Source: a virus. From it: a stretch of 64,000 nucleotides of DNA. Position 1 is the stretch's first letter, and each line of letters begins with the position of its first letter. The notes beneath the pieces were generated by a model. It ran no database searches. It worked only from the letters and a program-made list of their open reading frames with translations, and was not told the origin of the DNA. This document shows, one piece after another, positions 1-64,000 of this stretch. The DNA is taken from the IMG/VR virus record IMGVR_UViG_3300009509_000015, positions 11,361-75,360 of that record; one strand, written 5' to 3'. Both the position numbers and the translations under genes were made by a program.

Positions 1-39
1 AGATGATCTTTGGGGCTGTTACTGTTCGGAGGAATAATA

Positions 40-258
40 ATGGCAATAGACTATAAGAAACTAACTGATGAAGAACTAGCTTTTCTTCTATATGCAGCAG
101 AGGAGGAGGAAGAATCTGTAGGATTCTATAGATATACTACTACTGAGTACTGCTGTGCTGGTTTGAAGATAAAAAAACAACTAGAAAAAGAGTACGATAG
201 AAGAGGGCTTCATCAGGACTTGTTTCTTTCTCCTGAGTATTATGACTCAGAGGAATAA
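40..258 (+). CDS. hypothetical protein
   Basis: ORF with GGAGG SD before ATG 40 (track start 10); no recognised motif. Confidence 0.6.
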   Translation: MAIDYKKLTDEELAFLLYAAEEEEESVGFYRYTTTEYCCAGLKIKKQLEKEYDRRGLHQDLFLSPEYYDSEE

Positions 259-263
259 TAAAT

Positions 264-335
264 GCCCCTGTAGTTCAAAGGACAGAACAGGGGGTTCCTA
301 ACCCCTAGATACCAGTTCGAATCTGGTCGGGGGTT
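264..335 (+). tRNA. tRNA-Arg(CCT)
   Basis: Acceptor GCCCCTG/CGGGGGT, anticodon loop TT-CCT-AA, T-arm ACCAG-TTCGAAT-CTGGT. Confidence 0.92.
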
Positions 336-339
336 CTAT

Positions 340-411
340 GCTCCTGTGATGTAACGGAAAGCATACTTGTCTTCTAAGCAATGAGTCTAGGTTCGAGTCC
401 TAGCAGGAGTA
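340..411 (+). tRNA. tRNA-Arg(TCT)
   Basis: Acceptor GCTCCTG/CAGGAGT, loop CT-TCT-AA, T-arm CTAGG-TTCGAGT-CCTAG. Confidence 0.88.
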
Positions 412-414
412 CCT

Positions 415-624
415 ATGAGTGTATTTTGGATGGTAATAGTTTCTTTAATAATAACAATACACGTAATTGGTATGCTGGTAGTAGGAACAACACTAGCTAT
501 TGTTGCACTACAAGATGGGTGGTGGTTTACTTGGGATATAATTAAACCCTGGAAGTGGAACTGGTCTGTTGTGTTTCGTGGGTTTCTTGTAATATTTATT
601 TGGGAAATTATTTTGTTCCTGTAG
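415..624 (+). CDS. small membrane protein
   Basis: Two hydrophobic segments; SD AGGAG lies in the upstream tRNA; stop lies inside the next tRNA. Confidence 0.7.
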   Translation: MSVFWMVIVSLIITIHVIGMLVVGTTLAIVALQDGWWFTWDIIKPWKWNWSVVFRGFLVIFIWEIILFL

Positions 625-687
625 TTCAGACGGACAGAACGTTACCCTGCGAAGGTAGAAATGGTGGTTCGAATCCACCCAGGAACT
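615..687 (+). tRNA. tRNA-Arg(GCG)
   Basis: Acceptor GTTCCTG/CAGGAAC, TTACC-CTGCGAA-GGTAG, T-arm GGTGG-TTCGAAT-CCACC. Confidence 0.92.
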
Positions 688-690
688 TAG

Positions 691-771
691 GGCGAATCTG
701 CCGAGTGGGATCGGAGCTTGGCTGTAAACCAAGTGTCGTTTGACTAGGTTGTTCGATTCAATAATTCGCCA
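691..771 (+). tRNA. tRNA-Tyr(GTA)
   Basis: Acceptor GGCGAAT/ATTCGCC, CTTGG-CTGTAAA-CCAAG, long variable arm GTC-GTTT-GAC. Confidence 0.85.
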
Positions 772-776
772 CTCAC

Positions 777-848
777 TGCTAGATAGCTTAATGGTAGAGC
801 GTTCGGCTGTTAACCGAGAAGGCGCAGGTTCGACCCCTGCTCTAGCAG
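777..848 (+). tRNA. tRNA-Asn(GTT)
   Basis: Acceptor TGCTAGA/TCTAGCA, TTCGG-CTGTTAA-CCGAG, discriminator G. Confidence 0.93.
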
Positions 849-862
849 CCTAGGAAAATCTT

Positions 863-1171
863 ATGAGACTTGAGGAACTTTTTATGTGGCCTAATAGAAC
901 ATTGTGTGATGCACTGTCTGAAATGCGAAAAGCGTACGAGACAAGAAATTTTTCTTATCTACTTGGCTTGATAGAAGAAGTACAAAGTATGGGCAATAAA
1001 ATGGAGGCTGCACTTGGAGATAAGAAGGATGTTGAAACATTCACTAGAGATCGTGCTAAGCTAAAGAAAGAAATCAAAGAATTAGAAGCACAGAAATATA
1101 CTTTAGAAGAAACAATTGCTGATCTTGAAGAAGAGAAAGAAAGAAAACTTGGTGAGATAAGAAAGTTATAG
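863..1171 (+). CDS. coiled-coil hypothetical protein
   Basis: E/K/L heptad-rich C-terminal half. Confidence 0.7.
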   Translation: MRLEELFMWPNRTLCDALSEMRKAYETRNFSYLLGLIEEVQSMGNKMEAALGDKKDVETFTRDRAKLKKEIKELEAQKYTLEETIADLEEEKERKLGEIRKL

Positions 1172-1174
1172 TAA

Positions 1175-1248
1175 CAGAGTGTAGCTCAGTCTGGTAGAGT
1201 GACCCGTTTGGATCGGGGGGGTCGGAGGTTCGAATCCTTCCACTCTGA
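1175..1248 (+). tRNA. tRNA-Pro(TGG)
   Basis: Acceptor CAGAGTG/CACTCTG, loop TT-TGG-AT, T-arm GGAGG-TTCGAAT-CCTTC. Confidence 0.9.
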
Positions 1249-1261
1249 CTGGAGGTAAAAT

Positions 1262-1744
1262 ATGTCAACACGAAAGCTAACAACGTGGGAGATGGCAGAG
1301 TTTTACCCGATCTTTGGTAGTAATATAAAGTTTGGTGATATAGTAGTACACGAAAGCAGCCCAATACCTAACCTAATTGACAGGATCGGTAGCTTTTTTA
1401 CAGGAAAAGAACCCTATGCTAACAACGCAATTACTATAGGGAATAATGTTATGTTCCCAATGCCTATAGGCACAGACAAGGTATACTGGTTAATACATGA
1501 GGTAACACACGCTTGGCAGTATCAGCACATAGGGTGGAAGTACCTGTGGGATGCTGTCGTTGCACAATTTAGGGGCAAACCTTACGATTACGGTGGGGAA
1601 GATGGCTTGAATAGCCATACTAGTATATACGAATTTAATCCAGAACAGCAAGCGCAGATCGTACAAGACTATTATATACGAGTAGAGAACGGTGTGAACG
1701 CTGATGCCTGGAAACCATACATTGAGGAGATAAAAAATGGGTAG
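1262..1744 (+). CDS. DUF4157-like zincin metallopeptidase
   Basis: AITIGN...LIHEVTHAWQY (HExxH) and N-P-E-Q-Q-A motif. Confidence 0.7.
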   Translation: MSTRKLTTWEMAEFYPIFGSNIKFGDIVVHESSPIPNLIDRIGSFFTGKEPYANNAITIGNNVMFPMPIGTDKVYWLIHEVTHAWQYQHIGWKYLWDAVVAQFRGKPYDYGGEDGLNSHTSIYEFNPEQQAQIVQDYYIRVENGVNADAWKPYIEEIKNG

Positions 1745-2747
1745 TAGCTTAGTAGATGAGGGATCAGTTATTAGAAAGTTTAAATACTTTCTTGTTGTTG
1801 AAGCACCTAATGAGCTTGACGAACATGGAAACCCTAGGAAAACATGGCAAGTAGTAAGCACTACTAGGGCAATAGTATCTGGAGAAAATGTAACACAAAT
1901 TCTTAACGACTTTTGTATACGTTATGAGATTACCCCTCCTATTTTACCATTAAGCTTAACGTTTATTGGAGAAGAGCTTATAGACTTATCTGAAAAGCAA
2001 ACTCTCCTGCTTTATCAAATGGGTAAAGTAGGTAGTGTATCAATAAGATCGGCTCTTGAAAAGCTGGAATGGTTAGAAACAAGGCATATGCACTACCTAG
2101 TTAACGAGGGAGAGTACGGTACACGCTACGATCCTGTATGGTTACGTAGATTGGAGACAGAAGATACTATATGGAAAGTAATCACGTTGGTTAGAAACCC
2201 AATAGATCGCTGCGTATCTGGTTTCTTCTGGAGTATGATAGGAAAAGAAGAACCATTCCATGAGGGTATGTTGGACATGTTTGTGAATGAGTATAATCAC
2301 AACTGGACTGTAGACTGGATGGAGAATGAGCTTAATAAAGCACTCAACACTAACATTTATAATTATCCGTTTAATAAAAATCGTGGCTACTCCCTATACC
2401 ATAGGACTGCTGACAATGTAAGACCATACTTTCATTTGCTAGTTATCAGAACAGAGGATATGAGTCAAGTAGCTAGAACTGCTATAGCAGAACTACTACC
2501 AGAAGCTGATGTTGGAAATATTAACACGCTAAACTCCTCTATAAAAAGAAAGCCGATAGCAAATGCGTACAGCCAATTCAAAGCTCAGGCAGTATTACCA
2601 GATGACTATGTTGACTGGATACTTAACACAAGATATGCCAAGCATTTTTATTCTGATGAGGAGCTTGCGGTTTCTAGGGCTATGTGGACACTACCAGCAG
2701 AAGAAAGGCTATCTTTCTTAAAGGATATGATAGAAAAAAATAAATAA
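1737..2747 (+). CDS. sulfotransferase-fold protein, NKWYS/capsular polysaccharide synthesis family
   Basis: YQMGKVGSVSI (5'-PSB-like), ITLVRNPIDRCVS (3'-PB-like), C-terminal YAKHFYSDEE. Confidence 0.7.
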   Translation: MGSSLVDEGSVIRKFKYFLVVEAPNELDEHGNPRKTWQVVSTTRAIVSGENVTQILNDFCIRYEITPPILPLSLTFIGEELIDLSEKQTLLLYQMGKVGSVSIRSALEKLEWLETRHMHYLVNEGEYGTRYDPVWLRRLETEDTIWKVITLVRNPIDRCVSGFFWSMIGKEEPFHEGMLDMFVNEYNHNWTVDWMENELNKALNTNIYNYPFNKNRGYSLYHRTADNVRPYFHLLVIRTEDMSQVARTAIAELLPEADVGNINTLNSSIKRKPIANAYSQFKAQAVLPDDYVDWILNTRYAKHFYSDEELAVSRAMWTLPAEERLSFLKDMIEKNK

Positions 2748-2754
2748 GTAATTA

Positions 2755-2827
2755 GGCCCTGTCAGCTAAAGGTTAGGCTAGTGGGTTTTCACCCCACCAA
2801 TGTACGGTTCAAGTCCGACCAGGGTCA
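2755..2827 (+). tRNA. tRNA-Glu(TTC)
   Basis: Acceptor GGCCCTG/CAGGGTC, GTGGG-TTTTCAC-CCCAC. Confidence 0.9.
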
Positions 2828-2836
2828 CTACGGGAG

Positions 2837-3079
2837 GTGTCCATGATACAAGATGCTTATAATAATATAGCTGGCTTCTTGGATAAGACTAGGAAGCCGA
2901 TTGTAGAGAGCACATTCAAAACAAAACTGTTTAAAGCTTACGGTATATCTGATCACCCTAAAGCAGAAGAGGCATACAGAATTTCAGTAGAGCTTGCAGG
3001 AAAAGAAAATTACTATGACATACTTAATGTGCTACATATAATCTATCCACTATTATGTGAAAGGAATGGTAATGGCTAA
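2837..3079 (+). CDS. hypothetical protein
   Basis: ORF with GGGAGG SD. Confidence 0.6.
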   Translation: MSMIQDAYNNIAGFLDKTRKPIVESTFKTKLFKAYGISDHPKAEEAYRISVELAGKENYYDILNVLHIIYPLLCERNGNG

Positions 3080-3344
3080 ACAACAAAACGCTTATGTAAG
3101 ACCAGTAAGACAAGAAAAGTTTCAACTACCTGAGTATATAAAACCCATTAATTCTATTATTAAAGAAGCCAAAGTAGGAAGTGAAGTTAACCTAACTGTA
3201 AGAATTATGAGAGATGATAATAAAGGCTGGACAACTACAGAAGTTAGTGGTATAATTAGTGAAGTTGCACCAAACGCATTAATGCTACATGGAAAGTCAG
3301 TAGGAGTACCCTACTATACAGTACACGACTGGGAGATTCTATGA
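3057..3344 (+). CDS. hypothetical protein
   Basis: ORF coupled to dut by an ATGA overlap; true start may be ATG 3072. Confidence 0.6.
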   Translation: MKGMVMAKQQNAYVRPVRQEKFQLPEYIKPINSIIKEAKVGSEVNLTVRIMRDDNKGWTTTEVSGIISEVAPNALMLHGKSVGVPYYTVHDWEIL

Positions 3345-3781
3345 TAATTTTTACTATACTAGATAAGGATGCTACTGCACCCACCAGAAAATTTTCTGAT
3401 GACGCTGGTATTGACATTTATTCTTTATATGACATTAGGTTGTTAGCTAGATCATATCACATAGCACATACTGGGATAGGTATAAAAGTTCCGAAAGGTT
3501 ATGTTGGTCTGATGAAACCCAAAAGCAGGGATAGGTGGTTGGTAGGATCAGGTGTAATAGATACCTCCTACGTTGGTGAGCTTCTTATCGAGTTAGTTAA
3601 TCCTTATGATCGTGTGTTTACTATACCAAAAGAGTACCCAATAGCACAGATGCTTATACTATCAGGACTAATGGAGCCTTTACAAGAAATATCAATAGTG
3701 GAATGGGAAAAAATTAAAACGGACAGAGGTGCTACTGGAGGAATTGTAGGTAATAGTAAGGCTGTGTCAGCTAACGGTTAG
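3341..3781 (+). CDS. dut: dUTPase (trimeric type)
   Basis: Motifs AGIDI, PKS, GVIDTSYVGE, IAQM, RGATGG. Confidence 0.9.
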   Translation: MIIFTILDKDATAPTRKFSDDAGIDIYSLYDIRLLARSYHIAHTGIGIKVPKGYVGLMKPKSRDRWLVGSGVIDTSYVGELLIELVNPYDRVFTIPKEYPIAQMLILSGLMEPLQEISIVEWEKIKTDRGATGGIVGNSKAVSANG

Positions 3782-3831
3782 GCTATATCCCTCTCAAGGA
3801 TACAATGGGGGTTCGATTCCCCCCACAGTCA
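3760..3831 (+). tRNA. tRNA-Glu(CTC)
   Basis: Acceptor GGCTGTG/CACAGTC, TATCC-CTCTCAA-GGATA, GGGGG-TTCGATT-CCCCC. Confidence 0.92.
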
Positions 3832-3834
3832 TAG

Positions 3835-3906
3835 GCGTTCATAGTTTAATAGGTAAAACTTTAGTTTGCCATACTAACATTACGAGTTCGAGTCTCGTTG
3901 AACGCT
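3835..3906 (+). tRNA. tRNA-Gly(GCC)
   Basis: Acceptor GCGTTCA/TGAACGC, TTAGT-TTGCCAT-ACTAA, discriminator T. Confidence 0.9.
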
Positions 3907-3917
3907 CAGGAGATAAG

Positions 3918-4205
3918 ATGGAAAAAATTCTTTCAGTAGATACTAGAGCACTTGACATAATTCTTAATCAGGCTCACTGGCCTTACAGTGTACTGGAAAC
4001 TAGACGACCATATTTAGTGTATGTTACTAATATAGGCTATCAACCAGATACTAAGATGTTATTCAAAGCTGTCAAGGAAGATGGTGGTGTAAGCTATATA
4101 GAAGATCAAGAATTAAATACAGCACCAGTGCTAGGTATCATGGAATCGGAAGATGAAGTACCAGCTACCATTTCGTGGCTAGCATTATTTCAACGGGAAG
4201 GATGA
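3918..4205 (+). CDS. hypothetical protein
   Basis: AGGAG SD; stop codon lies inside tRNA-Ser. Confidence 0.65.
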   Translation: MEKILSVDTRALDIILNQAHWPYSVLETRRPYLVYVTNIGYQPDTKMLFKAVKEDGGVSYIEDQELNTAPVLGIMESEDEVPATISWLALFQREG

Positions 4206-4282
4206 CCGAATGGTAAGGTAACTGTCTTGAAAACAGATGTTATCCTTAACAGGATATGGGGGTTCGACTCCCTCTCCTTCCG
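4196..4282 (+). tRNA. tRNA-Ser(TGA)
   Basis: Acceptor GGAAGGA/TCCTTCC, loop CT-TGA-AA, long variable arm TATCCT-TAAC-AGGATA, discriminator G. Confidence 0.92.
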
Positions 4283-4287
4283 CTAAT

Positions 4288-4359
4288 CGTGGGGAAGTTT
4301 AACGGTAGAACACCTAGCTGATAACTAGGAGGAACAGGGTTCGACTCCCTGACCCACGA
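4288..4359 (+). tRNA. tRNA-Ile(GAT)
   Basis: CCTAG-CTGATAA-CTAGG, T-arm CAGGG-TTCGACT-CCCTG. Confidence 0.9.
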
Positions 4360-4375
4360 CCTTTAGGAGGTAGAT

Positions 4376-4885
4376 ATGGCACATACACCAGATATATTAA
4401 ACTCTTTAGCAGGCACACACCCACCTAAACCAGTAGCTAAAAAACTAGACCTGACAGTTAATGGTAGTGGTACACCAGTTAATGTTGCTGTGTCAGTAGA
4501 TGACTTTACATACATTGTTAGATTGATTTGGAAATTTGAATTTGCTGATCTATCAGTTGAGTGGACTAACTTTGGTGCTGGAAACGCATTAGCAAACGGT
4601 ATAAATATATACTATCATGATGCAAATATTTTTCCAGCAGCCATTAAATCAAACTCAGACTTCTTTGATTATGGTTATGATGTTAATCTACAATCAGATG
4701 GAGCAGCAACACCTGGGAATGTGCTGTCATCACGTTGGTCATTTAATAAATGGGTTCCTAACGGTCTTGGTATGTGGAACGCAGAGGCATTTGCAGTACG
4801 GGTTAGTGATGACCTACGAACAGCGACACGCACAGATATTACCAGCCTGTTCTGTATAGTAGAAGGTTGGAAAGCACATGAGTAA
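4376..4885 (+). CDS. beta-rich hypothetical protein, possibly virion-associated
   Basis: AGGAGG SD; G/N/T-rich beta-strand composition. Confidence 0.55.
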   Translation: MAHTPDILNSLAGTHPPKPVAKKLDLTVNGSGTPVNVAVSVDDFTYIVRLIWKFEFADLSVEWTNFGAGNALANGINIYYHDANIFPAAIKSNSDFFDYGYDVNLQSDGAATPGNVLSSRWSFNKWVPNGLGMWNAEAFAVRVSDDLRTATRTDITSLFCIVEGWKAHE

Positions 4886-4956
4886 GCCCTCTAAGCATTA
4901 AGGTGATGCAGTGGTCTTTTAAACCACAGAAGGAGGTTCGATACCTCCAGGGGGTA
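4886..4956 (+). tRNA. tRNA-Lys(TTT)
   Basis: GTGGT-CTTTTAA-ACCAC, GGAGG-TTCGATA-CCTCC. Confidence 0.92.
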
Positions 4957-4959
4957 CTA

Positions 4960-5031
4960 GGACACGTGGCTCTAAGGCAGAGCAGCAAGCTCATAACTTG
5001 CAGGGAGTTGGTTCGATTCCAACCGTGTCCA
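4960..5031 (+). tRNA. tRNA with CAT anticodon (elongator Met or lysidine Ile2)
   Basis: Acceptor GGACACG/CGTGTCC, GCAAG-CTCATAA-CTTGC; paired 1-72 and no GGG/CCC anticodon stem, so not an initiator. Confidence 0.88.
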
Positions 5032-5060
5032 CTGTGCGATAAACACCGAGCTTTGTCCAG

Positions 5061-5090
5061 TAAAATCCCTCCAGAAATGGGGGGATTTTA
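5061..5090 (+). terminator. intrinsic terminator after tRNA block
   Basis: TAAAATCCCTCCA-GAAA-TGGGGGGATTTTA hairpin then T-rich tract. Confidence 0.75.
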
Positions 5091-5116
5091 CATTTATTTT
5101 AGTCTTTCGATTGTAG
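5087..5116 (+). promoter_or_regulatory. putative late promoter of fibre operon
   Basis: TTTACA-N17-ATTGTAG; same motif precedes five minus-strand virion/lysis genes. Confidence 0.65.
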
Positions 5117-5155
5117 AACTTAGATTACTAGTAATTTACTATCGGAGGATTTACT

Positions 5156-5530
5156 ATGAGTATCTCAAACTTTCTTGAAAACGAACTGCTAGACACTGCT
5201 TTAGCAACAGGCGCATACAGCACAGCAAACGTGTATGTATCTGTCCACACTGCTGACCCTGGAGAAACAGGAGCTAGTGAGGTAACTGGTGGTGGCTATG
5301 GTCGTCAAGGCCCTACTACCTTCTCTGCTGCTGCTTCTGGCACAACTTCCAACACAGCACAGATCGACTTCACAAACATGCCTGCTGTAACTGCCACACA
5401 CATTGGTTTGTGGGATGCTGCAACTGCTGGTAACTTCTTGTGGGGTGGTGCTCTAACTTCTAGCAAGACGCTAAATGGTGGAGACACTTTCCGCATTGCT
5501 GCTACAGATTTGGACGTTTCTCTAGACTAA
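5156..5530 (+). CDS. small virion fibre subunit (putative major fibre protein)
   Basis: SNFLEN..LD...VSVHTADPGETGASEVTGGGYGRQ...HIGLWDAATAGNFL pattern seen in small phage fibre-associated proteins; first gene of operon. Confidence 0.65.
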   Translation: MSISNFLENELLDTALATGAYSTANVYVSVHTADPGETGASEVTGGGYGRQGPTTFSAAASGTTSNTAQIDFTNMPAVTATHIGLWDAATAGNFLWGGALTSSKTLNGGDTFRIAATDLDVSLD

Positions 5531-5559
5531 TAAAATATTGGAAAAATATCTATGCACTT

Positions 5560-5593
5560 ATAAGCAGCATATGTGTTCTACTATGCTGCTTAT
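5560..5593 (+). terminator. hairpin between small subunit and large fibre genes (leaky terminator or mRNA stabiliser)
   Basis: ATAAGCAGCATA-N10-TATGCTGCTTAT, 12-bp perfect stem, weak U tract. Confidence 0.6.
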
Positions 5594-5619
5594 TGTGGTT
5601 AGATTAGCGGTGGTGAGAA

Positions 5620-8313
5620 ATGACCTTAGCGCAACCCTATTGGCGGTTTAGAAATGATAATTATGGCTTAAACGTAGATAACGGGTGGTTAGCAGCCATA
5701 AATACTGCCCCAAGTTCACTAGATATGGGGCAGCAATTTCGTTTGCGAATAGAAGTTGCAGAAACTGCTGGTACTTCTACCACAGATGGCTTTAAACTAC
5801 AAGTAAAAGTAAATGCAGGCTCGTGGAATGACTGTGGTACACAGTCTAATGGTAGTAATACTGCTGTAATTGTTACTAACTCATATCAATACGCTGATCA
5901 AGATGCAACAACTAACTTATTATCTGGTTCTTCAGAAACATTTGAAGCTGGTGAAGGTTTATACGACGATAACCTTACAGCCTCACACACCCTACAAAAC
6001 GAGCATACTGAATTTGAGTGGGCGCTATTAACCCTAAAGAACTATTATGACTTCGCTGTTTTAGCAGACGGAGACACAATATATTTAAGAGTTGTTAGGG
6101 ATGATGGTACTGCTCTTGATAGCTACCAAGATATTTCATATACAGTTAATGAGCCTGCTGGTTTTATTGGTGGTACATTTGTAGAAAGCGCACATTCATT
6201 AGGCCCAATTCAAGACAGCAACGGAAACCTATACTTTTTTGGTGAGCACAACTCACAGAACAACCCAACAAATAACAACGAACCATGTATGTGGAAGTCT
6301 ACTGATGATGGTGTAACTTGGGATGAAGTAGACGGTACTAACAGACCTGTAGGTTCTGACTTTGAATCTGCTGACATGCAAGTTATCAACGATATTATTT
6401 ATATAGCACAGCATAGAGGTAGTGCTGGTATCAGGCTACATGTTTTCAACATGAGTGCTGCTTCTAGTAACCAAGATACATGGACAACAACAGACGAAGT
6501 AGTAGATAGTTCAACTCCAGAAGCAGACCAAGCAGTAGCATTAGCCGTTCTTTCTGATGGAGATATGTGGTGCTTTTACAGAACTACAGTAAGCAGTTAC
6601 GAAAGCATAGTTTATAAACGTCGCACATCTGGATCATGGGGATCGAGAAACACACTAGACACACAGGCAACTACGAACTTTACCTGGGTAGCTTGTGTTG
6701 TTGGCGAGAGCAACCTTACACACGTTTTCTACCAAGAAATCACTAACGGTACTGGTAATATCTGGCATAGATCATTGTCAAGTGGTGGCACATTATCTGG
6801 TAGGGAAAGCATTTCTACTGCATCTGGCACAAACAACAACAACTCAAAAGGTATTGCCAAACCTTTATATTGGGATGACGCTGGTGATGAAATTATTTTT
6901 GTTGTTTACCGTGAAAGTGATAACGATGCGTGGTCACGTACCATTACAAACGACGGTACTCCAAGCTCAGCTACAGGCCCAATAAACACCTATTCTATGG
7001 ATCGTTCTTTAGGTGGTAGCGCCCAAGCAGCCATGCAATTAGTAGGTGATGGTACTGGAAATGCTTGGTTAATTTATCTAGACAATGTTAACCAACACCC
7101 GTACTTACTTGAGTATGTTTATGGTACTGGTTGGGGAAGTGAGATAACACTAAGCAGTACATTAACAGCAAACTTTCAACAAATTGGTCATTACACTATT
7201 TCAAATGGAGATGAGGTCGTTGGTTATGTACTAGAAACTCACCCATATTGGGATACAGCAGGTGCTTATGGTGACGATGGCTTGATGTGGTACTACAGCT
7301 ATGTCTTAGTGCCTGGAGGAATAGCTTCGTTATCTGGTACAGGATCATTAAGTGCAATTGGATCAGTTATTGCTGGTTTTGCTACAGTTACTGGAGCAGC
7401 AGCCTTAACAGGTACAGGTACATTAAGCGCAACAGGACTGCAAATACAGCCTAGACAACCAGTATTACTAGATACAGTTACTAGTGAGGCTAATGGAGTC
7501 TCACTAACAAGTGCCACAATAACACCACAACCAAACTCTTTATTAATAGTAGTAGTTACTAATGCACATGGAAGCTCTCCAATAGGGTGGTCTACGTGTT
7601 CCGACACTCTTACAGGAACAGGCTCGTGGACTAGAAATGCTGATATAGATGATAATCAGTCAAACAACTATGGTATAGCTGTTTGGACAGCGCAATGTGG
7701 AGCAACCCCAGGTAGTGGAACAGTAACACCAACATGGACTAATAGCACATCCAACAGAAAAGTAATGTTTGTATTTGAAGTACCTTTTGGTTTTGATACA
7801 ACTACACCAATAAGACAAACAAAAACTGGATCAAATGCTACAGCAACACCATCATTAACATTTGATAATACCCCTCTTGCTTCTTCAACGGTTTTTGGTG
7901 CTATAGGTTCTAAAAGTGATCCTGACTCAGTTATTACGCCAGGAACTGGCTTTACTGAAGTAGCTGAAGACGTTAGTGGTGTGTCTAGTCCGACAAATAC
8001 AGGACAAGCAGAGTATGACTTAACACCTGTAGATGGGGTAGTAGATTGGTCTGGTGCTGGAACTCTTAATAATGTATTTTTAGCTATTGAAATACAAGAA
8101 GCTGCTGATGAAGTTGGGGCAGCAGCTTTAACTGGAACAGGTACATTGTCAGGAGCAGGAATTGGCATAGCACCAAGCGCCGTAGCTATGACAGGTACAG
8201 GTACGCTAAACGCAATTGGTAAACAACTATTATGGCCTTTCTCTGATGACTTCACAGGATCAAATGATGATCCTTGGGCAGCAGGAAAGTGGACAACGGG
8301 CGCAAGCCCATAA
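5620..8313 (+). CDS. large fibre/adhesin protein 1: Asp-box beta-propeller, beta-sandwich, 4 GxGTL repeats
   Basis: KSTDDGVTW Asp-box; repeats such as GAAALTGTGTLSATG; C-terminal LWPFSDDF...W....KW peptide. Confidence 0.7.
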   Translation: MTLAQPYWRFRNDNYGLNVDNGWLAAINTAPSSLDMGQQFRLRIEVAETAGTSTTDGFKLQVKVNAGSWNDCGTQSNGSNTAVIVTNSYQYADQDATTNLLSGSSETFEAGEGLYDDNLTASHTLQNEHTEFEWALLTLKNYYDFAVLADGDTIYLRVVRDDGTALDSYQDISYTVNEPAGFIGGTFVESAHSLGPIQDSNGNLYFFGEHNSQNNPTNNNEPCMWKSTDDGVTWDEVDGTNRPVGSDFESADMQVINDIIYIAQHRGSAGIRLHVFNMSAASSNQDTWTTTDEVVDSSTPEADQAVALAVLSDGDMWCFYRTTVSSYESIVYKRRTSGSWGSRNTLDTQATTNFTWVACVVGESNLTHVFYQEITNGTGNIWHRSLSSGGTLSGRESISTASGTNNNNSKGIAKPLYWDDAGDEIIFVVYRESDNDAWSRTITNDGTPSSATGPINTYSMDRSLGGSAQAAMQLVGDGTGNAWLIYLDNVNQHPYLLEYVYGTGWGSEITLSSTLTANFQQIGHYTISNGDEVVGYVLETHPYWDTAGAYGDDGLMWYYSYVLVPGGIASLSGTGSLSAIGSVIAGFATVTGAAALTGTGTLSATGLQIQPRQPVLLDTVTSEANGVSLTSATITPQPNSLLIVVVTNAHGSSPIGWSTCSDTLTGTGSWTRNADIDDNQSNNYGIAVWTAQCGATPGSGTVTPTWTNSTSNRKVMFVFEVPFGFDTTTPIRQTKTGSNATATPSLTFDNTPLASSTVFGAIGSKSDPDSVITPGTGFTEVAEDVSGVSSPTNTGQAEYDLTPVDGVVDWSGAGTLNNVFLAIEIQEAADEVGAAALTGTGTLSGAGIGIAPSAVAMTGTGTLNAIGKQLLWPFSDDFTGSNDDPWAAGKWTTGASP

Positions 8314-8321
8314 GGTGATAT

Positions 8322-11300
8322 ATGACTTGGGCAGTAGATACCTCAACTCAGGGTACATATGGAACTAGTAACCCTAATACACTAAGCCACACATGTTCAG
8401 CATCTACTAAGTTGCTGGTGCTGGCTATATTTGTCAATGGTACAACTGCCAGGACAGGAGGAGCACCAACCTACAATGGTACTCCTATGACTGATAGTGG
8501 TCAAGGTTTCGTTTTCTTATCTGGTGGTGAGGCTGGTGTTGAAGTATGGTATTTAATAGAACCTGATACTGGAAGTAGCTATACTGTTAGTGTTCCTAAT
8601 ACGGGGGCAGTAAACTGTGACTTATCTGTAACATCATTTGAAGCTACTAATAATGCTGCTTTTGATAACTCAAATAGTGCGTCTGCTGATTCAGGAACTT
8701 GGAGTGTATCAGTAACTGTTTCCAACAACAACTGTTTAATGTTCGGTGCGGTTGGATCAGGCGAACGTGACACGCCTACTGCTGGAACAAACTATACTCT
8801 CATCCATACTTATGACGCAGGAAACCAAGTTTGGGGATCAGAGTATGACCTTGATGCGGGTAGTTCAGGGAGTATTACAGTAGATTTCACCCCTGCTCGT
8901 GCTGATGACTGGGGCTTAATCGGTATAGGCTTCTATGAAACAACAACAGCTACTGTAACAGGTGCTGCTGCACTAACTGGTACTGGTTCTTTATCTGCTA
9001 TTGGAAAAGGTATAGCAAGTTCTGCTGCTGCTCTATCAGGAACAGGAACAATTACTAATGTTCCAGCTTATGCTATTACTAGTTCTGCTGGAGCTTTATC
9101 TGGAACTGGTACGCTATCAGCAATAGGGTTCAGGTTAATTACTGGTGTAGCTGCACTATCTGGTACAGGCACGCTATCAGCAATAGGTGCTAGAGTAGCA
9201 TTGGGAGTAGCTGCATTATCTGGCACAGGTACATTATCTGCTGCTGGCTATATAGTATTTCCATCAGAAGTAACAATACAAAATAACCAAGGTAGACTAT
9301 CATTTGCTGATAGTGCTCAAGCATATGCTAGAGCTATATCTACTATGGCAGATCAATCTAATGCAGAACTTACAGCTAAGTTTACTTTTGGTGATCTTGT
9401 TTCTGAAGGTTTACTAAGATTTCATCTACGTGGTTCAGGAGACTGGGCAGACTGGCAAACACCTACAACAGCCTACGAAGTAGAGATTGCCAACACTGGT
9501 GACTGGAAAGTTTATAGGATTCAAAGTGGTAGCCGTACACAAATAGGCACTACACAAACTTGGACTTCCACAACAGAACAACACTCTATTAAATTTCAAG
9601 TAGTAGGAACAGATATACGTGCTAAAGTATGGCGCACAATTGACTCAGAACCTGGGTGGCAGAAAGATATTGACGACTCTACCAGTGGATTTACTACAGC
9701 AGGTACATTACAGCTAGGCTATTTCCGTGTAGCTGGATCACATTATGTTGATCTTGATGATGTTTCTGTGCAATCTCCAGAATCTGTAGAATTTGGTGTT
9801 GCTGCCCTAACGGGTACAGGTACTTTGTCTACATCTGGACTAGGCATAGCTTATGGTACAGCAGCAATATCTGGAACAGGTACGCTAACAGCTAAGTATG
9901 CTCATATACCACTTACAGACTTAATATATTGGCTAGACTTTTCTGATCAGACTGCTATATGGAAAACTTCTACAGAACGTATAGGTGCAGATAATGACAC
10001 AATCTATGAAATAAAAGACAAGTCTGGCAATAACTATGGTGCAACACAAGCAACAGAAGGACTAAGACCTACTTGGAAAACTAATATACAAAATGGCCTT
10101 GCAATGTCTTTGTGGAATCCAGCTACTACTACAAACATGCGTGGGCCTTATGGAGACATGAGTAGTGTTTTACCAACAAATACAGGTACAGCTTTTGTTG
10201 TACTCATCCAAGATGGAACAAATGCAAATAACACTGTTATAAACACTACTATAGCCTCTGTTGCTGGTGATAACCAGATAACAATACACGCAACATACTC
10301 AAATAACCTGTACTTTGATATGGGTGATTATGCTGGTGGTGGACGAATTTACGGAGCACAACCATCTGGTTGGGATGACGTTGCACATATCTATTCTGCA
10401 TATAGATCAGGGTCTAGTGGAGAAATATCTGTTGATGGTGCTCCTATAGTTTTAACAGTGGACACTTATACAGATGACTTTGAGCCTGGAAGAGATGTTG
10501 GATATTTGTATACGATAGGAGCAAACTTCCCAGGAAACCAAATCAACTTTAAAGGATATATTGGCGAAATAATCTTTTATAAAACAAAACTTTCTGCTGC
10601 TGAAATACTACAAGTACAGAGATACCTAACAGATAAGTGGAGTGTAACATTAATACAAACTAGCGCAGCTTCTTTATCAGGCACAGGAACTCTATCAGCA
10701 ACAGGATCAGCTATAGTATCTGGTGCTGCAAGTTTGACAGGAACTGGAACATTAACAAGCTCAGGTACAGGAATTGCTTCCAGCGCAGCTACATTAACAG
10801 GTACTGGTACACTAACAGGCATACCACTTGTAATATCATTTGGTGTAACTTCATTAACAGGTACTGGTACGTTATCAGCAATTGGAACATTCTTTAGTGT
10901 ACAGCAAACTTCTGCTGCTTTAACGGGTACTGGTACACTAAGCGCAATAGGTTATGCAATTGCATCAAGCGCTGGTACTATGTCTGGTACTGGAACACTA
11001 ACAGGCGTACCATTTGTATTATCATTCGGTGTGTCTGCTCTAACAGGTACTGGAACATTATCAGCAATAGGTAGTGCTGCTGGTATAGAACAAAGTGCTG
11101 CTACACTTTCAGGAACAGGCACATTATCAGCAATTGGTGAAGCTACTGCTTTTGGTGTGACCGCATTATCTGGCACTGGCACGTTATCGTCAGCATCATA
11201 TGCTATAACATCAAGTGCTGGAGCACTTTCAGGAACAGGCACATTATCAGCAATTGCTACAACACTTGGACTTAAGACTGGCGTTGTATCAATGAGTGGT

Positions 11301-11843
11301 ACTGGTACATTATCCGCTATACCACAAGTCTTCGCAATAGCTACCGCTTCGCTAACAGGTACTGGTACGTTAACTACAGCAGCCTATCAGATAAGCATAA
11401 ACAATACAGCAAGCTTGTCTGGCACTGGCACAATGTCTGTTATTGGCTCAGTAGGTGGTATAATTCAAGGTGTTGCTACACTAGATGGTACTGGTACATT
11501 ATCAGCTATACCATTCGTTGTTAGCTACGCTGTAGCCACAATGTCTGGAACGGGTACGTTAGTTAGCTCTAGCCTAATTATCGTGCCTGTAAGTGTGACA
11601 ATGAGTGGTACAGGTACATTAAGTGCTACAGGATATGCACTAGCCCTTGGCGTAGTTGCCATGACAGGAACTGGCACACTAAGCGCAATTGGCTCAGGTA
11701 TAGGAATTGAGACTGGCGTAGCCTCATTAACAGGTGTAGGTACGCTAACAGCAGATTACAGATTATGGCCTTTCACAGACGATTTCACATTCAGTGATGA
11801 TTCTGTTTGGGATGTAAGCAAGTGGGAAGTAACAGAGGTATAA
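8322..11843 (+). CDS. large fibre protein 2: N-domain, ConA-like and LamG-like domains, ~25 GxGTL repeats
   Basis: WLDFSD...KDKSGNNY..TQAT...RPT and FKGYIGEIIFY (LamG-like); 20-24-aa repeats; C-terminal LWPFTDDF peptide. Confidence 0.7.
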   Translation: MTWAVDTSTQGTYGTSNPNTLSHTCSASTKLLVLAIFVNGTTARTGGAPTYNGTPMTDSGQGFVFLSGGEAGVEVWYLIEPDTGSSYTVSVPNTGAVNCDLSVTSFEATNNAAFDNSNSASADSGTWSVSVTVSNNNCLMFGAVGSGERDTPTAGTNYTLIHTYDAGNQVWGSEYDLDAGSSGSITVDFTPARADDWGLIGIGFYETTTATVTGAAALTGTGSLSAIGKGIASSAAALSGTGTITNVPAYAITSSAGALSGTGTLSAIGFRLITGVAALSGTGTLSAIGARVALGVAALSGTGTLSAAGYIVFPSEVTIQNNQGRLSFADSAQAYARAISTMADQSNAELTAKFTFGDLVSEGLLRFHLRGSGDWADWQTPTTAYEVEIANTGDWKVYRIQSGSRTQIGTTQTWTSTTEQHSIKFQVVGTDIRAKVWRTIDSEPGWQKDIDDSTSGFTTAGTLQLGYFRVAGSHYVDLDDVSVQSPESVEFGVAALTGTGTLSTSGLGIAYGTAAISGTGTLTAKYAHIPLTDLIYWLDFSDQTAIWKTSTERIGADNDTIYEIKDKSGNNYGATQATEGLRPTWKTNIQNGLAMSLWNPATTTNMRGPYGDMSSVLPTNTGTAFVVLIQDGTNANNTVINTTIASVAGDNQITIHATYSNNLYFDMGDYAGGGRIYGAQPSGWDDVAHIYSAYRSGSSGEISVDGAPIVLTVDTYTDDFEPGRDVGYLYTIGANFPGNQINFKGYIGEIIFYKTKLSAAEILQVQRYLTDKWSVTLIQTSAASLSGTGTLSATGSAIVSGAASLTGTGTLTSSGTGIASSAATLTGTGTLTGIPLVISFGVTSLTGTGTLSAIGTFFSVQQTSAALTGTGTLSAIGYAIASSAGTMSGTGTLTGVPFVLSFGVSALTGTGTLSAIGSAAGIEQSAATLSGTGTLSAIGEATAFGVTALSGTGTLSSASYAITSSAGALSGTGTLSAIATTLGLKTGVVSMSGTGTLSAIPQVFAIATASLTGTGTLTTAAYQISINNTASLSGTGTMSVIGSVGGIIQGVATLDGTGTLSAIPFVVSYAVATMSGTGTLVSSSLIIVPVSVTMSGTGTLSATGYALALGVVAMTGTGTLSAIGSGIGIETGVASLTGVGTLTADYRLWPFTDDFTFSDDSVWDVSKWEVTEV

Positions 11844-11844
11844 T

Positions 11845-14800
11845 ATGTCTTGGACTTTAGATACTTCAACTCAAGGAACTTATGGAGCAAGCGATCCTAG
11901 TACACTAACGCATACGTGTTCTAGTGCTACTCGCTTGCTAGTCCTTGTTATCTTTGTTAATGGTACTACTGCTCGTACTGGTGGTGCTCCTACTTACAAC
12001 GGCTCTTCTCTAACAGATAGCGGTCAAGGATTTGTGTTTGATACTGGCGGTGAAGCTGGTGTAGAAATATGGTACTTAATAGAACCAGATACAGGCAGTG
12101 GATATACTTTAAGCGTTCCTAATACAGGAGCAGCAAATATTGACCTATCTGCTATGTCATTTGAGCCTACATCAGGCAACACAGCAGCATTTGATGGAGC
12201 AAATAGTGCAAGTGGTACAACACAGAACCCATCAGTATCTGTTACAATCTCAAATAACAATGCCCTAATGGTCGGTGGCTTGGGATCAGGAGATCGTGAT
12301 GCCCCTACTGCTGGAACAAACTATACGCTGGTTCATACGCAGGATGCTGGAAACCAAACATGGGGAAGTGAGTACGATCTAGACGCTGGAAGTTCTGGTT
12401 CTATAACTGTATCTTTTAGCACAGCACGAGCAGACGACTGGGGCTTGATTGGTATAGGTTTCTATGAAACCGCAGGAACAACTGTTGTTACTGGAGCAGC
12501 AGCCCTAACTGGTACTGGATCGCTGTCAGCTATAGGCTCATTCTTTTCAATAGAAACTGGTGTTGCACCACTAAGCGGAACAGGAACATTATCCGCAGCC
12601 TCTTACGCTATCGCTAGTTCTGCTGGCGCTATGTCTGGAACTGGCACATTAAGTGCCATTGGTACACTAATTACTATATACGGGGCTGCTGCACTAACAG
12701 GTACTGGATCACTAACTGGTATAGGTTATGCAATTTCCTTTGCAGTTGCAACAATTAGTGGCACAGGTACGCTTTCTGCAATTGCAAAGGGTATAGTACA
12801 GGGGGTTGCAAATCTAACAGGCACAGGTACGCTTTCTGCAATCGGAACTTTCTTTACACCAGCACAAACTATCACAGGAGTAGCAGCACTTTCTGGTACT
12901 GGAACATTATCTAGTAGTGGTATTGCAATTTCTATTGCAACAGCTAGCCTATCTGGTACAGGAAGTCTAGTTGCTATTGGTGCTCCTGTAGGCGCAGATA
13001 CTATAGTAGATGTTCAAACTAACCAAGGTAGAATTTACTTACCTGATAGTGCTGGCGTATATGGGCGTGCTATAGCCAAGAGAATGTTAAAGAAAACAAA
13101 CTCTGAAGTATTACTATACTTTAAGTTTGACGATACAAACGCAGAGGGTGTGTTCCGAGTATTTATGCGTGCCTCTGGTGATTGGAACACAGCAGACAAA
13201 CCTACAGATGGTTATGAAGTAGCTATCTCAAACTCTTCTGGTGGTTTAACACTTAATAAAATACAAAGTGGTACACGGTCTAATATAACAAGCGGTAGCT
13301 GGACAGCAACGACTGCTGCTCAGTGGTTGAGATTCCAAACAAACGGTAACGCACTTAAAGTAAGAGTGTGGGCAGATGGTTCTGGTGAGCCTGGAACATG
13401 GGATATTGATACAACTAATGCAGACATTTCTACTGCTGGCGTGCTACAGGTAGGTTTCTGGAGGGTATCTGGAACACATACAATGTACATCGACAGCATC
13501 AATGTCCATGATGTTGTAGGTTTCCAGTACGGAGCAGCAGCCTTAACAGGAACTGGAACACTATCTGCTATTGGATCAGCAATTGTCTACGGAGCAGCAG
13601 CCCTTTCTGGAACGGGCACGTTAAGTTCTGCATCAACAGCAATAACATCTAGCGCTGCTAGCTTAACAGGTACAGGCACACTAACAGCTATTGGTGAAAA
13701 GGTAACAGCTATTGTTACTGGTGTTGCAAGCTTATCAGGTACAGGTAGCCTAGCTGCTACTGGATATGCTATAGTCTCTAGCGCAGCTACATTATCTGGA
13801 ACGGGCACGCTAACAGCTATTGCTACTTACTTCTCTGTTGGAGCAGCCTCACTAACTGGAACTGGTACGCTATCTGCTACTGGTTATGCTATTGTCTCTG
13901 GTGTAGCCTCACTAACTGGAACTGGTACGCTAACTGCAATAGGCAATCCTGCTGGAGTAATCCAGGGCAATGCCAACCTAACAGGCACAGGCACACTATC
14001 TTCAAGTGCTACAGTAGTTGTCTATGCTACAGCAGCATTAAGCGGAACAGGAACATTAACTTCAGCAAGCCTAGCCATAACAAGTAGTGCTGCAAGCCTA
14101 AGCGGTAATGGTACTTTATCAGCAATTGGTACTAGGATACAGCTTGGAGTAGTACAATTGTCAGGTACTGGTACGCTAGCTGCTGTACCATTTGTAATAG
14201 TACCTTCAGCAGCTACACTAAGCGGAACTGGCACACTAACAAGTGCTGCTTATGCTATAACAACTGGAGCAGCATCATTAACTGGTGTGGGATCACTAAT
14301 TGCTAGACCAGAGATCGAGAACTTAATCACTGGAAGGGCAGCCCTAACTGGAACTGGTACGTTATCTGCTATTGGATACGGTATAGCTTCAAGCACAGTT
14401 TCAATGAGTGGTACTGGAGTTCTAACAGGTGTAGGCTACGCAATAGCAAGCACTACAGCAAGCTTAAGTGGCAATGGAACATTAACTGCTACACCATTTG
14501 TATTATCATACGCTACAGCAGCCCTATCAGGACAAGGAACATTAACAGCCACTAGCTATGCTATAGCTTCTGGAGCAGCTAGCTTAACTGGACTTGGCAC
14601 ATTAGTTGCTAGACCAGAAGTTGAGGGATTATTAACTGGCGTTGTATCTATGACAGGTACTGGTACAATGTCTGCTATACCATTTGTACTATCTTATGGT
14701 AATGTGTCTATGTCTGGACTAGGCACACTAACTGCAAAAGCATCAGGAGAAATTACTGGAGCAGCTACCTTATCTGGTACTGGCGTACTAACCGCAAGCA

Positions 14801-15240
14801 GCCTAGCAATAACTTCAAGTGCTGTAACAATGAGTGGTACTGGTGCTATGAACGTAGTTGGTATAGGTGTGTCAGAAAGCGCTGTATCAATGTCTGGCGC
14901 TGGTACATTAGCAGCCATACCACAAGTGTTTGCACTAGGTACTGTATCAATGTCTGGTACAGGAGTTCTATCTGGATCAGGTTATGGTATATCAATAGCA
15001 AATGCTTCGCTATCTGGACTAGGCACACTAACATCAACAGGTATTGCAATTGCTTACGCTGGCGCAAGTCTAACAGGACAAGGTACATTACTCGTAGTTA
15101 TAAGAGCTATACCAGCTACTTGGTTCTTAGAGGGATCGTTCATATTAACCATAGAGCTAGATGGTACGATTGTAGATACTGTAGAGTTAGATGCCCAGTT
15201 TGAGACTATTGAACTAGAGGGTAATACTTTCGAGGATTAA
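11845..15240 (+). CDS. large fibre protein 3: paralogous N-domain, ConA-like domain, ~34 GxGTL repeats
   Basis: First ~205 aa closely similar to protein 2; acidic TIELDG-type C-terminus. Confidence 0.7.
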   Translation: MSWTLDTSTQGTYGASDPSTLTHTCSSATRLLVLVIFVNGTTARTGGAPTYNGSSLTDSGQGFVFDTGGEAGVEIWYLIEPDTGSGYTLSVPNTGAANIDLSAMSFEPTSGNTAAFDGANSASGTTQNPSVSVTISNNNALMVGGLGSGDRDAPTAGTNYTLVHTQDAGNQTWGSEYDLDAGSSGSITVSFSTARADDWGLIGIGFYETAGTTVVTGAAALTGTGSLSAIGSFFSIETGVAPLSGTGTLSAASYAIASSAGAMSGTGTLSAIGTLITIYGAAALTGTGSLTGIGYAISFAVATISGTGTLSAIAKGIVQGVANLTGTGTLSAIGTFFTPAQTITGVAALSGTGTLSSSGIAISIATASLSGTGSLVAIGAPVGADTIVDVQTNQGRIYLPDSAGVYGRAIAKRMLKKTNSEVLLYFKFDDTNAEGVFRVFMRASGDWNTADKPTDGYEVAISNSSGGLTLNKIQSGTRSNITSGSWTATTAAQWLRFQTNGNALKVRVWADGSGEPGTWDIDTTNADISTAGVLQVGFWRVSGTHTMYIDSINVHDVVGFQYGAAALTGTGTLSAIGSAIVYGAAALSGTGTLSSASTAITSSAASLTGTGTLTAIGEKVTAIVTGVASLSGTGSLAATGYAIVSSAATLSGTGTLTAIATYFSVGAASLTGTGTLSATGYAIVSGVASLTGTGTLTAIGNPAGVIQGNANLTGTGTLSSSATVVVYATAALSGTGTLTSASLAITSSAASLSGNGTLSAIGTRIQLGVVQLSGTGTLAAVPFVIVPSAATLSGTGTLTSAAYAITTGAASLTGVGSLIARPEIENLITGRAALTGTGTLSAIGYGIASSTVSMSGTGVLTGVGYAIASTTASLSGNGTLTATPFVLSYATAALSGQGTLTATSYAIASGAASLTGLGTLVARPEVEGLLTGVVSMTGTGTMSAIPFVLSYGNVSMSGLGTLTAKASGEITGAATLSGTGVLTASSLAITSSAVTMSGTGAMNVVGIGVSESAVSMSGAGTLAAIPQVFALGTVSMSGTGVLSGSGYGISIANASLSGLGTLTSTGIAIAYAGASLTGQGTLLVVIRAIPATWFLEGSFILTIELDGTIVDTVELDAQFETIELEGNTFED

Positions 15241-15241
15241 T

Positions 15242-15607
15242 ATGACTAAACGAAAACAAGACTTTGTAACTTGGACAGGCAACGACGAAAAGATAGAGTT
15301 CACTGTTTATCAAGATGACGGTGTTACTCCTTTAAACATTTCTGCTGGCACACTTTCTTGGATAATGAAAGAATCAAGAACAGCAACAGCAGCATTAATT
15401 GAAAAGGAAACTGGTGGTCAAGGTATTTCCATTACTGATGGTGCTAATGGAAAGTGTCAAGTAGACCTTGATCCAGCAGACACTAATGGTTTAGAGGGCG
15501 CAAAATACTTTCATGAACTGAAACTAACTCTTTCTAATGAAACCAAAACAGTATCAGAGGGTACGGTCACGATCCATAGAAGTGGTTTCTCTGATCTTAC
15601 CCCTTAA
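15242..15607 (+). CDS. BppU-like Ig-fold virion adaptor protein
   Basis: GNDEKIEFTV..D...PLNIS...ITDGANGKCQVDLDPADT..L...YFHEL pattern. Confidence 0.6.
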   Translation: MTKRKQDFVTWTGNDEKIEFTVYQDDGVTPLNISAGTLSWIMKESRTATAALIEKETGGQGISITDGANGKCQVDLDPADTNGLEGAKYFHELKLTLSNETKTVSEGTVTIHRSGFSDLTP

Positions 15608-15610
15608 CCC

Positions 15611-15639
15611 TTGACAAATATTTTCAATTGTAGTATAAT
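15611..15639 (+). promoter_or_regulatory. sigma70-type promoter overlapping an ATTGTAG motif
   Basis: TTGACA-N17-TATAAT; also TTAACC(15604)-N17-ATTGTAG(15627). Confidence 0.85.
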
Positions 15640-15708
15640 GCTAATCGAGAGAACAGAATGTCAATGGTTAGGAGTTTCGGGAGGTCTCCACAAAACCTCC
15701 CACTTTTT

Positions 15709-15779
15709 GCCTTCATCGGTTAATGGTAAACCGTGTGGCTTCCAACCACTGACTGCGAGTTCGAGTCTCGCTGAAGGCT
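15709..15779 (+). tRNA. tRNA-Gly(TCC)
   Basis: Acceptor GCCTTCA/TGAAGGC, GTGG-CTTCCAA-CCAC, GCGAG-TTCGAGT-CTCGC. Confidence 0.92.
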
Positions 15780-15803
15780 CAGTAAAATTTTGAGGAGGCA
15801 ACT

Positions 15804-16019
15804 ATGCCATTATATGAGTACAAGTGTGGTAATCCTAGCTGTAATAACATTCACGAAGAGGGTAGACCCTCTGCATATAGGGATGTTTCAGCAGAGTGCC
15901 CCATATGTGGGAGTGAGGCAGAAAGAATTTATTCAACAGGGCAAACGTTTGTTATCCCACATGACAAACCAGCAGTTTATAAAAACGCTGCTGGTGAGAC
16001 AGTACGCAGGGTAACTTAA
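15804..16019 (+). CDS. FmdB-family zinc-ribbon protein
   Basis: MPLYEYKC....C...CPICGS..ERIYS. Confidence 0.8.
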   Translation: MPLYEYKCGNPSCNNIHEEGRPSAYRDVSAECPICGSEAERIYSTGQTFVIPHDKPAVYKNAAGETVRRVT

Positions 16020-16026
16020 CAACTTC

Positions 16027-16103
16027 GGGGGTGTAGCTCAGTATATGGTTAGAGCAACATTCTTACAAAATGGAGGTCGCTGGTTCGAGTCCAGCCATCC
16101 CCA
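16027..16103 (+). tRNA. tRNA-Val(TAC)
   Basis: Acceptor GGGGGTG/CATCCCC, CATT-CTTACAA-AATG, GCTGG-TTCGAGT-CCAGC. Confidence 0.92.
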
Positions 16104-16160
16104 CTAGCCTTATCTACCATGTGTAGAAAAAGATCAGAGCACCTTAAGGGTGCTCAGCTA

Positions 16161-16232
16161 GCCTTCAAAGCATTAATGGTGATGCAGTCGGCTCTTAACC
16201 GATAGATTCAGGTTCAAGTCCTGATGAGGGCA
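16161..16232 (+). tRNA. tRNA-Lys(CTT)
   Basis: Acceptor GCCTTCA/TGAGGGC, GTCGG-CTCTTAA-CCGAT. Confidence 0.92.
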
Positions 16233-16234
16233 CT

Positions 16235-16768
16235 ATGCTAGTACGTGATAAGCTTACTAAAGAAGTTTTAGAAGATTATAAACGCCAGGGTTTATCAACC
16301 CATCAAATAGCAAGACTTATAGGTTGTAGCCAACCCTATGTCTCTAAAGTTGCTATACAAAGAGGCATACATTTTACTAGAGAAAAAGGAACTTGTATCG
16401 TTTGTGGTAATACATTAAATAGAGGTAAAAAATATTGCTCTCACCAGTGTCAAAAGAATGAACAACACCAAAAACTTATAAGCCAATGGTTGTCTGGTGA
16501 ATGGAACGGGCTTAGAGGAAAAAAAGTTACTGCCCTTTCTAAAACAATAAGAGATTATTTGTTAAAGCAAGCAGACTACAAGTGTTCTAAATGTGGTTGG
16601 GCAGAAGTAAATGAATCTTCTGGTATGATACCGTTAGAAATAAATCATATTGATGGTAATCACAAAAATAATAGACCAGAAAATTTAGAAGTTGTATGTC
16701 CTAACTGCCATGCACTAACACCAAACTTTAGAGGACTAAATAAAAACAGTACTCGCACGCACCGATAG
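16235..16768 (+). CDS. HNH endonuclease (probable free-standing homing endonuclease)
   Basis: N-terminal HTH, CxxC..KYCS..C, CSKCG, LEINHIDGNHKNNRPENLEVVCPNCH. Confidence 0.9.
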   Translation: MLVRDKLTKEVLEDYKRQGLSTHQIARLIGCSQPYVSKVAIQRGIHFTREKGTCIVCGNTLNRGKKYCSHQCQKNEQHQKLISQWLSGEWNGLRGKKVTALSKTIRDYLLKQADYKCSKCGWAEVNESSGMIPLEINHIDGNHKNNRPENLEVVCPNCHALTPNFRGLNKNSTRTHR

Positions 16769-16832
16769 TTCTAAGTAGGCAAAACGCATGTCTTGTAAAC
16801 ATGATTTGTGGGATCGTGGCCCACTCGGTGCT
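16759..16832 (+). tRNA. tRNA-Thr(TGT) with atypical T-loop
   Basis: Acceptor GCACCGA/TCGGTGC, CATGT-CTTGTAA-ACATG, T-arm GTGGG-ATCGTGG-CCCAC. Confidence 0.8.
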
Positions 16833-16842
16833 CCTTAAATTA

Positions 16843-16880
16843 AAAACCCCCTTGCAAAATAGGGGGTTTTGTGGTATAAT
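16843..16880 (+). promoter_or_regulatory. terminator hairpin overlapping a sigma70 promoter
   Basis: AAAACCCCCT/AGGGGGTTTT stem; TTGCAA-N17-TATAAT. Confidence 0.75.
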
Positions 16881-16888
16881 CAGTTATT

Positions 16889-17200
16889 ATGGCACACGAA
16901 ATAAATACAACCAGTAGGAAAAACTTATACGAAGGCCCTTTTTATACAGAGGGTACTGCCTTTCAGGTTAATATAAGGTACAAAAGGACTGATGAGCTTG
17001 TAGCTTCCAGAGGTTTTGTGCCTGATCCTTTATACCCACACTTTGTTTGTCTAGACTTTAGGGGAATAACTGTACAAACTGCCCTCACTGTAGAAGATGC
17101 AGACTACATTATTTCTAATATGATCAATGACTGGCTACGTAATGGCGGTGGTATAAAACAACAGGAGGAAGAGTTGGATGCCGATAGGGAGGGTGCATAA
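16889..17200 (+). CDS. hypothetical protein
   Basis: ORF starting ~8 nt after the -10 box, possibly leaderless. Confidence 0.6.
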   Translation: MAHEINTTSRKNLYEGPFYTEGTAFQVNIRYKRTDELVASRGFVPDPLYPHFVCLDFRGITVQTALTVEDADYIISNMINDWLRNGGGIKQQEEELDADREGA

Positions 17201-17669
17201 AAAAATATGGAAGAGGTATATTGTTATAGCAGTTCCACTAGCATTAAGTATACAGTACTACACGATTACAAGACTCCCACTAGGATGGTGGCAGTCTGTT
17301 GGCGTGGCTACTATATTGGGATACTTATTGGGGTATTATCTTGACCCCGATTATGACCAGAATAAATTTACAGATGCAAGACGGAGGGTAATAAATGACT
17401 TATGGATAATTGGTTGGCTACTAGTTGTGTGGTTTATCCCCTACGAGAAGATGTTCAAGCACAGGAGCAAGTATACACATTTCCCTATATTATCAACGGT
17501 TTTAAGGTTTGGGTGGTTATTACTCTTTCCTCCAGTTCTATTACTACTGTGGTACACTACTCCCTACCTGATCCCTGATTATTATCCTATACTGGTAGGG
17601 ATTTTTATTGGGCTGTCAATAGCCGATACAGTACACATATTAGCAGACTACGGAGTTTTAAATGAATAA
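17178..17669 (+). CDS. DUF2227-family metal-binding membrane protein
   Basis: MP.GRVH, LDPDYD, W.PY...KHRS..THFP..ST.LR, DTVHILAD. Confidence 0.75.
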   Translation: MPIGRVHKKIWKRYIVIAVPLALSIQYYTITRLPLGWWQSVGVATILGYLLGYYLDPDYDQNKFTDARRRVINDLWIIGWLLVVWFIPYEKMFKHRSKYTHFPILSTVLRFGWLLLFPPVLLLLWYTTPYLIPDYYPILVGIFIGLSIADTVHILADYGVLNE

Positions 17670-18084
17670 TACTAGACAGCAGGTAGTACTAAACGAATTA
17701 AAGATGAAACAAAAAATTGTAGAAATGAGGCGACTTCTTCCCCTGGCATGGTGTAAAGAAACGGCAACCAATGAAGACTGGGATGAAAACAATCCTGCGT
17801 TAAATCAATGTGCGGTTACAGCGCTGTTAGTACAAGATGAGCTTGGTGGTGACTTGCTTCGATGTAGCATGACTAATGGTGATAGTCACTATTGGAACAG
17901 GGTAGGCAATTATGAAATAGACTTAACAGCAGAACAGTTTGATCACATAGAACCACAACCACTAAAAGATACTGCTGTTGTAAGGAATCGGTCATATGTG
18001 TTAGACCCAGAAAGATTTCAAAACACCATTAATAGGTACGAGCTTTTAAGAAAACGATATGATGTATTGAGGATACTAGAATAA
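17662..18084 (+). CDS. YunG-family protein
   Basis: AW..ET...W...NPA.NQCAVTALLVQD.LGG...HYWN......DLT.EQF. Confidence 0.75.
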   Translation: MNNTRQQVVLNELKMKQKIVEMRRLLPLAWCKETATNEDWDENNPALNQCAVTALLVQDELGGDLLRCSMTNGDSHYWNRVGNYEIDLTAEQFDHIEPQPLKDTAVVRNRSYVLDPERFQNTINRYELLRKRYDVLRILE

Positions 18085-18335
18085 TGCTAACTTATTATAC
18101 ACTTTCATTTGATAATACTATGATAAAAGATGGGGATAAGGTAACAGTTTATAAACTTGTTCCAATATCCCCTAATCAGATAGATGATAGTACAGCTTCT
18201 TGGCCTAGCCACCCAGAACTTAAGCCTGGGGATAAACATTTACTTAGAGTAAATGGACAGTTCGAAATTGTTATGGCGCTAACCAACAATAAAGTTCGTA
18301 CACTATCAAGAAGAGAACTGGATGCTAATAAGTAA
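18084..18335 (+). CDS. hypothetical protein
   Basis: TAATG-coupled ORF. Confidence 0.55.
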   Translation: MLTYYTLSFDNTMIKDGDKVTVYKLVPISPNQIDDSTASWPSHPELKPGDKHLLRVNGQFEIVMALTNNKVRTLSRRELDANK

Positions 18336-18693
18336 AGAAGTTTACTACGTTGTTTTAGAGCTACCGTTTGATACTCTCTTGGTACACTATTACGGGTTTG
18401 CCAATTTGTCAGACGCAGAAGACTTGCAAGCAGACAAACTTCCTTGGTTTTCTATTTGGGATCAGAGTCAACTTGATGGGTGGGTTGGAGAAAAAATACT
18501 TATCCCATTAAAGACAGCCAAGAATGTTGACAATAGATATACCTTTAATGTTACCTATGATACAATACTGTCAGCAGAAAGTTCTAACACAGCACACAAA
18601 CAACTGCGTAGGGCTATAGCAAAAGCTGGATTAGCTGTAAATAATCTAAAGACTAAGATAACAAGAAAAGAAGTAAACTTAAGGAGCCAATAA
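18322..18693 (+). CDS. hypothetical protein
   Basis: Overlapping operon ORF. Confidence 0.55.
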   Translation: MLISKEVYYVVLELPFDTLLVHYYGFANLSDAEDLQADKLPWFSIWDQSQLDGWVGEKILIPLKTAKNVDNRYTFNVTYDTILSAESSNTAHKQLRRAIAKAGLAVNNLKTKITRKEVNLRSQ

Positions 18694-19001
18694 TGACCAA
18701 GTTTTTTCTATGGGGAATAAATGAAGATACATCTGAAAAGTTCTTATATGCTATAAGAGAGGCTATGCAACGTGCAACAGAACGTTTCTCATATGACGCA
18801 TACTTACACAAACAGCCTTTAGGGGAAGAAATAGCAGAACTGTATGAAGTAATAGAACCTACTAAGCTACACTACGCACCAAATTTATCTGAACATATAG
18901 GTTCTGTAAGAGAAGAACTATCGGTTAATTTTTCTAGTCTAAATATAGACACAGAGCCTGATGAACAACTTACTCCATATCATATAGCGTTCTCCCTATA
19001 A
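18693..19001 (+). CDS. hypothetical protein
   Basis: AAGGAG SD, TAATG overlap. Confidence 0.6.
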   Translation: MTKFFLWGINEDTSEKFLYAIREAMQRATERFSYDAYLHKQPLGEEIAELYEVIEPTKLHYAPNLSEHIGSVREELSVNFSSLNIDTEPDEQLTPYHIAFSL

Positions 19002-19028
19002 ACAAACCTTAAAAAATTCACGAGTTTT

Positions 19029-19067
19029 CCACATACCCTTGCTAAGTAAAAGGGTATGTGGTATAAT
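19029..19067 (+). promoter_or_regulatory. sigma70 promoter of replication operon within a 12-bp inverted repeat
   Basis: TTGCTA-N17-TATAAT; CCACATACCCTT/AAGGGTATGTGG. Confidence 0.75.
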
Positions 19068-19085
19068 TGGGTATTGGAGGTTGAT

Positions 19086-19559
19086 ATGCCAATTTGTCCA
19101 TACTGTAACAAAGAATCTAAAACACTACATAGTAAGTTCTGCCCTAAATGTGATAGGTTATTATATGAGTACGAGGGTAACTGGTACACATCTAACCCAA
19201 TTCTAGCAATGATGGATAAGTACTCAGAAAGAATGAGCATACTTATGAGCGCAAGTAAACCTTTTGATGTTAAGTTCAGGTTTAAAACAAAAAGCCTCAT
19301 GTACAAAACAGAAATTGCTAGGACTAAACAGCTATTCAAAGAGGCAGAACTTGATATTGATGTAGCACTAGAGGCTATTGATCTAGCGTTCTATGAATTT
19401 TCATGGAGAATGAACGGGAACATGGCAGACTTAGTTCCTGTGTTTCCTGCTTGCGTAGCTAGAGCTAAGGCAAAGGTTGAGTATGAAAGAGAGCAGTTAG
19501 AAAAACAAAAAATCTACGAACAAATGTTACGAGATAGGGAGAGTGCACTAAATGGCTAA
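19086..19559 (+). CDS. zinc-ribbon protein upstream of polA
   Basis: GGAGG SD, CPYC...CPKC. Confidence 0.65.
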   Translation: MPICPYCNKESKTLHSKFCPKCDRLLYEYEGNWYTSNPILAMMDKYSERMSILMSASKPFDVKFRFKTKSLMYKTEIARTKQLFKEAELDIDVALEAIDLAFYEFSWRMNGNMADLVPVFPACVARAKAKVEYEREQLEKQKIYEQMLRDRESALNG

Positions 19560-21420
19560 AGAAGTTCATATGGACTTTACTTTACCAAAGCTTGCACACA
19601 CTATCATTACTGATGGGAGTGACCTACCAAAGTTTTATGAAGAGATAGGAAATTGGCCTATGCTATCATTCGACTTTGAGACTACTGGGCTGGATTATTA
19701 TAATGACAACCCAGTAGGAGTAGCCATAGCTAATGGTAGGCACGCTTGGTATATACATGGCAGCGCCTTTATGGAGGTAACTCCTTGGCTAAAAGATAAG
19801 ATGGGTAGAACAGATATAGAATGGGCAGGGCATAACCTAAAGTTCGACTTCCACCATCTTATGAACGCTGTAACAGACGAGCTACCAACTAAATATTTTG
19901 ACACACAAATAGCACAATGGATGATAGATGAAAATGATTCTCTTGGGCTAAAACATTTAGGTAAAGTGCGACTTGACGCACAAGATGACATACCATCTTT
20001 CAGCGATTTGCTGATGTACACTAAAAAATTACGTGGAATTGCACGAAAAGACCTAGTAACTATCTGGGATATACCTGTAGAAGTACTTGGAACGTACGCA
20101 GCATACGATGCACGGCTAACCTATGATCTAGTTGATCTATTAAAGAAAGATTTAGGTGACGAGGGCTTAGATAAGATATACTACGAACAAGAAATGCCAT
20201 TCCTTGCTATGCTATTACGTATGGAACGTGCTGGAATTACAGTTGACCAAGAGAAAGCTGCTATCTTAAAGGATAAATATGATATTATTATCAAAGATGT
20301 TCTATATAAGTTTGATAAGCGGGTAGCAGATATAAAATCTAAACTAGGAAAGCCAACAGAGGTTAATCCAAACTCTCCTCAACAACTAGCAGAGCTATTG
20401 TTCGAGGATATGGGTTTGAAATCTACTAAGAAAACAGCATCAGGTGCTTTGTCTACCGCAGCCCTAGTATTACAAAGAATAAAGCGACAAGATAAGACTG
20501 GAATTGTTGAGCTTTTGATGGAGTATAAGAAGTATGAAAAGGTTGTCAACACATATCTTGTAAACATGCTTAGCAAGACAGATGCAGATGGTAGAATAAG
20601 AACCAACTTTAATCAAACTGGTACTGTTACTGGTAGGTTAAGCTCTAGTGGTAATCTAAACCTACAAAATATCCCTGCTCGTGGTGATACTGGTGCAGAT
20701 GTACGTGATCTTTTTATTGCAAAGGCGGGGCATTTATTAATAGGAATCGACTACTCACAGATCGAGCTACGTATTTTGGCTCATTACAGTAGAGATGAAA
20801 ATTTAGTAAGAGCCTTTTATTGGGGTTCTGATCCACACCAGCTTACTGCTGATAGAATGGGTGTGCCTAGATATGTTGGCAAGTCAGTAAACTTTGGTAC
20901 AATCTATGGGCAGGGTGCGCCAACACTAGCAGATCAAATAGAAAAAGCTGGAAAGCCAAGACCAAAAGAATCTCAAGCTGCCCAGTGGCTAAGAGCATAT
21001 GATAAGCTATACCCATCTATTCCTAGGTGGAAAAAGATGGTACTAATAGAGGGTAGAAAGTACGGTTTTATTGAAACCCTTGGTGGTCGCCATAGGCACG
21101 CAGAGGGCTTAGATCATTATGATAATTATATAAGAGCAAGAGCAGAACGACAGCTTATTAATAGCAAAATTCAAGGTAGCGCTGGTGACGTAATCAATAG
21201 TGCTATGTTAAAAGTAGATAGGGATCAACATAATTTTGGAGCTACTACCTTATTACAAGTGCACGACGAGCTAACCCTAGAAGTACCAGAAGAGTATGCA
21301 GATGAGGCAGCAGTCTCAGTGCAGCGTAGAATGGAGGGTGAGCGAGAAGTATTTGGTATTTCAGTTCCTGTAATAGCAGAGCCATCAGTAGGACGTAGTT
21401 GGGCAGAGGTGAAAGGATGA
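19552..21420 (+). CDS. polA: family A DNA polymerase with 3'-5' exonuclease domain
   Basis: DFETTGL, HNLKFD, YAAYD; TGRLSS; DYSQIELR; KSVNFGTIYG; QVHDEL. Confidence 0.95.
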   Translation: MAKEVHMDFTLPKLAHTIITDGSDLPKFYEEIGNWPMLSFDFETTGLDYYNDNPVGVAIANGRHAWYIHGSAFMEVTPWLKDKMGRTDIEWAGHNLKFDFHHLMNAVTDELPTKYFDTQIAQWMIDENDSLGLKHLGKVRLDAQDDIPSFSDLLMYTKKLRGIARKDLVTIWDIPVEVLGTYAAYDARLTYDLVDLLKKDLGDEGLDKIYYEQEMPFLAMLLRMERAGITVDQEKAAILKDKYDIIIKDVLYKFDKRVADIKSKLGKPTEVNPNSPQQLAELLFEDMGLKSTKKTASGALSTAALVLQRIKRQDKTGIVELLMEYKKYEKVVNTYLVNMLSKTDADGRIRTNFNQTGTVTGRLSSSGNLNLQNIPARGDTGADVRDLFIAKAGHLLIGIDYSQIELRILAHYSRDENLVRAFYWGSDPHQLTADRMGVPRYVGKSVNFGTIYGQGAPTLADQIEKAGKPRPKESQAAQWLRAYDKLYPSIPRWKKMVLIEGRKYGFIETLGGRHRHAEGLDHYDNYIRARAERQLINSKIQGSAGDVINSAMLKVDRDQHNFGATTLLQVHDELTLEVPEEYADEAAVSVQRRMEGEREVFGISVPVIAEPSVGRSWAEVKG

Positions 21421-22433
21421 CAAAAGAGTATAATAAGTACCCTGGATATGATCCTAGCATCGGTAGATTTGCTAGAGAGGCTAAGGATAGGTGGGGTAAT
21501 CCAGAAGAAAATAGAATGTCCATTGTTAAATATGGCGTACCATTTCTTGATAACCAATTGTATGGTATAGATATAGTTTCTGGTGAGCTAGTCCTAATTA
21601 TTGGTGAGGAAAAGAACAGAAAGACAACCCTTACTGTTAATATGTGGGTTAATATAATGACTGCCGAACTACCAGCAGAAAAACCACGTATTGTAATAGA
21701 TACTTTGGAAAGTGGCTTACCACCAGAAGTATACCAAGATCAAATTATTTCTAACCTAGCATCCAGATACTTAATGCAAAATGGGCATGTACCACCAACA
21801 CATAGTATGGTATGTCCAGCCTGCAATAATGGCAAACCGTGCAAAGAATTAATAATTAGCCCTAAGTTTCTACGGTTTATGAACCGCACACCACAGCAGT
21901 CTGCTGTAATAGATAGGGCACTTGATGAAGTACAAAACTGGCCTATAGATATTTGGGGTGCTAATCTCAGTGAGGGAGATACACGTAATTTACATGCTAC
22001 CATCAGCAAGATGGATCAAACCTCACGGTGGGTATGGGCAACAGAGGAGTTGGGAGCTAAGATATTTGCAACAGATCACGTACAACAATACAGGTCTGAA
22101 GAGGCTTTCCTAAACGACTATGAGAAATTAATACGTGCTGTACTTGCAGTAGGTAACTTTGTTGCTGCTTATAGAACTGTAGTATTTATGGTATCTCAAA
22201 TCTCGATGGGCACATTAAGAGAGGCTAAATCTGGCGGGAAAGTAAAATCTGCTGGAGGTAAAAAACCACACGAAGAAAGTAACGCAATCATTAAGACAAG
22301 CTATGAGCAACTGTCTGGGCAGCTAGGCATACATCTTGAGGACAGTAGATCAAGCGCCTCTGCAAGCTCAGCATTTATTCCAATAGACGATGTATCAGGA
22401 GCATTTTCACCAAATGAGTATCAAGACTACTAA
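21417..22433 (+). CDS. DnaB/RecA-fold ATPase (helicase-like, degenerate Walker A)
   Basis: GVPFLDNQLYGI..GELVLIIGEEKNRKTT, TLES, ATDHVQ, VSQI. Confidence 0.65.
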   Translation: MTKEYNKYPGYDPSIGRFAREAKDRWGNPEENRMSIVKYGVPFLDNQLYGIDIVSGELVLIIGEEKNRKTTLTVNMWVNIMTAELPAEKPRIVIDTLESGLPPEVYQDQIISNLASRYLMQNGHVPPTHSMVCPACNNGKPCKELIISPKFLRFMNRTPQQSAVIDRALDEVQNWPIDIWGANLSEGDTRNLHATISKMDQTSRWVWATEELGAKIFATDHVQQYRSEEAFLNDYEKLIRAVLAVGNFVAAYRTVVFMVSQISMGTLREAKSGGKVKSAGGKKPHEESNAIIKTSYEQLSGQLGIHLEDSRSSASASSAFIPIDDVSGAFSPNEYQDY

Positions 22434-22830
22434 TCCAACAGAAGAGGAAATACAACAGTTACTTGAGTATGAGGCAGATGATCTACAAGCCTCAATACAT
22501 CAGCGCTATGGTGTTCCAATAGAAGAATGGGCAGTACCTCACTTCTATGGGTATATGCGTAGAATGAAAAAACAGGGGGTTAGCGCCCGTAAAAGCTGGA
22601 ATAGGTATTTGGAGTCATGTGACAGACAGTTTGGAGAGCCTTGTGGATGTTCTGTTGAGCCTGCACATTATTCTATTGACTTTGTGTATGACAATAAGAG
22701 AGTTGCCAATCTTTGTCCATATCATTGGTGGGTTAAAATGGTAACATTAAATCACGACGAGGGATCAGCAAGCAAGTTTGTTGAGGGTACACCAATCGGG
22801 AAATTTATGGAGGTTTATAAAATAAAATGA
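22414..22830 (+). CDS. hypothetical protein with Cys/His cluster
   Basis: CGC...LCPYH. Confidence 0.55.
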   Translation: MSIKTTNPTEEEIQQLLEYEADDLQASIHQRYGVPIEEWAVPHFYGYMRRMKKQGVSARKSWNRYLESCDRQFGEPCGCSVEPAHYSIDFVYDNKRVANLCPYHWWVKMVTLNHDEGSASKFVEGTPIGKFMEVYKIK

Positions 22831-23879
22831 TAAGTGAAATGTCAATTACTTTTACAGATAATGCAGAGCAGGAACTTAAACAGCTTGCTGACGAATTACA
22901 ATTAGTACCTATTGTTAAGTACATGAGCAACAACAAAGAAATTCCAGAAGAGTTTCAAAAACTGGTTGTTGGCATGGTTGATACACTGTCCGATATGTTT
23001 GGTAGTGGGATACCAGTTGTTAGTAGTGACCCAATACATACTCTTCGTGTAGCTAGCAGGGATATTAATCTATCTAAAGTACTAAGAGAACGTGGTATTG
23101 TTCGTCTGTACATGATGGCTAAAAGTTACACGGATGTTGAAATACCTAGTCTAGACGGTGGCACAGAAACAGTCCAAGTTAAAACCTACCAAACACTAAT
23201 CAATCCAGATAGTGAACGTGGTGAAAACTTTGGTACTCAAGAAGATTTCTTGGGGTGGTTCTGTAGATCAGCACACGTATCACGAGCACTAGTCTTTATG
23301 CGCTTTGCTGCATATGATAGACTAATGAAACTAGAGTACTCACTTGAAGAGGCATTTAAAATATTAATAACTAAACCTTCGGTGATAACAAGAACAATTG
23401 AAAAGCTTGCTAGCTATAATAAAGATGGTAGTATCAAAGAGATCGACCCAGAAGTAGCTAGGTCTATGGCTAAGAAAGTTTTAACGGGGGAAGAGCAAGA
23501 CTACCTACTTGAATTAGCTGAGCGTGTTATAGAAGAGGGAAATCCAGAGGATATACTGGATATGTATGATGCCTCGATCCCTGCTATTAGGAAAATCTTA
23601 GAAGAAGTTGCCATGCACGATAGCGCTAGAGATGCTGGAGAGATGGTTGAAGTTGATATTTTAAATGCTCCAGAAATATCTTATGGTTGGGATCATGATA
23701 TAGGAGGCTTAGCTATACAGATGATAAAGAAAGGATATGATGAAAATGATGACCAGTATATCTCATCAATCTATAACACCATCTTGCTGCCAGATACAAT
23801 GGACGAATTACCTAAAGAGATATTAGACGATCTGGTTCGACGTATCCCCATCAGATCATTCTCAGGTATTGACGACTAA
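22827..23879 (+). CDS. hypothetical protein
   Basis: 350-aa ORF in operon, no recognised motif. Confidence 0.65.
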   Translation: MISEMSITFTDNAEQELKQLADELQLVPIVKYMSNNKEIPEEFQKLVVGMVDTLSDMFGSGIPVVSSDPIHTLRVASRDINLSKVLRERGIVRLYMMAKSYTDVEIPSLDGGTETVQVKTYQTLINPDSERGENFGTQEDFLGWFCRSAHVSRALVFMRFAAYDRLMKLEYSLEEAFKILITKPSVITRTIEKLASYNKDGSIKEIDPEVARSMAKKVLTGEEQDYLLELAERVIEEGNPEDILDMYDASIPAIRKILEEVAMHDSARDAGEMVEVDILNAPEISYGWDHDIGGLAIQMIKKGYDENDDQYISSIYNTILLPDTMDELPKEILDDLVRRIPIRSFSGIDD

Positions 23880-23897
23880 GTAAAAGTATGGTAAAAT
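23869..23897 (+). promoter_or_regulatory. sigma70 promoter
   Basis: TTGACG-N17-TAAAAT with TG extension. Confidence 0.7.
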
Positions 23898-23920
23898 ATT
23901 AATTACTACAGGAGGCTTAA

Positions 23921-24715
23921 ATGAAGAACATATATAAAGCAATAGGTAACGTAATGCAAGCACTAGGATCGGTAGAAAAAACTGGTCAAATGAAAGGTAA
24001 GGTGCAGTATGCTTACTATTCAGAGAATGATCTACTTAACGCATTACGTCCATTATTTAAGACTAATGGGCTAGTAATTTTTCCTAGTGGTGTTAAGGAA
24101 CGTGTTGTAGAAACTTACGAAACCAGCAGGGGTAACACACAAAACCACATTGTTGCTACCTATCAGTTTACAATAGGGCATATTGACTCTGGTGAATCAG
24201 TCACTGTTGAAGTACAGGGTGAGGGTGCAGACTCTGGTGACAAAAGTGTTAATAAAGCTGCAACAGGGGCTATGAAATACGCTCTACGACAAACTTTCAT
24301 GGTTGCTACTGGTGATGACCCTGATGCTACCGACTCTGATGCGCAAGCTCGTTCTACTAAGAGTGATCCAGCAGATGATAAAAAGAAACCTGATGCTAAG
24401 CAAACGCAAAAACAACAAGCTCCTAAGCAAGAACCAGAAAAGGTAAATCCAGAATGGATGGAAAAAGCGCTTAGCTACAAAATTCCTGAAGACGCACTAT
24501 TTCCTGGGAAAGAACTGCGCTATTTACTAAAAGATAAGACCGCAGGCCCAATGGTCATAGAGTACTTATGTGGTCATGATCCTAACGGCGACGGTAATAT
24601 GTTTGAAGTTAAAACAGAGGAGGACGAAAGCTTACAAAACGCTGCTCTATATGTCCACAAGTTCAATGAAGACTACAAGAAAATGTTGGAGGAGTATAAG
24701 GCAACTGTTAATTAG
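23921..24715 (+). CDS. erf: ERF-family ssDNA-annealing protein
   Basis: GEGADSGDKSVNKAATGAMKYALRQTF...GDDPD. Confidence 0.85.
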   Translation: MKNIYKAIGNVMQALGSVEKTGQMKGKVQYAYYSENDLLNALRPLFKTNGLVIFPSGVKERVVETYETSRGNTQNHIVATYQFTIGHIDSGESVTVEVQGEGADSGDKSVNKAATGAMKYALRQTFMVATGDDPDATDSDAQARSTKSDPADDKKKPDAKQTQKQQAPKQEPEKVNPEWMEKALSYKIPEDALFPGKELRYLLKDKTAGPMVIEYLCGHDPNGDGNMFEVKTEEDESLQNAALYVHKFNEDYKKMLEEYKATVN

Positions 24716-24732
24716 TTTGATCGGCGGTGAAA

Positions 24733-24766
24733 CAAAAAGCCCCTGGTTTTTAGCCAGGGGTTTTTG
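24733..24766. terminator. bidirectional terminator at convergent junction
   Basis: AAAAGCCCCTGG-N7-CCAGGGGTTTTT. Confidence 0.8.
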
Positions 24767-24783
24767 CTTTATCTATTTATGAT

Positions 24784-26244
24784 TTAGTATCTATACTTTT
24801 TTCCTCTGCTCTTTGCGTGCTCACGCAACATTTCTAAGTATAGTTCCTCATTAGATGAATTATAAACAGTACCATTAACTAATGCTTGTCCTTCATTAAT
24901 AGGTATGTGAATAATATTGGTATCAGCCTCCGTATAGTGCACCAAAGCGAGTCCTTGACTCCATTGCTGATCTTTCTTTCTCCCAGGTACTGTACCATCT
25001 ACTTTACAAGCAGCCCCTGGAGTGTAGGCAACAACAACATAGTAACCATATCTACCATAAATTGTTTTGCTTGCCATTTCACCACGATGAATGTGACCAA
25101 AAATAACATTACAGTCTTTATCTTTTAGCATCTTAATTGCTGTAGTGCCTGGAGCGCCAGCAATATCACCATGTACTGCAACAGTGGTATCGTTGATCCA
25201 TACCTGTCCATTAGGATAGTCACCAACCCACTCAATACCCATACTCTGTAAACCTAACAGGCTAGGTATACTCCACGCCTCTGGTTCGTCTATAGCCTGG
25301 GCAGACTGTAGTGTATATGCTGCTGGAATTTGTTTGATAATAGCATTGTCAAGTCTAACATCATGATTACCTTGGAGAACGTACATTTCGGTCTTCTTAC
25401 CAGCAGCACTACGCATCATCCCCAACCACCACGCAGCCTCAAATATAGCAGGTTGTGTAGTATGTGTTAATTCTGGAGATCGTAGAAACTTATCACTAAA
25501 ATCTGGTAAGTCAAGCATGTCTCCAAGGAAAATAATTTTATCAAGCTTGTAAGATGCTACAATATCTAAAGCAATACTTAATACCTTTCTGTCGTGAAAA
25601 GGTGTTAGCTCACCAGAAAATAAGTCTCTATAAAAACCAAAGTGCGTATCAGGTACAATAAGGGCAGTCTCCAAACCTTTAGGAGCACTAAATTCTTTTT
25701 GTGTATGCGGATAAGATACGTGCATTTCCACTGGAGTAATTACTGGAAACACAGGAACTGGTTTCTTACGAATTAGCCAAGCTTTAACTTGGAGTAGCTG
25801 CTGTACATACATACCACCAGAGTCGTATACATAGCTCCCATCACCAATTGTTCCAGAGCCATCCCAGTGTATATCTTTTTTAACATCTTTACGGGGAGTT
25901 TCCCATTTATTTACTACATGCCTCTCTACTTCCCAAACATCTAAGTCAACTTGGCAAAAAGCAAGCAACTCTTCAAGCGTGGTAATTCTTGGATCAGATG
26001 AAGTTAATGATGCGTGATTAGCGTCAGTCGAGGATTCTTTAACATTAAACATGCCCTCGTCCTGTTCTGGTTCATAACCAGTTTCTTTTATCCATGCTCT
26101 AAGATAGCGTCTCAAGGTACTATCTGCTATCCCCTCAACCTCAATTGCTAAGCCATTCTTGTAGCGCCATGCTAGTTCTCTCTTTTGTTTTTCTGTTAGT
26201 AAATTCCAAAGAGAGGTGTGTGGATTGTGCCTTCGTTTTGTCAC
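24784..26244 (-). CDS. calcineurin-like metallophosphoesterase
   Basis: PDTHFG, LGDMLD, GNHD, HG, FGHIHR. Confidence 0.85.
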   Translation of the reverse strand: MTKRRHNPHTSLWNLLTEKQKRELAWRYKNGLAIEVEGIADSTLRRYLRAWIKETGYEPEQDEGMFNVKESSTDANHASLTSSDPRITTLEELLAFCQVDLDVWEVERHVVNKWETPRKDVKKDIHWDGSGTIGDGSYVYDSGGMYVQQLLQVKAWLIRKKPVPVFPVITPVEMHVSYPHTQKEFSAPKGLETALIVPDTHFGFYRDLFSGELTPFHDRKVLSIALDIVASYKLDKIIFLGDMLDLPDFSDKFLRSPELTHTTQPAIFEAAWWLGMMRSAAGKKTEMYVLQGNHDVRLDNAIIKQIPAAYTLQSAQAIDEPEAWSIPSLLGLQSMGIEWVGDYPNGQVWINDTTVAVHGDIAGAPGTTAIKMLKDKDCNVIFGHIHRGEMASKTIYGRYGYYVVVAYTPGAACKVDGTVPGRKKDQQWSQGLALVHYTEADTNIIHIPINEGQALVNGTVYNSSNEELYLEMLREHAKSRGKKYRY

Positions 26245-26252
26245 ATAGCCTC

Positions 26253-26606
26253 CTAGTTGTTTTCCCTATTTTTTATAGCGTGATACAAGGCAATGAAATC
26301 CCCCACAGTTATCTTGTTTTCATTGAAGTTTAACGCCACAGCTTTCCTAGGATAGTCTTCCTCATAGGTATTAGCATAAGCTTTACCTACAGGAATGAAA
26401 GGGTCTAGTGCTCTATCAAACTCATCACGACATAGTTCTTTTACTTTAAGAACGTCTTCTTTTCTCAAGCCTGGACAAGGATAAAGCTCTTTGTATGTGG
26501 CTTCAACTACACTTTGTCTAGTTGGAAAGCCAAAGTCTACAAGAGCTTGTGCCGTGTCTTCAGGTAGTACGTCAAATAGATCGCTAGGCTTGTCAGTATT
26601 TACCAT
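26253..26606 (-). CDS. hypothetical protein (HhH-like N-terminus)
   Basis: ALVDFGFPTRQSV...L..CPGL; GGAGG SD. Confidence 0.55.
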   Translation of the reverse strand: MVNTDKPSDLFDVLPEDTAQALVDFGFPTRQSVVEATYKELYPCPGLRKEDVLKVKELCRDEFDRALDPFIPVGKAYANTYEEDYPRKAVALNFNENKITVGDFIALYHAIKNRENN

Positions 26607-26616
26607 AATCTATACC

Positions 26617-26656
26617 TCCAGAACAGTATTATACCACAAAAGTTCTGGAAAAGCAA
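26617..26656 (-). promoter_or_regulatory. sigma70 promoter with inverted repeat overlapping the SD
   Basis: TTGCTT-N17-TATAAT; TCCAGAAC/GTTCTGGA(GG). Confidence 0.7.
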
Positions 26657-26659
26657 GGG

Positions 26660-27019
26660 TTAAGGTACACGTAAAACAGCAAGCGTTACTGATGTAACCT
26701 GATCGTAAGTTAATTTAACAGCACGTTCGATGCTGTTATCTGCATCATTGCCTTCATAAGAACCAGTAAATGGGCCTATAAAGCGCTCTTCACCTGCTGT
26801 ACAAACAACTGTTCTATCTGCAACAGCTAGGTCAGAGTCAACAACCTGTGGTGTGTGAATCGTAATTGTGCAATCAGAACCACCACCATTAACAATATGT
26901 ACGAATGTGTTCTTCTGAGAGTTGTCAAAAACATTTCCGTCACCAGAAGCTGCTGCTGAATAAGTAGCCTCAAGTCCTGTTCTTACAATATCCTGTACGG
27001 TGATTTGAGTAGTAGCCAT
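26660..27019 (-). CDS. small virion structural protein
   Basis: AAASGDGNVFDN...VHIVNGGGS..TIT....DRTVV..AGEERFIGPF pattern. Confidence 0.6.
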   Translation of the reverse strand: MATTQITVQDIVRTGLEATYSAAASGDGNVFDNSQKNTFVHIVNGGGSDCTITIHTPQVVDSDLAVADRTVVCTAGEERFIGPFTGSYEGNDADNSIERAVKLTYDQVTSVTLAVLRVP

Positions 27020-27321
27020 TAGTTATCCTCCAATATTTTTTTAGCTTTACCATTTGCTAGCTCAGCTAACTCTTTTATAATATTATCTTTGTCCTTAGCT
27101 TGTTTTCTAAGTTCTCTGTTTTCTGATCTAAGGTCTGAAATCTCCTCTTTTAGATAAGAGATAGTTTCTTGAGCAGCGCCAGCAATCTCATCAATAGAAG
27201 TTAAAGATGTTGAAAGAGTATCAATCTGATTCTTTCTGCTAGCCATAAATAGATCAAAGATTTTGGTTAATATCAGCGTGATTAAACTAGCAATGATTGG
27301 AAATAATACTTCGTTAGTCAT
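27019..27321 (-). CDS. membrane protein with coiled coil (lysis accessory)
   Basis: N-terminal TM segment then coiled coil; in lysis cluster. Confidence 0.55.
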   Translation of the reverse strand: MTNEVLFPIIASLITLILTKIFDLFMASRKNQIDTLSTSLTSIDEIAGAAQETISYLKEEISDLRSENRELRKQAKDKDNIIKELAELANGKAKKILEDN

Positions 27322-27748
27322 ACCTTAACCTCCAATAAGCCCATCCTCCGAGAATGGAGACGATTGCGTATGTACCGCCAGGAAAGCTTATTGTGTTAAG
27401 AGTAATTAATAACGCCGACATAAAAGACCAGACTCCAACGGATACTAGTACAATAATTCTTTCAACGTTAAGCCACCCCGCAAACCTAGACGATACTAGT
27501 GCTATGCCAAGAAACAAAAAAACTCCAGCCCAAAACTCAACACCACCATGTATGTTAAGGATGCGCTCGAATCCTGTTCCTGTGACATAAGTCCTTCCTA
27601 ATATTAAAACAAATGCCCACCACAAAGCAAGCAAAGACAATAGTGCCTCAACAGGTGATGGATCGGCTATTAGTAGGGGTGCTATGAAACGATCAAAGAA
27701 CCTTCTAGACCATTTATCTTTAACAGGAGTCTTCTCTTCTATTTTCAT
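27314..27748 (-). CDS. 4-TM membrane protein (holin/antiholin candidate)
   Basis: Four hydrophobic segments; lysis cluster. Confidence 0.55.
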   Translation of the reverse strand: MKIEEKTPVKDKWSRRFFDRFIAPLLIADPSPVEALLSLLALWWAFVLILGRTYVTGTGFERILNIHGGVEFWAGVFLFLGIALVSSRFAGWLNVERIIVLVSVGVWSFMSALLITLNTISFPGGTYAIVSILGGWAYWRLRYD

Positions 27749-27763
27749 TTATACCTCTTAATA

Positions 27764-27793
27764 CTACAATTGCTTAGTCAGCAGGCATGTCAA
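27764..27793 (-). promoter_or_regulatory. putative late promoter
   Basis: TTGACA-N17-ATTGTAG. Confidence 0.65.
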
Positions 27794-28178
27794 TTAAGAA
27801 GGCAATAGTCATGTAGTCACCAACGTTTAGTGGGTCATGTTCTTCTGGAATTGCTTCTACTACCTCTATAGGTATAGGGCTAGTTTGAATAACTACTTCT
27901 TCGTCAAGCAATACTGACATGGCTTCTTGAAACTCCTTGTTCTTTTCTTCTCCAGCATCCTCTACAGACGCAGACCAATTACCGTCATCTAACTGCACAC
28001 CATAATCTTGCAATAAAGCATTACGCCTTTTAGTAAATATGTCTAGCTCTAGATTAATTTTGTCTAAAACAATTCCAGCTTTAATCTTAGCTTTCGCTGG
28101 CATTTTTGTTACAGTTGCAAGTTTATCTAGTGCTGGTTTTGCTGTCAGAATTTCTTTAAATGTTGCTTTTATTGTCAT
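27774..28178 (-). CDS. DUF1617-like phage protein
   Basis: L.KL....MP.KA...EL..F.K.RN.LL..YG...F...M..LL.EEV. Confidence 0.5.
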   Translation of the reverse strand: MTIKATFKEILTAKPALDKLATVTKMPAKAKIKAGIVLDKINLELDIFTKRRNALLQDYGVQLDDGNWSASVEDAGEEKNKEFQEAMSVLLDEEVVIQTSPIPIEVVEAIPEEHDPLNVGDYMTIAFLIDMPAD

Positions 28179-28197
28179 CTCTCACTCCATAGAAATA

Positions 28198-28226
28198 CTG
28201 GCAGGGCAGATTGTCTACCCTGCCAG
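28198..28226 (-). terminator. hairpin downstream of holin
   Basis: CTGGCAGGG/CCCTGCCAG stem. Confidence 0.6.
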
Positions 28227-28252
28227 CGTAGATGTATCTAAATTTAGACTTT

Positions 28253-28558
28253 TTATCCTGATCCATACCTACCAAAAAGGCTAACAGCAGAACCCTTCAA
28301 CAGCTTGTAATATAGTGTTGCTGCTGTAAAGATCAAGCCGATTAAAGCAGGCAGTGTTTCCCATGTTAGATCGCCAAAACCAAATGCACCAGATAGGAAA
28401 ATCTGAAGAGCACCTAACACAGCAGCGATAACACCAGTTAGTACAACTGCTGCCTTCTCATCCCAACCAAGCTTGTTCTTGAAATACTCAGTCAGTCCTG
28501 ATCCCAATACACCGATGATAAGCGTGATCAGTATAGTAAAAATTTCTTGCCATTCCAT
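28253..28558 (-). CDS. holin
   Basis: Three TM segments, directly downstream of endolysin. Confidence 0.7.
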   Translation of the reverse strand: MEWQEIFTILITLIIGVLGSGLTEYFKNKLGWDEKAAVVLTGVIAAVLGALQIFLSGAFGFGDLTWETLPALIGLIFTAATLYYKLLKGSAVSLFGRYGSG

Positions 28559-28580
28559 AATATTTTCTCCTTATAAAAAA

Positions 28581-29630
28581 TTATTCTACAGGCTCAGCCA
28601 ATCTCTGCGCCCTATAGCTTACAGCAATAAAGTTGCCTGCAAACTCACCTTCTTTTATTTCGCCCCAACCCTCATAACCATGAATGTTTTCAGTTAGGAC
28701 AACTTTAGTACTCCTCTTTAACTTCCCTACAATACTACCGTAGGTACTTGGTTTACTACGCACATTCAAAGTATCCGTAGTAACTACAAACTCCATACAT
28801 TTATCAGATGGTACAGGTGGATCAGGTGGATCAGGTGGATCAGGTGGATCAGGCTCATCCTTAAGAAGTGGATTCTCAACCTTCTGCGGAACAGCCCCAT
28901 TAAACATCTTATAGAAAGCTGCGTTATCGCCAACAAATCTTAATAGGTCAATGCTAGCAGATGCTACACCAAACACGTCGCCTAAACCATTACCATCGGC
29001 AGAGTGTTGCCATACGTGCCACCTAGTTCCGTACACTGGATTGTTAACATCTTTCCAATCAGCAGGCAATCCAATAACACTATCGTATGGTACGGGTATA
29101 CCGTCGTGATAACGAGCGATCATCAGCTTTGTTTTCTTTGGGTAATCGGTCTTGTAACCACGAAGTACATAATCCCAAAATGTAGTTCTAGTGTACGTTG
29201 TAATATGCTCTTCTCCCCATTCTTGGAAACACCAGTTGTAATATTTGGCAAGCACATCACCAAAGACAGTCTTAGAAAGATTATCTGGATTTTCCTCAAT
29301 ATCCAAAACCAAACCAAGTGCTGGCATACCGTACTGATCCACTAACCACTGTAGCTTCTCGAATTGTGTCTTCATCCGTGTGCTTGAACCACGTACCTTT
29401 AAGTACTGATAGTACCCCACAGGTAGCATAGGATAGTTCTTTAGATTATTGTAGTAGTCCTCGAAATCATAATCTAAATACTTTGTGTATAATCCTCGAA
29501 GAAAAAGAAATGCAACCCTACTTGACAATAAATCCCAATCAATCCTTTCGCCCTCTGATTGCTGCCATGTAGATATGTCTGCTCCTTCAATCTCATACAG
29601 GTAGTCGTATGTAAAATAATTATATGACAT
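28581..29630 (-). CDS. endolysin: GH25 muramidase, Pro/Asp linker, SH3b
   Basis: GADISTWQ, LDIEE, WQHS, IDL; LNVRSKPST..IVGKL. Confidence 0.88.
   Translation of the reverse strand: MSYNYFTYDYLYEIEGADISTWQQSEGERIDWDLLSSRVAFLFLRGLYTKYLDYDFEDYYNNLKNYPMLPVGYYQYLKVRGSSTRMKTQFEKLQWLVDQYGMPALGLVLDIEENPDNLSKTVFGDVLAKYYNWCFQEWGEEHITTYTRTTFWDYVLRGYKTDYPKKTKLMIARYHDGIPVPYDSVIGLPADWKDVNNPVYGTRWHVWQHSADGNGLGDVFGVASASIDLLRFVGDNAAFYKMFNGAVPQKVENPLLKDEPDPPDPPDPPDPPVPSDKCMEFVVTTDTLNVRSKPSTYGSIVGKLKRSTKVVLTENIHGYEGWGEIKEGEFAGNFIAVSYRAQRLAEPVE
28816..28852 (-). repeat. 9-bp tandem repeat encoding (PDP)n linker
   Basis: (GGTGGATCA)x4 on the + strand. Confidence 0.85.
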
Positions 29631-29659
29631 TCTAACCTCCAGTAAACATAGTAATATTA

Positions 29660-29688
29660 ATTGTACCACAAAAATCTAAAATTGTCAA
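29660..29688 (-). promoter_or_regulatory. sigma70 promoter of endolysin-holin
   Basis: TTGACA-N17-TACAAT with TG extension. Confidence 0.75.
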
Positions 29689-29691
29689 GAC

Positions 29692-29994
29692 TTATGGAGC
29701 CAGTATAGATGCCTCAACACTATCACGAAAATTTTGTATAAACGTTTGTATAGTCTGTAGTTGCTGTGTCGTCATAAGACCAAGAGATATTAATCTTTGG
29801 TAGTCAGCCTCATGTTGAGCCATGATATTTCCATCTTGATCCTCAACAACAGCGTAAGCAATAAGATTTTCAGTTTCTACTTCAGTGAAATCACCAAGAT
29901 CATCGTAAACTTTTTCAATTACAGACTCAACATTAATTCTAATTTCCCTAACTTTTGTAGGTACTTGATTTCCATAAGGCTTAAACCCTTCCAT
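29692..29994 (-). CDS. hypothetical protein (possible fibre chaperone)
   Basis: Follows tail fibre gene; GGAG SD. Confidence 0.55.
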   Translation of the reverse strand: MEGFKPYGNQVPTKVREIRINVESVIEKVYDDLGDFTEVETENLIAYAVVEDQDGNIMAQHEADYQRLISLGLMTTQQLQTIQTFIQNFRDSVEASILAP

Positions 29995-30005
29995 ATCTCT
30001 CTCTC

Positions 30006-33000
30006 CTATACAACACGAGCACACCAGAACTCTGGTGAATAATATAAAGCCCTGTTGATACTAACAGTTGTTCCAGCATTACAATATGCTTGTAATTCAA
30101 CATAGTCAGTTGATCCGTTTAAGTAGATCATACCAGTAACTGCCTCATCGTGAACTAGTCCGTTATTAGCAGTGTGTAATGATCTAGCAAAAACAGTACT
30201 TCCATTTTGTCTAAGTGCTACTCCTCTAAACCCTGTTGAATTAGATGCAAATTGAACCTGTCCACCAAAAATATATAAACCAGCACCAAGAGTTGGTGTT
30301 ATTCTAGTTGGGTTTGTACTATTGCTATGCCAGTTATAAGTATCCTGCCATTCTACGTCAAAACTTATTACCTCCCACCCACCACCAGCATGAGAATGTG
30401 CTGTAGATTTATTTACTTTACAAGCAGCAGACTGACTAATGTTAATTGTATTTGATACACTGATATAACCAGAGACAGGATTAGACCCTGCACTACCAAT
30501 ATATAGTCCACCACCAGCAGCAATATCAGCAGTTACTCTTAAATCATTTGCAGTAGCACCAGTAGAAGTTCCAACATAAATACCATAGCTACTTGGTATG
30601 TATAAGTGTTTATTAAGTAAGAAAGCGTTTCTATCAGTATAAATATGCCCGTATGAAGTACTTTGTGCTCCTATATCAATATACCCACTGTTTGTTTCTA
30701 AACGTATGGCATTATTAGAGCCTTCTGTAATTTTTGTATTACCATCTACTAGATAAATAGGCCCAATAAATTGATTATAGCCTGCTGTATAAAGTATACG
30801 GTTAGTGCTGGTTGACGTACCACCATAAATAACTAATGATGCAGTAGAAACAGTTCCTTGTGCTAGAAGATAAACAGCAGGAGTTCCTGTAGCTGGAGCA
30901 TTAGCCCACAATGTTACAGAACCATTAAGAACACCAGACATAGAGGTTTGAGTTGCGTCTGCTTGAAGCTGTATATCTACTCCATATCCAGAAGAAATCC
31001 TACCCAGTAGATAAGCTACTTCATCGTTGTTGCTGTCATACCAACTAATCTTTCTATTTGCTACCCAGTCAGCAGCTAATTTAAACCTAATCCCTGAAAC
31101 GCCTATATCTAGTCCACCAGCACTAGTATAAAAACGCAAGCCATTAGTAGGATCAAAGGTTAAGTACTCATCAGAAGCGTAATCTCCTATACCTACACCG
31201 TATGTATCAGTTGCGTAACCATATAAACCATCTAGATTACCTATTGCCCAACGTGATGATAGGTCACTATACCATTCAGTATCTCTAACCCACCCCACTA
31301 TAGTAGGCCCAGTTTGTGAAGACCCTAGAATAGAATCATATGAATAAAGATCAATAAACCCATAACCGACATTACCAGTATTAAATATGGCATCTCCAGC
31401 ATACCAGCTATTATATCCAGTACCATCAAGATTTCTTTGTACAAAATATATACCTGATCCTCCTAGGTCATCATCAACAACATAGAAAAATTCAACACTA
31501 CCACTACCCTCTGAGTATAATATATCTCCAACAGAAAAAGCATTAGCGTGCTCTACATAAATAAGTCTGCCTTTCATTACTAAAACATCATCAAAGTAAG
31601 CTATGTCTGCACTTGTATCAGGACAATAAAAAAATATACGCAAACTAGAGCAGCCCACTGGAACAGTTACAACATATTTATTAAAGAACCAATCGGTAGA
31701 AGTATTATCATAACTTTCTATTGTTGTTAATGCTATAACTTCACTAGTATTTGTAACATCATACACCCTAAATCTTGGAGGTGACGTATTTGCACCAGAA
31801 CCCCTTGCCCAAAACGAAAATACTAAAGTATCTTCTGCTGTTACTGAAAGAGTCTGATATACATTTGTAACACGAGTTGCTCCAGCAGTAAGTGCTGCAC
31901 TATATGTACCAGCATACTTAGTAGTACTTCGAACAATACTACCATCACCAGCATTTTCAGTCCAGTTTGCAAATACATCAGCACCACCACCTCCAGCAGT
32001 TTCAAACCCAGGATTTGATACATACTGTTCTACTAAGTTTGTTGAGCTTGCTGGTAAGTCTTGTGAAAATGTAGTTGTTGGCCCTACTAATACTCTGCCA
32101 CCAATAGTAGCAATAGTATCTTGTGCAACTAGCGTTTCTACTCGTAATTCCGCAGCATATAAAGTTAAATACTTTTTGTTTACAGAACCAAGATTTATAT
32201 CATAGTTGTTATTAGGAAGAACGTCGTCGCCTGTAAGATTAAAAATAAAGTCACCTGCTGCTGAGACCGTAAAGCTACCTGTAGGGCTGTATAATGTTAG
32301 ATCACCTCCAGAATTTATATAAAAATCCCAGTAGTTTGAATCGTCATATTGTAGTCTTAATGGTGCTGTAGTATGTTGAACCCTAAGAGGTTGTGAGGAT
32401 GACGGTGACATGTTTAAACCCAACCCTATTAGCTGTAAAAGTCCACTACTGTTAGTTGCTAGTATAGCTGCTGTAGTAGATGGGTTAGAGCTTGTACTGA
32501 TAGCGTGTGTATGATCACTCCTAGAAAAACTAGTAGCTGATCCTTCTGCTGACGAACTAGTAACATCAAGTCCAGAAGCGCTTGCTGCAACAATGGAATG
32601 AACGTGATCAACACGAGCAGCATATGATGACGAACCTCCAGCAGCAACATCATCTGGCTCTATAGTAGTAGGTGTTCCAGAAAAAGCTAATTCAATATTG
32701 TCTCCATTAAAACCAAGACCAGTTCCTAGAGATACTGTTAAAGTAATGGATGAACCAGTAGTTAGAAGACCACCACCAGTTAAACCAAGACCAGCGATAA
32801 CTTCCTTATTAACATGGTCTGCTAGCAAACCTGTAACAACTTGCCCTTGAGCATTAGCTCCCAAAGTAAATGGTGCGGTTGTTGTGCCTGGAGAGAATGA
32901 GTGTTGTGCAGTAATAGTTCTAGCAGTAGATATATGAACATACTGGGTATGATCATCTTGATCAAGACCAGCAAGACCGCTATGTGATCCAGTAGGAGTT

Positions 33001-33176
33001 CCTGATAATGAGTCTGCCACCACAGCACTAGCATAGATAGTATCCCATCTTTGTGCTGGTCTACCAAGATCATAGGTATCAGTAGTCTTTGGGGTAATTT
33101 CTCCCTGTGCAATATTGTCACCCCTCGTTGTAATAAAATATGATTTTAGTCTCTCTATATCATTTCTTGAAATCAT
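30006..33176 (-). CDS. tail fibre/receptor-binding protein with CBM4/9-like domain
   Basis: YDLG...RW..IYA repeats, SRSDHTH repeats, NPGFET...YFDDV carbohydrate-binding module, C1q-like C-terminus. Confidence 0.75.
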   Translation of the reverse strand: MISRNDIERLKSYFITTRGDNIAQGEITPKTTDTYDLGRPAQRWDTIYASAVVADSLSGTPTGSHSGLAGLDQDDHTQYVHISTARTITAQHSFSPGTTTAPFTLGANAQGQVVTGLLADHVNKEVIAGLGLTGGGLLTTGSSITLTVSLGTGLGFNGDNIELAFSGTPTTIEPDDVAAGGSSSYAARVDHVHSIVAASASGLDVTSSSAEGSATSFSRSDHTHAISTSSNPSTTAAILATNSSGLLQLIGLGLNMSPSSSQPLRVQHTTAPLRLQYDDSNYWDFYINSGGDLTLYSPTGSFTVSAAGDFIFNLTGDDVLPNNNYDINLGSVNKKYLTLYAAELRVETLVAQDTIATIGGRVLVGPTTTFSQDLPASSTNLVEQYVSNPGFETAGGGGADVFANWTENAGDGSIVRSTTKYAGTYSAALTAGATRVTNVYQTLSVTAEDTLVFSFWARGSGANTSPPRFRVYDVTNTSEVIALTTIESYDNTSTDWFFNKYVVTVPVGCSSLRIFFYCPDTSADIAYFDDVLVMKGRLIYVEHANAFSVGDILYSEGSGSVEFFYVVDDDLGGSGIYFVQRNLDGTGYNSWYAGDAIFNTGNVGYGFIDLYSYDSILGSSQTGPTIVGWVRDTEWYSDLSSRWAIGNLDGLYGYATDTYGVGIGDYASDEYLTFDPTNGLRFYTSAGGLDIGVSGIRFKLAADWVANRKISWYDSNNDEVAYLLGRISSGYGVDIQLQADATQTSMSGVLNGSVTLWANAPATGTPAVYLLAQGTVSTASLVIYGGTSTSTNRILYTAGYNQFIGPIYLVDGNTKITEGSNNAIRLETNSGYIDIGAQSTSYGHIYTDRNAFLLNKHLYIPSSYGIYVGTSTGATANDLRVTADIAAGGGLYIGSAGSNPVSGYISVSNTINISQSAACKVNKSTAHSHAGGGWEVISFDVEWQDTYNWHSNSTNPTRITPTLGAGLYIFGGQVQFASNSTGFRGVALRQNGSTVFARSLHTANNGLVHDEAVTGMIYLNGSTDYVELQAYCNAGTTVSINRALYYSPEFWCARVV

Positions 33177-34327
33177 TAGTTAACTGATCCTCCACTAAAA
33201 CCTAGCTGAGCTAATAACAAATCAAATGACTGTGTTTTTGATCCAGGGGTTAAGGTCATTGTTCTAGAGCTTATATTATAACTTGTCTTTGCTACAATAG
33301 CCTTTGTTGTACCTGAACCAGCAGGAGGTACTGATAGCCCAGTAATACCAAAACGGCTAGAATCATCTATAGATATAATATCACCAGCCCTTATAAGATA
33401 TACAGGCTTATGACCAAGAACAACACTGTCATTTGTTGCATCTATAGTTAAACCTCTTGTTTGTTCTGGTCTACTATGAGCAGCTAGTGCGATTTCTGCC
33501 ACTAATATTGCAACAGCCTCACTTACTTGACCAGCATTAATAGTTCCCTCTCTTACACCCCAGTTTTCTTGACTTTGTGCGTCCTCTTCAAATGGGTCTG
33601 TAAATGTTTGACCAGCATCCTCATCATCATATATAGCCTGTATTTTGTTGTATACCTGTTCTATACTAAGTGTACTACTATATCTAGCCCTATCCTTTCC
33701 AACTTTTACTATAAATTTTGGAAGTTCTTCGCTAAGGTCTGGCGGTTCTGCGACTAGGTTACATAGCCCATCTTCCCATACCTGAAAGTGTAGAGCATCT
33801 GGAGGTGTGCTATCATCACCAAACTTTACAACTTCTTTAATAGCCTGGTTTACTTTAACGTCTCCAAAAAAATCTAGAGGAGTAATGTCTGTAGTAGTAA
33901 TTTCTATTTCTCCTTTCTTCCACACGCTTATTAACGATATAGCATCAATAATAATATCACTAGCAGATGTTGGAACACTCGTCGGATAAATAAGACCCAT
34001 CAACGTATCGTTGCCTATAATATAGTTTCCCAAAGAAGATAGTGTTAGTTGATCTTCTGATAACTGTGACCTTTCTATTCTTCCTTCGTGAACAATACTA
34101 CCGTCAACAGCGTACAATCTACAACGTTTTCCAAGAGCTTTTGTATATAAATAGTTAGACATTTCTGCACGTATATCCAATGTTACAGAGCACTTTCCAA
34201 AGCCACCATCTAAGTGTGTTTCAAAAGTACCACTAGTTACAGATGATACAAAAGCAACATCTTGTATTGTTAGGTCAAAATCATTGTATAATGCTAACGT
34301 GAAAGGATCACCTTGTAGTACGCCCAT
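33176..34327 (-). CDS. tail tip/hub protein
   Basis: Position after Dit-like gene; SQENWGVRE, IRAGDII. Confidence 0.6.
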   Translation of the reverse strand: MGVLQGDPFTLALYNDFDLTIQDVAFVSSVTSGTFETHLDGGFGKCSVTLDIRAEMSNYLYTKALGKRCRLYAVDGSIVHEGRIERSQLSEDQLTLSSLGNYIIGNDTLMGLIYPTSVPTSASDIIIDAISLISVWKKGEIEITTTDITPLDFFGDVKVNQAIKEVVKFGDDSTPPDALHFQVWEDGLCNLVAEPPDLSEELPKFIVKVGKDRARYSSTLSIEQVYNKIQAIYDDEDAGQTFTDPFEEDAQSQENWGVREGTINAGQVSEAVAILVAEIALAAHSRPEQTRGLTIDATNDSVVLGHKPVYLIRAGDIISIDDSSRFGITGLSVPPAGSGTTKAIVAKTSYNISSRTMTLTPGSKTQSFDLLLAQLGFSGGSVN

Positions 34328-34339
34328 AGTAGCTCCTTG

Positions 34340-35881
34340 TTAATATACTGAGTGCTTGTAGGAAGGTAAATAATATACCGTCACAGTCGCTCCCATATCC
34401 CTAGGAGCCATTCTATCGGCAGGCCCAAAACCATAATCTTCAAATAAGAAAAATATCTTGCAGTTTAGCCTGTTTGGTTCTAAAAATATAGGAGAAAAGA
34501 AAGCATCTACATTATCCTGATAGTAATGGCTAGCTGAGTCATCTTCCATATATGCAAAACCTCGCCATCCGTCATCAATAATTTGATCCTGTATAGTATA
34601 GTACCCCAAAGGAGTTGAGTGCAAGTCTAAAACTCTGAACCCTTTATCTATTGGCATAAAGAATAGTCTATCCAGAGACACTTGCTGTGTTGATCCAGAA
34701 GTAGAGGAACCGTGAAGAGTAGCAAGCCATTTACTTTGTTCTCCTGCCCCCATAATATCTGGCAATCCTTGTAGTGTTGGAGGTAGTATAAACATACCAA
34801 GATCAACTATATAAGATGTGTCTGTTCTTGAGTGATAACCAATAGGAACAACACGCTCACCATAAATAGTTTTACCAACCAAGTTTGAAGTACCTGTTTG
34901 AACTTGTGAAAGCCTTAATTGCCAAGCTGTTGACTCTGGAAATGTAGTACTTCCTGATATTAAGAAGGCTCTAAATATGCCTTCTTTAATAGTTCCTTGT
35001 GTTTGATAACATAGTGGTTGAACAGTCTCATTTGCAGGAAGTGTAACTAATTCTGCTTCACCATCAGAATAGTGTGAGTTTGTCTGACCACTGTGCGTTA
35101 TGCTACCAAAGTAATTTGTATAAGCATTTGTATCTTCTAATTCCCAAATATAGTCAGGAGCACTTATGTATTGTTTTATAGTAGACCCAATAAATACTTT
35201 GCCTACTGAACCATATGCACTACCATTATATTTAATCTTTATTATTGTAGGTAAAGGCATGTCTCCCTGTAAGTTGCCAAACGAAACATAATGACAATAA
35301 CTGCTATCCCATGTATTATCTACTTGTATACCAGTAGTAATATTATTACCGTGACAATTGCTTAAAGAAACAGACGCTGGAGTACCATCAACAGGAGAGT
35401 ACTTTGTAATTCTTGGTTTGCATAAAAGTTCTATAGTTATGTTCTTTATTTTGTAATAACCATCTACAGCATCCTGCAACACCTGATTAACAGACATAAT
35501 ATCTTTAGGTAGTTTAATTTTTCCATAAAGAACCTCAAAGTAACTAGGAGTACCTTGGTCAAAAGCAAACTTAAATTCTGTTCTATCTGCTGCTCTACCA
35601 CCAGCTAAATAATAATCTGTAGCTCGTCTAAGCAAATCTTCTATGACGGAAATCCTAGTCCATACATTATATCTAGTAGTATCAAGAACAGAAATTATAA
35701 TTTCTACTTTCCTACCTTCTTGATATACATTTGCTGGAACATCTCCATCAGGCGAAGAAGTCCAGTTTATCTTTTCATCCACTGGATGTATAATAACACC
35801 AGCATCTTCAAGATGGTAATAGTTACTACCAATAAAATCTATGGTTGTGTTTAATGTACTAATCTCAGCTATATATGCCAT
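34340..35881 (-). CDS. distal tail-like protein
   Basis: Immediately downstream of tape measure; GDMPLP motif. Confidence 0.6.
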   Translation of the reverse strand: MAYIAEISTLNTTIDFIGSNYYHLEDAGVIIHPVDEKINWTSSPDGDVPANVYQEGRKVEIIISVLDTTRYNVWTRISVIEDLLRRATDYYLAGGRAADRTEFKFAFDQGTPSYFEVLYGKIKLPKDIMSVNQVLQDAVDGYYKIKNITIELLCKPRITKYSPVDGTPASVSLSNCHGNNITTGIQVDNTWDSSYCHYVSFGNLQGDMPLPTIIKIKYNGSAYGSVGKVFIGSTIKQYISAPDYIWELEDTNAYTNYFGSITHSGQTNSHYSDGEAELVTLPANETVQPLCYQTQGTIKEGIFRAFLISGSTTFPESTAWQLRLSQVQTGTSNLVGKTIYGERVVPIGYHSRTDTSYIVDLGMFILPPTLQGLPDIMGAGEQSKWLATLHGSSTSGSTQQVSLDRLFFMPIDKGFRVLDLHSTPLGYYTIQDQIIDDGWRGFAYMEDDSASHYYQDNVDAFFSPIFLEPNRLNCKIFFLFEDYGFGPADRMAPRDMGATVTVYYLPSYKHSVY

Positions 35882-35882
35882 G

Positions 35883-38800
35883 TTATGCTCCTAAATATCG
35901 GTATCCTAATGAGGTGTCTTCCTCAATTGCTTTCTTAACTTCTTCAACTATGGTATTAATATCATCATCATCTCTTACTACAGGGTCATTAATATTTATA
36001 TTAATAGTCTTTACAGCACTCTCTGGTGCAGCAAAAGGAACACCACCATAAGTAACGGCAGGATAATTTTGACGTGCTAAGGCATCAAGTAAAGCTAGTC
36101 TATTAGTTCCACCAACAAATGAAATATCATCCATACCAGCTTTGATACCCATTGCTAAACTTAAAGAAACGTTTTCTCCCATCTCAATAAATATCTTAGA
36201 TGGAGAATGAAAGTCTAAAGCATCTTTAAGCTTCTTAATAATTTTTTTTGCAAGATCAGAAACATAGTCCATAATTCTATTAGCCATAGACTTGATACCG
36301 TCTAGCAAGGATTCCATTACACTAGCACCAGCAGCTTTTAGTTGTCCACCAATACCTTTGACTTTTGCTACCACATTCTGCATTGAAGATTGAACTGTAC
36401 TTACTATAGCATTTAGTACTGATGTAAATATTACTTTTATTGCTGACCAAATCATATTAAAGTACGCTTTGACTTGATTCCATGTTCCAGTTATATTTGA
36501 TTTAATAGCATTAAACTTAGCTACTAAGAATGAAGCTATAGCAGTAGCTATACCCATGATAGTAGACTTTATTAAATTCCACACACCAACTACTATAACT
36601 TTAGCTGCGTTCCACACAACAGTAAATATAGTTTTAATCCTATTTAATGCTGATAGAATTGCATTACTAATACCAGATAATGCAGTAGAAATAACTCCTA
36701 ATATTGCTGACCATACAGCGCCTGCTGCTGCTTGAAGTGCTCCCCATATAGCAGCCCAAGCTCCAATAAGCATTTGTATCCAACCCATAACCCAAGTTAA
36801 TATCTGTGTTAGCATAGTTGTAAACCACGACAACATAGCATTAAGCATATCTGGAATAATACTACCACCAACAAGAGCTTGGAATAAGTTTATAAAGTAC
36901 TGTATGATTGTTTCAACAAAGTGAATTACCCAACCAATTATAGCTTGGAACATAAAGGTGAAAATGGCAACTATCTTTTCTTTAAGTGAGGTACTAGAGT
37001 TTCCTAATACCTCTACCATGACTGTCCACTGTTCGGCTAGCCACATAATTGTTTCAATAAATGATGTAACTAAACCAACAACTACGTTAATAATACCAAT
37101 AAGTAATGCAAAACCAGCAGTTAGACTAACTTTAGCCCATACTTTTACAATCTCTCCTATACCAGTAGCGATAAACCCAAAATATTGCCCCAATGTTTCT
37201 AGTATTGGTTGTAGTGCACCACCTTCACCACTTATTCTAGCCCAGGCTTCACTAAGAGAATCAAACGCTGGTTGCAGTGTACCAGTAATTGCCTCTTTTA
37301 TAGCCTCAAAGTTTTTACCAAAAATTTCTCCCATTGATTGTATTAATGGTTGAAACTCTTCCCAAGTTGATTTAACACCTTCCCATACACTGCCTAAGAA
37401 AGCCCATGCTTCAGCTACACCAGCAGGAACTTCTATTCCTTCAGTTGAAAATCCAGTAAGTGTGTTTACAGCAGAATCCCATATACCTTTAATGGTTTCC
37501 CATGTTCCTTTAACGGTAGTAAAGGCACTATTTATTTGTAATCCCCAGTCATATGCTTTAGCAAGTAGTGCTACGTCTTCATCGGCAACACCAAACAATT
37601 CTTGGAGATCACCACCTATTTTTTCTCCCCTTATTCCAGCTAAGAAGGCATCCCATATACCTTCCTTTGATTTTATCTTAGCTTCAAACTCAATAATAGG
37701 AGTACCCAATTCATCAAGCATTTCTTGAACATCAGGAAGATCACCGAACATTCCTCCAGCCTCAATTTCAGGAAAGCCTCCACCTATATCTCCAATAGCT
37801 CCAGCCAGAGCTTTAATAGAATCTATTAGTCTAGCTTGAATGTCATCCTGTTCTTGCATAGCCTCGATCATAGCTCTTTGAAGTTCTAGCTGTTCTTCAA
37901 TTTGGTTCTTTTGTTTCTCTAGTTCTTTTTCTTCGTCAGCAATTTTCTTTAGTTCTTTATCACGTTCTTTAGCTGCCTGCCTTATTGCTTTAACTCTTTC
38001 TGCTGGACTTCCACCACCAGAAGCTATATCATCTATAGTATCAGCAAAGTTTTCTTGTGTTTGTGCACGTCTTTCTTCTAATTTAGCTAATTCCTCATTA
38101 ATCTTCATGTACTCAAGTTCTAACTTAATTAATGTCTTTACTTCATCTGCTGCTTCTCCTAAATTTTTAACAACGTCATTAAGTACGTCCTCAGCAATCT
38201 TACCCGTATCCCTAAATATAGAAAGAAGTTTAGCTAAATCTTGGCGTGCCTGTAGCAAATTCTTAAACTGAGCTTTCTCTCCCATCAACTTACTAAGGGA
38301 TAGGTTCTTAAATATATTTTGAATAACATTTGATACACGCTTTAATATATCAAAATCTGCCTTCATCATTCCGCTAAAGAAAGTATCAATTAAGGTTTTA
38401 CCCCACTCATCAATATGAGATAGGGGGCCTACTTTAGGTGGTGAGTGCCCTTCAAAGAAACTTGCAATTAAGTTGGCAACCCACTGTATAGCAGCAACAA
38501 TATATCTTATTGCTCCAGCAACAAAACCATTAGCTATGTTTGCAGCTAGGTTTTCTCCCCAAGCCTTTGCTTTGTTCCCCAACTGCCTAAAATAATCTGC
38601 AATATCTACTCCAGCACTTGATATTACTTTAAGCAATAAAATAAATCCACCAACAACAGCAGCAACAAGTAGTATAACCCACCCATTAGCAGCAGCTAGT
38701 GCACTACCAAGTAAACTTAAACCTTTTATAGTCCAGAAAATACCTTGAGCAGCTTTCATAATACCTAGCAAGAACATAGAGAAACCAAAAGTTACCTGTG

Positions 38801-40178
38801 ATACCATAAACAAAACAGGGCCTAATGCGACAGCAAAGGCTAACGCAGCAACAATTATAAGTTTAGTTCTATCATCTAGTTGCTTGAAATAGTCAGACAG
38901 TTTTCTTATTCCTGGGATCAATAGTTGAATAGCATTGTTAACTGCGGGTAATAAACTATTAGCAAATGATAAACCTACATCATTTACATTGTTCTTTAAA
39001 ATCTGCATTTGAGAACTTGCAGATTCAAGCTGCCTATTGTACTCTTCAATTAATGATCCAGCTTCTTCCCACTCCATTCTGGCTTCTTTAATAGCGTCTT
39101 TAAGAGTGCTTTCACCACTTGCTAAAGCACCTAGAGCACGACCACCACGTATACCAACCAATTCAAATGATTCAGCAAGAGCCTTTGCTCTGTTATCTTC
39201 TGCCTCCATCATTGTTATTAAATCACCAAGAACCGATACAGCATCCTCATTAATAGCATTTAACACATCCTGTTCTGTGGCATACTGTTCTGTATTTGAT
39301 GCAAGTACAGCAAATTTGTCTGCGTTCTGTGTCATCTTAATGTACATAGTACCAAGACGAGTACCAGCAGAGTCAGCAGATACACCAAGAGAGATTAGTG
39401 CAGCAGATAAAGCAGCAGCATCAGCAGCGTGTATACCTAACTGGTTAGCAACTGGAGCAAATCTAAATAAAGCATCAGCAATTTCACCAGCAGTAGCAGC
39501 CGTTCGGTTTTCTAGAATGTTCATTACGTTAGCTAATCTAGCTACTTGATCTACACTTTCGTTAATGTTCCAACCAAATGCAGCAGAAATCTTACCCATT
39601 GTATTAACGACTTCATCACCAGAAATGTTGGTAGATGTTGCCATTATTTCCATCCAACGAATAAATTCAATAATTCCCTTTGGGTCTCTAACGCCTAACT
39701 GTCCTGCTTGTTCAGCCATAGCAAGTAAGTCTGCTGTAGCGGTAGGCGCACTAAGAGAAATGTCTCTAATTGCTTGCCCAAGGTCGTCAAGTTGTTTACC
39801 TGATATTTCGGTAGTCTTTCCTACCCTGATCAAGCCATCCTGAAAGCCCATAACATTTGTGCTGGCTTGTCTTAAAAATCCTAGTAATGGAATAGTTACA
39901 AAGAATGTCATTGCCCTACCAGCACTCATCATACCTTGAGTCATTAAACGGAAACCGTCAACAAGACCTCGTACACCCATCCCAAGGGTTTTAATAACAT
40001 TCATAAAACCAGACCAACTACTAGCTGAGCTAGTAGCAGCAGTTTTATTTGCTTTTCCCATACCCTTTACGGTTGTATTAAGTTTGTTGACGGTATCATT
40101 AAGACTATTTACTGCGCTAAGCGCTTTAGAGGCATCTCCACCAAATATTAATACCGCATTTAATTGTTTATTTGCCAC
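35883..40178 (-). CDS. tail tape measure protein
   Basis: 1431 aa; TP901-type core, W-periodic repeats, HSPSK motif. Confidence 0.92.
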   Translation of the reverse strand: MANKQLNAVLIFGGDASKALSAVNSLNDTVNKLNTTVKGMGKANKTAATSSASSWSGFMNVIKTLGMGVRGLVDGFRLMTQGMMSAGRAMTFFVTIPLLGFLRQASTNVMGFQDGLIRVGKTTEISGKQLDDLGQAIRDISLSAPTATADLLAMAEQAGQLGVRDPKGIIEFIRWMEIMATSTNISGDEVVNTMGKISAAFGWNINESVDQVARLANVMNILENRTAATAGEIADALFRFAPVANQLGIHAADAAALSAALISLGVSADSAGTRLGTMYIKMTQNADKFAVLASNTEQYATEQDVLNAINEDAVSVLGDLITMMEAEDNRAKALAESFELVGIRGGRALGALASGESTLKDAIKEARMEWEEAGSLIEEYNRQLESASSQMQILKNNVNDVGLSFANSLLPAVNNAIQLLIPGIRKLSDYFKQLDDRTKLIIVAALAFAVALGPVLFMVSQVTFGFSMFLLGIMKAAQGIFWTIKGLSLLGSALAAANGWVILLVAAVVGGFILLLKVISSAGVDIADYFRQLGNKAKAWGENLAANIANGFVAGAIRYIVAAIQWVANLIASFFEGHSPPKVGPLSHIDEWGKTLIDTFFSGMMKADFDILKRVSNVIQNIFKNLSLSKLMGEKAQFKNLLQARQDLAKLLSIFRDTGKIAEDVLNDVVKNLGEAADEVKTLIKLELEYMKINEELAKLEERRAQTQENFADTIDDIASGGGSPAERVKAIRQAAKERDKELKKIADEEKELEKQKNQIEEQLELQRAMIEAMQEQDDIQARLIDSIKALAGAIGDIGGGFPEIEAGGMFGDLPDVQEMLDELGTPIIEFEAKIKSKEGIWDAFLAGIRGEKIGGDLQELFGVADEDVALLAKAYDWGLQINSAFTTVKGTWETIKGIWDSAVNTLTGFSTEGIEVPAGVAEAWAFLGSVWEGVKSTWEEFQPLIQSMGEIFGKNFEAIKEAITGTLQPAFDSLSEAWARISGEGGALQPILETLGQYFGFIATGIGEIVKVWAKVSLTAGFALLIGIINVVVGLVTSFIETIMWLAEQWTVMVEVLGNSSTSLKEKIVAIFTFMFQAIIGWVIHFVETIIQYFINLFQALVGGSIIPDMLNAMLSWFTTMLTQILTWVMGWIQMLIGAWAAIWGALQAAAGAVWSAILGVISTALSGISNAILSALNRIKTIFTVVWNAAKVIVVGVWNLIKSTIMGIATAIASFLVAKFNAIKSNITGTWNQVKAYFNMIWSAIKVIFTSVLNAIVSTVQSSMQNVVAKVKGIGGQLKAAGASVMESLLDGIKSMANRIMDYVSDLAKKIIKKLKDALDFHSPSKIFIEMGENVSLSLAMGIKAGMDDISFVGGTNRLALLDALARQNYPAVTYGGVPFAAPESAVKTINININDPVVRDDDDINTIVEEVKKAIEEDTSLGYRYLGA

Positions 40179-40189
40179 AGTTAACTCCG

Positions 40190-40612
40190 TTATCCTTTAC
40201 CAGCTATTTTAGCACCCTTAAACAAAGGATTTAGTGCACTGTCTCCAGAGTCTATTTGAACAACAACCTCTCCAGGCTTTAACCCACGAGCTTTTGCTGC
40301 TTCTATTCTAGACTGCATAGTACTCTTCCAAGGAGTTAGACTGTCCAACGCTTTATGAACACTCTCTGAATAACGCTTTAAGGAGTCAGCTTCTTTCTTT
40401 GACATAGGACTCCTATGTAACGGGGCTAACATAGCTAGTGTTTTATACTCCCGTTGTTCACCTTCCATAACAAACTTGTAGGTTTCCAACAACCACTCAG
40501 CACCCCATAATTCAACTTGGTCTAGTATTTGTTCGTCAGTCCATCCGTATGCTCTACGAATTTCGTGCAGAATAGCACCGTGCTTTTCTCTTAGTTTTGA
40601 GTGGAGAAAAAA
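40190..40612 (-). CDS. tail assembly chaperone -1 frameshift extension (gpT-like)
   Basis: T TTT TTC slippery site at 40606-40612 in the upstream TAC; -1 frame stays open to 40190. Confidence 0.75.
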   Translation of the reverse strand, partial: FFLHSKLREKHGAILHEIRRAYGWTDEQILDQVELWGAEWLLETYKFVMEGEQREYKTLAMLAPLHRSPMSKKEADSLKRYSESVHKALDSLTPWKSTMQSRIEAAKARGLKPGEVVVQIDSGDSALNPLFKGAKIAGKG

Positions 40613-40956
40613 CGGTTTACTAAGTTCCTTAGTCCAGGCTGTTCTTCCCAAATAATTAAAATGGAATCAACCAGTATACCAATGTCGAACTCTTGTTCTG
40701 CAACTCTTTTTGAACAGCCTATTACTAAAACAAAAAGTTGTATTAAGGCATCAGTAGAAAGATTATTTAAGACTGCCTTAAACAACTCAGTATTAGTTGT
40801 ATCGTCATCCCCACCAGATAGTTCTTCAAAGATAGGAAGACCGTAAGTTGCTAACCACTTTGATAAGTTAGTTACTTGCTCAGCTTGTGCTAAACCTTTC
40901 TTAATAAGCTCATACTCTTTATCACCAACAACTACAATATGCTTTTGTTCAGACAT
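40591..40956 (-). CDS. tail assembly chaperone (gpG-like)
   Basis: Between major tail and tape measure genes; GGAG SD before ATG 40956. Confidence 0.75.
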   Translation of the reverse strand: MSEQKHIVVVGDKEYELIKKGLAQAEQVTNLSKWLATYGLPIFEELSGGDDDTTNTELFKAVLNNLSTDALIQLFVLVIGCSKRVAEQEFDIGILVDSILIIWEEQPGLRNLVNRFFSTQN

Positions 40957-41048
40957 TTTTCTCACTCCTAAAGTATATAAATATGCCAAGACAGCCTAGT
41001 GGACAGTCTTGGCTTTTAGTATTATTTATCTGTATTAATCAAGCACTA

Positions 41049-41468
41049 TTATGGAGCAGTTCTTGATAGAGCACCGTTGCCTTCGAAGTCAACAGATAGT
41101 GTTGCGAAGTCGTCGGTAGTAGTGCCATGATCAACAGATGTTAAAACTGCTTGACCTTCCCAATAACGAGTCAAATCATTTCGTGTGTCATAGAAGCGAA
41201 GCAAAAGAATTTCACCTGCAACAACTGAATCAAAGATATAGTCATTGGCTGTGTCAAGGTAGCCTGATAATGATCCAGACCAACTCATCCATGTTCTTGC
41301 CTTCTCTACCCAAGCATCTGAAATGCTGGCTACGAAAGGCTTATGCTCTGCAACATCAACACTAACATTGATCGAAAACTCGTTACGTTCCGTGAACGCT
41401 GTCCATGAAGGTGTTAGCAAATCCGTAGAATAATCTACTCGTGCGTCAATTCCAACTATTGCACTCAT
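41049..41468 (-). CDS. major tail tube protein
   Basis: SWSGSLSG...YWEGQAVLTS......D.ATLSVDFEGNGAL, TP901-like tube pattern. Confidence 0.85.
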   Translation of the reverse strand: MSAIVGIDARVDYSTDLLTPSWTAFTERNEFSINVSVDVAEHKPFVASISDAWVEKARTWMSWSGSLSGYLDTANDYIFDSVVAGEILLLRFYDTRNDLTRYWEGQAVLTSVDHGTTTDDFATLSVDFEGNGALSRTAP

Positions 41469-41554
41469 TTTAAGTTCCTCCTAAATATGTATATGCACCT
41501 CCTGTATCTCACACTCGTAGGAGAAGTCTCATCTTTTCTAAATCTCTCTTAATT

Positions 41555-41584
41555 CTACAATTGACTTGTACAATGTTTTGCTAA
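41555..41584 (-). promoter_or_regulatory. putative late promoter
   Basis: TTAGCA-N17-ATTGTAG. Confidence 0.6.
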
Positions 41585-42042
41585 ATTTTCTCCCAAAACT
41601 CCATAGTAGCAGTGAAAGACATGAAAGGAAAATCATTTATTAGCACCTCTTCTGGAGGCCCATCAATGTTTTGTATTTCTGCAAACACTACCGTATCACC
41701 AAGTCTTGGATCATCATCCAGCAAACCTTTAACAACATCGGCAAACTCTCTAATATCTGTTTCTATTTGAACAGAGTCTCCCAGGTACTTTACAAAAAAT
41801 ATAAAACCTAAACGCCATTTCCAAATTCTTCCTTTACCGCCAGCACTTCCGAACGGCTCTTCTGGAGGCCTAGCACCACCACCAAATACATAGAGAACCC
41901 CATTCTTCTCACCATCTGGAGGCCCTATTACCCTTATTAAACTATCTATGTCATTAGTGCAAGCTTCCTCTTTAAATTCAAGAGCAGTGTTTGCAACAAA
42001 CTTCTCAGTTATTTTAGCCTCAACGTCTTCATATAAACTCAT
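41581..42042 (-). CDS. tail terminator/completion protein
   Basis: Synteny; DPRLGDTV motif. Confidence 0.6.
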   Translation of the reverse strand: MSLYEDVEAKITEKFVANTALEFKEEACTNDIDSLIRVIGPPDGEKNGVLYVFGGGARPPEEPFGSAGGKGRIWKWRLGFIFFVKYLGDSVQIETDIREFADVVKGLLDDDPRLGDTVVFAEIQNIDGPPEEVLINDFPFMSFTATMEFWEKI

Positions 42043-42051
42043 TAATAACTC

Positions 42052-42780
42052 CTAGAATGTTCTGTTTGCTTTACCCATAACTGTACTTGCAACAACTTTA
42101 CTACCCTTACCATGTTTACCAGTACGTAAGTAAGCAACAAATGAGGGCCATCTTGTTAACCCTAGATCATATGTTACTTCTTTGGCAGCTTCCTTTAACA
42201 TACCACGCTGCTGTACCATATACGCAACATAATCAAATCTTTTCTGCCCCTTTGGATACAGTCTCTTGTGATCCACAGATGTACCTTTTCTAGCTATTCC
42301 TCCAGAAATTCTCCAAGCAAGTTCTTCAACAGGATTAGCTGCACGGTTCATACTAGTTCCTGTTTGCACTATAGTTTGTATAGCGTTACCAAATCTCGAT
42401 AAGCCTTTTTGATAAATCCATGCTTTAATAGTTTGTACTGGTGGTCTTTTCTGTTTCTTTCCACCAAGCCTCATAATAGCATTGGCATTAGTTACATCGC
42501 CTTCATATATAGCATATGAAGCATCTGACAGTGAACCAACACCTTTAACTTTTGCAACAAATAAGTTTCTTGATGATTTTCCAGAAGCAGCTACTTGCGA
42601 CCAGCCCGACCAGCTAAGTTCCTCAGTCAACTTCCTATGTGAATAAGCAGCCATAAGAGCAACAGCAGGAGATACCAGCGTGTTGTTCATTGCCTCCGAG
42701 AAATCCCACTGACCTACCATAGTCTTCATTCCAGAAACATCCAACTTTACATCTAACTCTACATTTGAAAAACTTGGCAT
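42052..42780 (-). CDS. neck/tail completion protein
   Basis: PP...IKAWI..KG...LAW.I...IARKGT pattern; synteny. Confidence 0.6.
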   Translation of the reverse strand: MPSFSNVELDVKLDVSGMKTMVGQWDFSEAMNNTLVSPAVALMAAYSHRKLTEELSWSGWSQVAASGKSSRNLFVAKVKGVGSLSDASYAIYEGDVTNANAIMRLGGKKQKRPPVQTIKAWIYQKGLSRFGNAIQTIVQTGTSMNRAANPVEELAWRISGGIARKGTSVDHKRLYPKGQKRFDYVAYMVQQRGMLKEAAKEVTYDLGLTRWPSFVAYLRTGKHGKGSKVVASTVMGKANRTF

Positions 42781-43355
42781 TATAATCTAACCCTTACTTT
42801 TTCTCTGCGTAGGAAACCCTTCATAATAGCTCTAAGGTGCGTAACAAGACCAACGTTTATATTAGGGCTTACCTGCCCCTCTTCTGGAACTGCACTAGCA
42901 AACTTTACAGATGAGTCTGATCCCAACCTACCACGATAGTTAATTATGGCTATGATCATAGCGATAGCAGCAAACCTAACATTAGGATCATCGCTAGTTC
43001 CTGGCGTACCAGAAACATAAGTAATCTTTACGTTAGCTCTACCCTCTTTAATTGTACGTGATATAAGCTGGATTGAATGAGTGTAAACAATGTAGTCTGC
43101 TGAAGTTAGTAGAGCACCATCAACAGTAACACTAGTTACTGAACTGATAGGGGGTTTCTTAACTGTAATAATATCTGTTCCTTCCACGCCATTGTGATAC
43201 TCATCTGTTACAGTTGTTGCAATTCCTAGATAAGGAGTGCCTTTATATGTTCTGATAAGCCCCTCAACAAGTTCACTCCATGTATCATCAAGATTAGCTT
43301 CATCTATCGGATACAGTGACGTTACATCTTCTTTTGTACATAGTGTCCAAGCCAT
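42780..43355 (-). CDS. head-tail adaptor
   Basis: PISSVTSVTVDG...DY...NVKITYVSG; follows capsid gene. Confidence 0.7.
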   Translation of the reverse strand: MAWTLCTKEDVTSLYPIDEANLDDTWSELVEGLIRTYKGTPYLGIATTVTDEYHNGVEGTDIITVKKPPISSVTSVTVDGALLTSADYIVYTHSIQLISRTIKEGRANVKITYVSGTPGTSDDPNVRFAAIAMIIAIINYRGRLGSDSSVKFASAVPEEGQVSPNINVGLVTHLRAIMKGFLRREKVRVRL

Positions 43356-43390
43356 AGTACACTCCGTTTTGTCTAAGTTTATACTACTAA

Positions 43391-43420
43391 CTACAATCGC
43401 ATACTATGTTAAAAGATAAA
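43391..43420 (-). promoter_or_regulatory. putative late promoter (weak -35)
   Basis: TTTATC-N17-ATTGTAG, next to hairpin GAAGCCC/GGGCTTC. Confidence 0.5.
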
Positions 43421-43481
43421 GAAGCCCCATCCCAAAGAGACAGGGCTTCCATTCTATTCTTATGCGGGTTCAAATTTACGC

Positions 43482-44819
43482 TTATGCTAACTTAGCGTGG
43501 CGAACAAGAGCAAACAAGTTAGGATGTACGAAACGTGATGCAAGGTAACCTTTCATCATATAGTCGTAAGTATCCTTCACACGAGCAAGTTCGACAAAGC
43601 GGAACAATTGATCCTGTGGTCGCCCCATATCGTCAACCAAGCCAAGGATAGCTGCACCCCTGGTGCTGTTGCGGTTTACTAAGAAAATGTTCTGCTCACC
43701 AGTGCTCAAAGGCTTAATGGCAACAGGAGTTCTTGCGCCAGTATCCTTATAAGTTGCTACAGTACCATTTACAGTACCTTCAGCATTGTAGGTTAAAGCA
43801 GGAATAATGTCTAGTAACTGCAAGTTAGCATTACCAGTTGCTAGTCCTCTCCAGATCATGTAGAGAACGGCATTAGCGTCAGCAGTCCAAGAAAGATCAA
43901 TAGCATCAGAACCACCAGTTACGGCTACGTTAGCTTCTGTTCCAGCGATTTCCTCGCCATATACAGACACAGAAGAAATGTTGTAGTAGTACGTATCGGC
44001 AGCTAGAGCACCATTACCACTATCTTCAACAGCAGCCAAGTCAGCAGGACTTGTGCCTACACCAGAAGGTGCAACATAGTCAGACTCCAACATAGGAATG
44101 TCGTCATATGCGTTCATGCGAATCTTACCATCAGCAAGATCAATGCTAGTGATAGGAATTTGGACAGCAGACTGCAAGCCATCAACAACTTGGCGCATAC
44201 GTGTGCTCATAACCCACATCTTTGGGTCGTTGCGAACGCCACGAAATGCAGCAGCTTTAGCAATAGCTTCGTCTAGATCACCAAGAGCAATCTTGTTTCC
44301 ACCAGCGTCAATAACATTACCAACAGCGTTGTTCAACAGAGTTGGGAACAAACCACTGTATTGGTATGCGTCGCCTGTGAATCCCTGATCTGTAGCAGCG
44401 CCCCATAGGAAGCCGTACTCAAGGATATTAGCCATACCCTCAACAGAGCCTTCTAGTTCGGTAGCAAACGCATCAATGAAAGCAGCGTCAACAGCCTGTG
44501 CAAATCCAGTTACAGAACCCCAAATCCTTTGGATTTTGGTCTGTACGGTCTTGCGTGCGTACACGCTGTTCTTAGCGTTAGCAGGAGTTGTTTCACCTTC
44601 GAACCAAGCCTGTGGGTGGCTAGAACGTACATTATACTCGTGGGTCTTTCCACCAGCAGGCTTAATATCAATAAGCTCTGCAAGCGGTTGCAGCTTCAAA
44701 AGTTCCTCGTGTAGCATAGGGTCTAGATCATAAGGATTAAGAGCAGCCCCATCGCCAGCAGAGGTTAAGGCCTTCTGAAGTTGTGTTTCAACGTTTTTCT
44801 TAACGTTAATTTCGGCCAT
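43482..44819 (-). CDS. major capsid protein (HK97 fold) with inserted FN3-like domain
   Basis: Follows protease/scaffold; insertion TYYYNISSV..YGE...IDLSW...YMIWRG. Confidence 0.88.
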   Translation of the reverse strand: MAEINVKKNVETQLQKALTSAGDGAALNPYDLDPMLHEELLKLQPLAELIDIKPAGGKTHEYNVRSSHPQAWFEGETTPANAKNSVYARKTVQTKIQRIWGSVTGFAQAVDAAFIDAFATELEGSVEGMANILEYGFLWGAATDQGFTGDAYQYSGLFPTLLNNAVGNVIDAGGNKIALGDLDEAIAKAAAFRGVRNDPKMWVMSTRMRQVVDGLQSAVQIPITSIDLADGKIRMNAYDDIPMLESDYVAPSGVGTSPADLAAVEDSGNGALAADTYYYNISSVSVYGEEIAGTEANVAVTGGSDAIDLSWTADANAVLYMIWRGLATGNANLQLLDIIPALTYNAEGTVNGTVATYKDTGARTPVAIKPLSTGEQNIFLVNRNSTRGAAILGLVDDMGRPQDQLFRFVELARVKDTYDYMMKGYLASRFVHPNLFALVRHAKLA

Positions 44820-44856
44820 AATAACACCTCGTTATTTAAATTTTTAGTTTAGTTTA

Positions 44857-46236
44857 TTAGCGAGTCTTCATGAAACGCTCAGCAGCCTCACGTAATGACT
44901 TAGGCTCCTCAACAACTTCCACTTCTTCCTCACTATCTACTACTTCCTCTTCTACCTCTAAGGGTTTAACGGCAGACTTTCGGTTTGCAGGCTTTTTAAG
45001 TTCTGCAAGCTCAGTAGTAAGAGCCTCAACTTTTTCAGACAGCGCTTCGATAGTACCTTTCAATTCGTCAACTTCAGAAACATCAGTCTCGTCAACTTCG
45101 TCAACCGTCTGTTCCTCGGCCTGGGGAACCTCTGCGGTAACCTCTAGTGACTTCTTAATGTCCTCTAAAGCTGTAACAATTGCGTTGGCAAAATCTGCAA
45201 AAGCGCCAGCTTCAACAAATTCAGGAGCAGGTTCGTCTTCGTCTTCAACGATAGCTTCGGCTTCGATTTCCTCTTCAGCCTCTTCGTCAATAGACATTTC
45301 CACATCGGCTTCAACCTCTGCGGTTTCATCGACTTCTGCTTCAGCTTCTACCTCAGCCTCAAGGTCTTTATCTTCTTCTTCGATAACCTCTTCAGCTTCA
45401 GCAACAGGCTCCTCAACTTCTAAGTCTTTCTCCTCTTGTGTAACCTCTTCGGTTACCTCTTCTTCTAAGATATTTTCTTGAGTGTCAGGCATAGCATCCT
45501 CCTTGATAATAGACTTACTTTTCTCCGAGCAAGGCTCTTCGCACATACTGTGCGCTATGGCGATTGCTTGATCCTGTGACATTTCTGGATCATCATTCAT
45601 GATCTCAGGAATCTTTCTGGATACACAATCATCAACGGATTCGCCTTCTTGCCTGCACTCTGGAGACTTTTCTATGTCTTGTGTTTGAGTTTTTGGCAGA
45701 CCAAATTTCTTAATAGCAGATACCATACCCATCTCACGTGCTGCCATACGAAAATCATCAGTCATGAGATTATAATCAAGTTTAGCATCATAGTTAGCTG
45801 GATGGTCTACTAATGAAATTTCTGCCAATGAATAATCATTAATGATCCAGCCACCGTTCTCAGTCATTTCAATGTCGTCTAGTGCAATAGCAATGCCGAC
45901 ACTCAATGCACTAAGTAAACCATTTTCTACTTCAAACGCTGCTTGTGGATCAATAACTTTAATTTCTACTTCGTTCCAATCTAATCCGTCACCTTTACCA
46001 ATAGCTGAAACCTTTCCTACTGGTCGAGGCTGGTGCATATACCTGATGTTGCCCCACTGTTTATACTTTGGTATAGCCCTTTCAGTAGCTTCCCTTGTAA
46101 TAACGTCACCAACTTCGTCTATGTTGTCGGAGGTAAATTTCCCTCTAACAATTAAAGGTTCGCCAGGATCACTACTCTTGTAGTGTTTTGTTAGCGGAAC
46201 GCCAATAACCTTGTTTCTTACTGTTCTATCTGACAT
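44857..46236 (-). CDS. prohead protease fused to acidic scaffold
   Basis: DEVGDVI, RYMHQPRPVGK, ALSVG, EISLVDHPAN; E-rich C-terminal half. Confidence 0.88.
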   Translation of the reverse strand: MSDRTVRNKVIGVPLTKHYKSSDPGEPLIVRGKFTSDNIDEVGDVITREATERAIPKYKQWGNIRYMHQPRPVGKVSAIGKGDGLDWNEVEIKVIDPQAAFEVENGLLSALSVGIAIALDDIEMTENGGWIINDYSLAEISLVDHPANYDAKLDYNLMTDDFRMAAREMGMVSAIKKFGLPKTQTQDIEKSPECRQEGESVDDCVSRKIPEIMNDDPEMSQDQAIAIAHSMCEEPCSEKSKSIIKEDAMPDTQENILEEEVTEEVTQEEKDLEVEEPVAEAEEVIEEEDKDLEAEVEAEAEVDETAEVEADVEMSIDEEAEEEIEAEAIVEDEDEPAPEFVEAGAFADFANAIVTALEDIKKSLEVTAEVPQAEEQTVDEVDETDVSEVDELKGTIEALSEKVEALTTELAELKKPANRKSAVKPLEVEEEVVDSEEEVEVVEEPKSLREAAERFMKTR

Positions 46237-46513
46237 GTGTTTTATTTTCCTCTGCTACTGCAAGTAACTTTTTAGCAAAGTGAGGGCCATAAACCTTGGA
46301 CAGTTTTCCATAACCGACTTCTATAATGTCTTTGCACATAAGCGTTTCTGTTCCACCCCTATGTGAGGTTCGTTCAGGCCAATCATCTTGCCATCTATCG
46401 TGTAACTTTGCTGTATCTTCTTCAGATAAAAATCTATCAATAATGGTTCCAGTTCTCGTACCTAAACCACTTACTACATTTAGTCTCTGCCCACTTTTAC
46501 TGGTTGTATACAT
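46226..46513 (-). CDS. hypothetical protein
   Basis: GAGGTG SD before ATG 46513. Confidence 0.55.
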   Translation of the reverse strand: MYTTSKSGQRLNVVSGLGTRTGTIIDRFLSEEDTAKLHDRWQDDWPERTSHRGGTETLMCKDIIEVGYGKLSKVYGPHFAKKLLAVAEENKTHVR

Positions 46514-46529
46514 ATAACACCTCAATAAA

Positions 46530-46559
46530 CTACAATTACATTAATGTGCAAGTTGTCAA
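46530..46559 (-). promoter_or_regulatory. putative late promoter of head operon
   Basis: TTGACA-N17-ATTGTAG. Confidence 0.65.
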
Positions 46560-46570
46560 ATTTACTTGCT

Positions 46571-55058: not shown

Positions 55059-55401
55059 GAGGTTAGCCATATTGAATGGGCTGGACTTATATCGTAGCGT
55101 ACAGCGTATGCTAGTAATAGACCGTGATGACGGAAGCTGTGTTATCTGCTGGTTTAAACATGGCAGGATGCGCAAAGCAAACGAGGTTCATCACGTTTAC
55201 GGAAGAGGAAAGAAAGCTGGAGACTGGAGGGAGCAATACACTCGTTTAATGTGTGTATGTAAAGAGTGTCACATGCAAGCGCCTCCTGCTCAGGATAGAC
55301 ACAGCAAGCAAGCATGGGTAATAGAGTTATTAGATAAAGCTAATAAAGAACCTATTAATCCTAACTTTGAACACCAATATGAGTATGACGACTATGACTG
55401 A
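55048..55401 (+). CDS. HNH endonuclease-like protein
   Basis: RDDGSCVIC...EVHH....LMCVCKECH; start uncertain. Confidence 0.75.
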   Translation: MIDERLAILNGLDLYRSVQRMLVIDRDDGSCVICWFKHGRMRKANEVHHVYGRGKKAGDWREQYTRLMCVCKECHMQAPPAQDRHSKQAWVIELLDKANKEPINPNFEHQYEYDDYD

Positions 55402-55705
55402 TAAAACTTGGAAAGCAGCAGAAAGACAAATAGCAAGGATATTTGGCGGTCAGCGTCGTGGTGCAGACTATAAGAAGAAAGATGGTGGGGGAAAGTCTGA
55501 CATAATACTTGATGGTTGGTCAATAGAAGTTAAGCATAATAAACGCCCATTTTTTCAACTCATGTTTGATGCTGCTGTGCAAGCTGAAAAAAATAGAGAA
55601 AGTCCAACTGACATTCCCATAGCAGTTATACATAAAGCAGGAACGCCTTATAAAGATTCCTTAGTAGTAATGAGGATAGAGACTTTCCAAGATTTCTTTG
55701 TATAA
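55367..55705 (+). CDS. PD-(D/E)xK nuclease, Holliday junction resolvase-like
   Basis: WKAAERQIA..FGG.R...SDI....SIEVK...QA. Confidence 0.75.
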   Translation: MNTNMSMTTMTDKTWKAAERQIARIFGGQRRGADYKKKDGGGKSDIILDGWSIEVKHNKRPFFQLMFDAAVQAEKNRESPTDIPIAVIHKAGTPYKDSLVVMRIETFQDFFV

Positions 55706-55728
55706 CCTAAATATAATAATGACAGACC

Positions 55729-55761
55729 TGTGCGGTTAGTTGAGAACTCCCGCACTTTTTT
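55729..55761 (+). terminator. intrinsic terminator upstream of RNR
   Basis: GTGCGG...CCGCAC followed by T6. Confidence 0.6.
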
Positions 55762-55795
55762 GACACTATATTGACGTATTGAGGAGGATACGATC

Positions 55796-57685
55796 ATGGA
55801 TAATTGGTTTGATAACGTATTTGCAGAAGAGGTTTGGAAAAAGAAATATGCAGGGGAGTTCTCTGATATTAAAAACTTCTTTGGTAGTTTGGCTGAGCGT
55901 GTTGCTCAATACCCACTACAGAAAACAGACTTTTATAATATGATGTACTATAAAAGGTTTTCCCCTGGTGGAAGGATACTAGCATGGGGAGGTAGACCTG
56001 ATGCTAGAATCTCGCTCATGAATTGTACTACACATAGTATTGAAGATGACTCGTTACGTGCTATTAGCACAGCTACGGAAAAGGTCATGAAAGCTAGTAG
56101 CAGGGGTCAAGGCATTGGCATTGATTTGTCTAAACTTAGACCATATGGCGCACCAGTAAATAATGCAGCAGTGGAATCAACTGGTGCGGTTTCATTTATG
56201 GAGCTAATTAATAAAGCTGGAGAAATCATCGGGCAAGAGGGTAGGCGTGCTGCTCTTTTGTTTAGTTTAGATGTTGACCATCCAGATGTATGGCGCAATG
56301 GTTCTGATGATATTGTATGTCATAACTGTAATGGTAATGGGTGTATGAAGTGTCGTGGTACTGGACACCTATCCTATGATTTTATTAATATAAAAAACCT
56401 CCCTGGAAAAGTCGAAGGTGCTAATATATCTGTAAATATAACAGACGAGTTTATCAAGGCTGTTAAGAATGATGATGTATGGGAGCTTAGGTTCGATGGT
56501 GATAATTCTAAAGGCAGCTTTGTAGTATCACGAGAAGTTCCAGCAAAAGAATTATTTAGCGCTTTAGCTTATTCAGCTTTTGCATCTGCTGAACCTGGGG
56601 TGCTGTTTGTAGATAATACAGCACGCATGTCTAATTCCGATCTATTTGGATCACGTTGGAAAGTAGTAGGTGTTAATGCCTGCTCAGAACAATTGCTAGA
56701 CCAAGAGGGTGTATGTAATTTAGGTTCACTAAATCTAAGTGCATATGTGCTCGATCCGTTTACTAGTAAGGCTAGGTTTGACTACGATCTATTTCATTCG
56801 GACATTGATAATGCAATTAAGTTTTTAGATAATGTACTAGATATAGAACTTGAAATGGGTAACTATATTAGCGACACGCAGAGAGCATCAATTGAGTACC
56901 TAAGAAGGATAGGTTTAGGAGTTATGGGCTTTGCAGATACTTTAGCGATGATGGGTTTACCATACAATATTGACAACAAGGAGACAGCCGACTTTGTTGA
57001 AAAGGTGTTTGGTTTGCTACGTGATACATCCTATGCTACGTCTGTTTCATTAGCAAAAAGAAAAGGTGTAGCTAAAGTATGGGAAACTAAAGATAAATGG
57101 CAACGTGCCAAGCTGGTTGAAGAGGCTTTCTTTGGAACGTTACCTAGATACCTTAAAGAATCTATTATTGAGTATGGTACTAGAAATATTACCTTGCTTA
57201 GTGTAGCACCTACAGGATCAATATCAAATCTATTTGGTGTATCCTCTGGTATAGAGCCTTTGTTTGCTAAGTCTTATATAAGACGCTATAGAATAAATGG
57301 GCATGAAGAGTTTGTTGACTACGTTCATCCAGCAGTAGAAAAGGCTATAACAGCAGGTAAATCAGACACACTTTGGGATACTGCATATGAGGTATCTCCT
57401 ATGGATCACATAAAAATGCAGGCTGCAATCCAAAAGTATATTGATCAAGCAATAAGCAAAACAACTAATATGCCAGAAACATCTACATCCTTAGATGTTG
57501 AAGAGATATATTTAAACGCATACGATCTAGGCATAAAAGGTTTGGCAGTATACGTTAATGGTAGTAGAGAAAAACAAATTCTATACCAAAGTGACCAATG
57601 CCCCGAATGTAGTGATGGCGGGAACGTTGTACGAGAGGATGGCTGCAAGAAATGTTTAACATGTGGATGGTCTGTTTGCACTTGA
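55796..57685 (+). CDS. nrdJ: ribonucleotide reductase, probably class II (B12-dependent)
   Basis: FSPGGRIL, NC, GQGIG, NACSEQ, CNLGSLNL, APTGSIS, C-terminal CxxC..CxxC; no beta-subunit gene in window. Confidence 0.9.
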   Translation: MDNWFDNVFAEEVWKKKYAGEFSDIKNFFGSLAERVAQYPLQKTDFYNMMYYKRFSPGGRILAWGGRPDARISLMNCTTHSIEDDSLRAISTATEKVMKASSRGQGIGIDLSKLRPYGAPVNNAAVESTGAVSFMELINKAGEIIGQEGRRAALLFSLDVDHPDVWRNGSDDIVCHNCNGNGCMKCRGTGHLSYDFINIKNLPGKVEGANISVNITDEFIKAVKNDDVWELRFDGDNSKGSFVVSREVPAKELFSALAYSAFASAEPGVLFVDNTARMSNSDLFGSRWKVVGVNACSEQLLDQEGVCNLGSLNLSAYVLDPFTSKARFDYDLFHSDIDNAIKFLDNVLDIELEMGNYISDTQRASIEYLRRIGLGVMGFADTLAMMGLPYNIDNKETADFVEKVFGLLRDTSYATSVSLAKRKGVAKVWETKDKWQRAKLVEEAFFGTLPRYLKESIIEYGTRNITLLSVAPTGSISNLFGVSSGIEPLFAKSYIRRYRINGHEEFVDYVHPAVEKAITAGKSDTLWDTAYEVSPMDHIKMQAAIQKYIDQAISKTTNMPETSTSLDVEEIYLNAYDLGIKGLAVYVNGSREKQILYQSDQCPECSDGGNVVREDGCKKCLTCGWSVCT

Positions 57686-57710
57686 CAAACTACCTATTTA
57701 ATGGTATAAT
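57682..57710 (+). promoter_or_regulatory. sigma70 promoter
   Basis: TTGACA-N17-TATAAT with TG extension. Confidence 0.85.
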
Positions 57711-57738
57711 ACCTCGGTAAACTAAAAGTGGAGGTGTT

Positions 57739-58371
57739 ATGAACAAAGGAACAAAAACTAAAACTGTGGGATTCGTGTCGTTTCTCATAATGCTAGGAGC
57801 ACTGCTTGCTTTCGAGATCGTTAACTTCAGTACTACAGAGCACGTGCTTCTTGGCATTATGGGCAGAGACAACTTTCTTACACTATCGGTTGCTACATGG
57901 TTAGCGATTGCTTTCTGTGCAGCAGACTTTGGTGGTCTGTCAAGAATGTTTACAGAGGAGTCTAACTTCAAGAAAGAAAAATCAGGCGTTAAGCTTATGA
58001 CTGCTGTGTGGTTATTAGCTGCATCGTTTAATGCTGCATTAACTTACTGGTATGTTTCACAAGTTATGACTGCAAACGCTAGTTACATCCCCCCATTATT
58101 TAGGGGCAATGCAGACAATGTAGCTATTGGAGCAGCTATCTTTGTGCTACTAACTAGGTTTATCTTGGTGTCTTCATTTGCACATATGATGGACGTTGGT
58201 GGCTTGAACATTAGTTTACCAAGTATGCCAAAGTTACCGTCAAGAAAAAAAGCACAAGGCGGGGGTTCTAGTAGGAGCTATAGTTCTTCACCTACTGGTG
58301 AAACAAGAGTTACAGGACTTCCGCAGTCTTTTATTGCAGCTATTGAGGAAGACTCCCCAAAAGTGCTGTAA
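57739..58371 (+). CDS. 4-TM membrane protein
   Basis: ALLAFEIVNFSTTE...LAIAFCAADFGGLSR.FT.E...WLLAAS.NA.LT; disordered S/G/P tail. Confidence 0.75.
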   Translation: MNKGTKTKTVGFVSFLIMLGALLAFEIVNFSTTEHVLLGIMGRDNFLTLSVATWLAIAFCAADFGGLSRMFTEESNFKKEKSGVKLMTAVWLLAASFNAALTYWYVSQVMTANASYIPPLFRGNADNVAIGAAIFVLLTRFILVSSFAHMMDVGGLNISLPSMPKLPSRKKAQGGGSSRSYSSSPTGETRVTGLPQSFIAAIEEDSPKVL

Positions 58372-58541
58372 CACCAGTTAAGGAGAAGAAGAAGAAAAAG
58401 AAGAAAGATTCAAGGGATAATATCTTCGACAGGTTTAAAGAAAGCTGGTCTATCAATAAAGAAAAGCCTAATAAGGAATTAGCTGGTGAGTTTGGAGTTT
58501 CGGAAAGAACTATCTACAGATGGAAAAACCAATTAACATAA
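58356..58541 (+). CDS. start-less -1 frame extension: poly-Lys linker plus HTH
   Basis: C CCA AAA heptamer at 58356-58362; -1 frame reads ...NKELAGEFGVSERTIYRWKNQLT*; no ATG/GTG/TTG in frame. Confidence 0.7.
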   Translation, partial: PKSAVTPVKEKKKKKKKDSRDNIFDRFKESWSINKEKPNKELAGEFGVSERTIYRWKNQLT

Positions 58542-58549
58542 GGAGAGGC

Positions 58550-58771
58550 ATGGCACAGGTACAGGTGGAAGTAAAAGCAACAAGATATGGGAGTGTGAGG
58601 TTACTGGGGCAAACGTTTTATTATGATGAACGTTCGGAGTATACTCCTCAAACTGCTGCTCAAGCAAAACTATTTCAAGAACTAATTGATACTGCTGAGG
58701 GCAGACAGCGCAGGAAACTAACAAAGCAAGAAGTAATTAGGATCATAGAACTAACTGAAAAATATGGATAA
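58550..58771 (+). CDS. hypothetical protein
   Basis: AGGAGAGG SD before ATG 58550. Confidence 0.6.
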   Translation: MAQVQVEVKATRYGSVRLLGQTFYYDERSEYTPQTAAQAKLFQELIDTAEGRQRRKLTKQEVIRIIELTEKYG

Positions 58772-58955
58772 GCAGACCACAACGATAAGAACATTACTAA
58801 ATACGCAGTCTGGCATAGCACATTTTGTAAGCGGAAATAAAACATTATGTGGGCTTACCATTGATCATAAGTTTCTTCATGTTAAAACCATAGCTCGTTT
58901 GTGTGATGTGTGCAAAATAAAGATGCCTGGGCACACAGTCTATATACAAAAATAA
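58764..58955 (+). CDS. small Cys/His protein
   Basis: H...TLCG...CDVC. Confidence 0.55.
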   Translation: MDKQTTTIRTLLNTQSGIAHFVSGNKTLCGLTIDHKFLHVKTIARLCDVCKIKMPGHTVYIQK

Positions 58956-58978
58956 AACCCCCTACTTGGGGGTTTTTT
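58954..58978. terminator. bidirectional terminator
   Basis: AAAACCCCC-TACTT-GGGGGTTTT. Confidence 0.75.
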
Positions 58979-59195
58979 CTTCTGGATATTTAACCCTAAA
59001 ACCTAGATACCAAAAGATTGTAGCTAGTAATAACGTTGCTATAGGTACAACCCATGCTTGTGATGCGTGCCAATACCCTATAGAGTATCCAAAAAATAGC
59101 ATAGCAACGCTATAATAAAATGTTTTTGTTATTGTTGCATTAAGTTTGTCTAATAGTAATTGTGTTCTTTGATAATAGAAGTCATCATCTTTCAT
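58962..59195 (-). CDS. 2-TM membrane protein
   Basis: Two hydrophobic segments. Confidence 0.55.
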   Translation of the reverse strand: MKDDDFYYQRTQLLLDKLNATITKTFYYSVAMLFFGYSIGYWHASQAWVVPIATLLLATIFWYLGFRVKYPEEKTPK

Positions 59196-59650
59196 ATTTC
59201 CATCTCCAATTGATTGTACTCATCTAAGTATTTTTCCAGCTTGGTTGACAAAGTAATGTCTAGGTCTTTATAAACATTAACTACGTCGAAAGCTTTAGCA
59301 GCTACAAGAAGGTCTTTAACATCCTTAGTGGGCACAAGAAAATCTAGATGATCATGAATGATTAACCACATAACCACGCTCTTATCATCATAGGCGTGCA
59401 ACTCTTTTTCACGAATCGTAACATCATTTGTTATTTTCTTTGTACTTCCATCGTATGCTTTTATTGCTGCCTGTGTTATTAGATTTCTAGTTCTAGCAAG
59501 CCTTGCATTTATATTGTTAATTTTTTCAACAAGTTCTACATACTCTTTCTCTGCTTCAAGCTCAGCTTTTCTAGCTTTAGCTTTATCCAGGGCATCCCTG
59601 TTTCCAGCAGTGTCAACAATTAGATCGTGTATTAAATTAAGATAATCCAT
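59192..59650 (-). CDS. coiled-coil hypothetical protein
   Basis: N-terminal coiled coil. Confidence 0.55.
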   Translation of the reverse strand: MDYLNLIHDLIVDTAGNRDALDKAKARKAELEAEKEYVELVEKINNINARLARTRNLITQAAIKAYDGSTKKITNDVTIREKELHAYDDKSVVMWLIIHDHLDFLVPTKDVKDLLVAAKAFDVVNVYKDLDITLSTKLEKYLDEYNQLEMEI

Positions 59651-59651
59651 T

Positions 59652-60665
59652 TTAGTACTCCTTATAAATATACCATGCTGGTTTAGGTACGCTCTTCCAA
59701 ACTAGGTCGGTATTTCTCCAACCATTGTTAGCAAGAGTGTACCACCTGATAAATACTATTTCATTATCATAAGCTTTTTCCAGCAAGTTTTTCAAATATA
59801 CTGCCTGCTCTTTTTCGACAGCAGGATTAGAACAATCATACCATGCGTCCTCACAGGAATAACTTGTCTCAGAAAGCTCTAATGGTTTATCTGTTAATGT
59901 CCTAGCAAAATTAGCTTGTATAAACGGGTAGCTTGTCAAACCACTACTAGGCCATCCTGGGTAAGCATGGAAAGAAAAACGATCAAACATTCCATACTTA
60001 GCAAATCCAGTAGCAAATTTTTTATGGCGGTCATTATACATACTAAACATTAACTCACCGCCAACTATTGTCATGTTTGGATGAGCCTCTTTTATTATTG
60101 GGTAAATATGTGCCATGAACTTACCAAACTCTTCACCCCCAAAATACTCCGCATTTAAATCCCCCCAACAACCAATGTAATAATCCATACCATTACCAAG
60201 TTCTTCTGGTGCAGGCTCAGGCTCATTCCAAATACTTATTGTATAAGGATCATACCGATCTAATACTTCGATTACCCTTTGAGCATATGCAGTATAATAC
60301 TCTGGTTTAGGAGGAGAGCACTCTTTATCTGGATATACACGCCATTCTACTGGAGCATTTTTAATCTGTATAGTATACTGCAATCCATGCTTTTCTATTT
60401 CACCGATTGCCATATCAGGTCTATCCCAACTAAGATCACTGAATGTTATATACGTGCCAATTATTCCCCCTGGTTTAGCGAATTTAAAATCTGGATCATC
60501 CTTTCTGATACCTTCTAAATATGCAGCAAGAACTACCTTTGGATACCTATTATAAACTATTGGAAGGTTTACTGTAAACTTTTCTTCTACTAACGGTGCT
60601 GGTGTAGGTTTTATAACAGAACAGGCAGTTAATAAAAGAAGTAAAATCAGGATTAATTTTTTCAC
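59652..60665 (-). CDS. lipoprotein glycoside hydrolase, clan GH-A (GH39/GH5-like)
   Basis: GGAGG SD then GTG; lipobox LTAC; IWNEPE, SFHAY, LSETS. Confidence 0.8.
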   Translation of the reverse strand: MKKLILILLLLLTACSVIKPTPAPLVEEKFTVNLPIVYNRYPKVVLAAYLEGIRKDDPDFKFAKPGGIIGTYITFSDLSWDRPDMAIGEIEKHGLQYTIQIKNAPVEWRVYPDKECSPPKPEYYTAYAQRVIEVLDRYDPYTISIWNEPEPAPEELGNGMDYYIGCWGDLNAEYFGGEEFGKFMAHIYPIIKEAHPNMTIVGGELMFSMYNDRHKKFATGFAKYGMFDRFSFHAYPGWPSSGLTSYPFIQANFARTLTDKPLELSETSYSCEDAWYDCSNPAVEKEQAVYLKNLLEKAYDNEIVFIRWYTLANNGWRNTDLVWKSVPKPAWYIYKEY

Positions 60666-60666
60666 C

Positions 60667-60722
60667 TTGACCTCCATGAACTATTATGGTATAATTATAC
60701 CACATATCCATAAAAAAGGAAA
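60667..60722. promoter_or_regulatory. overlapping oppositely oriented promoters with palindromic -10 region
   Basis: TGGTATAATTATACCA palindrome; + strand TTGACC-N17-TATAAT; - strand TTTCCT-N17-TATAAT. Confidence 0.7.
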
Positions 60723-60731
60723 GGGTTAAAC

Positions 60732-60890
60732 ATGAATGAATGGAGATATACAGACGTTATTAATAGCTGTAGAGACTTATGGCAGTTTGGGCAGGATGAA
60801 ACTTCTGGGGGTTGCTGTGCCATTATACTGTTATTAGGGTTTGCAGGGTTTATTAGCTTTTGTTTTATAGCAGCTTTACTAGGAGTGTAA
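60732..60890 (+). CDS. 52-aa membrane protein (below ORF-track cutoff)
   Basis: MNEWRY...IILLLGFAGFISFCFIAALLGV*. Confidence 0.55.
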   Translation: MNEWRYTDVINSCRDLWQFGQDETSGGCCAIILLLGFAGFISFCFIAALLGV

Positions 60891-60891
60891 T

Positions 60892-61098
60892 ATGGAGCCT
60901 GATCCAAAAGGTGGTACACAACCAATAGGGGAATTAGTATTAAAAGATGTACAAGATAGAATAGACCTTGGCTTAAAAAGGTATGGAACTTTACTTAAAG
61001 CTGATAATGGTCGAAGAGCTTTGTATGATGCTTATGATGAGGTGCTCGATCTAGCAATGTATATAAGACAAGAAATCTACGAAAGGTATGGTGAATAA
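60892..61098 (+). CDS. MazG-like all-alpha NTP pyrophosphatase-type protein
   Basis: R..LG.KRYGT.L...NGR.AL.DAYDE.LD.AMY. Confidence 0.55.
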   Translation: MEPDPKGGTQPIGELVLKDVQDRIDLGLKRYGTLLKADNGRRALYDAYDEVLDLAMYIRQEIYERYGE

Positions 61099-61262
61099 TG
61101 AATCTACCAAGAGTGCTTATAAAAGGACTACTCGCAGCATTTACGGGTGCTGTATTTATGATAGTCCTTGGAGACTACTTTGATCTATCAGAGTTTTGGA
61201 GAACTGGAGTTTTTGTATTAACAACGTTTGCTTGGTGGAGTGTTTTACTGGAGAACGAATAA
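61098..61262 (+). CDS. 54-aa 2-TM protein (below ORF-track cutoff)
   Basis: TAATG coupling at both ends; MNLPRVLIKGLLAAF... Confidence 0.55.
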   Translation: MNLPRVLIKGLLAAFTGAVFMIVLGDYFDLSEFWRTGVFVLTTFAWWSVLLENE

Positions 61263-61600
61263 TGGATAGCTTTTTAGGAACGCTTATCGTGTATATCTGT
61301 ATTATTCCTGCCACATTTATTCTAGGTGGATTAGGAATTAAAAAGGTTTTAGAGGTAGTCGGCGCTCTTAAAACTGAAGATATGTATGTAGAAGTACCAC
61401 AGGTTTTATATACAGAAGATGTTGTTGGTGCTGGAATAGAGGCATACCAAAGAACCTTACCTACTGGAGCAAGCAGAGTTAATCAGAAATTAGTATTAAT
61501 GTGGGATACTAAAGTGCCAAGAGCTTATGCAGAAAGGCGCTATCGTGAAGAAATAGAGGAGTATGGTGCTAGTGTAAATGTATTTATAAAGGAGTTTTAA
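61262..61600 (+). CDS. membrane-anchored hypothetical protein
   Basis: N-terminal TM segment. Confidence 0.55.
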   Translation: MDSFLGTLIVYICIIPATFILGGLGIKKVLEVVGALKTEDMYVEVPQVLYTEDVVGAGIEAYQRTLPTGASRVNQKLVLMWDTKVPRAYAERRYREEIEEYGASVNVFIKEF

Positions 61601-62386
61601 ATGAGCAATTTGTTAATTATACTAATTACGCTTGTTTTGCGTCTAGATATATTGTGGAACAAGCTACCAGAAAGACCAATGGATATGACTAAGGCTGCTG
61701 CTGTAGCCTTAGTTGACGAATTAGATCAGTACTATCCAGACAGTAACCCATTTGATCCTGAAGTTTATTTTGATAGTATTAGTGGAGCACCTCCTGGGTG
61801 GATAGCAGCAACAGCAGTACAAAGGGGCTTTGGTTGTACATCATCTATGGTTCTTAATGTAAATTTAGCATATGAAACCCACCCGTTCTATAATACACCA
61901 CTATGGGTATCTACTATAGCTCATGAGTTATATCATGTAAAGCAAGGAGCAGCATGTTTAATGCCAGAGCAAACAGTAGAAAATGCTGCTAGTATTGCTT
62001 CTCACGTAGCATTATATAATGCTTGGAGAGATGGTAACAGCCTAGCTTATTACGGATTGTTGTATAGTTTGCGCAGAGAATTTACCTTAGCTGCTGCCGA
62101 TCTAATGCTACAAGAAGACCGTGATCCTAATGAACTGTTTGATAGAATGAAGCTAACAACCAGCGAACGAGCATACTTTGATAAAGCTGTATCAAATCCT
62201 AGCAAGTTGAGCAACCAGGGAAATCTTTATTGGACAGCCTTTGCTACACAGCTATTAACAGATGAAGACGGAGTATTTAGTAATCCAGCGTATGTTGAAG
62301 AGGTTGATACTAGTGAGCTAGCAGCATGGATATTAGGTTTAAAAACAAACCCAAGAATAATAAGACACGGTAGATACCAAAGATAA
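61601..62386 (+). CDS. putative zinc metallopeptidase
   Basis: TIAHELYH..Q...E..A; hydrophobic N-terminus. Confidence 0.6.
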   Translation: MSNLLIILITLVLRLDILWNKLPERPMDMTKAAAVALVDELDQYYPDSNPFDPEVYFDSISGAPPGWIAATAVQRGFGCTSSMVLNVNLAYETHPFYNTPLWVSTIAHELYHVKQGAACLMPEQTVENAASIASHVALYNAWRDGNSLAYYGLLYSLRREFTLAAADLMLQEDRDPNELFDRMKLTTSERAYFDKAVSNPSKLSNQGNLYWTAFATQLLTDEDGVFSNPAYVEEVDTSELAAWILGLKTNPRIIRHGRYQR

Positions 62387-62443
62387 CTGTAACAAAATAG
62401 CGTTTACTACGTTTATCTATATATAGACTCCTAGGAGGGAATC

Positions 62444-62962
62444 ATGAAGATAAACCGTATTGTGAACGCTATCCTTATTTCTTTTTTGTTTATTCTTGCT
62501 GCTGTTGTTATGGTTAATGCACACAGCACATACGCAGCAAATATGAAATGCCCCAAGAATAAAGTCTGTTTCATTGCTGAGCATGAAGTCACACACGAAA
62601 AGGCGTGTAGATTTAATGCGAATAAACCCTGGCAGTGGGTGTTGGAGAATGGTAAGAAAATAAAGTGCGGTGAAGACGAAAAACCTAAGCCCTCTCCTAC
62701 CCGCAGACCACCTAATCCAACACCTAAGCCAACAGATGTTCCTGATCCTACAGAGAAGCCTAAGCCAACAGATGCTCCAACTGAACCTGCTGATCCTGTA
62801 GTAACAAAAGAGAAGGGAAATCCTACGCCAACAGTAGCAGTAATACAACCTACAGTAATAGTAGAAAAGTGTGATTGGTGTGATTTATTTAGACGTTTTG
62901 TGGAAGCCCACGAACGGCAAGCCGACGCACTAGAGGGGATAGAAAAAGAACTAGCTCGATAA
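62444..62962 (+). CDS. secreted Pro/Thr-rich protein
   Basis: Signal/TM segment, Cys-containing domain, KPTD.P repeats. Confidence 0.7.
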   Translation: MKINRIVNAILISFLFILAAVVMVNAHSTYAANMKCPKNKVCFIAEHEVTHEKACRFNANKPWQWVLENGKKIKCGEDEKPKPSPTRRPPNPTPKPTDVPDPTEKPKPTDAPTEPADPVVTKEKGNPTPTVAVIQPTVIVEKCDWCDLFRRFVEAHERQADALEGIEKELAR

Positions 62963-63004
62963 GAGCTAGTTTTTCTTTTACTCACACTGAGTAAACTTTT
63001 TGTT

Positions 63005-63184
63005 TCAGTATTTTGGGGGTTTAGTATTTACTGGTAGCCATGTTTCTTTAACATGGTGGGGATAATATTGCTCATGCTTTGTACATCGTGTACAACGGCG
63101 ACGTATATCCATCTTAGGCGATCCTAGTTCCACGTTAACATAGTAGTGGTAGTTGTGCTTTCCTAACTTACACATTGTATCCAT
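63005..63184 (-). CDS. 59-aa Cys/His protein (below ORF-track cutoff)
   Basis: MDTMCKLGKH...RCTRC; overlaps nucleotidase stop. Confidence 0.5.
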   Translation of the reverse strand: MDTMCKLGKHNYHYYVNVELGSPKMDIRRRCTRCTKHEQYYPHHVKETWLPVNTKPPKY

Positions 63185-63753
63185 CAGTATGCCTCTATGT
63201 CAACAATATACTGTATAGTATCGAACACATTTCTAACACGTACGATCTTACGGCGATCCTGCTCAAGATTCCAAGGGATATATTTATTGTGTGGTCGGTC
63301 TACCAGAAACACAACACTACACACTTTAGATAGTGCAGCAGCATTTGTAGCACTATCTTCTAGAAATACTGCTATGTTGAACTGCTTAGCGATCTTAGCT
63401 TTATCAGGATTAAAGATAAGTGCCCTCTCACTTGGGAACCCATTTTCCCTTAACCAAAAATTAGTAACGCTCACCAGATTGTGCGTAAGCGTTCTAGCAG
63501 TAACAAAGTATGGTGTATGTCCTAAATCCACCAGAAAACGCACAGAGGCAGCAGCATACTTGAAGGGGGTTACGTTTCTATAAGTTTCTGGATCAGCAAC
63601 AACCTCGTCACATATCTCTTTAGGGGCATTAGATTGATCGTGTAGAAACCATTTACTCTCATCATGAAAAGTATATCCCTTATCCTCCAGTATCTTCTTC
63701 ATTGTGCTATGCGTATCAGCTACCACACCATCTATATCTATTCCTATTCTCAT
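63184..63753 (-). CDS. HAD-family 5'(3')-deoxyribonucleotidase (NT5C-like)
   Basis: IGIDIDGVVAD, VTAR, K, FLEDS, RPHN. Confidence 0.85.
   Translation of the reverse strand: MRIGIDIDGVVADTHSTMKKILEDKGYTFHDESKWFLHDQSNAPKEICDEVVADPETYRNVTPFKYAAASVRFLVDLGHTPYFVTARTLTHNLVSVTNFWLRENGFPSERALIFNPDKAKIAKQFNIAVFLEDSATNAAALSKVCSVVFLVDRPHNKYIPWNLEQDRRKIVRVRNVFDTIQYIVDIEAY

Positions 63754-64000: not shown

Follow-up and report, generated by a model that had tools for sequence, protein, structure and literature searches.

A gene cassette of an uncultured sediment phage that probably encodes by far the longest known version of a chain-like fibre

Introduction

A chain-like phage fibre was first shown by cryo-EM in 2023. 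In such fibres, dimers of the Gp80 fold sit "like beads on a string" around a rope that completes their incomplete sandwiches (PMC12609058). The strand-donation principle itself has already been published (2023-2026), and the ropes known so far attach to neck collar, nozzle or baseplate proteins. Fiber I of the Ralstonia podophage GP4 consists of gp80 dimers on a rope that is anchored to the fibre-tail adaptor gp77 (PDB 8JOU; J Mol Biol 2023, as cited in PMC12609058 and PMC13730344), the latter giving five dimers on a separately encoded rope. In the Pseudomonas podophage A1002, many bead dimers follow one another on a single extended polypeptide, the nozzle-fused rope gp39, which carries 11 dimers, each forming an augmented beta-sheet and occupying about 30 aa of gp39. 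The beads are of two kinds (gp40 and gp41), the rope is interrupted by a globular, Ig-like domain and has its N-terminus at the distal end, and the fibre is called significantly longer than those of GP4 and VP1 (PMC13730344). The collar whisker of the Escherichia myophage Bas63 and of Sf14 also has rope-completed sandwiches in beaded dimers and an Ig-like collar domain as anchor, and its rope, a short stretch added N-terminally to the collar, holds two dimers only (PMC12609058; PDB 9MT4). Ring-forming Ig proteins that fix side fibres to the tail tips of siphophages are known from T5 p132 and from the N-terminal part of TP901-1 BppU (PMC10038345).

Here we compare with these systems a five-gene cassette from an uncultured sediment phage, lying in a stretch of 64,000 nucleotides (the window; positions 11,361 to 75,360 of the IMG/VR record IMGVR_UViG_3300009509_000015, which is 75 kb long and about 85% complete). 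We consider it quite likely that a virion fibre of the chain-like kind ("beads on a string"), as in GP4, Bas63 and A1002, is encoded here, and this would probably be by far the longest version known.

Results

The cassette and its genomic context

The cassette comprises five ORFs, all on the + strand like every feature given below: S (5156-5530, 124 aa), a Gp80-family bead subunit of the type found in GP4 fiber I and the Bas63 whiskers; the three putative rope proteins A (5620-8313, 897 aa), B (8322-11843, 1173 aa) and C (11845-15240, 1131 aa); and T (15242-15607, 121 aa), an Ig-like protein of phrog_1084. These ORF calls match the earlier description. Upstream, the cassette is bounded by an intrinsic terminator 3' of a tRNA-Met (5060-5091; 14-bp stem with 6 GC pairs, T-rich tail), and downstream by a sigma-70 consensus promoter before a tRNA-Gly (15611-15639; TTGACA-17-TATAAT, 12/12 matches, 17-nt spacer). 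The first-pass annotation had placed a fibre operon within the tRNA region and antisense to the head/tail module, and this is what we found, with tRNA genes on both sides and the terminase, portal, capsid and tape-measure genes on the opposite strand. The tape-measure gene encodes 1431 aa, by which the genome is of siphophage type. Two points against a fibre reading may be recorded here, namely that the cassette is set among tRNA genes, away from the virion module, and that a GP4-type collar is lacking (no match to phrog_4137 in the 75-kb record).

The whole cassette stretch was found identical in two DNA runs and is therefore no assembly artefact. RNA-library contigs, which cannot rank expression, overlap A, B, C and T and not S. 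GC3 is 0.36 in S and 0.38 in the capsid gene, compared with 0.20-0.29 in the other genes. Both elements previously reported to flank S are present: the Shine-Dalgarno sequence GGAGGA (5144-5149, 6 nt before the ATG, read directly in the sequence) and a hairpin between S and A (5560-5593; 12-bp perfect stem, no U tract; folding energy of the region -25.2 kcal/mol, z = -3.2), which may act as an attenuator or stabiliser and is not kept at other loci, where the corresponding gap is mostly <60 nt. The proposal that ATTGTAG is a promoter did not hold (24 copies against 15.7 expected, with 4 of 100 shuffles reaching 24), and no sigma-70-like promoter site was found before S. An excess of S over the large proteins, as the first-pass annotation expected, may be hinted at by the hairpin, the strong Shine-Dalgarno sequence and the capsid-like GC3, all of them indirect signs.

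The bead protein

S is a clear member of the Gp80 family: it matches PF23140 (Gp80; E = 4.8e-35, 121 bits, cut-off 27), is assigned to phrog_240, and aligns over aa 3-114 with gp80 of GP4 (PDB 8JOU, E = 7.8e-13). It occurs as a single copy within the 75-kb record. S is 75.8% identical to its copy in the relative G001, against 33-44% for the ropes, a far better conservation that is expected of a subunit fitting many sites. Eighteen of 22 longer Gp80 homologues carry two Gp80 domains in tandem and so amount to covalent dimers, and in one natural protein (P0253) a Gp80 domain and two GxGxL repeats share a single chain.

Repeats and domains of the rope proteins

The motif G-x-G-[TSVA]-[LMI] was counted 4 times in A, 25 times in B and 34 times in C, a total of 63 that agrees with the roughly 4, 25 and 34 copies noted before; one further, doubtful match in A lies inside a globular domain. 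Spacing is mostly 20 aa (range 20-25), the core reads A-L-S/T-G-T-G-T-L-S/T-A, the column consensus is I-A-S-G-A-A-S-L-S-G-T-G-T-L-S-A-I-G-Y-A, and six of the seven repeat runs are of even length. On the DNA, Tandem Repeats Finder returned one array only (3 copies, 72% match). The repeats are kept as protein and not as DNA, which points to an old array under selection, with no recent expansion.

Between the runs lie globular domains. A begins with an N-terminal beta domain (aa 1-180) and a central domain (aa 181-564), followed by two repeats (nt 7312-7446), a domain at aa 610-830 that resembles the N-domains of B and C as judged by eye on unaligned translations, two more repeats (nt 8110-8229) and a C-terminal tail, PF-S-DDFTG...W...KW (nt 8230-8310). 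In B, an N-domain (nt 8322-8954, AF2 pLDDT 80-95) precedes 5 repeats (nt 8955-9257), a ConA-like body without its first strands (nt 9258-9788), 2 repeats (nt 9789-9908), a LamG-like region (nt 9909-10655), 18 repeats (nt 10656-11765) and a tail (nt 11766-11840, pLDDT 35). C is built of an N-domain (nt 11845-12486), 8 repeats (nt 12487-12990), a ConA-like body (nt 12991-13524), 26 repeats (nt 13525-15111) and an acidic, beta-like C-terminus of 42 aa (nt 15112-15237), similar in character to that of the rope R2 of G001 and a candidate for the virion-proximal end.

Three adhesin-like domains had been proposed in the first-pass annotation. B aa 312-487 is a ConA-like jelly-roll beta-sandwich, confirmed by fold (5zbt, Z = 12.6, rmsd 3.4, 170 residues aligned; galectins, Z about 12; CBM66 by Foldseek, E = 1e-4), and the domain at aa 383-560 of C is homologous to it (E = 1.4e-37). 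Carbohydrate binding is predicted for both domains, the fold alone showing no function. The LamG assignment stayed below threshold (B aa 530-778 against Laminin_G_3, PF13385, E = 5.5e-5, 23.8 bits, cut-off 27.6; AF2 pLDDT about 30), and several homologues carry PF13385. The Asp-box propeller goes back to a single canonical Asp-box in A aa 181-564; BNR proteins of the PDB match the A profile over 19 residues only (E = 0.004), and BNR_2 matches 3 of 19 homologues (6e-4).

Bead and rope genes at other loci

Searching IMG/VR with a DNA pattern of two GTGTL cores 60 nt apart gave 89 stretches, among which 53 loci had at least three tandem repeats in one ORF. Co-occurrence of the small-subunit family with GxGTL-repeat genes, earlier set as a test, was strongly positive: a Gp80-like ORF was present in 37/53 loci (on the same strand in 36, upstream in 32 and immediately next to the repeat ORF in 22), against a background of about 1% (517 of 50,697 phage genomes). 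It was not detected in the other 16, many of which are truncated. One locus (L062) has a rope ORF whose last 35 aa show 49% identity to the collar of phage Itty13, which is of the GP4-gp77 type. G001, a related giant case, has an S-like gene together with two ropes, in which 17 and 36 motifs were counted.

In genes adjoining Gp80-like genes, self-similarity was best at a lag of exactly 20 aa in four phages (GP4, z = 7.1; PBC5, 5.9; Qyrzula, 11.3; Lietuvens, 2.9), and the partner protein of Itty13 has top lags of 41, 10 and 20 (z = 2.2). Three control proteins had no 20-aa lag.

Protein T

T was modelled by AF2 with a pLDDT of 94.8, and its best PDB matches are Ig proteins that anchor phage fibres, namely DT57C 8hqz_T (Z = 10.8) and T5 7qg9_J (Z = 10.5), followed by TP901-1 BppU (Z = 10.2) and the Bas63 collar 9mt4_H (Z = 9.4, rmsd 2.0); these values are to be read against generic, unrelated Ig domains, which reach a Z of about 9. 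No significant sequence match links T to T5 p132 or BppU_N, BppU_N appears below threshold in two fused T-family members only, and five other rope-bearing records have no member of the T family. The modelled fold weakly suggests that T may be an Ig-like anchor or collar.

Discussion

Among the closest described systems is GP4, with which the cassette has in common the bead family PF23140 (by direct PDB sequence match), a separate rope gene immediately 3' of the bead gene, and a 20-aa period with a similar L-[ST]-G-[ST]-G core in gp79, probably the GP4 rope to judge by its position, its periodicity and its assignment to phrog_19041. In contrast to the five dimers on one 325-aa rope of GP4, which has no embedded globular domains, the present cassette, known from genes alone, spreads 63 sites over three ropes (897-1173 aa) that include lectin-like domains; moreover, GP4 is a podophage with the gp77 collar (phrog_4137), whereas the genome here combines the lack of that family with a 1431-aa tape-measure gene. 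A1002 offers a parallel for many dimers in tandem and for a globular domain within the rope, but the cassette has a single bead gene, its ropes are free-standing, and its sites are about 3-6 times more numerous. There is no rope-collar fusion of the Bas63 kind, and T resembles the anchor of Bas63, and more closely those of T5 p132 and BppU (Z = 10.2-10.8), at the level of fold. New relative to the published systems are the 63 sites (published maximum, 11 dimers), the three rope genes with embedded lectin-like domains, the presence of chain-fibre genes in a genome with a tape measure (siphophage type), and C-terminal tails that are conserved and resemble first strands of the next ConA-like domain.

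By analogy with these systems, S would form dimers with incomplete beta-sandwiches, completed by strands of an extended rope, and every 20-aa unit in the three ropes would be one docking site. The first-pass annotation had proposed that every repeat donates a strand to one small subunit, the large proteins templating the filament; homology and co-occurrence speak for this, with the correction that the subunits are dimers, and the contact between S and the repeats is what we infer from them. In the best-supported ratio, one S monomer per repeat would give about 63 S, or about 31 dimers, per set of A, B and C; the alternative of one dimer per repeat would give about 126 copies. The former is better supported by GP4, where the probable rope gp79 offers about 10-11 units, each of about 20 aa, to the 10 gp80 chains of 8JOU; the length of rope used per dimer in A1002 and the even length of six of the seven repeat runs bear on the ratio as well. 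The number of repeats would set the length of every bead-covered segment, and the ConA-like, LamG-like and other beta domains between segments are predicted binding modules, the outcome being a long, flexible, multivalent fibre that may bind cell-surface polysaccharide reversibly. Its N-terminus would be distal and its C-terminus, at the end of C, virion-proximal, as in all solved cases. More speculatively, T would perhaps serve as the Ig-like anchor.

Alternatively, the GTGTL repeats could form a self-contained beta structure (hairpin ribbon, meander or solenoid) serving as a shaft, with S a separate accessory, that is, a short whisker, cap or decoration at one or a few sites. AF2 does build a regular two-strand hairpin at every repeat of B without a partner, yet with middling confidence (pLDDT 55-75, pTM 0.36), and the model is not a confident self-contained fold. 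This alternative would also fit the lack of sequence match between the large proteins and solved ropes and the 16 repeat loci with no detectable Gp80-like ORF. We regard it as improbable in view of the overall co-occurrence, the tight adjacency in 22 loci, the 20-aa period common to the partners of Gp80 genes in five cultured phages, the fusion of bead domain and repeats in P0253, and the much stronger conservation of S than of the ropes. Less probable still is a moron-like accessory island outside the virion, encoding an adhesin or matrix protein that is secreted or displayed on the cell surface during infection. In its favour are the position of the cassette within the tRNA array, antisense to the head and tail genes, the terminator of its own at the upstream end and the separate promoter at the downstream end; however, wherever a structure has been solved, the Gp80 family is part of the virion, the bead-rope pair lies among tail or neck genes in other phages, and no secretion-signal-like N-terminus was seen when the translations were read by eye.

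Returning to the chain-like fibre, the three ropes may be joined or independent. The conserved C-terminal tails, present in A, B, P0028 and the rope R1 of G001, resemble the first strands that the ConA-like domain of the following protein lacks, and a more speculative step of the model is that those of A and B insert as first strands into the ConA-like bodies of B and C, joining the ropes non-covalently. To independent fibres, each attached separately to the virion, with the A and B tails docking elsewhere (on a virion protein or in cis), we assign slightly below an even chance. This variant draws on G001, where one tail faces three headless ConA-like bodies, so that strand donation is not obligatory for folding, on further headless bodies in P0005 and P0006, and on the AF2 model, which leaves the B tail undocked. 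Against it, the A and B tails match by residue pattern (FTG-x5-W-x4-W, then x-I-Q-x-N-x-G-R) the segment directly preceding each of three intact ConA-like copies in P0060, the tail is kept in the four proteins named above, and A has a tail without a ConA-like body, C a body without a tail.

Genomic setting of the cassette

The IMG/VR virus record from which the window derives (record positions 11361-75360) comprises 75,360 bases, with a CheckV completeness of 85%, and the window's sequence is contained in sediment metagenome runs. Genes for the terminase, portal, protease and capsid lie on the minus strand together with a 1431-aa tape-measure gene, indicating a long-tailed, siphophage-type genome. 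Cultured phages are only distantly related to it, and a megablast search of the cassette against 50,697 phage records gave no match. The cassette consists of five plus-strand genes located between two groups of tRNA genes: the bead gene S (5156-5530, 124 aa), three genes for large repeat-bearing proteins, A (5620-8313, 897 aa), B (8322-11843, 1173 aa) and C (11845-15240, 1131 aa), and T (15242-15607, 121 aa). A strong terminator (5060-5091) forms its upstream boundary. At the other end, a perfect sigma-70 promoter (15611-15639; TTGACA, 17 nt, TATAAT; 12/12) faces the next tRNA, 4 nt past the stop of T and about 70 nt ahead of tRNA-Gly, and the phage tRNA genes are apparently driven by host-type promoters.

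The gene content of such cassettes is variable. In the related 101.7-kb phage record G001, the bead gene is separated from the ropes by three additional genes (L103:3083-7033), namely two paralogues of about 470 aa and one 298-aa protein. Inspected by eye, the two paralogues looked like pectin-lyase-type beta-helix proteins, and may be depolymerases.

The bead protein and described chain-like fibres

S matched the Pfam family PF23140 ("Podophage GP4 fiber I protein gp80") with 121 bits, and gp80 of PDB 8JOU with an E-value of 7.8e-13. Recognition of chain-like fibres dates only from 2023-2026 and rests on three or four cryo-EM structures, which show between 2 and 11 bead dimers. In podophage GP4, an elongated rope protein with a gene of its own links five gp80 dimers, which are anchored to a collar (PMC13730344), and in podophage A1002 eleven dimers and the fibre-dock part of a nozzle-rope protein form augmented beta-sheets (PMC13730344). 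In the Gp80-type fold, the rope passes through grooves of the monomers and completes their incomplete sandwiches (PMC12609058).

The first-pass annotation had proposed that each repeat of the large proteins donates a strand to one small subunit, the large proteins acting as a length ruler. This mechanism appears largely right, but it was an independent rediscovery of an architecture already published for GP4, A1002 and the myophage Bas63. The feature is real, and the principle of its mechanism already known; what is new is its extreme size, a modular rope encoded by several genes and bearing lectin-like domains, its presence in a genome with a tape-measure gene, a large family of environmental viruses' proteins, so far without annotation, that is recognised here and, possibly, the split-domain connectors.

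Tandem double-Gp80 proteins make up 18 of the 22 longer homologues and amount to covalent bead dimers. These proteins, of about 250-265 aa (P0241-P0252 and others), are common in metagenomes and go without mention in the literature consulted.

Repeats of the large proteins

Motif counting gave 4 repeats in A, 25 in B and 34 in C, 63 in total where the first-pass annotation had given about 63, mostly spaced at 20 aa and with the consensus I-A-S-G-A-A-S-L-S-G-T-G-T-L-S-A-I-G-Y-A. Globular domains split them into runs of 2+2 in A, 5+2+18 in B and 8+26 in C. At the DNA level the repeats have diverged, with one three-copy array detected by TRF, and two DNA runs carry the stretch unchanged; the regularity at the protein level despite this divergence, together with the two unchanged runs, indicates that the repeats are real and maintained as protein. 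No further ORF of the 75-kb record was found to contain them, and the S gene is present there in single copy. Sequence searches of the whole large proteins against Pfam and the PDB returned nothing meaningful, a protein-pattern scan of IMG/VR found no close relative of B, and no PHROGs family was found for the ropes of G001 and of two further loci (L062, L084); 69 homologues of B were found in the protein database, and genomic context was read from IMG/VR loci.

Both DNA runs break contigs within the long repeat run of B (11133-11253), with the sequence reproduced on either side, a sign of repeats that are hard to assemble. This 18-repeat run (10656-11765; B aa 779-1148) displays a regular super-period of three repeats, with spacings of 20, 20 and 22 aa (62 aa in all) and recurring linker types such as ...TG-I/V-P-x-V-x-SFGV..., regularity being lower in the long run of C. 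The super-period may stem from the history of duplication or from beads packing in a higher order.

The repeats as a putative rope

Five lines of evidence from sequence comparison point to the GTGTL repeats as the putative rope for S: a shared period, co-occurrence, fusions, a collar-like rope end, and the relative conservation of bead and rope. A self-similarity lag test was applied to genes adjoining Gp80-like genes in five unrelated cultured phages and to three neighbouring control proteins. The best lag was 20 aa for GP4 gp79 (z 7.1), PBC5 gp13 (z 5.9), Qyrzula gp31 (z 11.3) and the N-terminus of Lietuvens ORF27 (z 2.9), Itty13 gp15 gave lags of 41, 10 and 20 (z 2.2), and the controls gave nothing. 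The cores of gp79 include L-T-G-S-G-L-L and L-S-G-S-G; neither gp79 nor gp78 has a sequence match in the PDB, and gp79 is the likely rope of GP4.

Co-occurrence was queried in IMG/VR with a degenerate DNA pattern of two G-T-G-T-L cores 60 nt apart, which matched 89 stretches where a rough estimate, made without a tool, predicts fewer than one by chance. An ORF with at least three tandem repeats was present in 53 loci, and a Gp80-like ORF accompanied it in 37 of them (36 on the same strand, 32 upstream, 22 directly adjacent), against a background rate of about 1% of phage genomes; Pfam confirmed the bead gene in four of five whole records checked. The association of the two families anticipated by the first-pass annotation is thus borne out. 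Moreover, the fusions include, besides the tandem double-Gp80 proteins, the database protein P0253, in which one chain carries a Gp80 domain followed by two GxGxL repeats. The L062 repeat ORF ends in 35 aa sharing 49% identity with the collar of Itty13 (GP4-gp77 type), an echo of the rope-collar fusion of Bas63. Finally, S is 75.8% identical between this phage and G001 and the ropes 33-44%, as fits one bead having to suit many sites. Apparent bead-rope fusions within the IMG/VR loci were rejected, the long ORFs being due to upstream read-through.

Alternatively, the GTGTL repeats may constitute a self-folding shaft. AF2 run on B alone predicted two short strands per repeat with a turn at G-T-G, at a pLDDT of 55-75 and a pTM of 0.36, and this model is not a confident self-contained fold. 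If the repeats are indeed a rope, the cassette and its relatives would show the two-part bead-rope system with dozens of docking sites, distributed across several genes, and with lectin-like or enzyme-like modules along the rope; they would also extend it to a genome with a tape-measure gene (siphophage-type), besides the podophages and the myophage solved so far. The system would also be common in environmental viral contigs, whose large repeat proteins are currently without annotation, and both partners could be annotated by a simple signature, in which a PF23140 gene precedes one whose protein has a G-x-G-T-L period of 20 aa.

Inferred stoichiometry and size

8JOU contains ten gp80 chains, against about 10-11 units in the likely rope of GP4, and A1002 uses roughly 30 aa of rope per dimer (PMC13730344). 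In Bas63, the alignment of the collar Ig domain starts at about residue 72, so that four monomers would have no more than about 70 aa of rope, as judged only from the residue numbers in the paper and the alignment range of 9MT4. All three systems point to 15-20 aa per monomer, which would correspond to a single repeat for every S monomer. Of the seven repeat runs of A, B and C, six are of even length, as dimers would need. By this count, a set of A, B and C would bind about 63 copies of S (about 31 dimers), and the alternative of one dimer per repeat would give about 126. Under either ratio, the number of sites in the assembly would be 3-6 times that of the longest fibre on record, with its 11 dimers. 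In comparison, G001 has 17 and 36 motifs on two ropes, and most other loci 3-18. The repeat count could serve as a testable molecular ruler of fibre length.

Embedded domains and possible joining of the ropes

Residues 312-487 of B form a jelly roll of the ConA-like/legume-lectin/galectin type (Z 12.6), with a homologue at aa 383-560 of C, and aa 530-778 of B weakly match Laminin_G_3. The N-terminal domains of B and C, about 210 aa each, are confidently all-beta in AF2 and resemble stand-alone viral proteins without a name; the ESM Atlas likewise gave none for that of B. The region aa 181-564 of A contains a single Asp-box, and its BNR signals are weak. PhoD, DUF4038, GDSL, GDPD or LamG domains are found in homologous repeat proteins elsewhere, and this variety indicates that the rope acts as a scaffold of general use, for modules that bind as well as for enzymatic ones.

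A conserved tail of 25 aa (PF-x-DDFT-x5-W-x3-KW) forms the C-terminus of both A and B and recurs in P0028 and in rope R1 of G001. P0060 contains three intact copies of the ConA-like domain, each with this segment immediately in front, and the ConA-like bodies of B and C begin exactly past the tail-equivalent point (x-I-Q-x-N-x-G-R), with rope repeats in front. A has a tail without a body and C a body without a tail, which supports donor-strand joining in the order A, B, C. Counting against it, G001 has one tail for three headless bodies; AF2 leaves the tail of B undocked. From these motifs, we regard joining by split ConA-like domains as a tentative possibility, somewhat more doubtful than not.

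Similarly doubtful is the full assembly, in which A, B and C would form one ordered, branched, non-covalent super-fibre of well over 100 nm. In such a structure, the strands missing from the headless ConA-like domains of B and C would be donated by the tails of A and B. The arms at the N-termini of B and C, each a globular domain with 5 or 8 beads, would project as side branches, and about 60-120 copies of one bead protein would coat the entire fibre. If true, this would be a modular, extendable fibre-building system, with length set by repeat number and split domains as connectors, that has no described counterpart among phage fibres; the connectors would be a new mode of linking fibre proteins.

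T and attachment

T is an Ig-like domain with a high-confidence predicted fold (pLDDT 94.8). Its top structure matches are phage fibre anchors, namely DT57C 8hqz_T, T5 7qg9_J, TP901-1 BppU and the Bas63 collar, although ordinary Ig domains score almost equally; 7qg9_J we take to be p132, the Ig-like collar protein anchoring the T5 side fibres. In fusions, members of the T family follow rope-like periodic segments or stand ahead of a DnaT_2 domain. Such an Ig domain precedes DnaT_2 (PF20557) in P0186, is followed by C-terminal extensions without a Pfam match in P0142, P0191 and P0075, and is joined to a polysaccharide deacetylase in P0193. T was rejected as a conserved rope partner, its family being absent from five other rope-bearing records including G001. 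PHROGs gave no link between T and GP4 gp77, and no GP4-type collar was found in this genome.

Expression signals

Indirect signals suggest that S may be made in excess. Its Shine-Dalgarno sequence, described as strong in the first-pass annotation, is the strongest among the five cassette genes, and its GC3 of 0.36, the maximum of the cassette, compares with 0.38 for the major capsid gene (43482-44819) and 0.20-0.29 for the ropes, portal, terminase and tape measure. The 12-bp hairpin reported after S is also present and stable, without a U tract, and is not conserved in such cassettes, most of which have a gap of less than 60 nt. The ATTGTAG motif that had been read as a promoter is not enriched, and no promoter-like site was found ahead of S. 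Two RNA libraries, covered by assembled contigs only, contain a few 150-280-nt pieces over A, B, C and T and none over S, which permit no ranking of expression and may include DNA carry-over.

Related modules in cultured phages

In the Sinorhizobium phage PBC5 (NC_003324), an unannotated ORF (L004:6911-7201) directly after the rope-like gp13 is homologous to the collars GP4 gp77 and Itty13 gp14 (E 1e-15 and 5e-12), so that PBC5 holds a full bead-rope-collar module, annotated in its record only as "head protein" and "hypothetical protein". In the Sporosarcina phage Lietuvens, whose host is Gram-positive, ORF27 (L003:6397-7320) lies directly after a Gp80-like gene; its N-terminal part, about 125 aa long, is rope-like with a period of 20 aa and is fused to a DUF2313 baseplate protein. 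The genes around it carry baseplate annotations, and the arrangement suggests that bead chains are anchored at the baseplate in this phage.

Follow-up and report, generated by a model that had tools for sequence, protein, structure and literature searches.

In chaperone-usher pili (Fim, Pap), a short peptide of the neighboring subunit completes an incomplete β-sandwich; the subunits, among them tip, middle, and terminator types, are thereby linked non-covalently in a defined order. In the type V pili of Bacteroidia (FimA/Mfa1), a protease cleaves off the N-terminal strand, leaving a groove that the C-terminal strands of the next subunit occupy. To our knowledge, partner recognition and ordering among the proteins of a multi-protein phage fibre are understood in only a few model phages, in which they occur via trimeric N-terminal adaptors or chaperones. 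A search of the available literature returned no report of phage fibres with strand complementation. Chain-like phage fibres are described in phage A1002, where the rope presents approximately 268 docking residues to 11 dimers (approximately 24 residues per dimer); the C-terminal part of this rope is virion-proximal (PMC13730344).

We analyzed a window of 64,000 nucleotides from a viral record of 75,360 bp that is 85% complete (G000). The genome carries a tape-measure gene and is that of a siphophage, and a comparison with deposited phages revealed no DNA nearly identical to it. The initial annotation had proposed that a lectin-like domain is split across three consecutive fibre genes of this window, here named P1, P2, and P3, with the C-terminal peptide of each upstream protein completing a domain of the next one. 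We refer to this peptide as the tail or plug, and to the domain body without its first segment as the socket. In window coordinates, the genes and the domain common to 2 of them are:

5620-8313, + strand: P1, open reading frame of a plug-only protein of 897 aa
8322-11843, + strand: P2, open reading frame of a socket-plus-plug protein of 1173 aa
11845-15240, + strand: P3, open reading frame of a socket-only terminal protein of 1131 aa, with approximately 34 GTGTL repeats
8322-8966, + strand: N-terminal domain common to P2 and P3 (P2 aa 1-215), approximately 70% identical between the two

None of the 3 proteins matched a Pfam family. P1 begins with a sandwich domain, followed by a putative BNR/sialidase-like propeller and a small number of GTGTL repeats; next come a domain akin to the N-terminal part of P2 (P1 aa 736-865 is similar to P2 aa 121-246) and the C-terminal tail. 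P2 and P3 are paralogues with 54% identity across their first 600 aa or so; relatives of their common N-terminal domain were found in P0013 and in locus L003, and a PDB sequence search with the P2 domain gave no match. At the P1/P2 junction (8311-8324), the TAA stop codon is followed by a GGTGA Shine-Dalgarno-like site and the ATG start codon, while the P2/P3 junction (11835-11847) reads GAGGT, TAA, T, and ATG. Both junctions are ordinary coupled cistrons. Fusion of P1, P2, and P3 by read-through or frameshift was rejected, since the frames differ, the reading frames are separated by several stop codons, and each gene is equipped with a Shine-Dalgarno-like site of its own. Because the frame changes at each junction, read-through is unable to fuse the 3 proteins.

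To describe the split domain, we used an HMM of the full domain (204 positions) made from 80 homologues that carry peptide and body in one uninterrupted stretch, together with a motif scan, an alignment of the tails, and AF2 modelling. Four elements were located:

8230-8310, + strand: P1 tail (P1 aa 871-897), head peptide of the split domain (HMM, motif scan, and tail alignment)
11763-11840, + strand: P2 tail (P2 aa 1148-1173), second head peptide (HMM, motif scan, and tail alignment)
9258-9776, + strand: headless socket of P2 (P2 aa 313-485), a ConA-like/CBM66-like sandwich without the N-terminal segment (HMM and AF2)
12985-13512, + strand: headless socket of P3 (P3 aa 381-556) (HMM)

The tails are approximately 25 aa long with the pattern WPFxDDF...W...KW, and the socket bodies comprise approximately 173 aa. 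The open reading frame translations and the motif scan agreed with the initial annotation that P1 and P2 both end in an F.DDF...W-type peptide (LWPFSDDFTG...KWTTGASP in P1 and LWPFTDDFTF...KWEVTEV in P2). Residues 874-894 of P1 and 1151-1171 of P2 both aligned with positions 4-24 of the full-domain HMM (i-E of 0.003 and 0.085, respectively, among 563 six-frame open reading frames), and the P1 tail could be aligned with 3 other tails. The terminal peptides are thus the missing N-terminal segment of the domain family, as had been claimed. The internal domains of P2 and P3, previously described as paralogous and starting abruptly, are 42% identical and match HMM positions 30-202 (E 3e-43) and 27-202 (E 9e-56), respectively. 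Because the tails cover positions 4-24 and the bodies positions 27 or 30 to 202, without overlap or gap, one tail plus one body makes exactly one domain.

When all six frames of the entire 75,360-bp record were scanned, the WPFxDDF...W...W motif occurred only at the C-termini of P1 and P2, and no tail motif was present on P3. The socket domain was found in the G000 record only at the P2 and P3 sites, and neither the full-domain HMM nor the domain scan of G000 detected a socket in P1. The head is therefore not located N-terminal to either socket in the same chain, but at the C-termini of P1 and P2 instead. Immediately before the sockets lie repeat residues that are not conserved and were modelled at low confidence (pLDDT 52-73), which makes a substitute for the head in cis unlikely.

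The fold of the socket was analyzed with an AF2 model of P2 aa 300-495, which lacks the head (pLDDT 91, 13 strands). The model aligned with the CBM66 structure 4azz over 159 residues (VIA-align, Z 17.8, rmsd 2.6) at only 14% identity, and with 4b1m by Foldseek (E 2.7e-07). As modelled, the P2 socket is a two-sheet β-sandwich of the ConA-like lectin/glucanase (CBM66-like) type, so the ConA-like label was borne out by structure comparison. Since the headless model spans 159 of the 165 residues of CBM66, the missing head may be an added edge or peripheral element rather than a core strand, and the socket may be stable by itself. The initial annotation had regarded complete folding without the peptide, or a lack of homologues carrying peptide and domain together, as evidence against complementation; the AF2 model speaks against the proposal on the first point, and the existence of contiguous homologues speaks for it on the second. 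Whole-protein AF2 modelling of the homologue P0022, a run with a shallow tail alignment and 3 recycles that says nothing on binding in trans, showed no docking in cis: its socket was modelled at pLDDT 92-98 and its tail (aa 484-510) at pLDDT 29-41 without strands.

A profile search showed that the domain family has 1951 representatives at E ≤ 1e-3, of which 150 were examined. In 93 of 146 homologous domain instances, peptide and body were contiguous (P0081, P0041, P0045, and P0053 are examples), which is the outcome of a check that had been named beforehand; the contiguous homologues matched no Pfam family. C-terminal tails were present in 5 of 35 headless-only homologues versus 0 of 97 contiguous ones (Fisher p = 0.001). 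The tails keep the F, D, F, and W residues across lineages with 3 unrelated repeat types (GTGTL, SDSQxAYIxG, or SAExFGT), which argues for selection on the tail itself. These key residues were retained in at least 9 tails, from lineages less than 45% identical and always at the extreme C-terminus. About 30 headless homologues bear no tail, including a group of approximately 450-aa proteins with a C-terminal socket.

The split was also found in 2 other genomes. Whole-genome counts gave 2 tails and 2 sockets in G000, 3 and 3 in the related G001 (a 101.7-kb record with terminal repeats), and 1 and 1 in G002 (92 kb, 100% complete by CheckV), so the split is conserved with equal numbers of tails and sockets in these 3 genomes, on which the tally rests. 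In G001, the tails are borne by a 500-aa protein, a 73-aa open reading frame, and P0057, and the terminal protein has 2 sockets. In G002, a 319-aa tail gene lies directly upstream of a 1218-aa socket gene and ends where the latter begins. Because this single tail gene adjoins the single socket gene, only completion in trans is possible there. The recurrence of the same split, in matched numbers, in 2 other phages is suggestive of a joint of the plug-and-socket kind by which a multi-protein fibre is assembled.

Among 74 gp80-like loci, the split was found in the G001 contig only. Searches with A2, P0028, P0056, and P0020 in viral contigs and with A9 and A10 in metagenome contigs gave no more split genomes, and the search with P0013 returned only loci with the common N-terminal domain. 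Short plug proteins did not emerge among shorter proteins when these were searched by words with the P1 tail. The search among proteins of near length found only one relative, P0151 (96% identical).

These data also bear on the idea that gene fission or module shuffling left the tails behind as scars, that the sockets are self-sufficient lectins, and that the fibre assembles by other means such as the N-terminal domains or the repeats. The folding of the socket alone in AF2, with near-complete coverage of CBM66, and the many headless homologues without a tail would fit such scars, but a useless stretch of 27 aa should decay instead of keeping its key residues, tails and sockets are equal in number in 3 genomes, and the tails are confined to proteins and genomes with headless sockets. 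We consider this explanation decidedly unlikely.

We favor, with moderate confidence, the reading that a single accessory fibre is built from P1, P2, and P3 as modules, which the split ConA-like domain connects through C-terminal plugs inserted into sockets. In this model, the first 25 or so residues of the domain, with F-x-D-D-F and 2 conserved Trp residues, would have been relocated to the very C-terminal end of a partner protein, where they form the plug, and the remaining 173 or so would stay inside the receiving protein as the socket. After translation, the plug would slot beside the last strand of the socket, completing the sandwich and tying the polypeptides together non-covalently. The most likely pairing would be of the P2 plug with the P3 socket and of the P1 plug with the P2 socket. 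Because the sockets are internal, the fibre would be branched and not a simple linear chain; the tips of the tree would be N-terminal domains, a Laminin-G-like domain in P2, and a BNR-propeller-like domain in P1. The last 2 correspond to the following candidates:

6172-7314, + strand: candidate BNR/sialidase-like β-propeller (P1 aa 185-565), from Atlas structure neighbors
9879-10661, + strand: candidate complete Laminin_G_3-like domain (P2 aa 520-780), from the Atlas feature score

The Atlas neighbors of the P1 region are BNR_2 clusters (TM 0.77-0.79), and inspection of the translation by eye revealed one Asp-box-like SxDxGxTW motif (STDDGVTW); the region has no Pfam match. The P2 region has an Atlas feature score of 0.96 to viral clusters that are 100% PF13385, with no Pfam match at E ≤ 1 and no PDB sequence match.

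A different wiring would have the P2 tail fill a P2 socket, either its own in cis or that of another P2 molecule, the latter yielding homopolymers, and the P1 tail fill the P3 socket. Socket and tail occur together in 6 proteins (P2, P0013, P0022, P0028, P0049, and P0057), the 2:2 and 3:3 counts fit this wiring equally well, and the 2 socket-less plug proteins of G001 equal in number the 2 sockets of its terminal protein. However, P2 would be left with no obvious link to the remainder of the fibre, a repeat stretch of 660 residues would have to loop back, and both the gene order and the simple G002 pair favor an upstream plug entering a downstream socket, so that we regard this wiring as quite unlikely. 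Position-linked specificity classes of sockets were rejected, because the sockets group by genome and not by position. The grouping thus lends no support to plug-socket specificity classes that would be conserved, nor to the order P1 to P2 to P3.

Under the favored arrangement, the C-terminus would be the proximal attachment point of each of the 3 proteins, and P3 would be fixed to the virion by its C-terminal module, probably together with the 121-aa protein encoded downstream:

15070-15237, + strand: C-terminal non-repeat module of P3 (aa ~1076-1131), candidate virion anchor, from comparable C-termini
15242-15607, + strand: small conserved gene encoding 121 aa (PHROG 1084), candidate partner of the anchor module

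Similar non-repeat, strand-like C-termini are present in the socket-only proteins of G001, G002, and P0020, and in the rope-like open reading frames of L014 and L065. The product of the small gene matched PHROG 1084 (E 2.6e-13) and is 34% identical to that of a 108-aa gene after the G001 terminal protein; in G002, the terminal protein is followed by a 109-aa counterpart. A small gene after the terminal protein was thus seen in all 3 genomes. The BppU-like label given to it in the initial annotation had no Pfam support (no BppU match at E ≤ 1, with DUF5110 alone at E 0.14), and no PDB sequence matched the 121-aa product below E 0.8. That socket-only proteins end in a non-repeat module and are followed by a small conserved gene, together with the polarity of the A1002 rope, points to a polarity with the C-terminus proximal, and the P3 module may thus be the virion anchor.

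Upstream of P1 (which starts at 5620), and adjoining it, lies a gene that relates this locus to the chain-like fibres:

5156-5530, + strand: gp80-like fibre-dimer subunit of 124 aa (Pfam PF23140 Gp80, E 4.8e-35)

The protein scored 121.1 bits against the PF23140 cut-off of 27, over profile positions 2-128 of 128 (120.3 bits in the genome search), and also matched a chain of PDB 8jou (E 8e-13) and PHROG 240. P1, P2, and P3 together contain approximately 63 GTGTL repeats (approximately 4 in P1, 25 in P2, and 34 in P3) with a period of 20-22 aa. A gp80-like gene is also paired with an LTGTGTLSA-type repeat protein in MEP401, L014, L065, and L070, and the GP4 gene downstream of gp80 encodes LTGSG/LSGSG repeats of approximately 20 aa. 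By analogy with the chain-like fibres of GP4 and A1002, the GTGTL repeats are probably a rope that docks gp80-like dimers. PDB sequence searches with P3, MEP401 gp59, and GP4 gp79 showed no likeness to a solved rope; in the deposited structures, the rope residues may have been entered as unknown.

Alternatively, the GTGTL repeats might form a self-folding single-chain rod of the β-helix or solenoid type, with the gp80-like protein located elsewhere, for example in the capsid or neck. Residues 691-833 of P3 are weakly similar to the GSG-repeat protein 3jx8 (E 0.0097), and by this likeness the repeats might fold alone and not act as a rope. In addition, G002 has the split and a comparable repeat protein without a gp80-like gene, and the repeat motif occurs at only 4 of 73 gp80-like loci. 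On the other hand, the adjacency of gp80-like and LTGTG-type genes recurs in several unrelated phages and in GP4, and the repeat period is near the rope length per dimer in A1002. We judge the rod to be rather unlikely.

The split ConA-like domain could be a natural non-covalent tag-and-catcher whose plugs and sockets determine where each fibre module is attached, linking modules that can be swapped or added (1-3 joints per genome) into branched, very long chain-like fibres with several glycan-binding or -cutting heads, a broader proposal that we advance tentatively and with slightly less than even confidence. If true, it would represent a different, sequence-readable rule of fibre assembly, by which the genome alone would predict the connections between fibre proteins, the number of branches, and the sites of exchange of receptor-binding modules. 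Strand complementation, which is known from bacterial pili, would then also apply to a viral lectin fold, and small natural peptide-domain pairs might become available for protein engineering. Combined with the rope reading, it would imply an unusually large accessory fibre, with docking repeats numbering approximately 63, on a siphophage.

The likeness to pili drawn in the initial annotation lies in the proposed mechanism only, and not in the fold, the missing part, or the donor end, as judged from the AF2 fold and the HMM positions. The pilins of Fim and Pap pili have an Ig fold without the C-terminal G strand and receive an N-terminal extension as donor, whereas the domain described here is ConA-like, lacks the N-terminal segment, and would receive a C-terminal tail. 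Furthermore, no counterpart of chaperone or usher is evident here, and the socket is predicted to fold alone, unlike the pilins. Type V pili share the topology of a missing N-terminal part and a C-terminal donor; they have another fold, their groove is produced by proteolysis, and they are bacterial surface organelles, whereas the split described here is encoded in the genes. Within phages, the split nozzle of A1002 (gp39 and gp42) is also one ancestral domain that is distributed over 2 neighboring genes and re-formed by added β-strands, but it is a β-propeller/platform that occurs once, in the tail core, while the split described here affects a lectin-type domain, is repeated, and would serve as a connector.

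The fibres of GP4, VP1, and A1002 and the whiskers of Bas63 resemble this locus in having a PF23140 gene beside proteins with Gly-rich repeats of approximately 20 aa. Like the model proposed here, they have a rope with the C-terminus proximal and joining by β-sheet augmentation (PMC13730344, PMC12609058). The putative ropes of G000 are 3-10 times longer, as judged by the repeat number against 2-11 docking sites in those systems. They differ as well in their interspersed globular domains, in their distribution over 3 proteins joined by the split lectin, and in belonging to a siphophage, whereas GP4, VP1, and A1002 are podophages. Finally, CBM66, VvEG16, ERGIC-53, and the legume lectins (4azz etc.) have the same sandwich as the modelled P2 socket (Z 17.8-15, rmsd 2.5-3.5, 156-187 residues) at an identity of only 5-14%, but the known CBM66/ConA-like domains are formed by a single chain.

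The source record (IMG/VR, 75,360 bp, 85% complete), of which the window is a part, belongs to a siphophage that encodes its tape measure, major head protein, portal and large terminase on the minus strand, within 24-53 kb. The fibre genes form a separate operon on the plus strand, oriented opposite to the main virion module and placed within an array of 15 tRNA genes that occupy both of its flanks (window positions 1-5032 and 15709-16834). Its genes are closely coupled, yet they are distinct cistrons with differing frames and a Shine-Dalgarno-like site for each:

5156-5530, plus strand, ORF of 124 aa, member of PF23140
5620-8313, plus strand, ORF of fibre protein P1, 897 aa
8322-11843, plus strand, ORF of fibre protein P2, 1173 aa
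11845-15240, plus strand, ORF of fibre protein P3, 1131 aa
15242-15607, plus strand, ORF of 121 aa, directly after P3

Between the tRNA genes, a 177-aa ORF (16235-16768), in which Cys pairs and an H-N-H-like motif were recognized by eye, may be a candidate homing-type endonuclease.

The C-terminus of both P1 and P2 is formed by a peptide (tail) of 26-27 aa with the pattern WPF-x-DDF...W...KW, and two paralogous domains sharing 42% identity lie in P2 (aa 313-485) and P3 (aa 381-556). When the whole record was searched, the peptide motif was found at the C-termini of P1 and P2 only and the domain in P2 and P3 only, confirming the initial annotation, which had described two C-terminal peptides and two paralogous domains lacking their start (headless bodies, or sockets). 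A profile of the P2 and P3 domains matched 1951 representative proteins at E <= 1e-3, and the best 150 of these provided 146 domain instances with the start covered. In 93 of these 146, [F/L]-x-D-D-F-T-G...W...K-W-T-T immediately precedes the body, so homologues with peptide and domain contiguous, which the initial annotation had proposed looking for, do exist. In a 204-position HMM built from 80 contiguous domains, positions 4-24 correspond to the P1 and P2 tails, positions 30-202 to the P2 body and positions 27-202 to the P3 body. By sequence, the head peptide is thus the missing start of the domain, tail and body adjoining without overlap or gap, as had been proposed. No Pfam family matched the domain, contiguous members included.

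To characterize the fold, P2 aa 300-495 were modelled with AF2, which gave 13 strands at a mean pLDDT of 91 (52-73 for the repeat residues just before the domain). The top structural match of the headless body was CBM66 (4azz, Z 17.8, rmsd 2.6, 159 residues aligned), and the other best matches were a GH16-like endoglucanase, ERGIC-53 and legume lectins; because of these matches, the label "lectin-like" is correct. The model and its matches also call for caution over the expected dependence of the internal domain on the peptide: without its head, the body is predicted to fold alone and spans almost the whole of the small CBM66 domain, and the head may not be a core strand but an element added at the edge. 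This result fits the view that the split is a scar, with functionless tails and self-sufficient sockets. However, a scar leaves unexplained why tails are conserved at the very C-terminus in distant lineages, why they are restricted to headless contexts and why the numbers of tails and sockets match. When homologue P0022 was modelled in full with AF2, its tail came out disordered; the model lends no support to docking in cis and is uninformative on docking in trans.

The P2 architecture, an internal headless socket with the head peptide at the extreme C-terminus, occurs in 5 of the 150 representatives (P0013, P0022, P0028, P0049 and P0057), which carry repeats of three unrelated kinds. Of 35 headless-only proteins, 5 had a tail, whereas all 97 contiguous proteins lacked one (Fisher p = 0.001). 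The top-scoring socket homologues, of about 450 aa (including P0002, P0003, P0004, P0010, P0014 and P0024), have a C-terminal headless socket after a conserved YPRIMGxR stretch, and no tail. Tails and sockets number 2 and 2 in the present genome. Whole-genome searches of a related phage, G001 (101.7 kb with terminal repeats, its gp80-like protein 76% identical to that of the window), detected 3 tails (on a 500-aa globular protein, on a 73-aa ORF coupled to the gene before and on P0057) and 3 headless sockets (1 in P0057, 2 in a 1417-aa terminal protein). The ATG of the 73-aa ORF (L007:8881-9102) overlaps the stop of a 463-aa gene, and its product, about 45 unrelated residues followed by the tail YPFTDAYTG...W...KW, may be a small adaptor joining another protein to a socket. 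In a third phage, G002 (92 kb, 100% complete by CheckV), there are 1 tail and 1 socket, and the 319-aa tail-bearing gene stops exactly at the start of the 1218-aa socket-bearing gene. Because neither of these two proteins carries both tail and socket, any domain completion in G002 would occur in trans. Further scans of viral and metagenome contigs for the split gave no extra genomes.

We lean modestly towards a plug-and-socket mechanism in which a split ConA-like domain is completed in trans, with P1 to P2 to P3 as the favoured wiring. The plug at the C-terminus of one protein would complete the socket of the next. Since sockets lie inside the chains, this would give a branched structure, with P3 as the trunk, P2 branching from the P3 socket and P1 from the P2 socket. 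In the main rival, completion is again in trans, but P1 is joined to P3 while P2 closes on itself or polymerizes; the tail and socket counts fit it equally well. The simplest reading is that each protein attaches by its C-terminus, which would be either a plug that enters the socket of another protein or a module anchoring to the virion. All socket-only proteins (P3, the 1417-aa and 1218-aa proteins of G001 and G002, and P0020) carry a non-repeat, strand-like C-terminal module of about 55-70 aa where the tail would be. A small gene (108-121 aa) directly follows the socket-only gene in 3 of 3 genomes (window 15242-15607, L007:16558-16884 in G001 and L097:10754-11083 in G002); the copies of the window and of G001 share 34% identity. 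The gene belongs to PHROG 1084 and matched no Pfam family, and its product is a candidate partner of the anchor module. This polarity agrees with that of the A1002 rope, the polypeptide on which gp80-like dimers dock, which has its C-terminal part in the tail and its N-terminal end distal (PMC13730344). It is chiefly the N-terminal domain that distinguishes P0049 from P0057, which would be expected of an exchangeable distal N-terminus. P0049, which matches P0057 in all else (repeats, socket and tail), has N-terminal sequence in common with a 298-aa G001 protein (L007:9108-10004), which looks like N-terminal domains swapped onto one connector scaffold.

The 124-aa gene product is a clear member of PF23140, the Pfam family of gp80, the subunit of fibre I in podophage GP4. 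In GP4, A1002, VP1 and Bas63, gp80-like dimers dock by β-sheet augmentation on successive rope sites (PMC13730344, PMC12609058), with about 24 rope residues per dimer in A1002. A repeat of 20-22 aa, A-x-L-S/T-G-T-G-T-L-S-A-x-G, occurs about 63 times in P1-P3. Because like repeats adjoin gp80-like genes in MEP401, L014, L065 and L070, and the GP4 gene downstream of gp80 has LTGSG/LSGSG repeats of about 20 aa, we infer that the P1-P3 repeats are docking sites for gp80-like dimers. Against this, sequence searches gave no match to any solved rope, G002 has the split without a gp80-like gene, and P3 aa 691-833 weakly resemble the GSG-repeat protein 3jx8 (E 0.0097), a "putative lipoprotein"; going by this likeness, the repeats may be able to form a solenoid unaided. 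Another siphophage contig, L014, encodes a GAAALSGTGALSAAG-repeat protein that has a C-terminal module like that of P3 (L014:2-496) and stops 5 nt short of a gp80-like gene (501-872), whose product is 65% identical to that of the window. This gene lies just upstream of genes arranged, by position only, like head-tail connector and tail genes, which hints that such fibres may be located at the neck or whisker. P1 aa 185-565 resemble BNR/sialidase-like propellers (Atlas structure neighbours) and P2 aa 520-780 are Laminin_G_3-like (Atlas features); from these leads only, the distal domains look like putative glycan-handling modules.

Compared with the donor-strand complementation of pili, the mechanism would work alike. 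The phage system is not a member of the pilus systems, however, because its fold, donor position and cellular context differ. Topologically it would be most like type V pili, in which the N-terminal strand is missing and the donor is C-terminal, an arrangement common to both. Our literature search turned up no account of strand complementation in phage fibres, and a lectin-type domain split across consecutive fibre genes and used 1-3 times per genome as a connector appears to be undescribed. The nearest phage precedents are the split A1002 nozzle and the docking of gp80-like dimers on ropes by β-augmentation.
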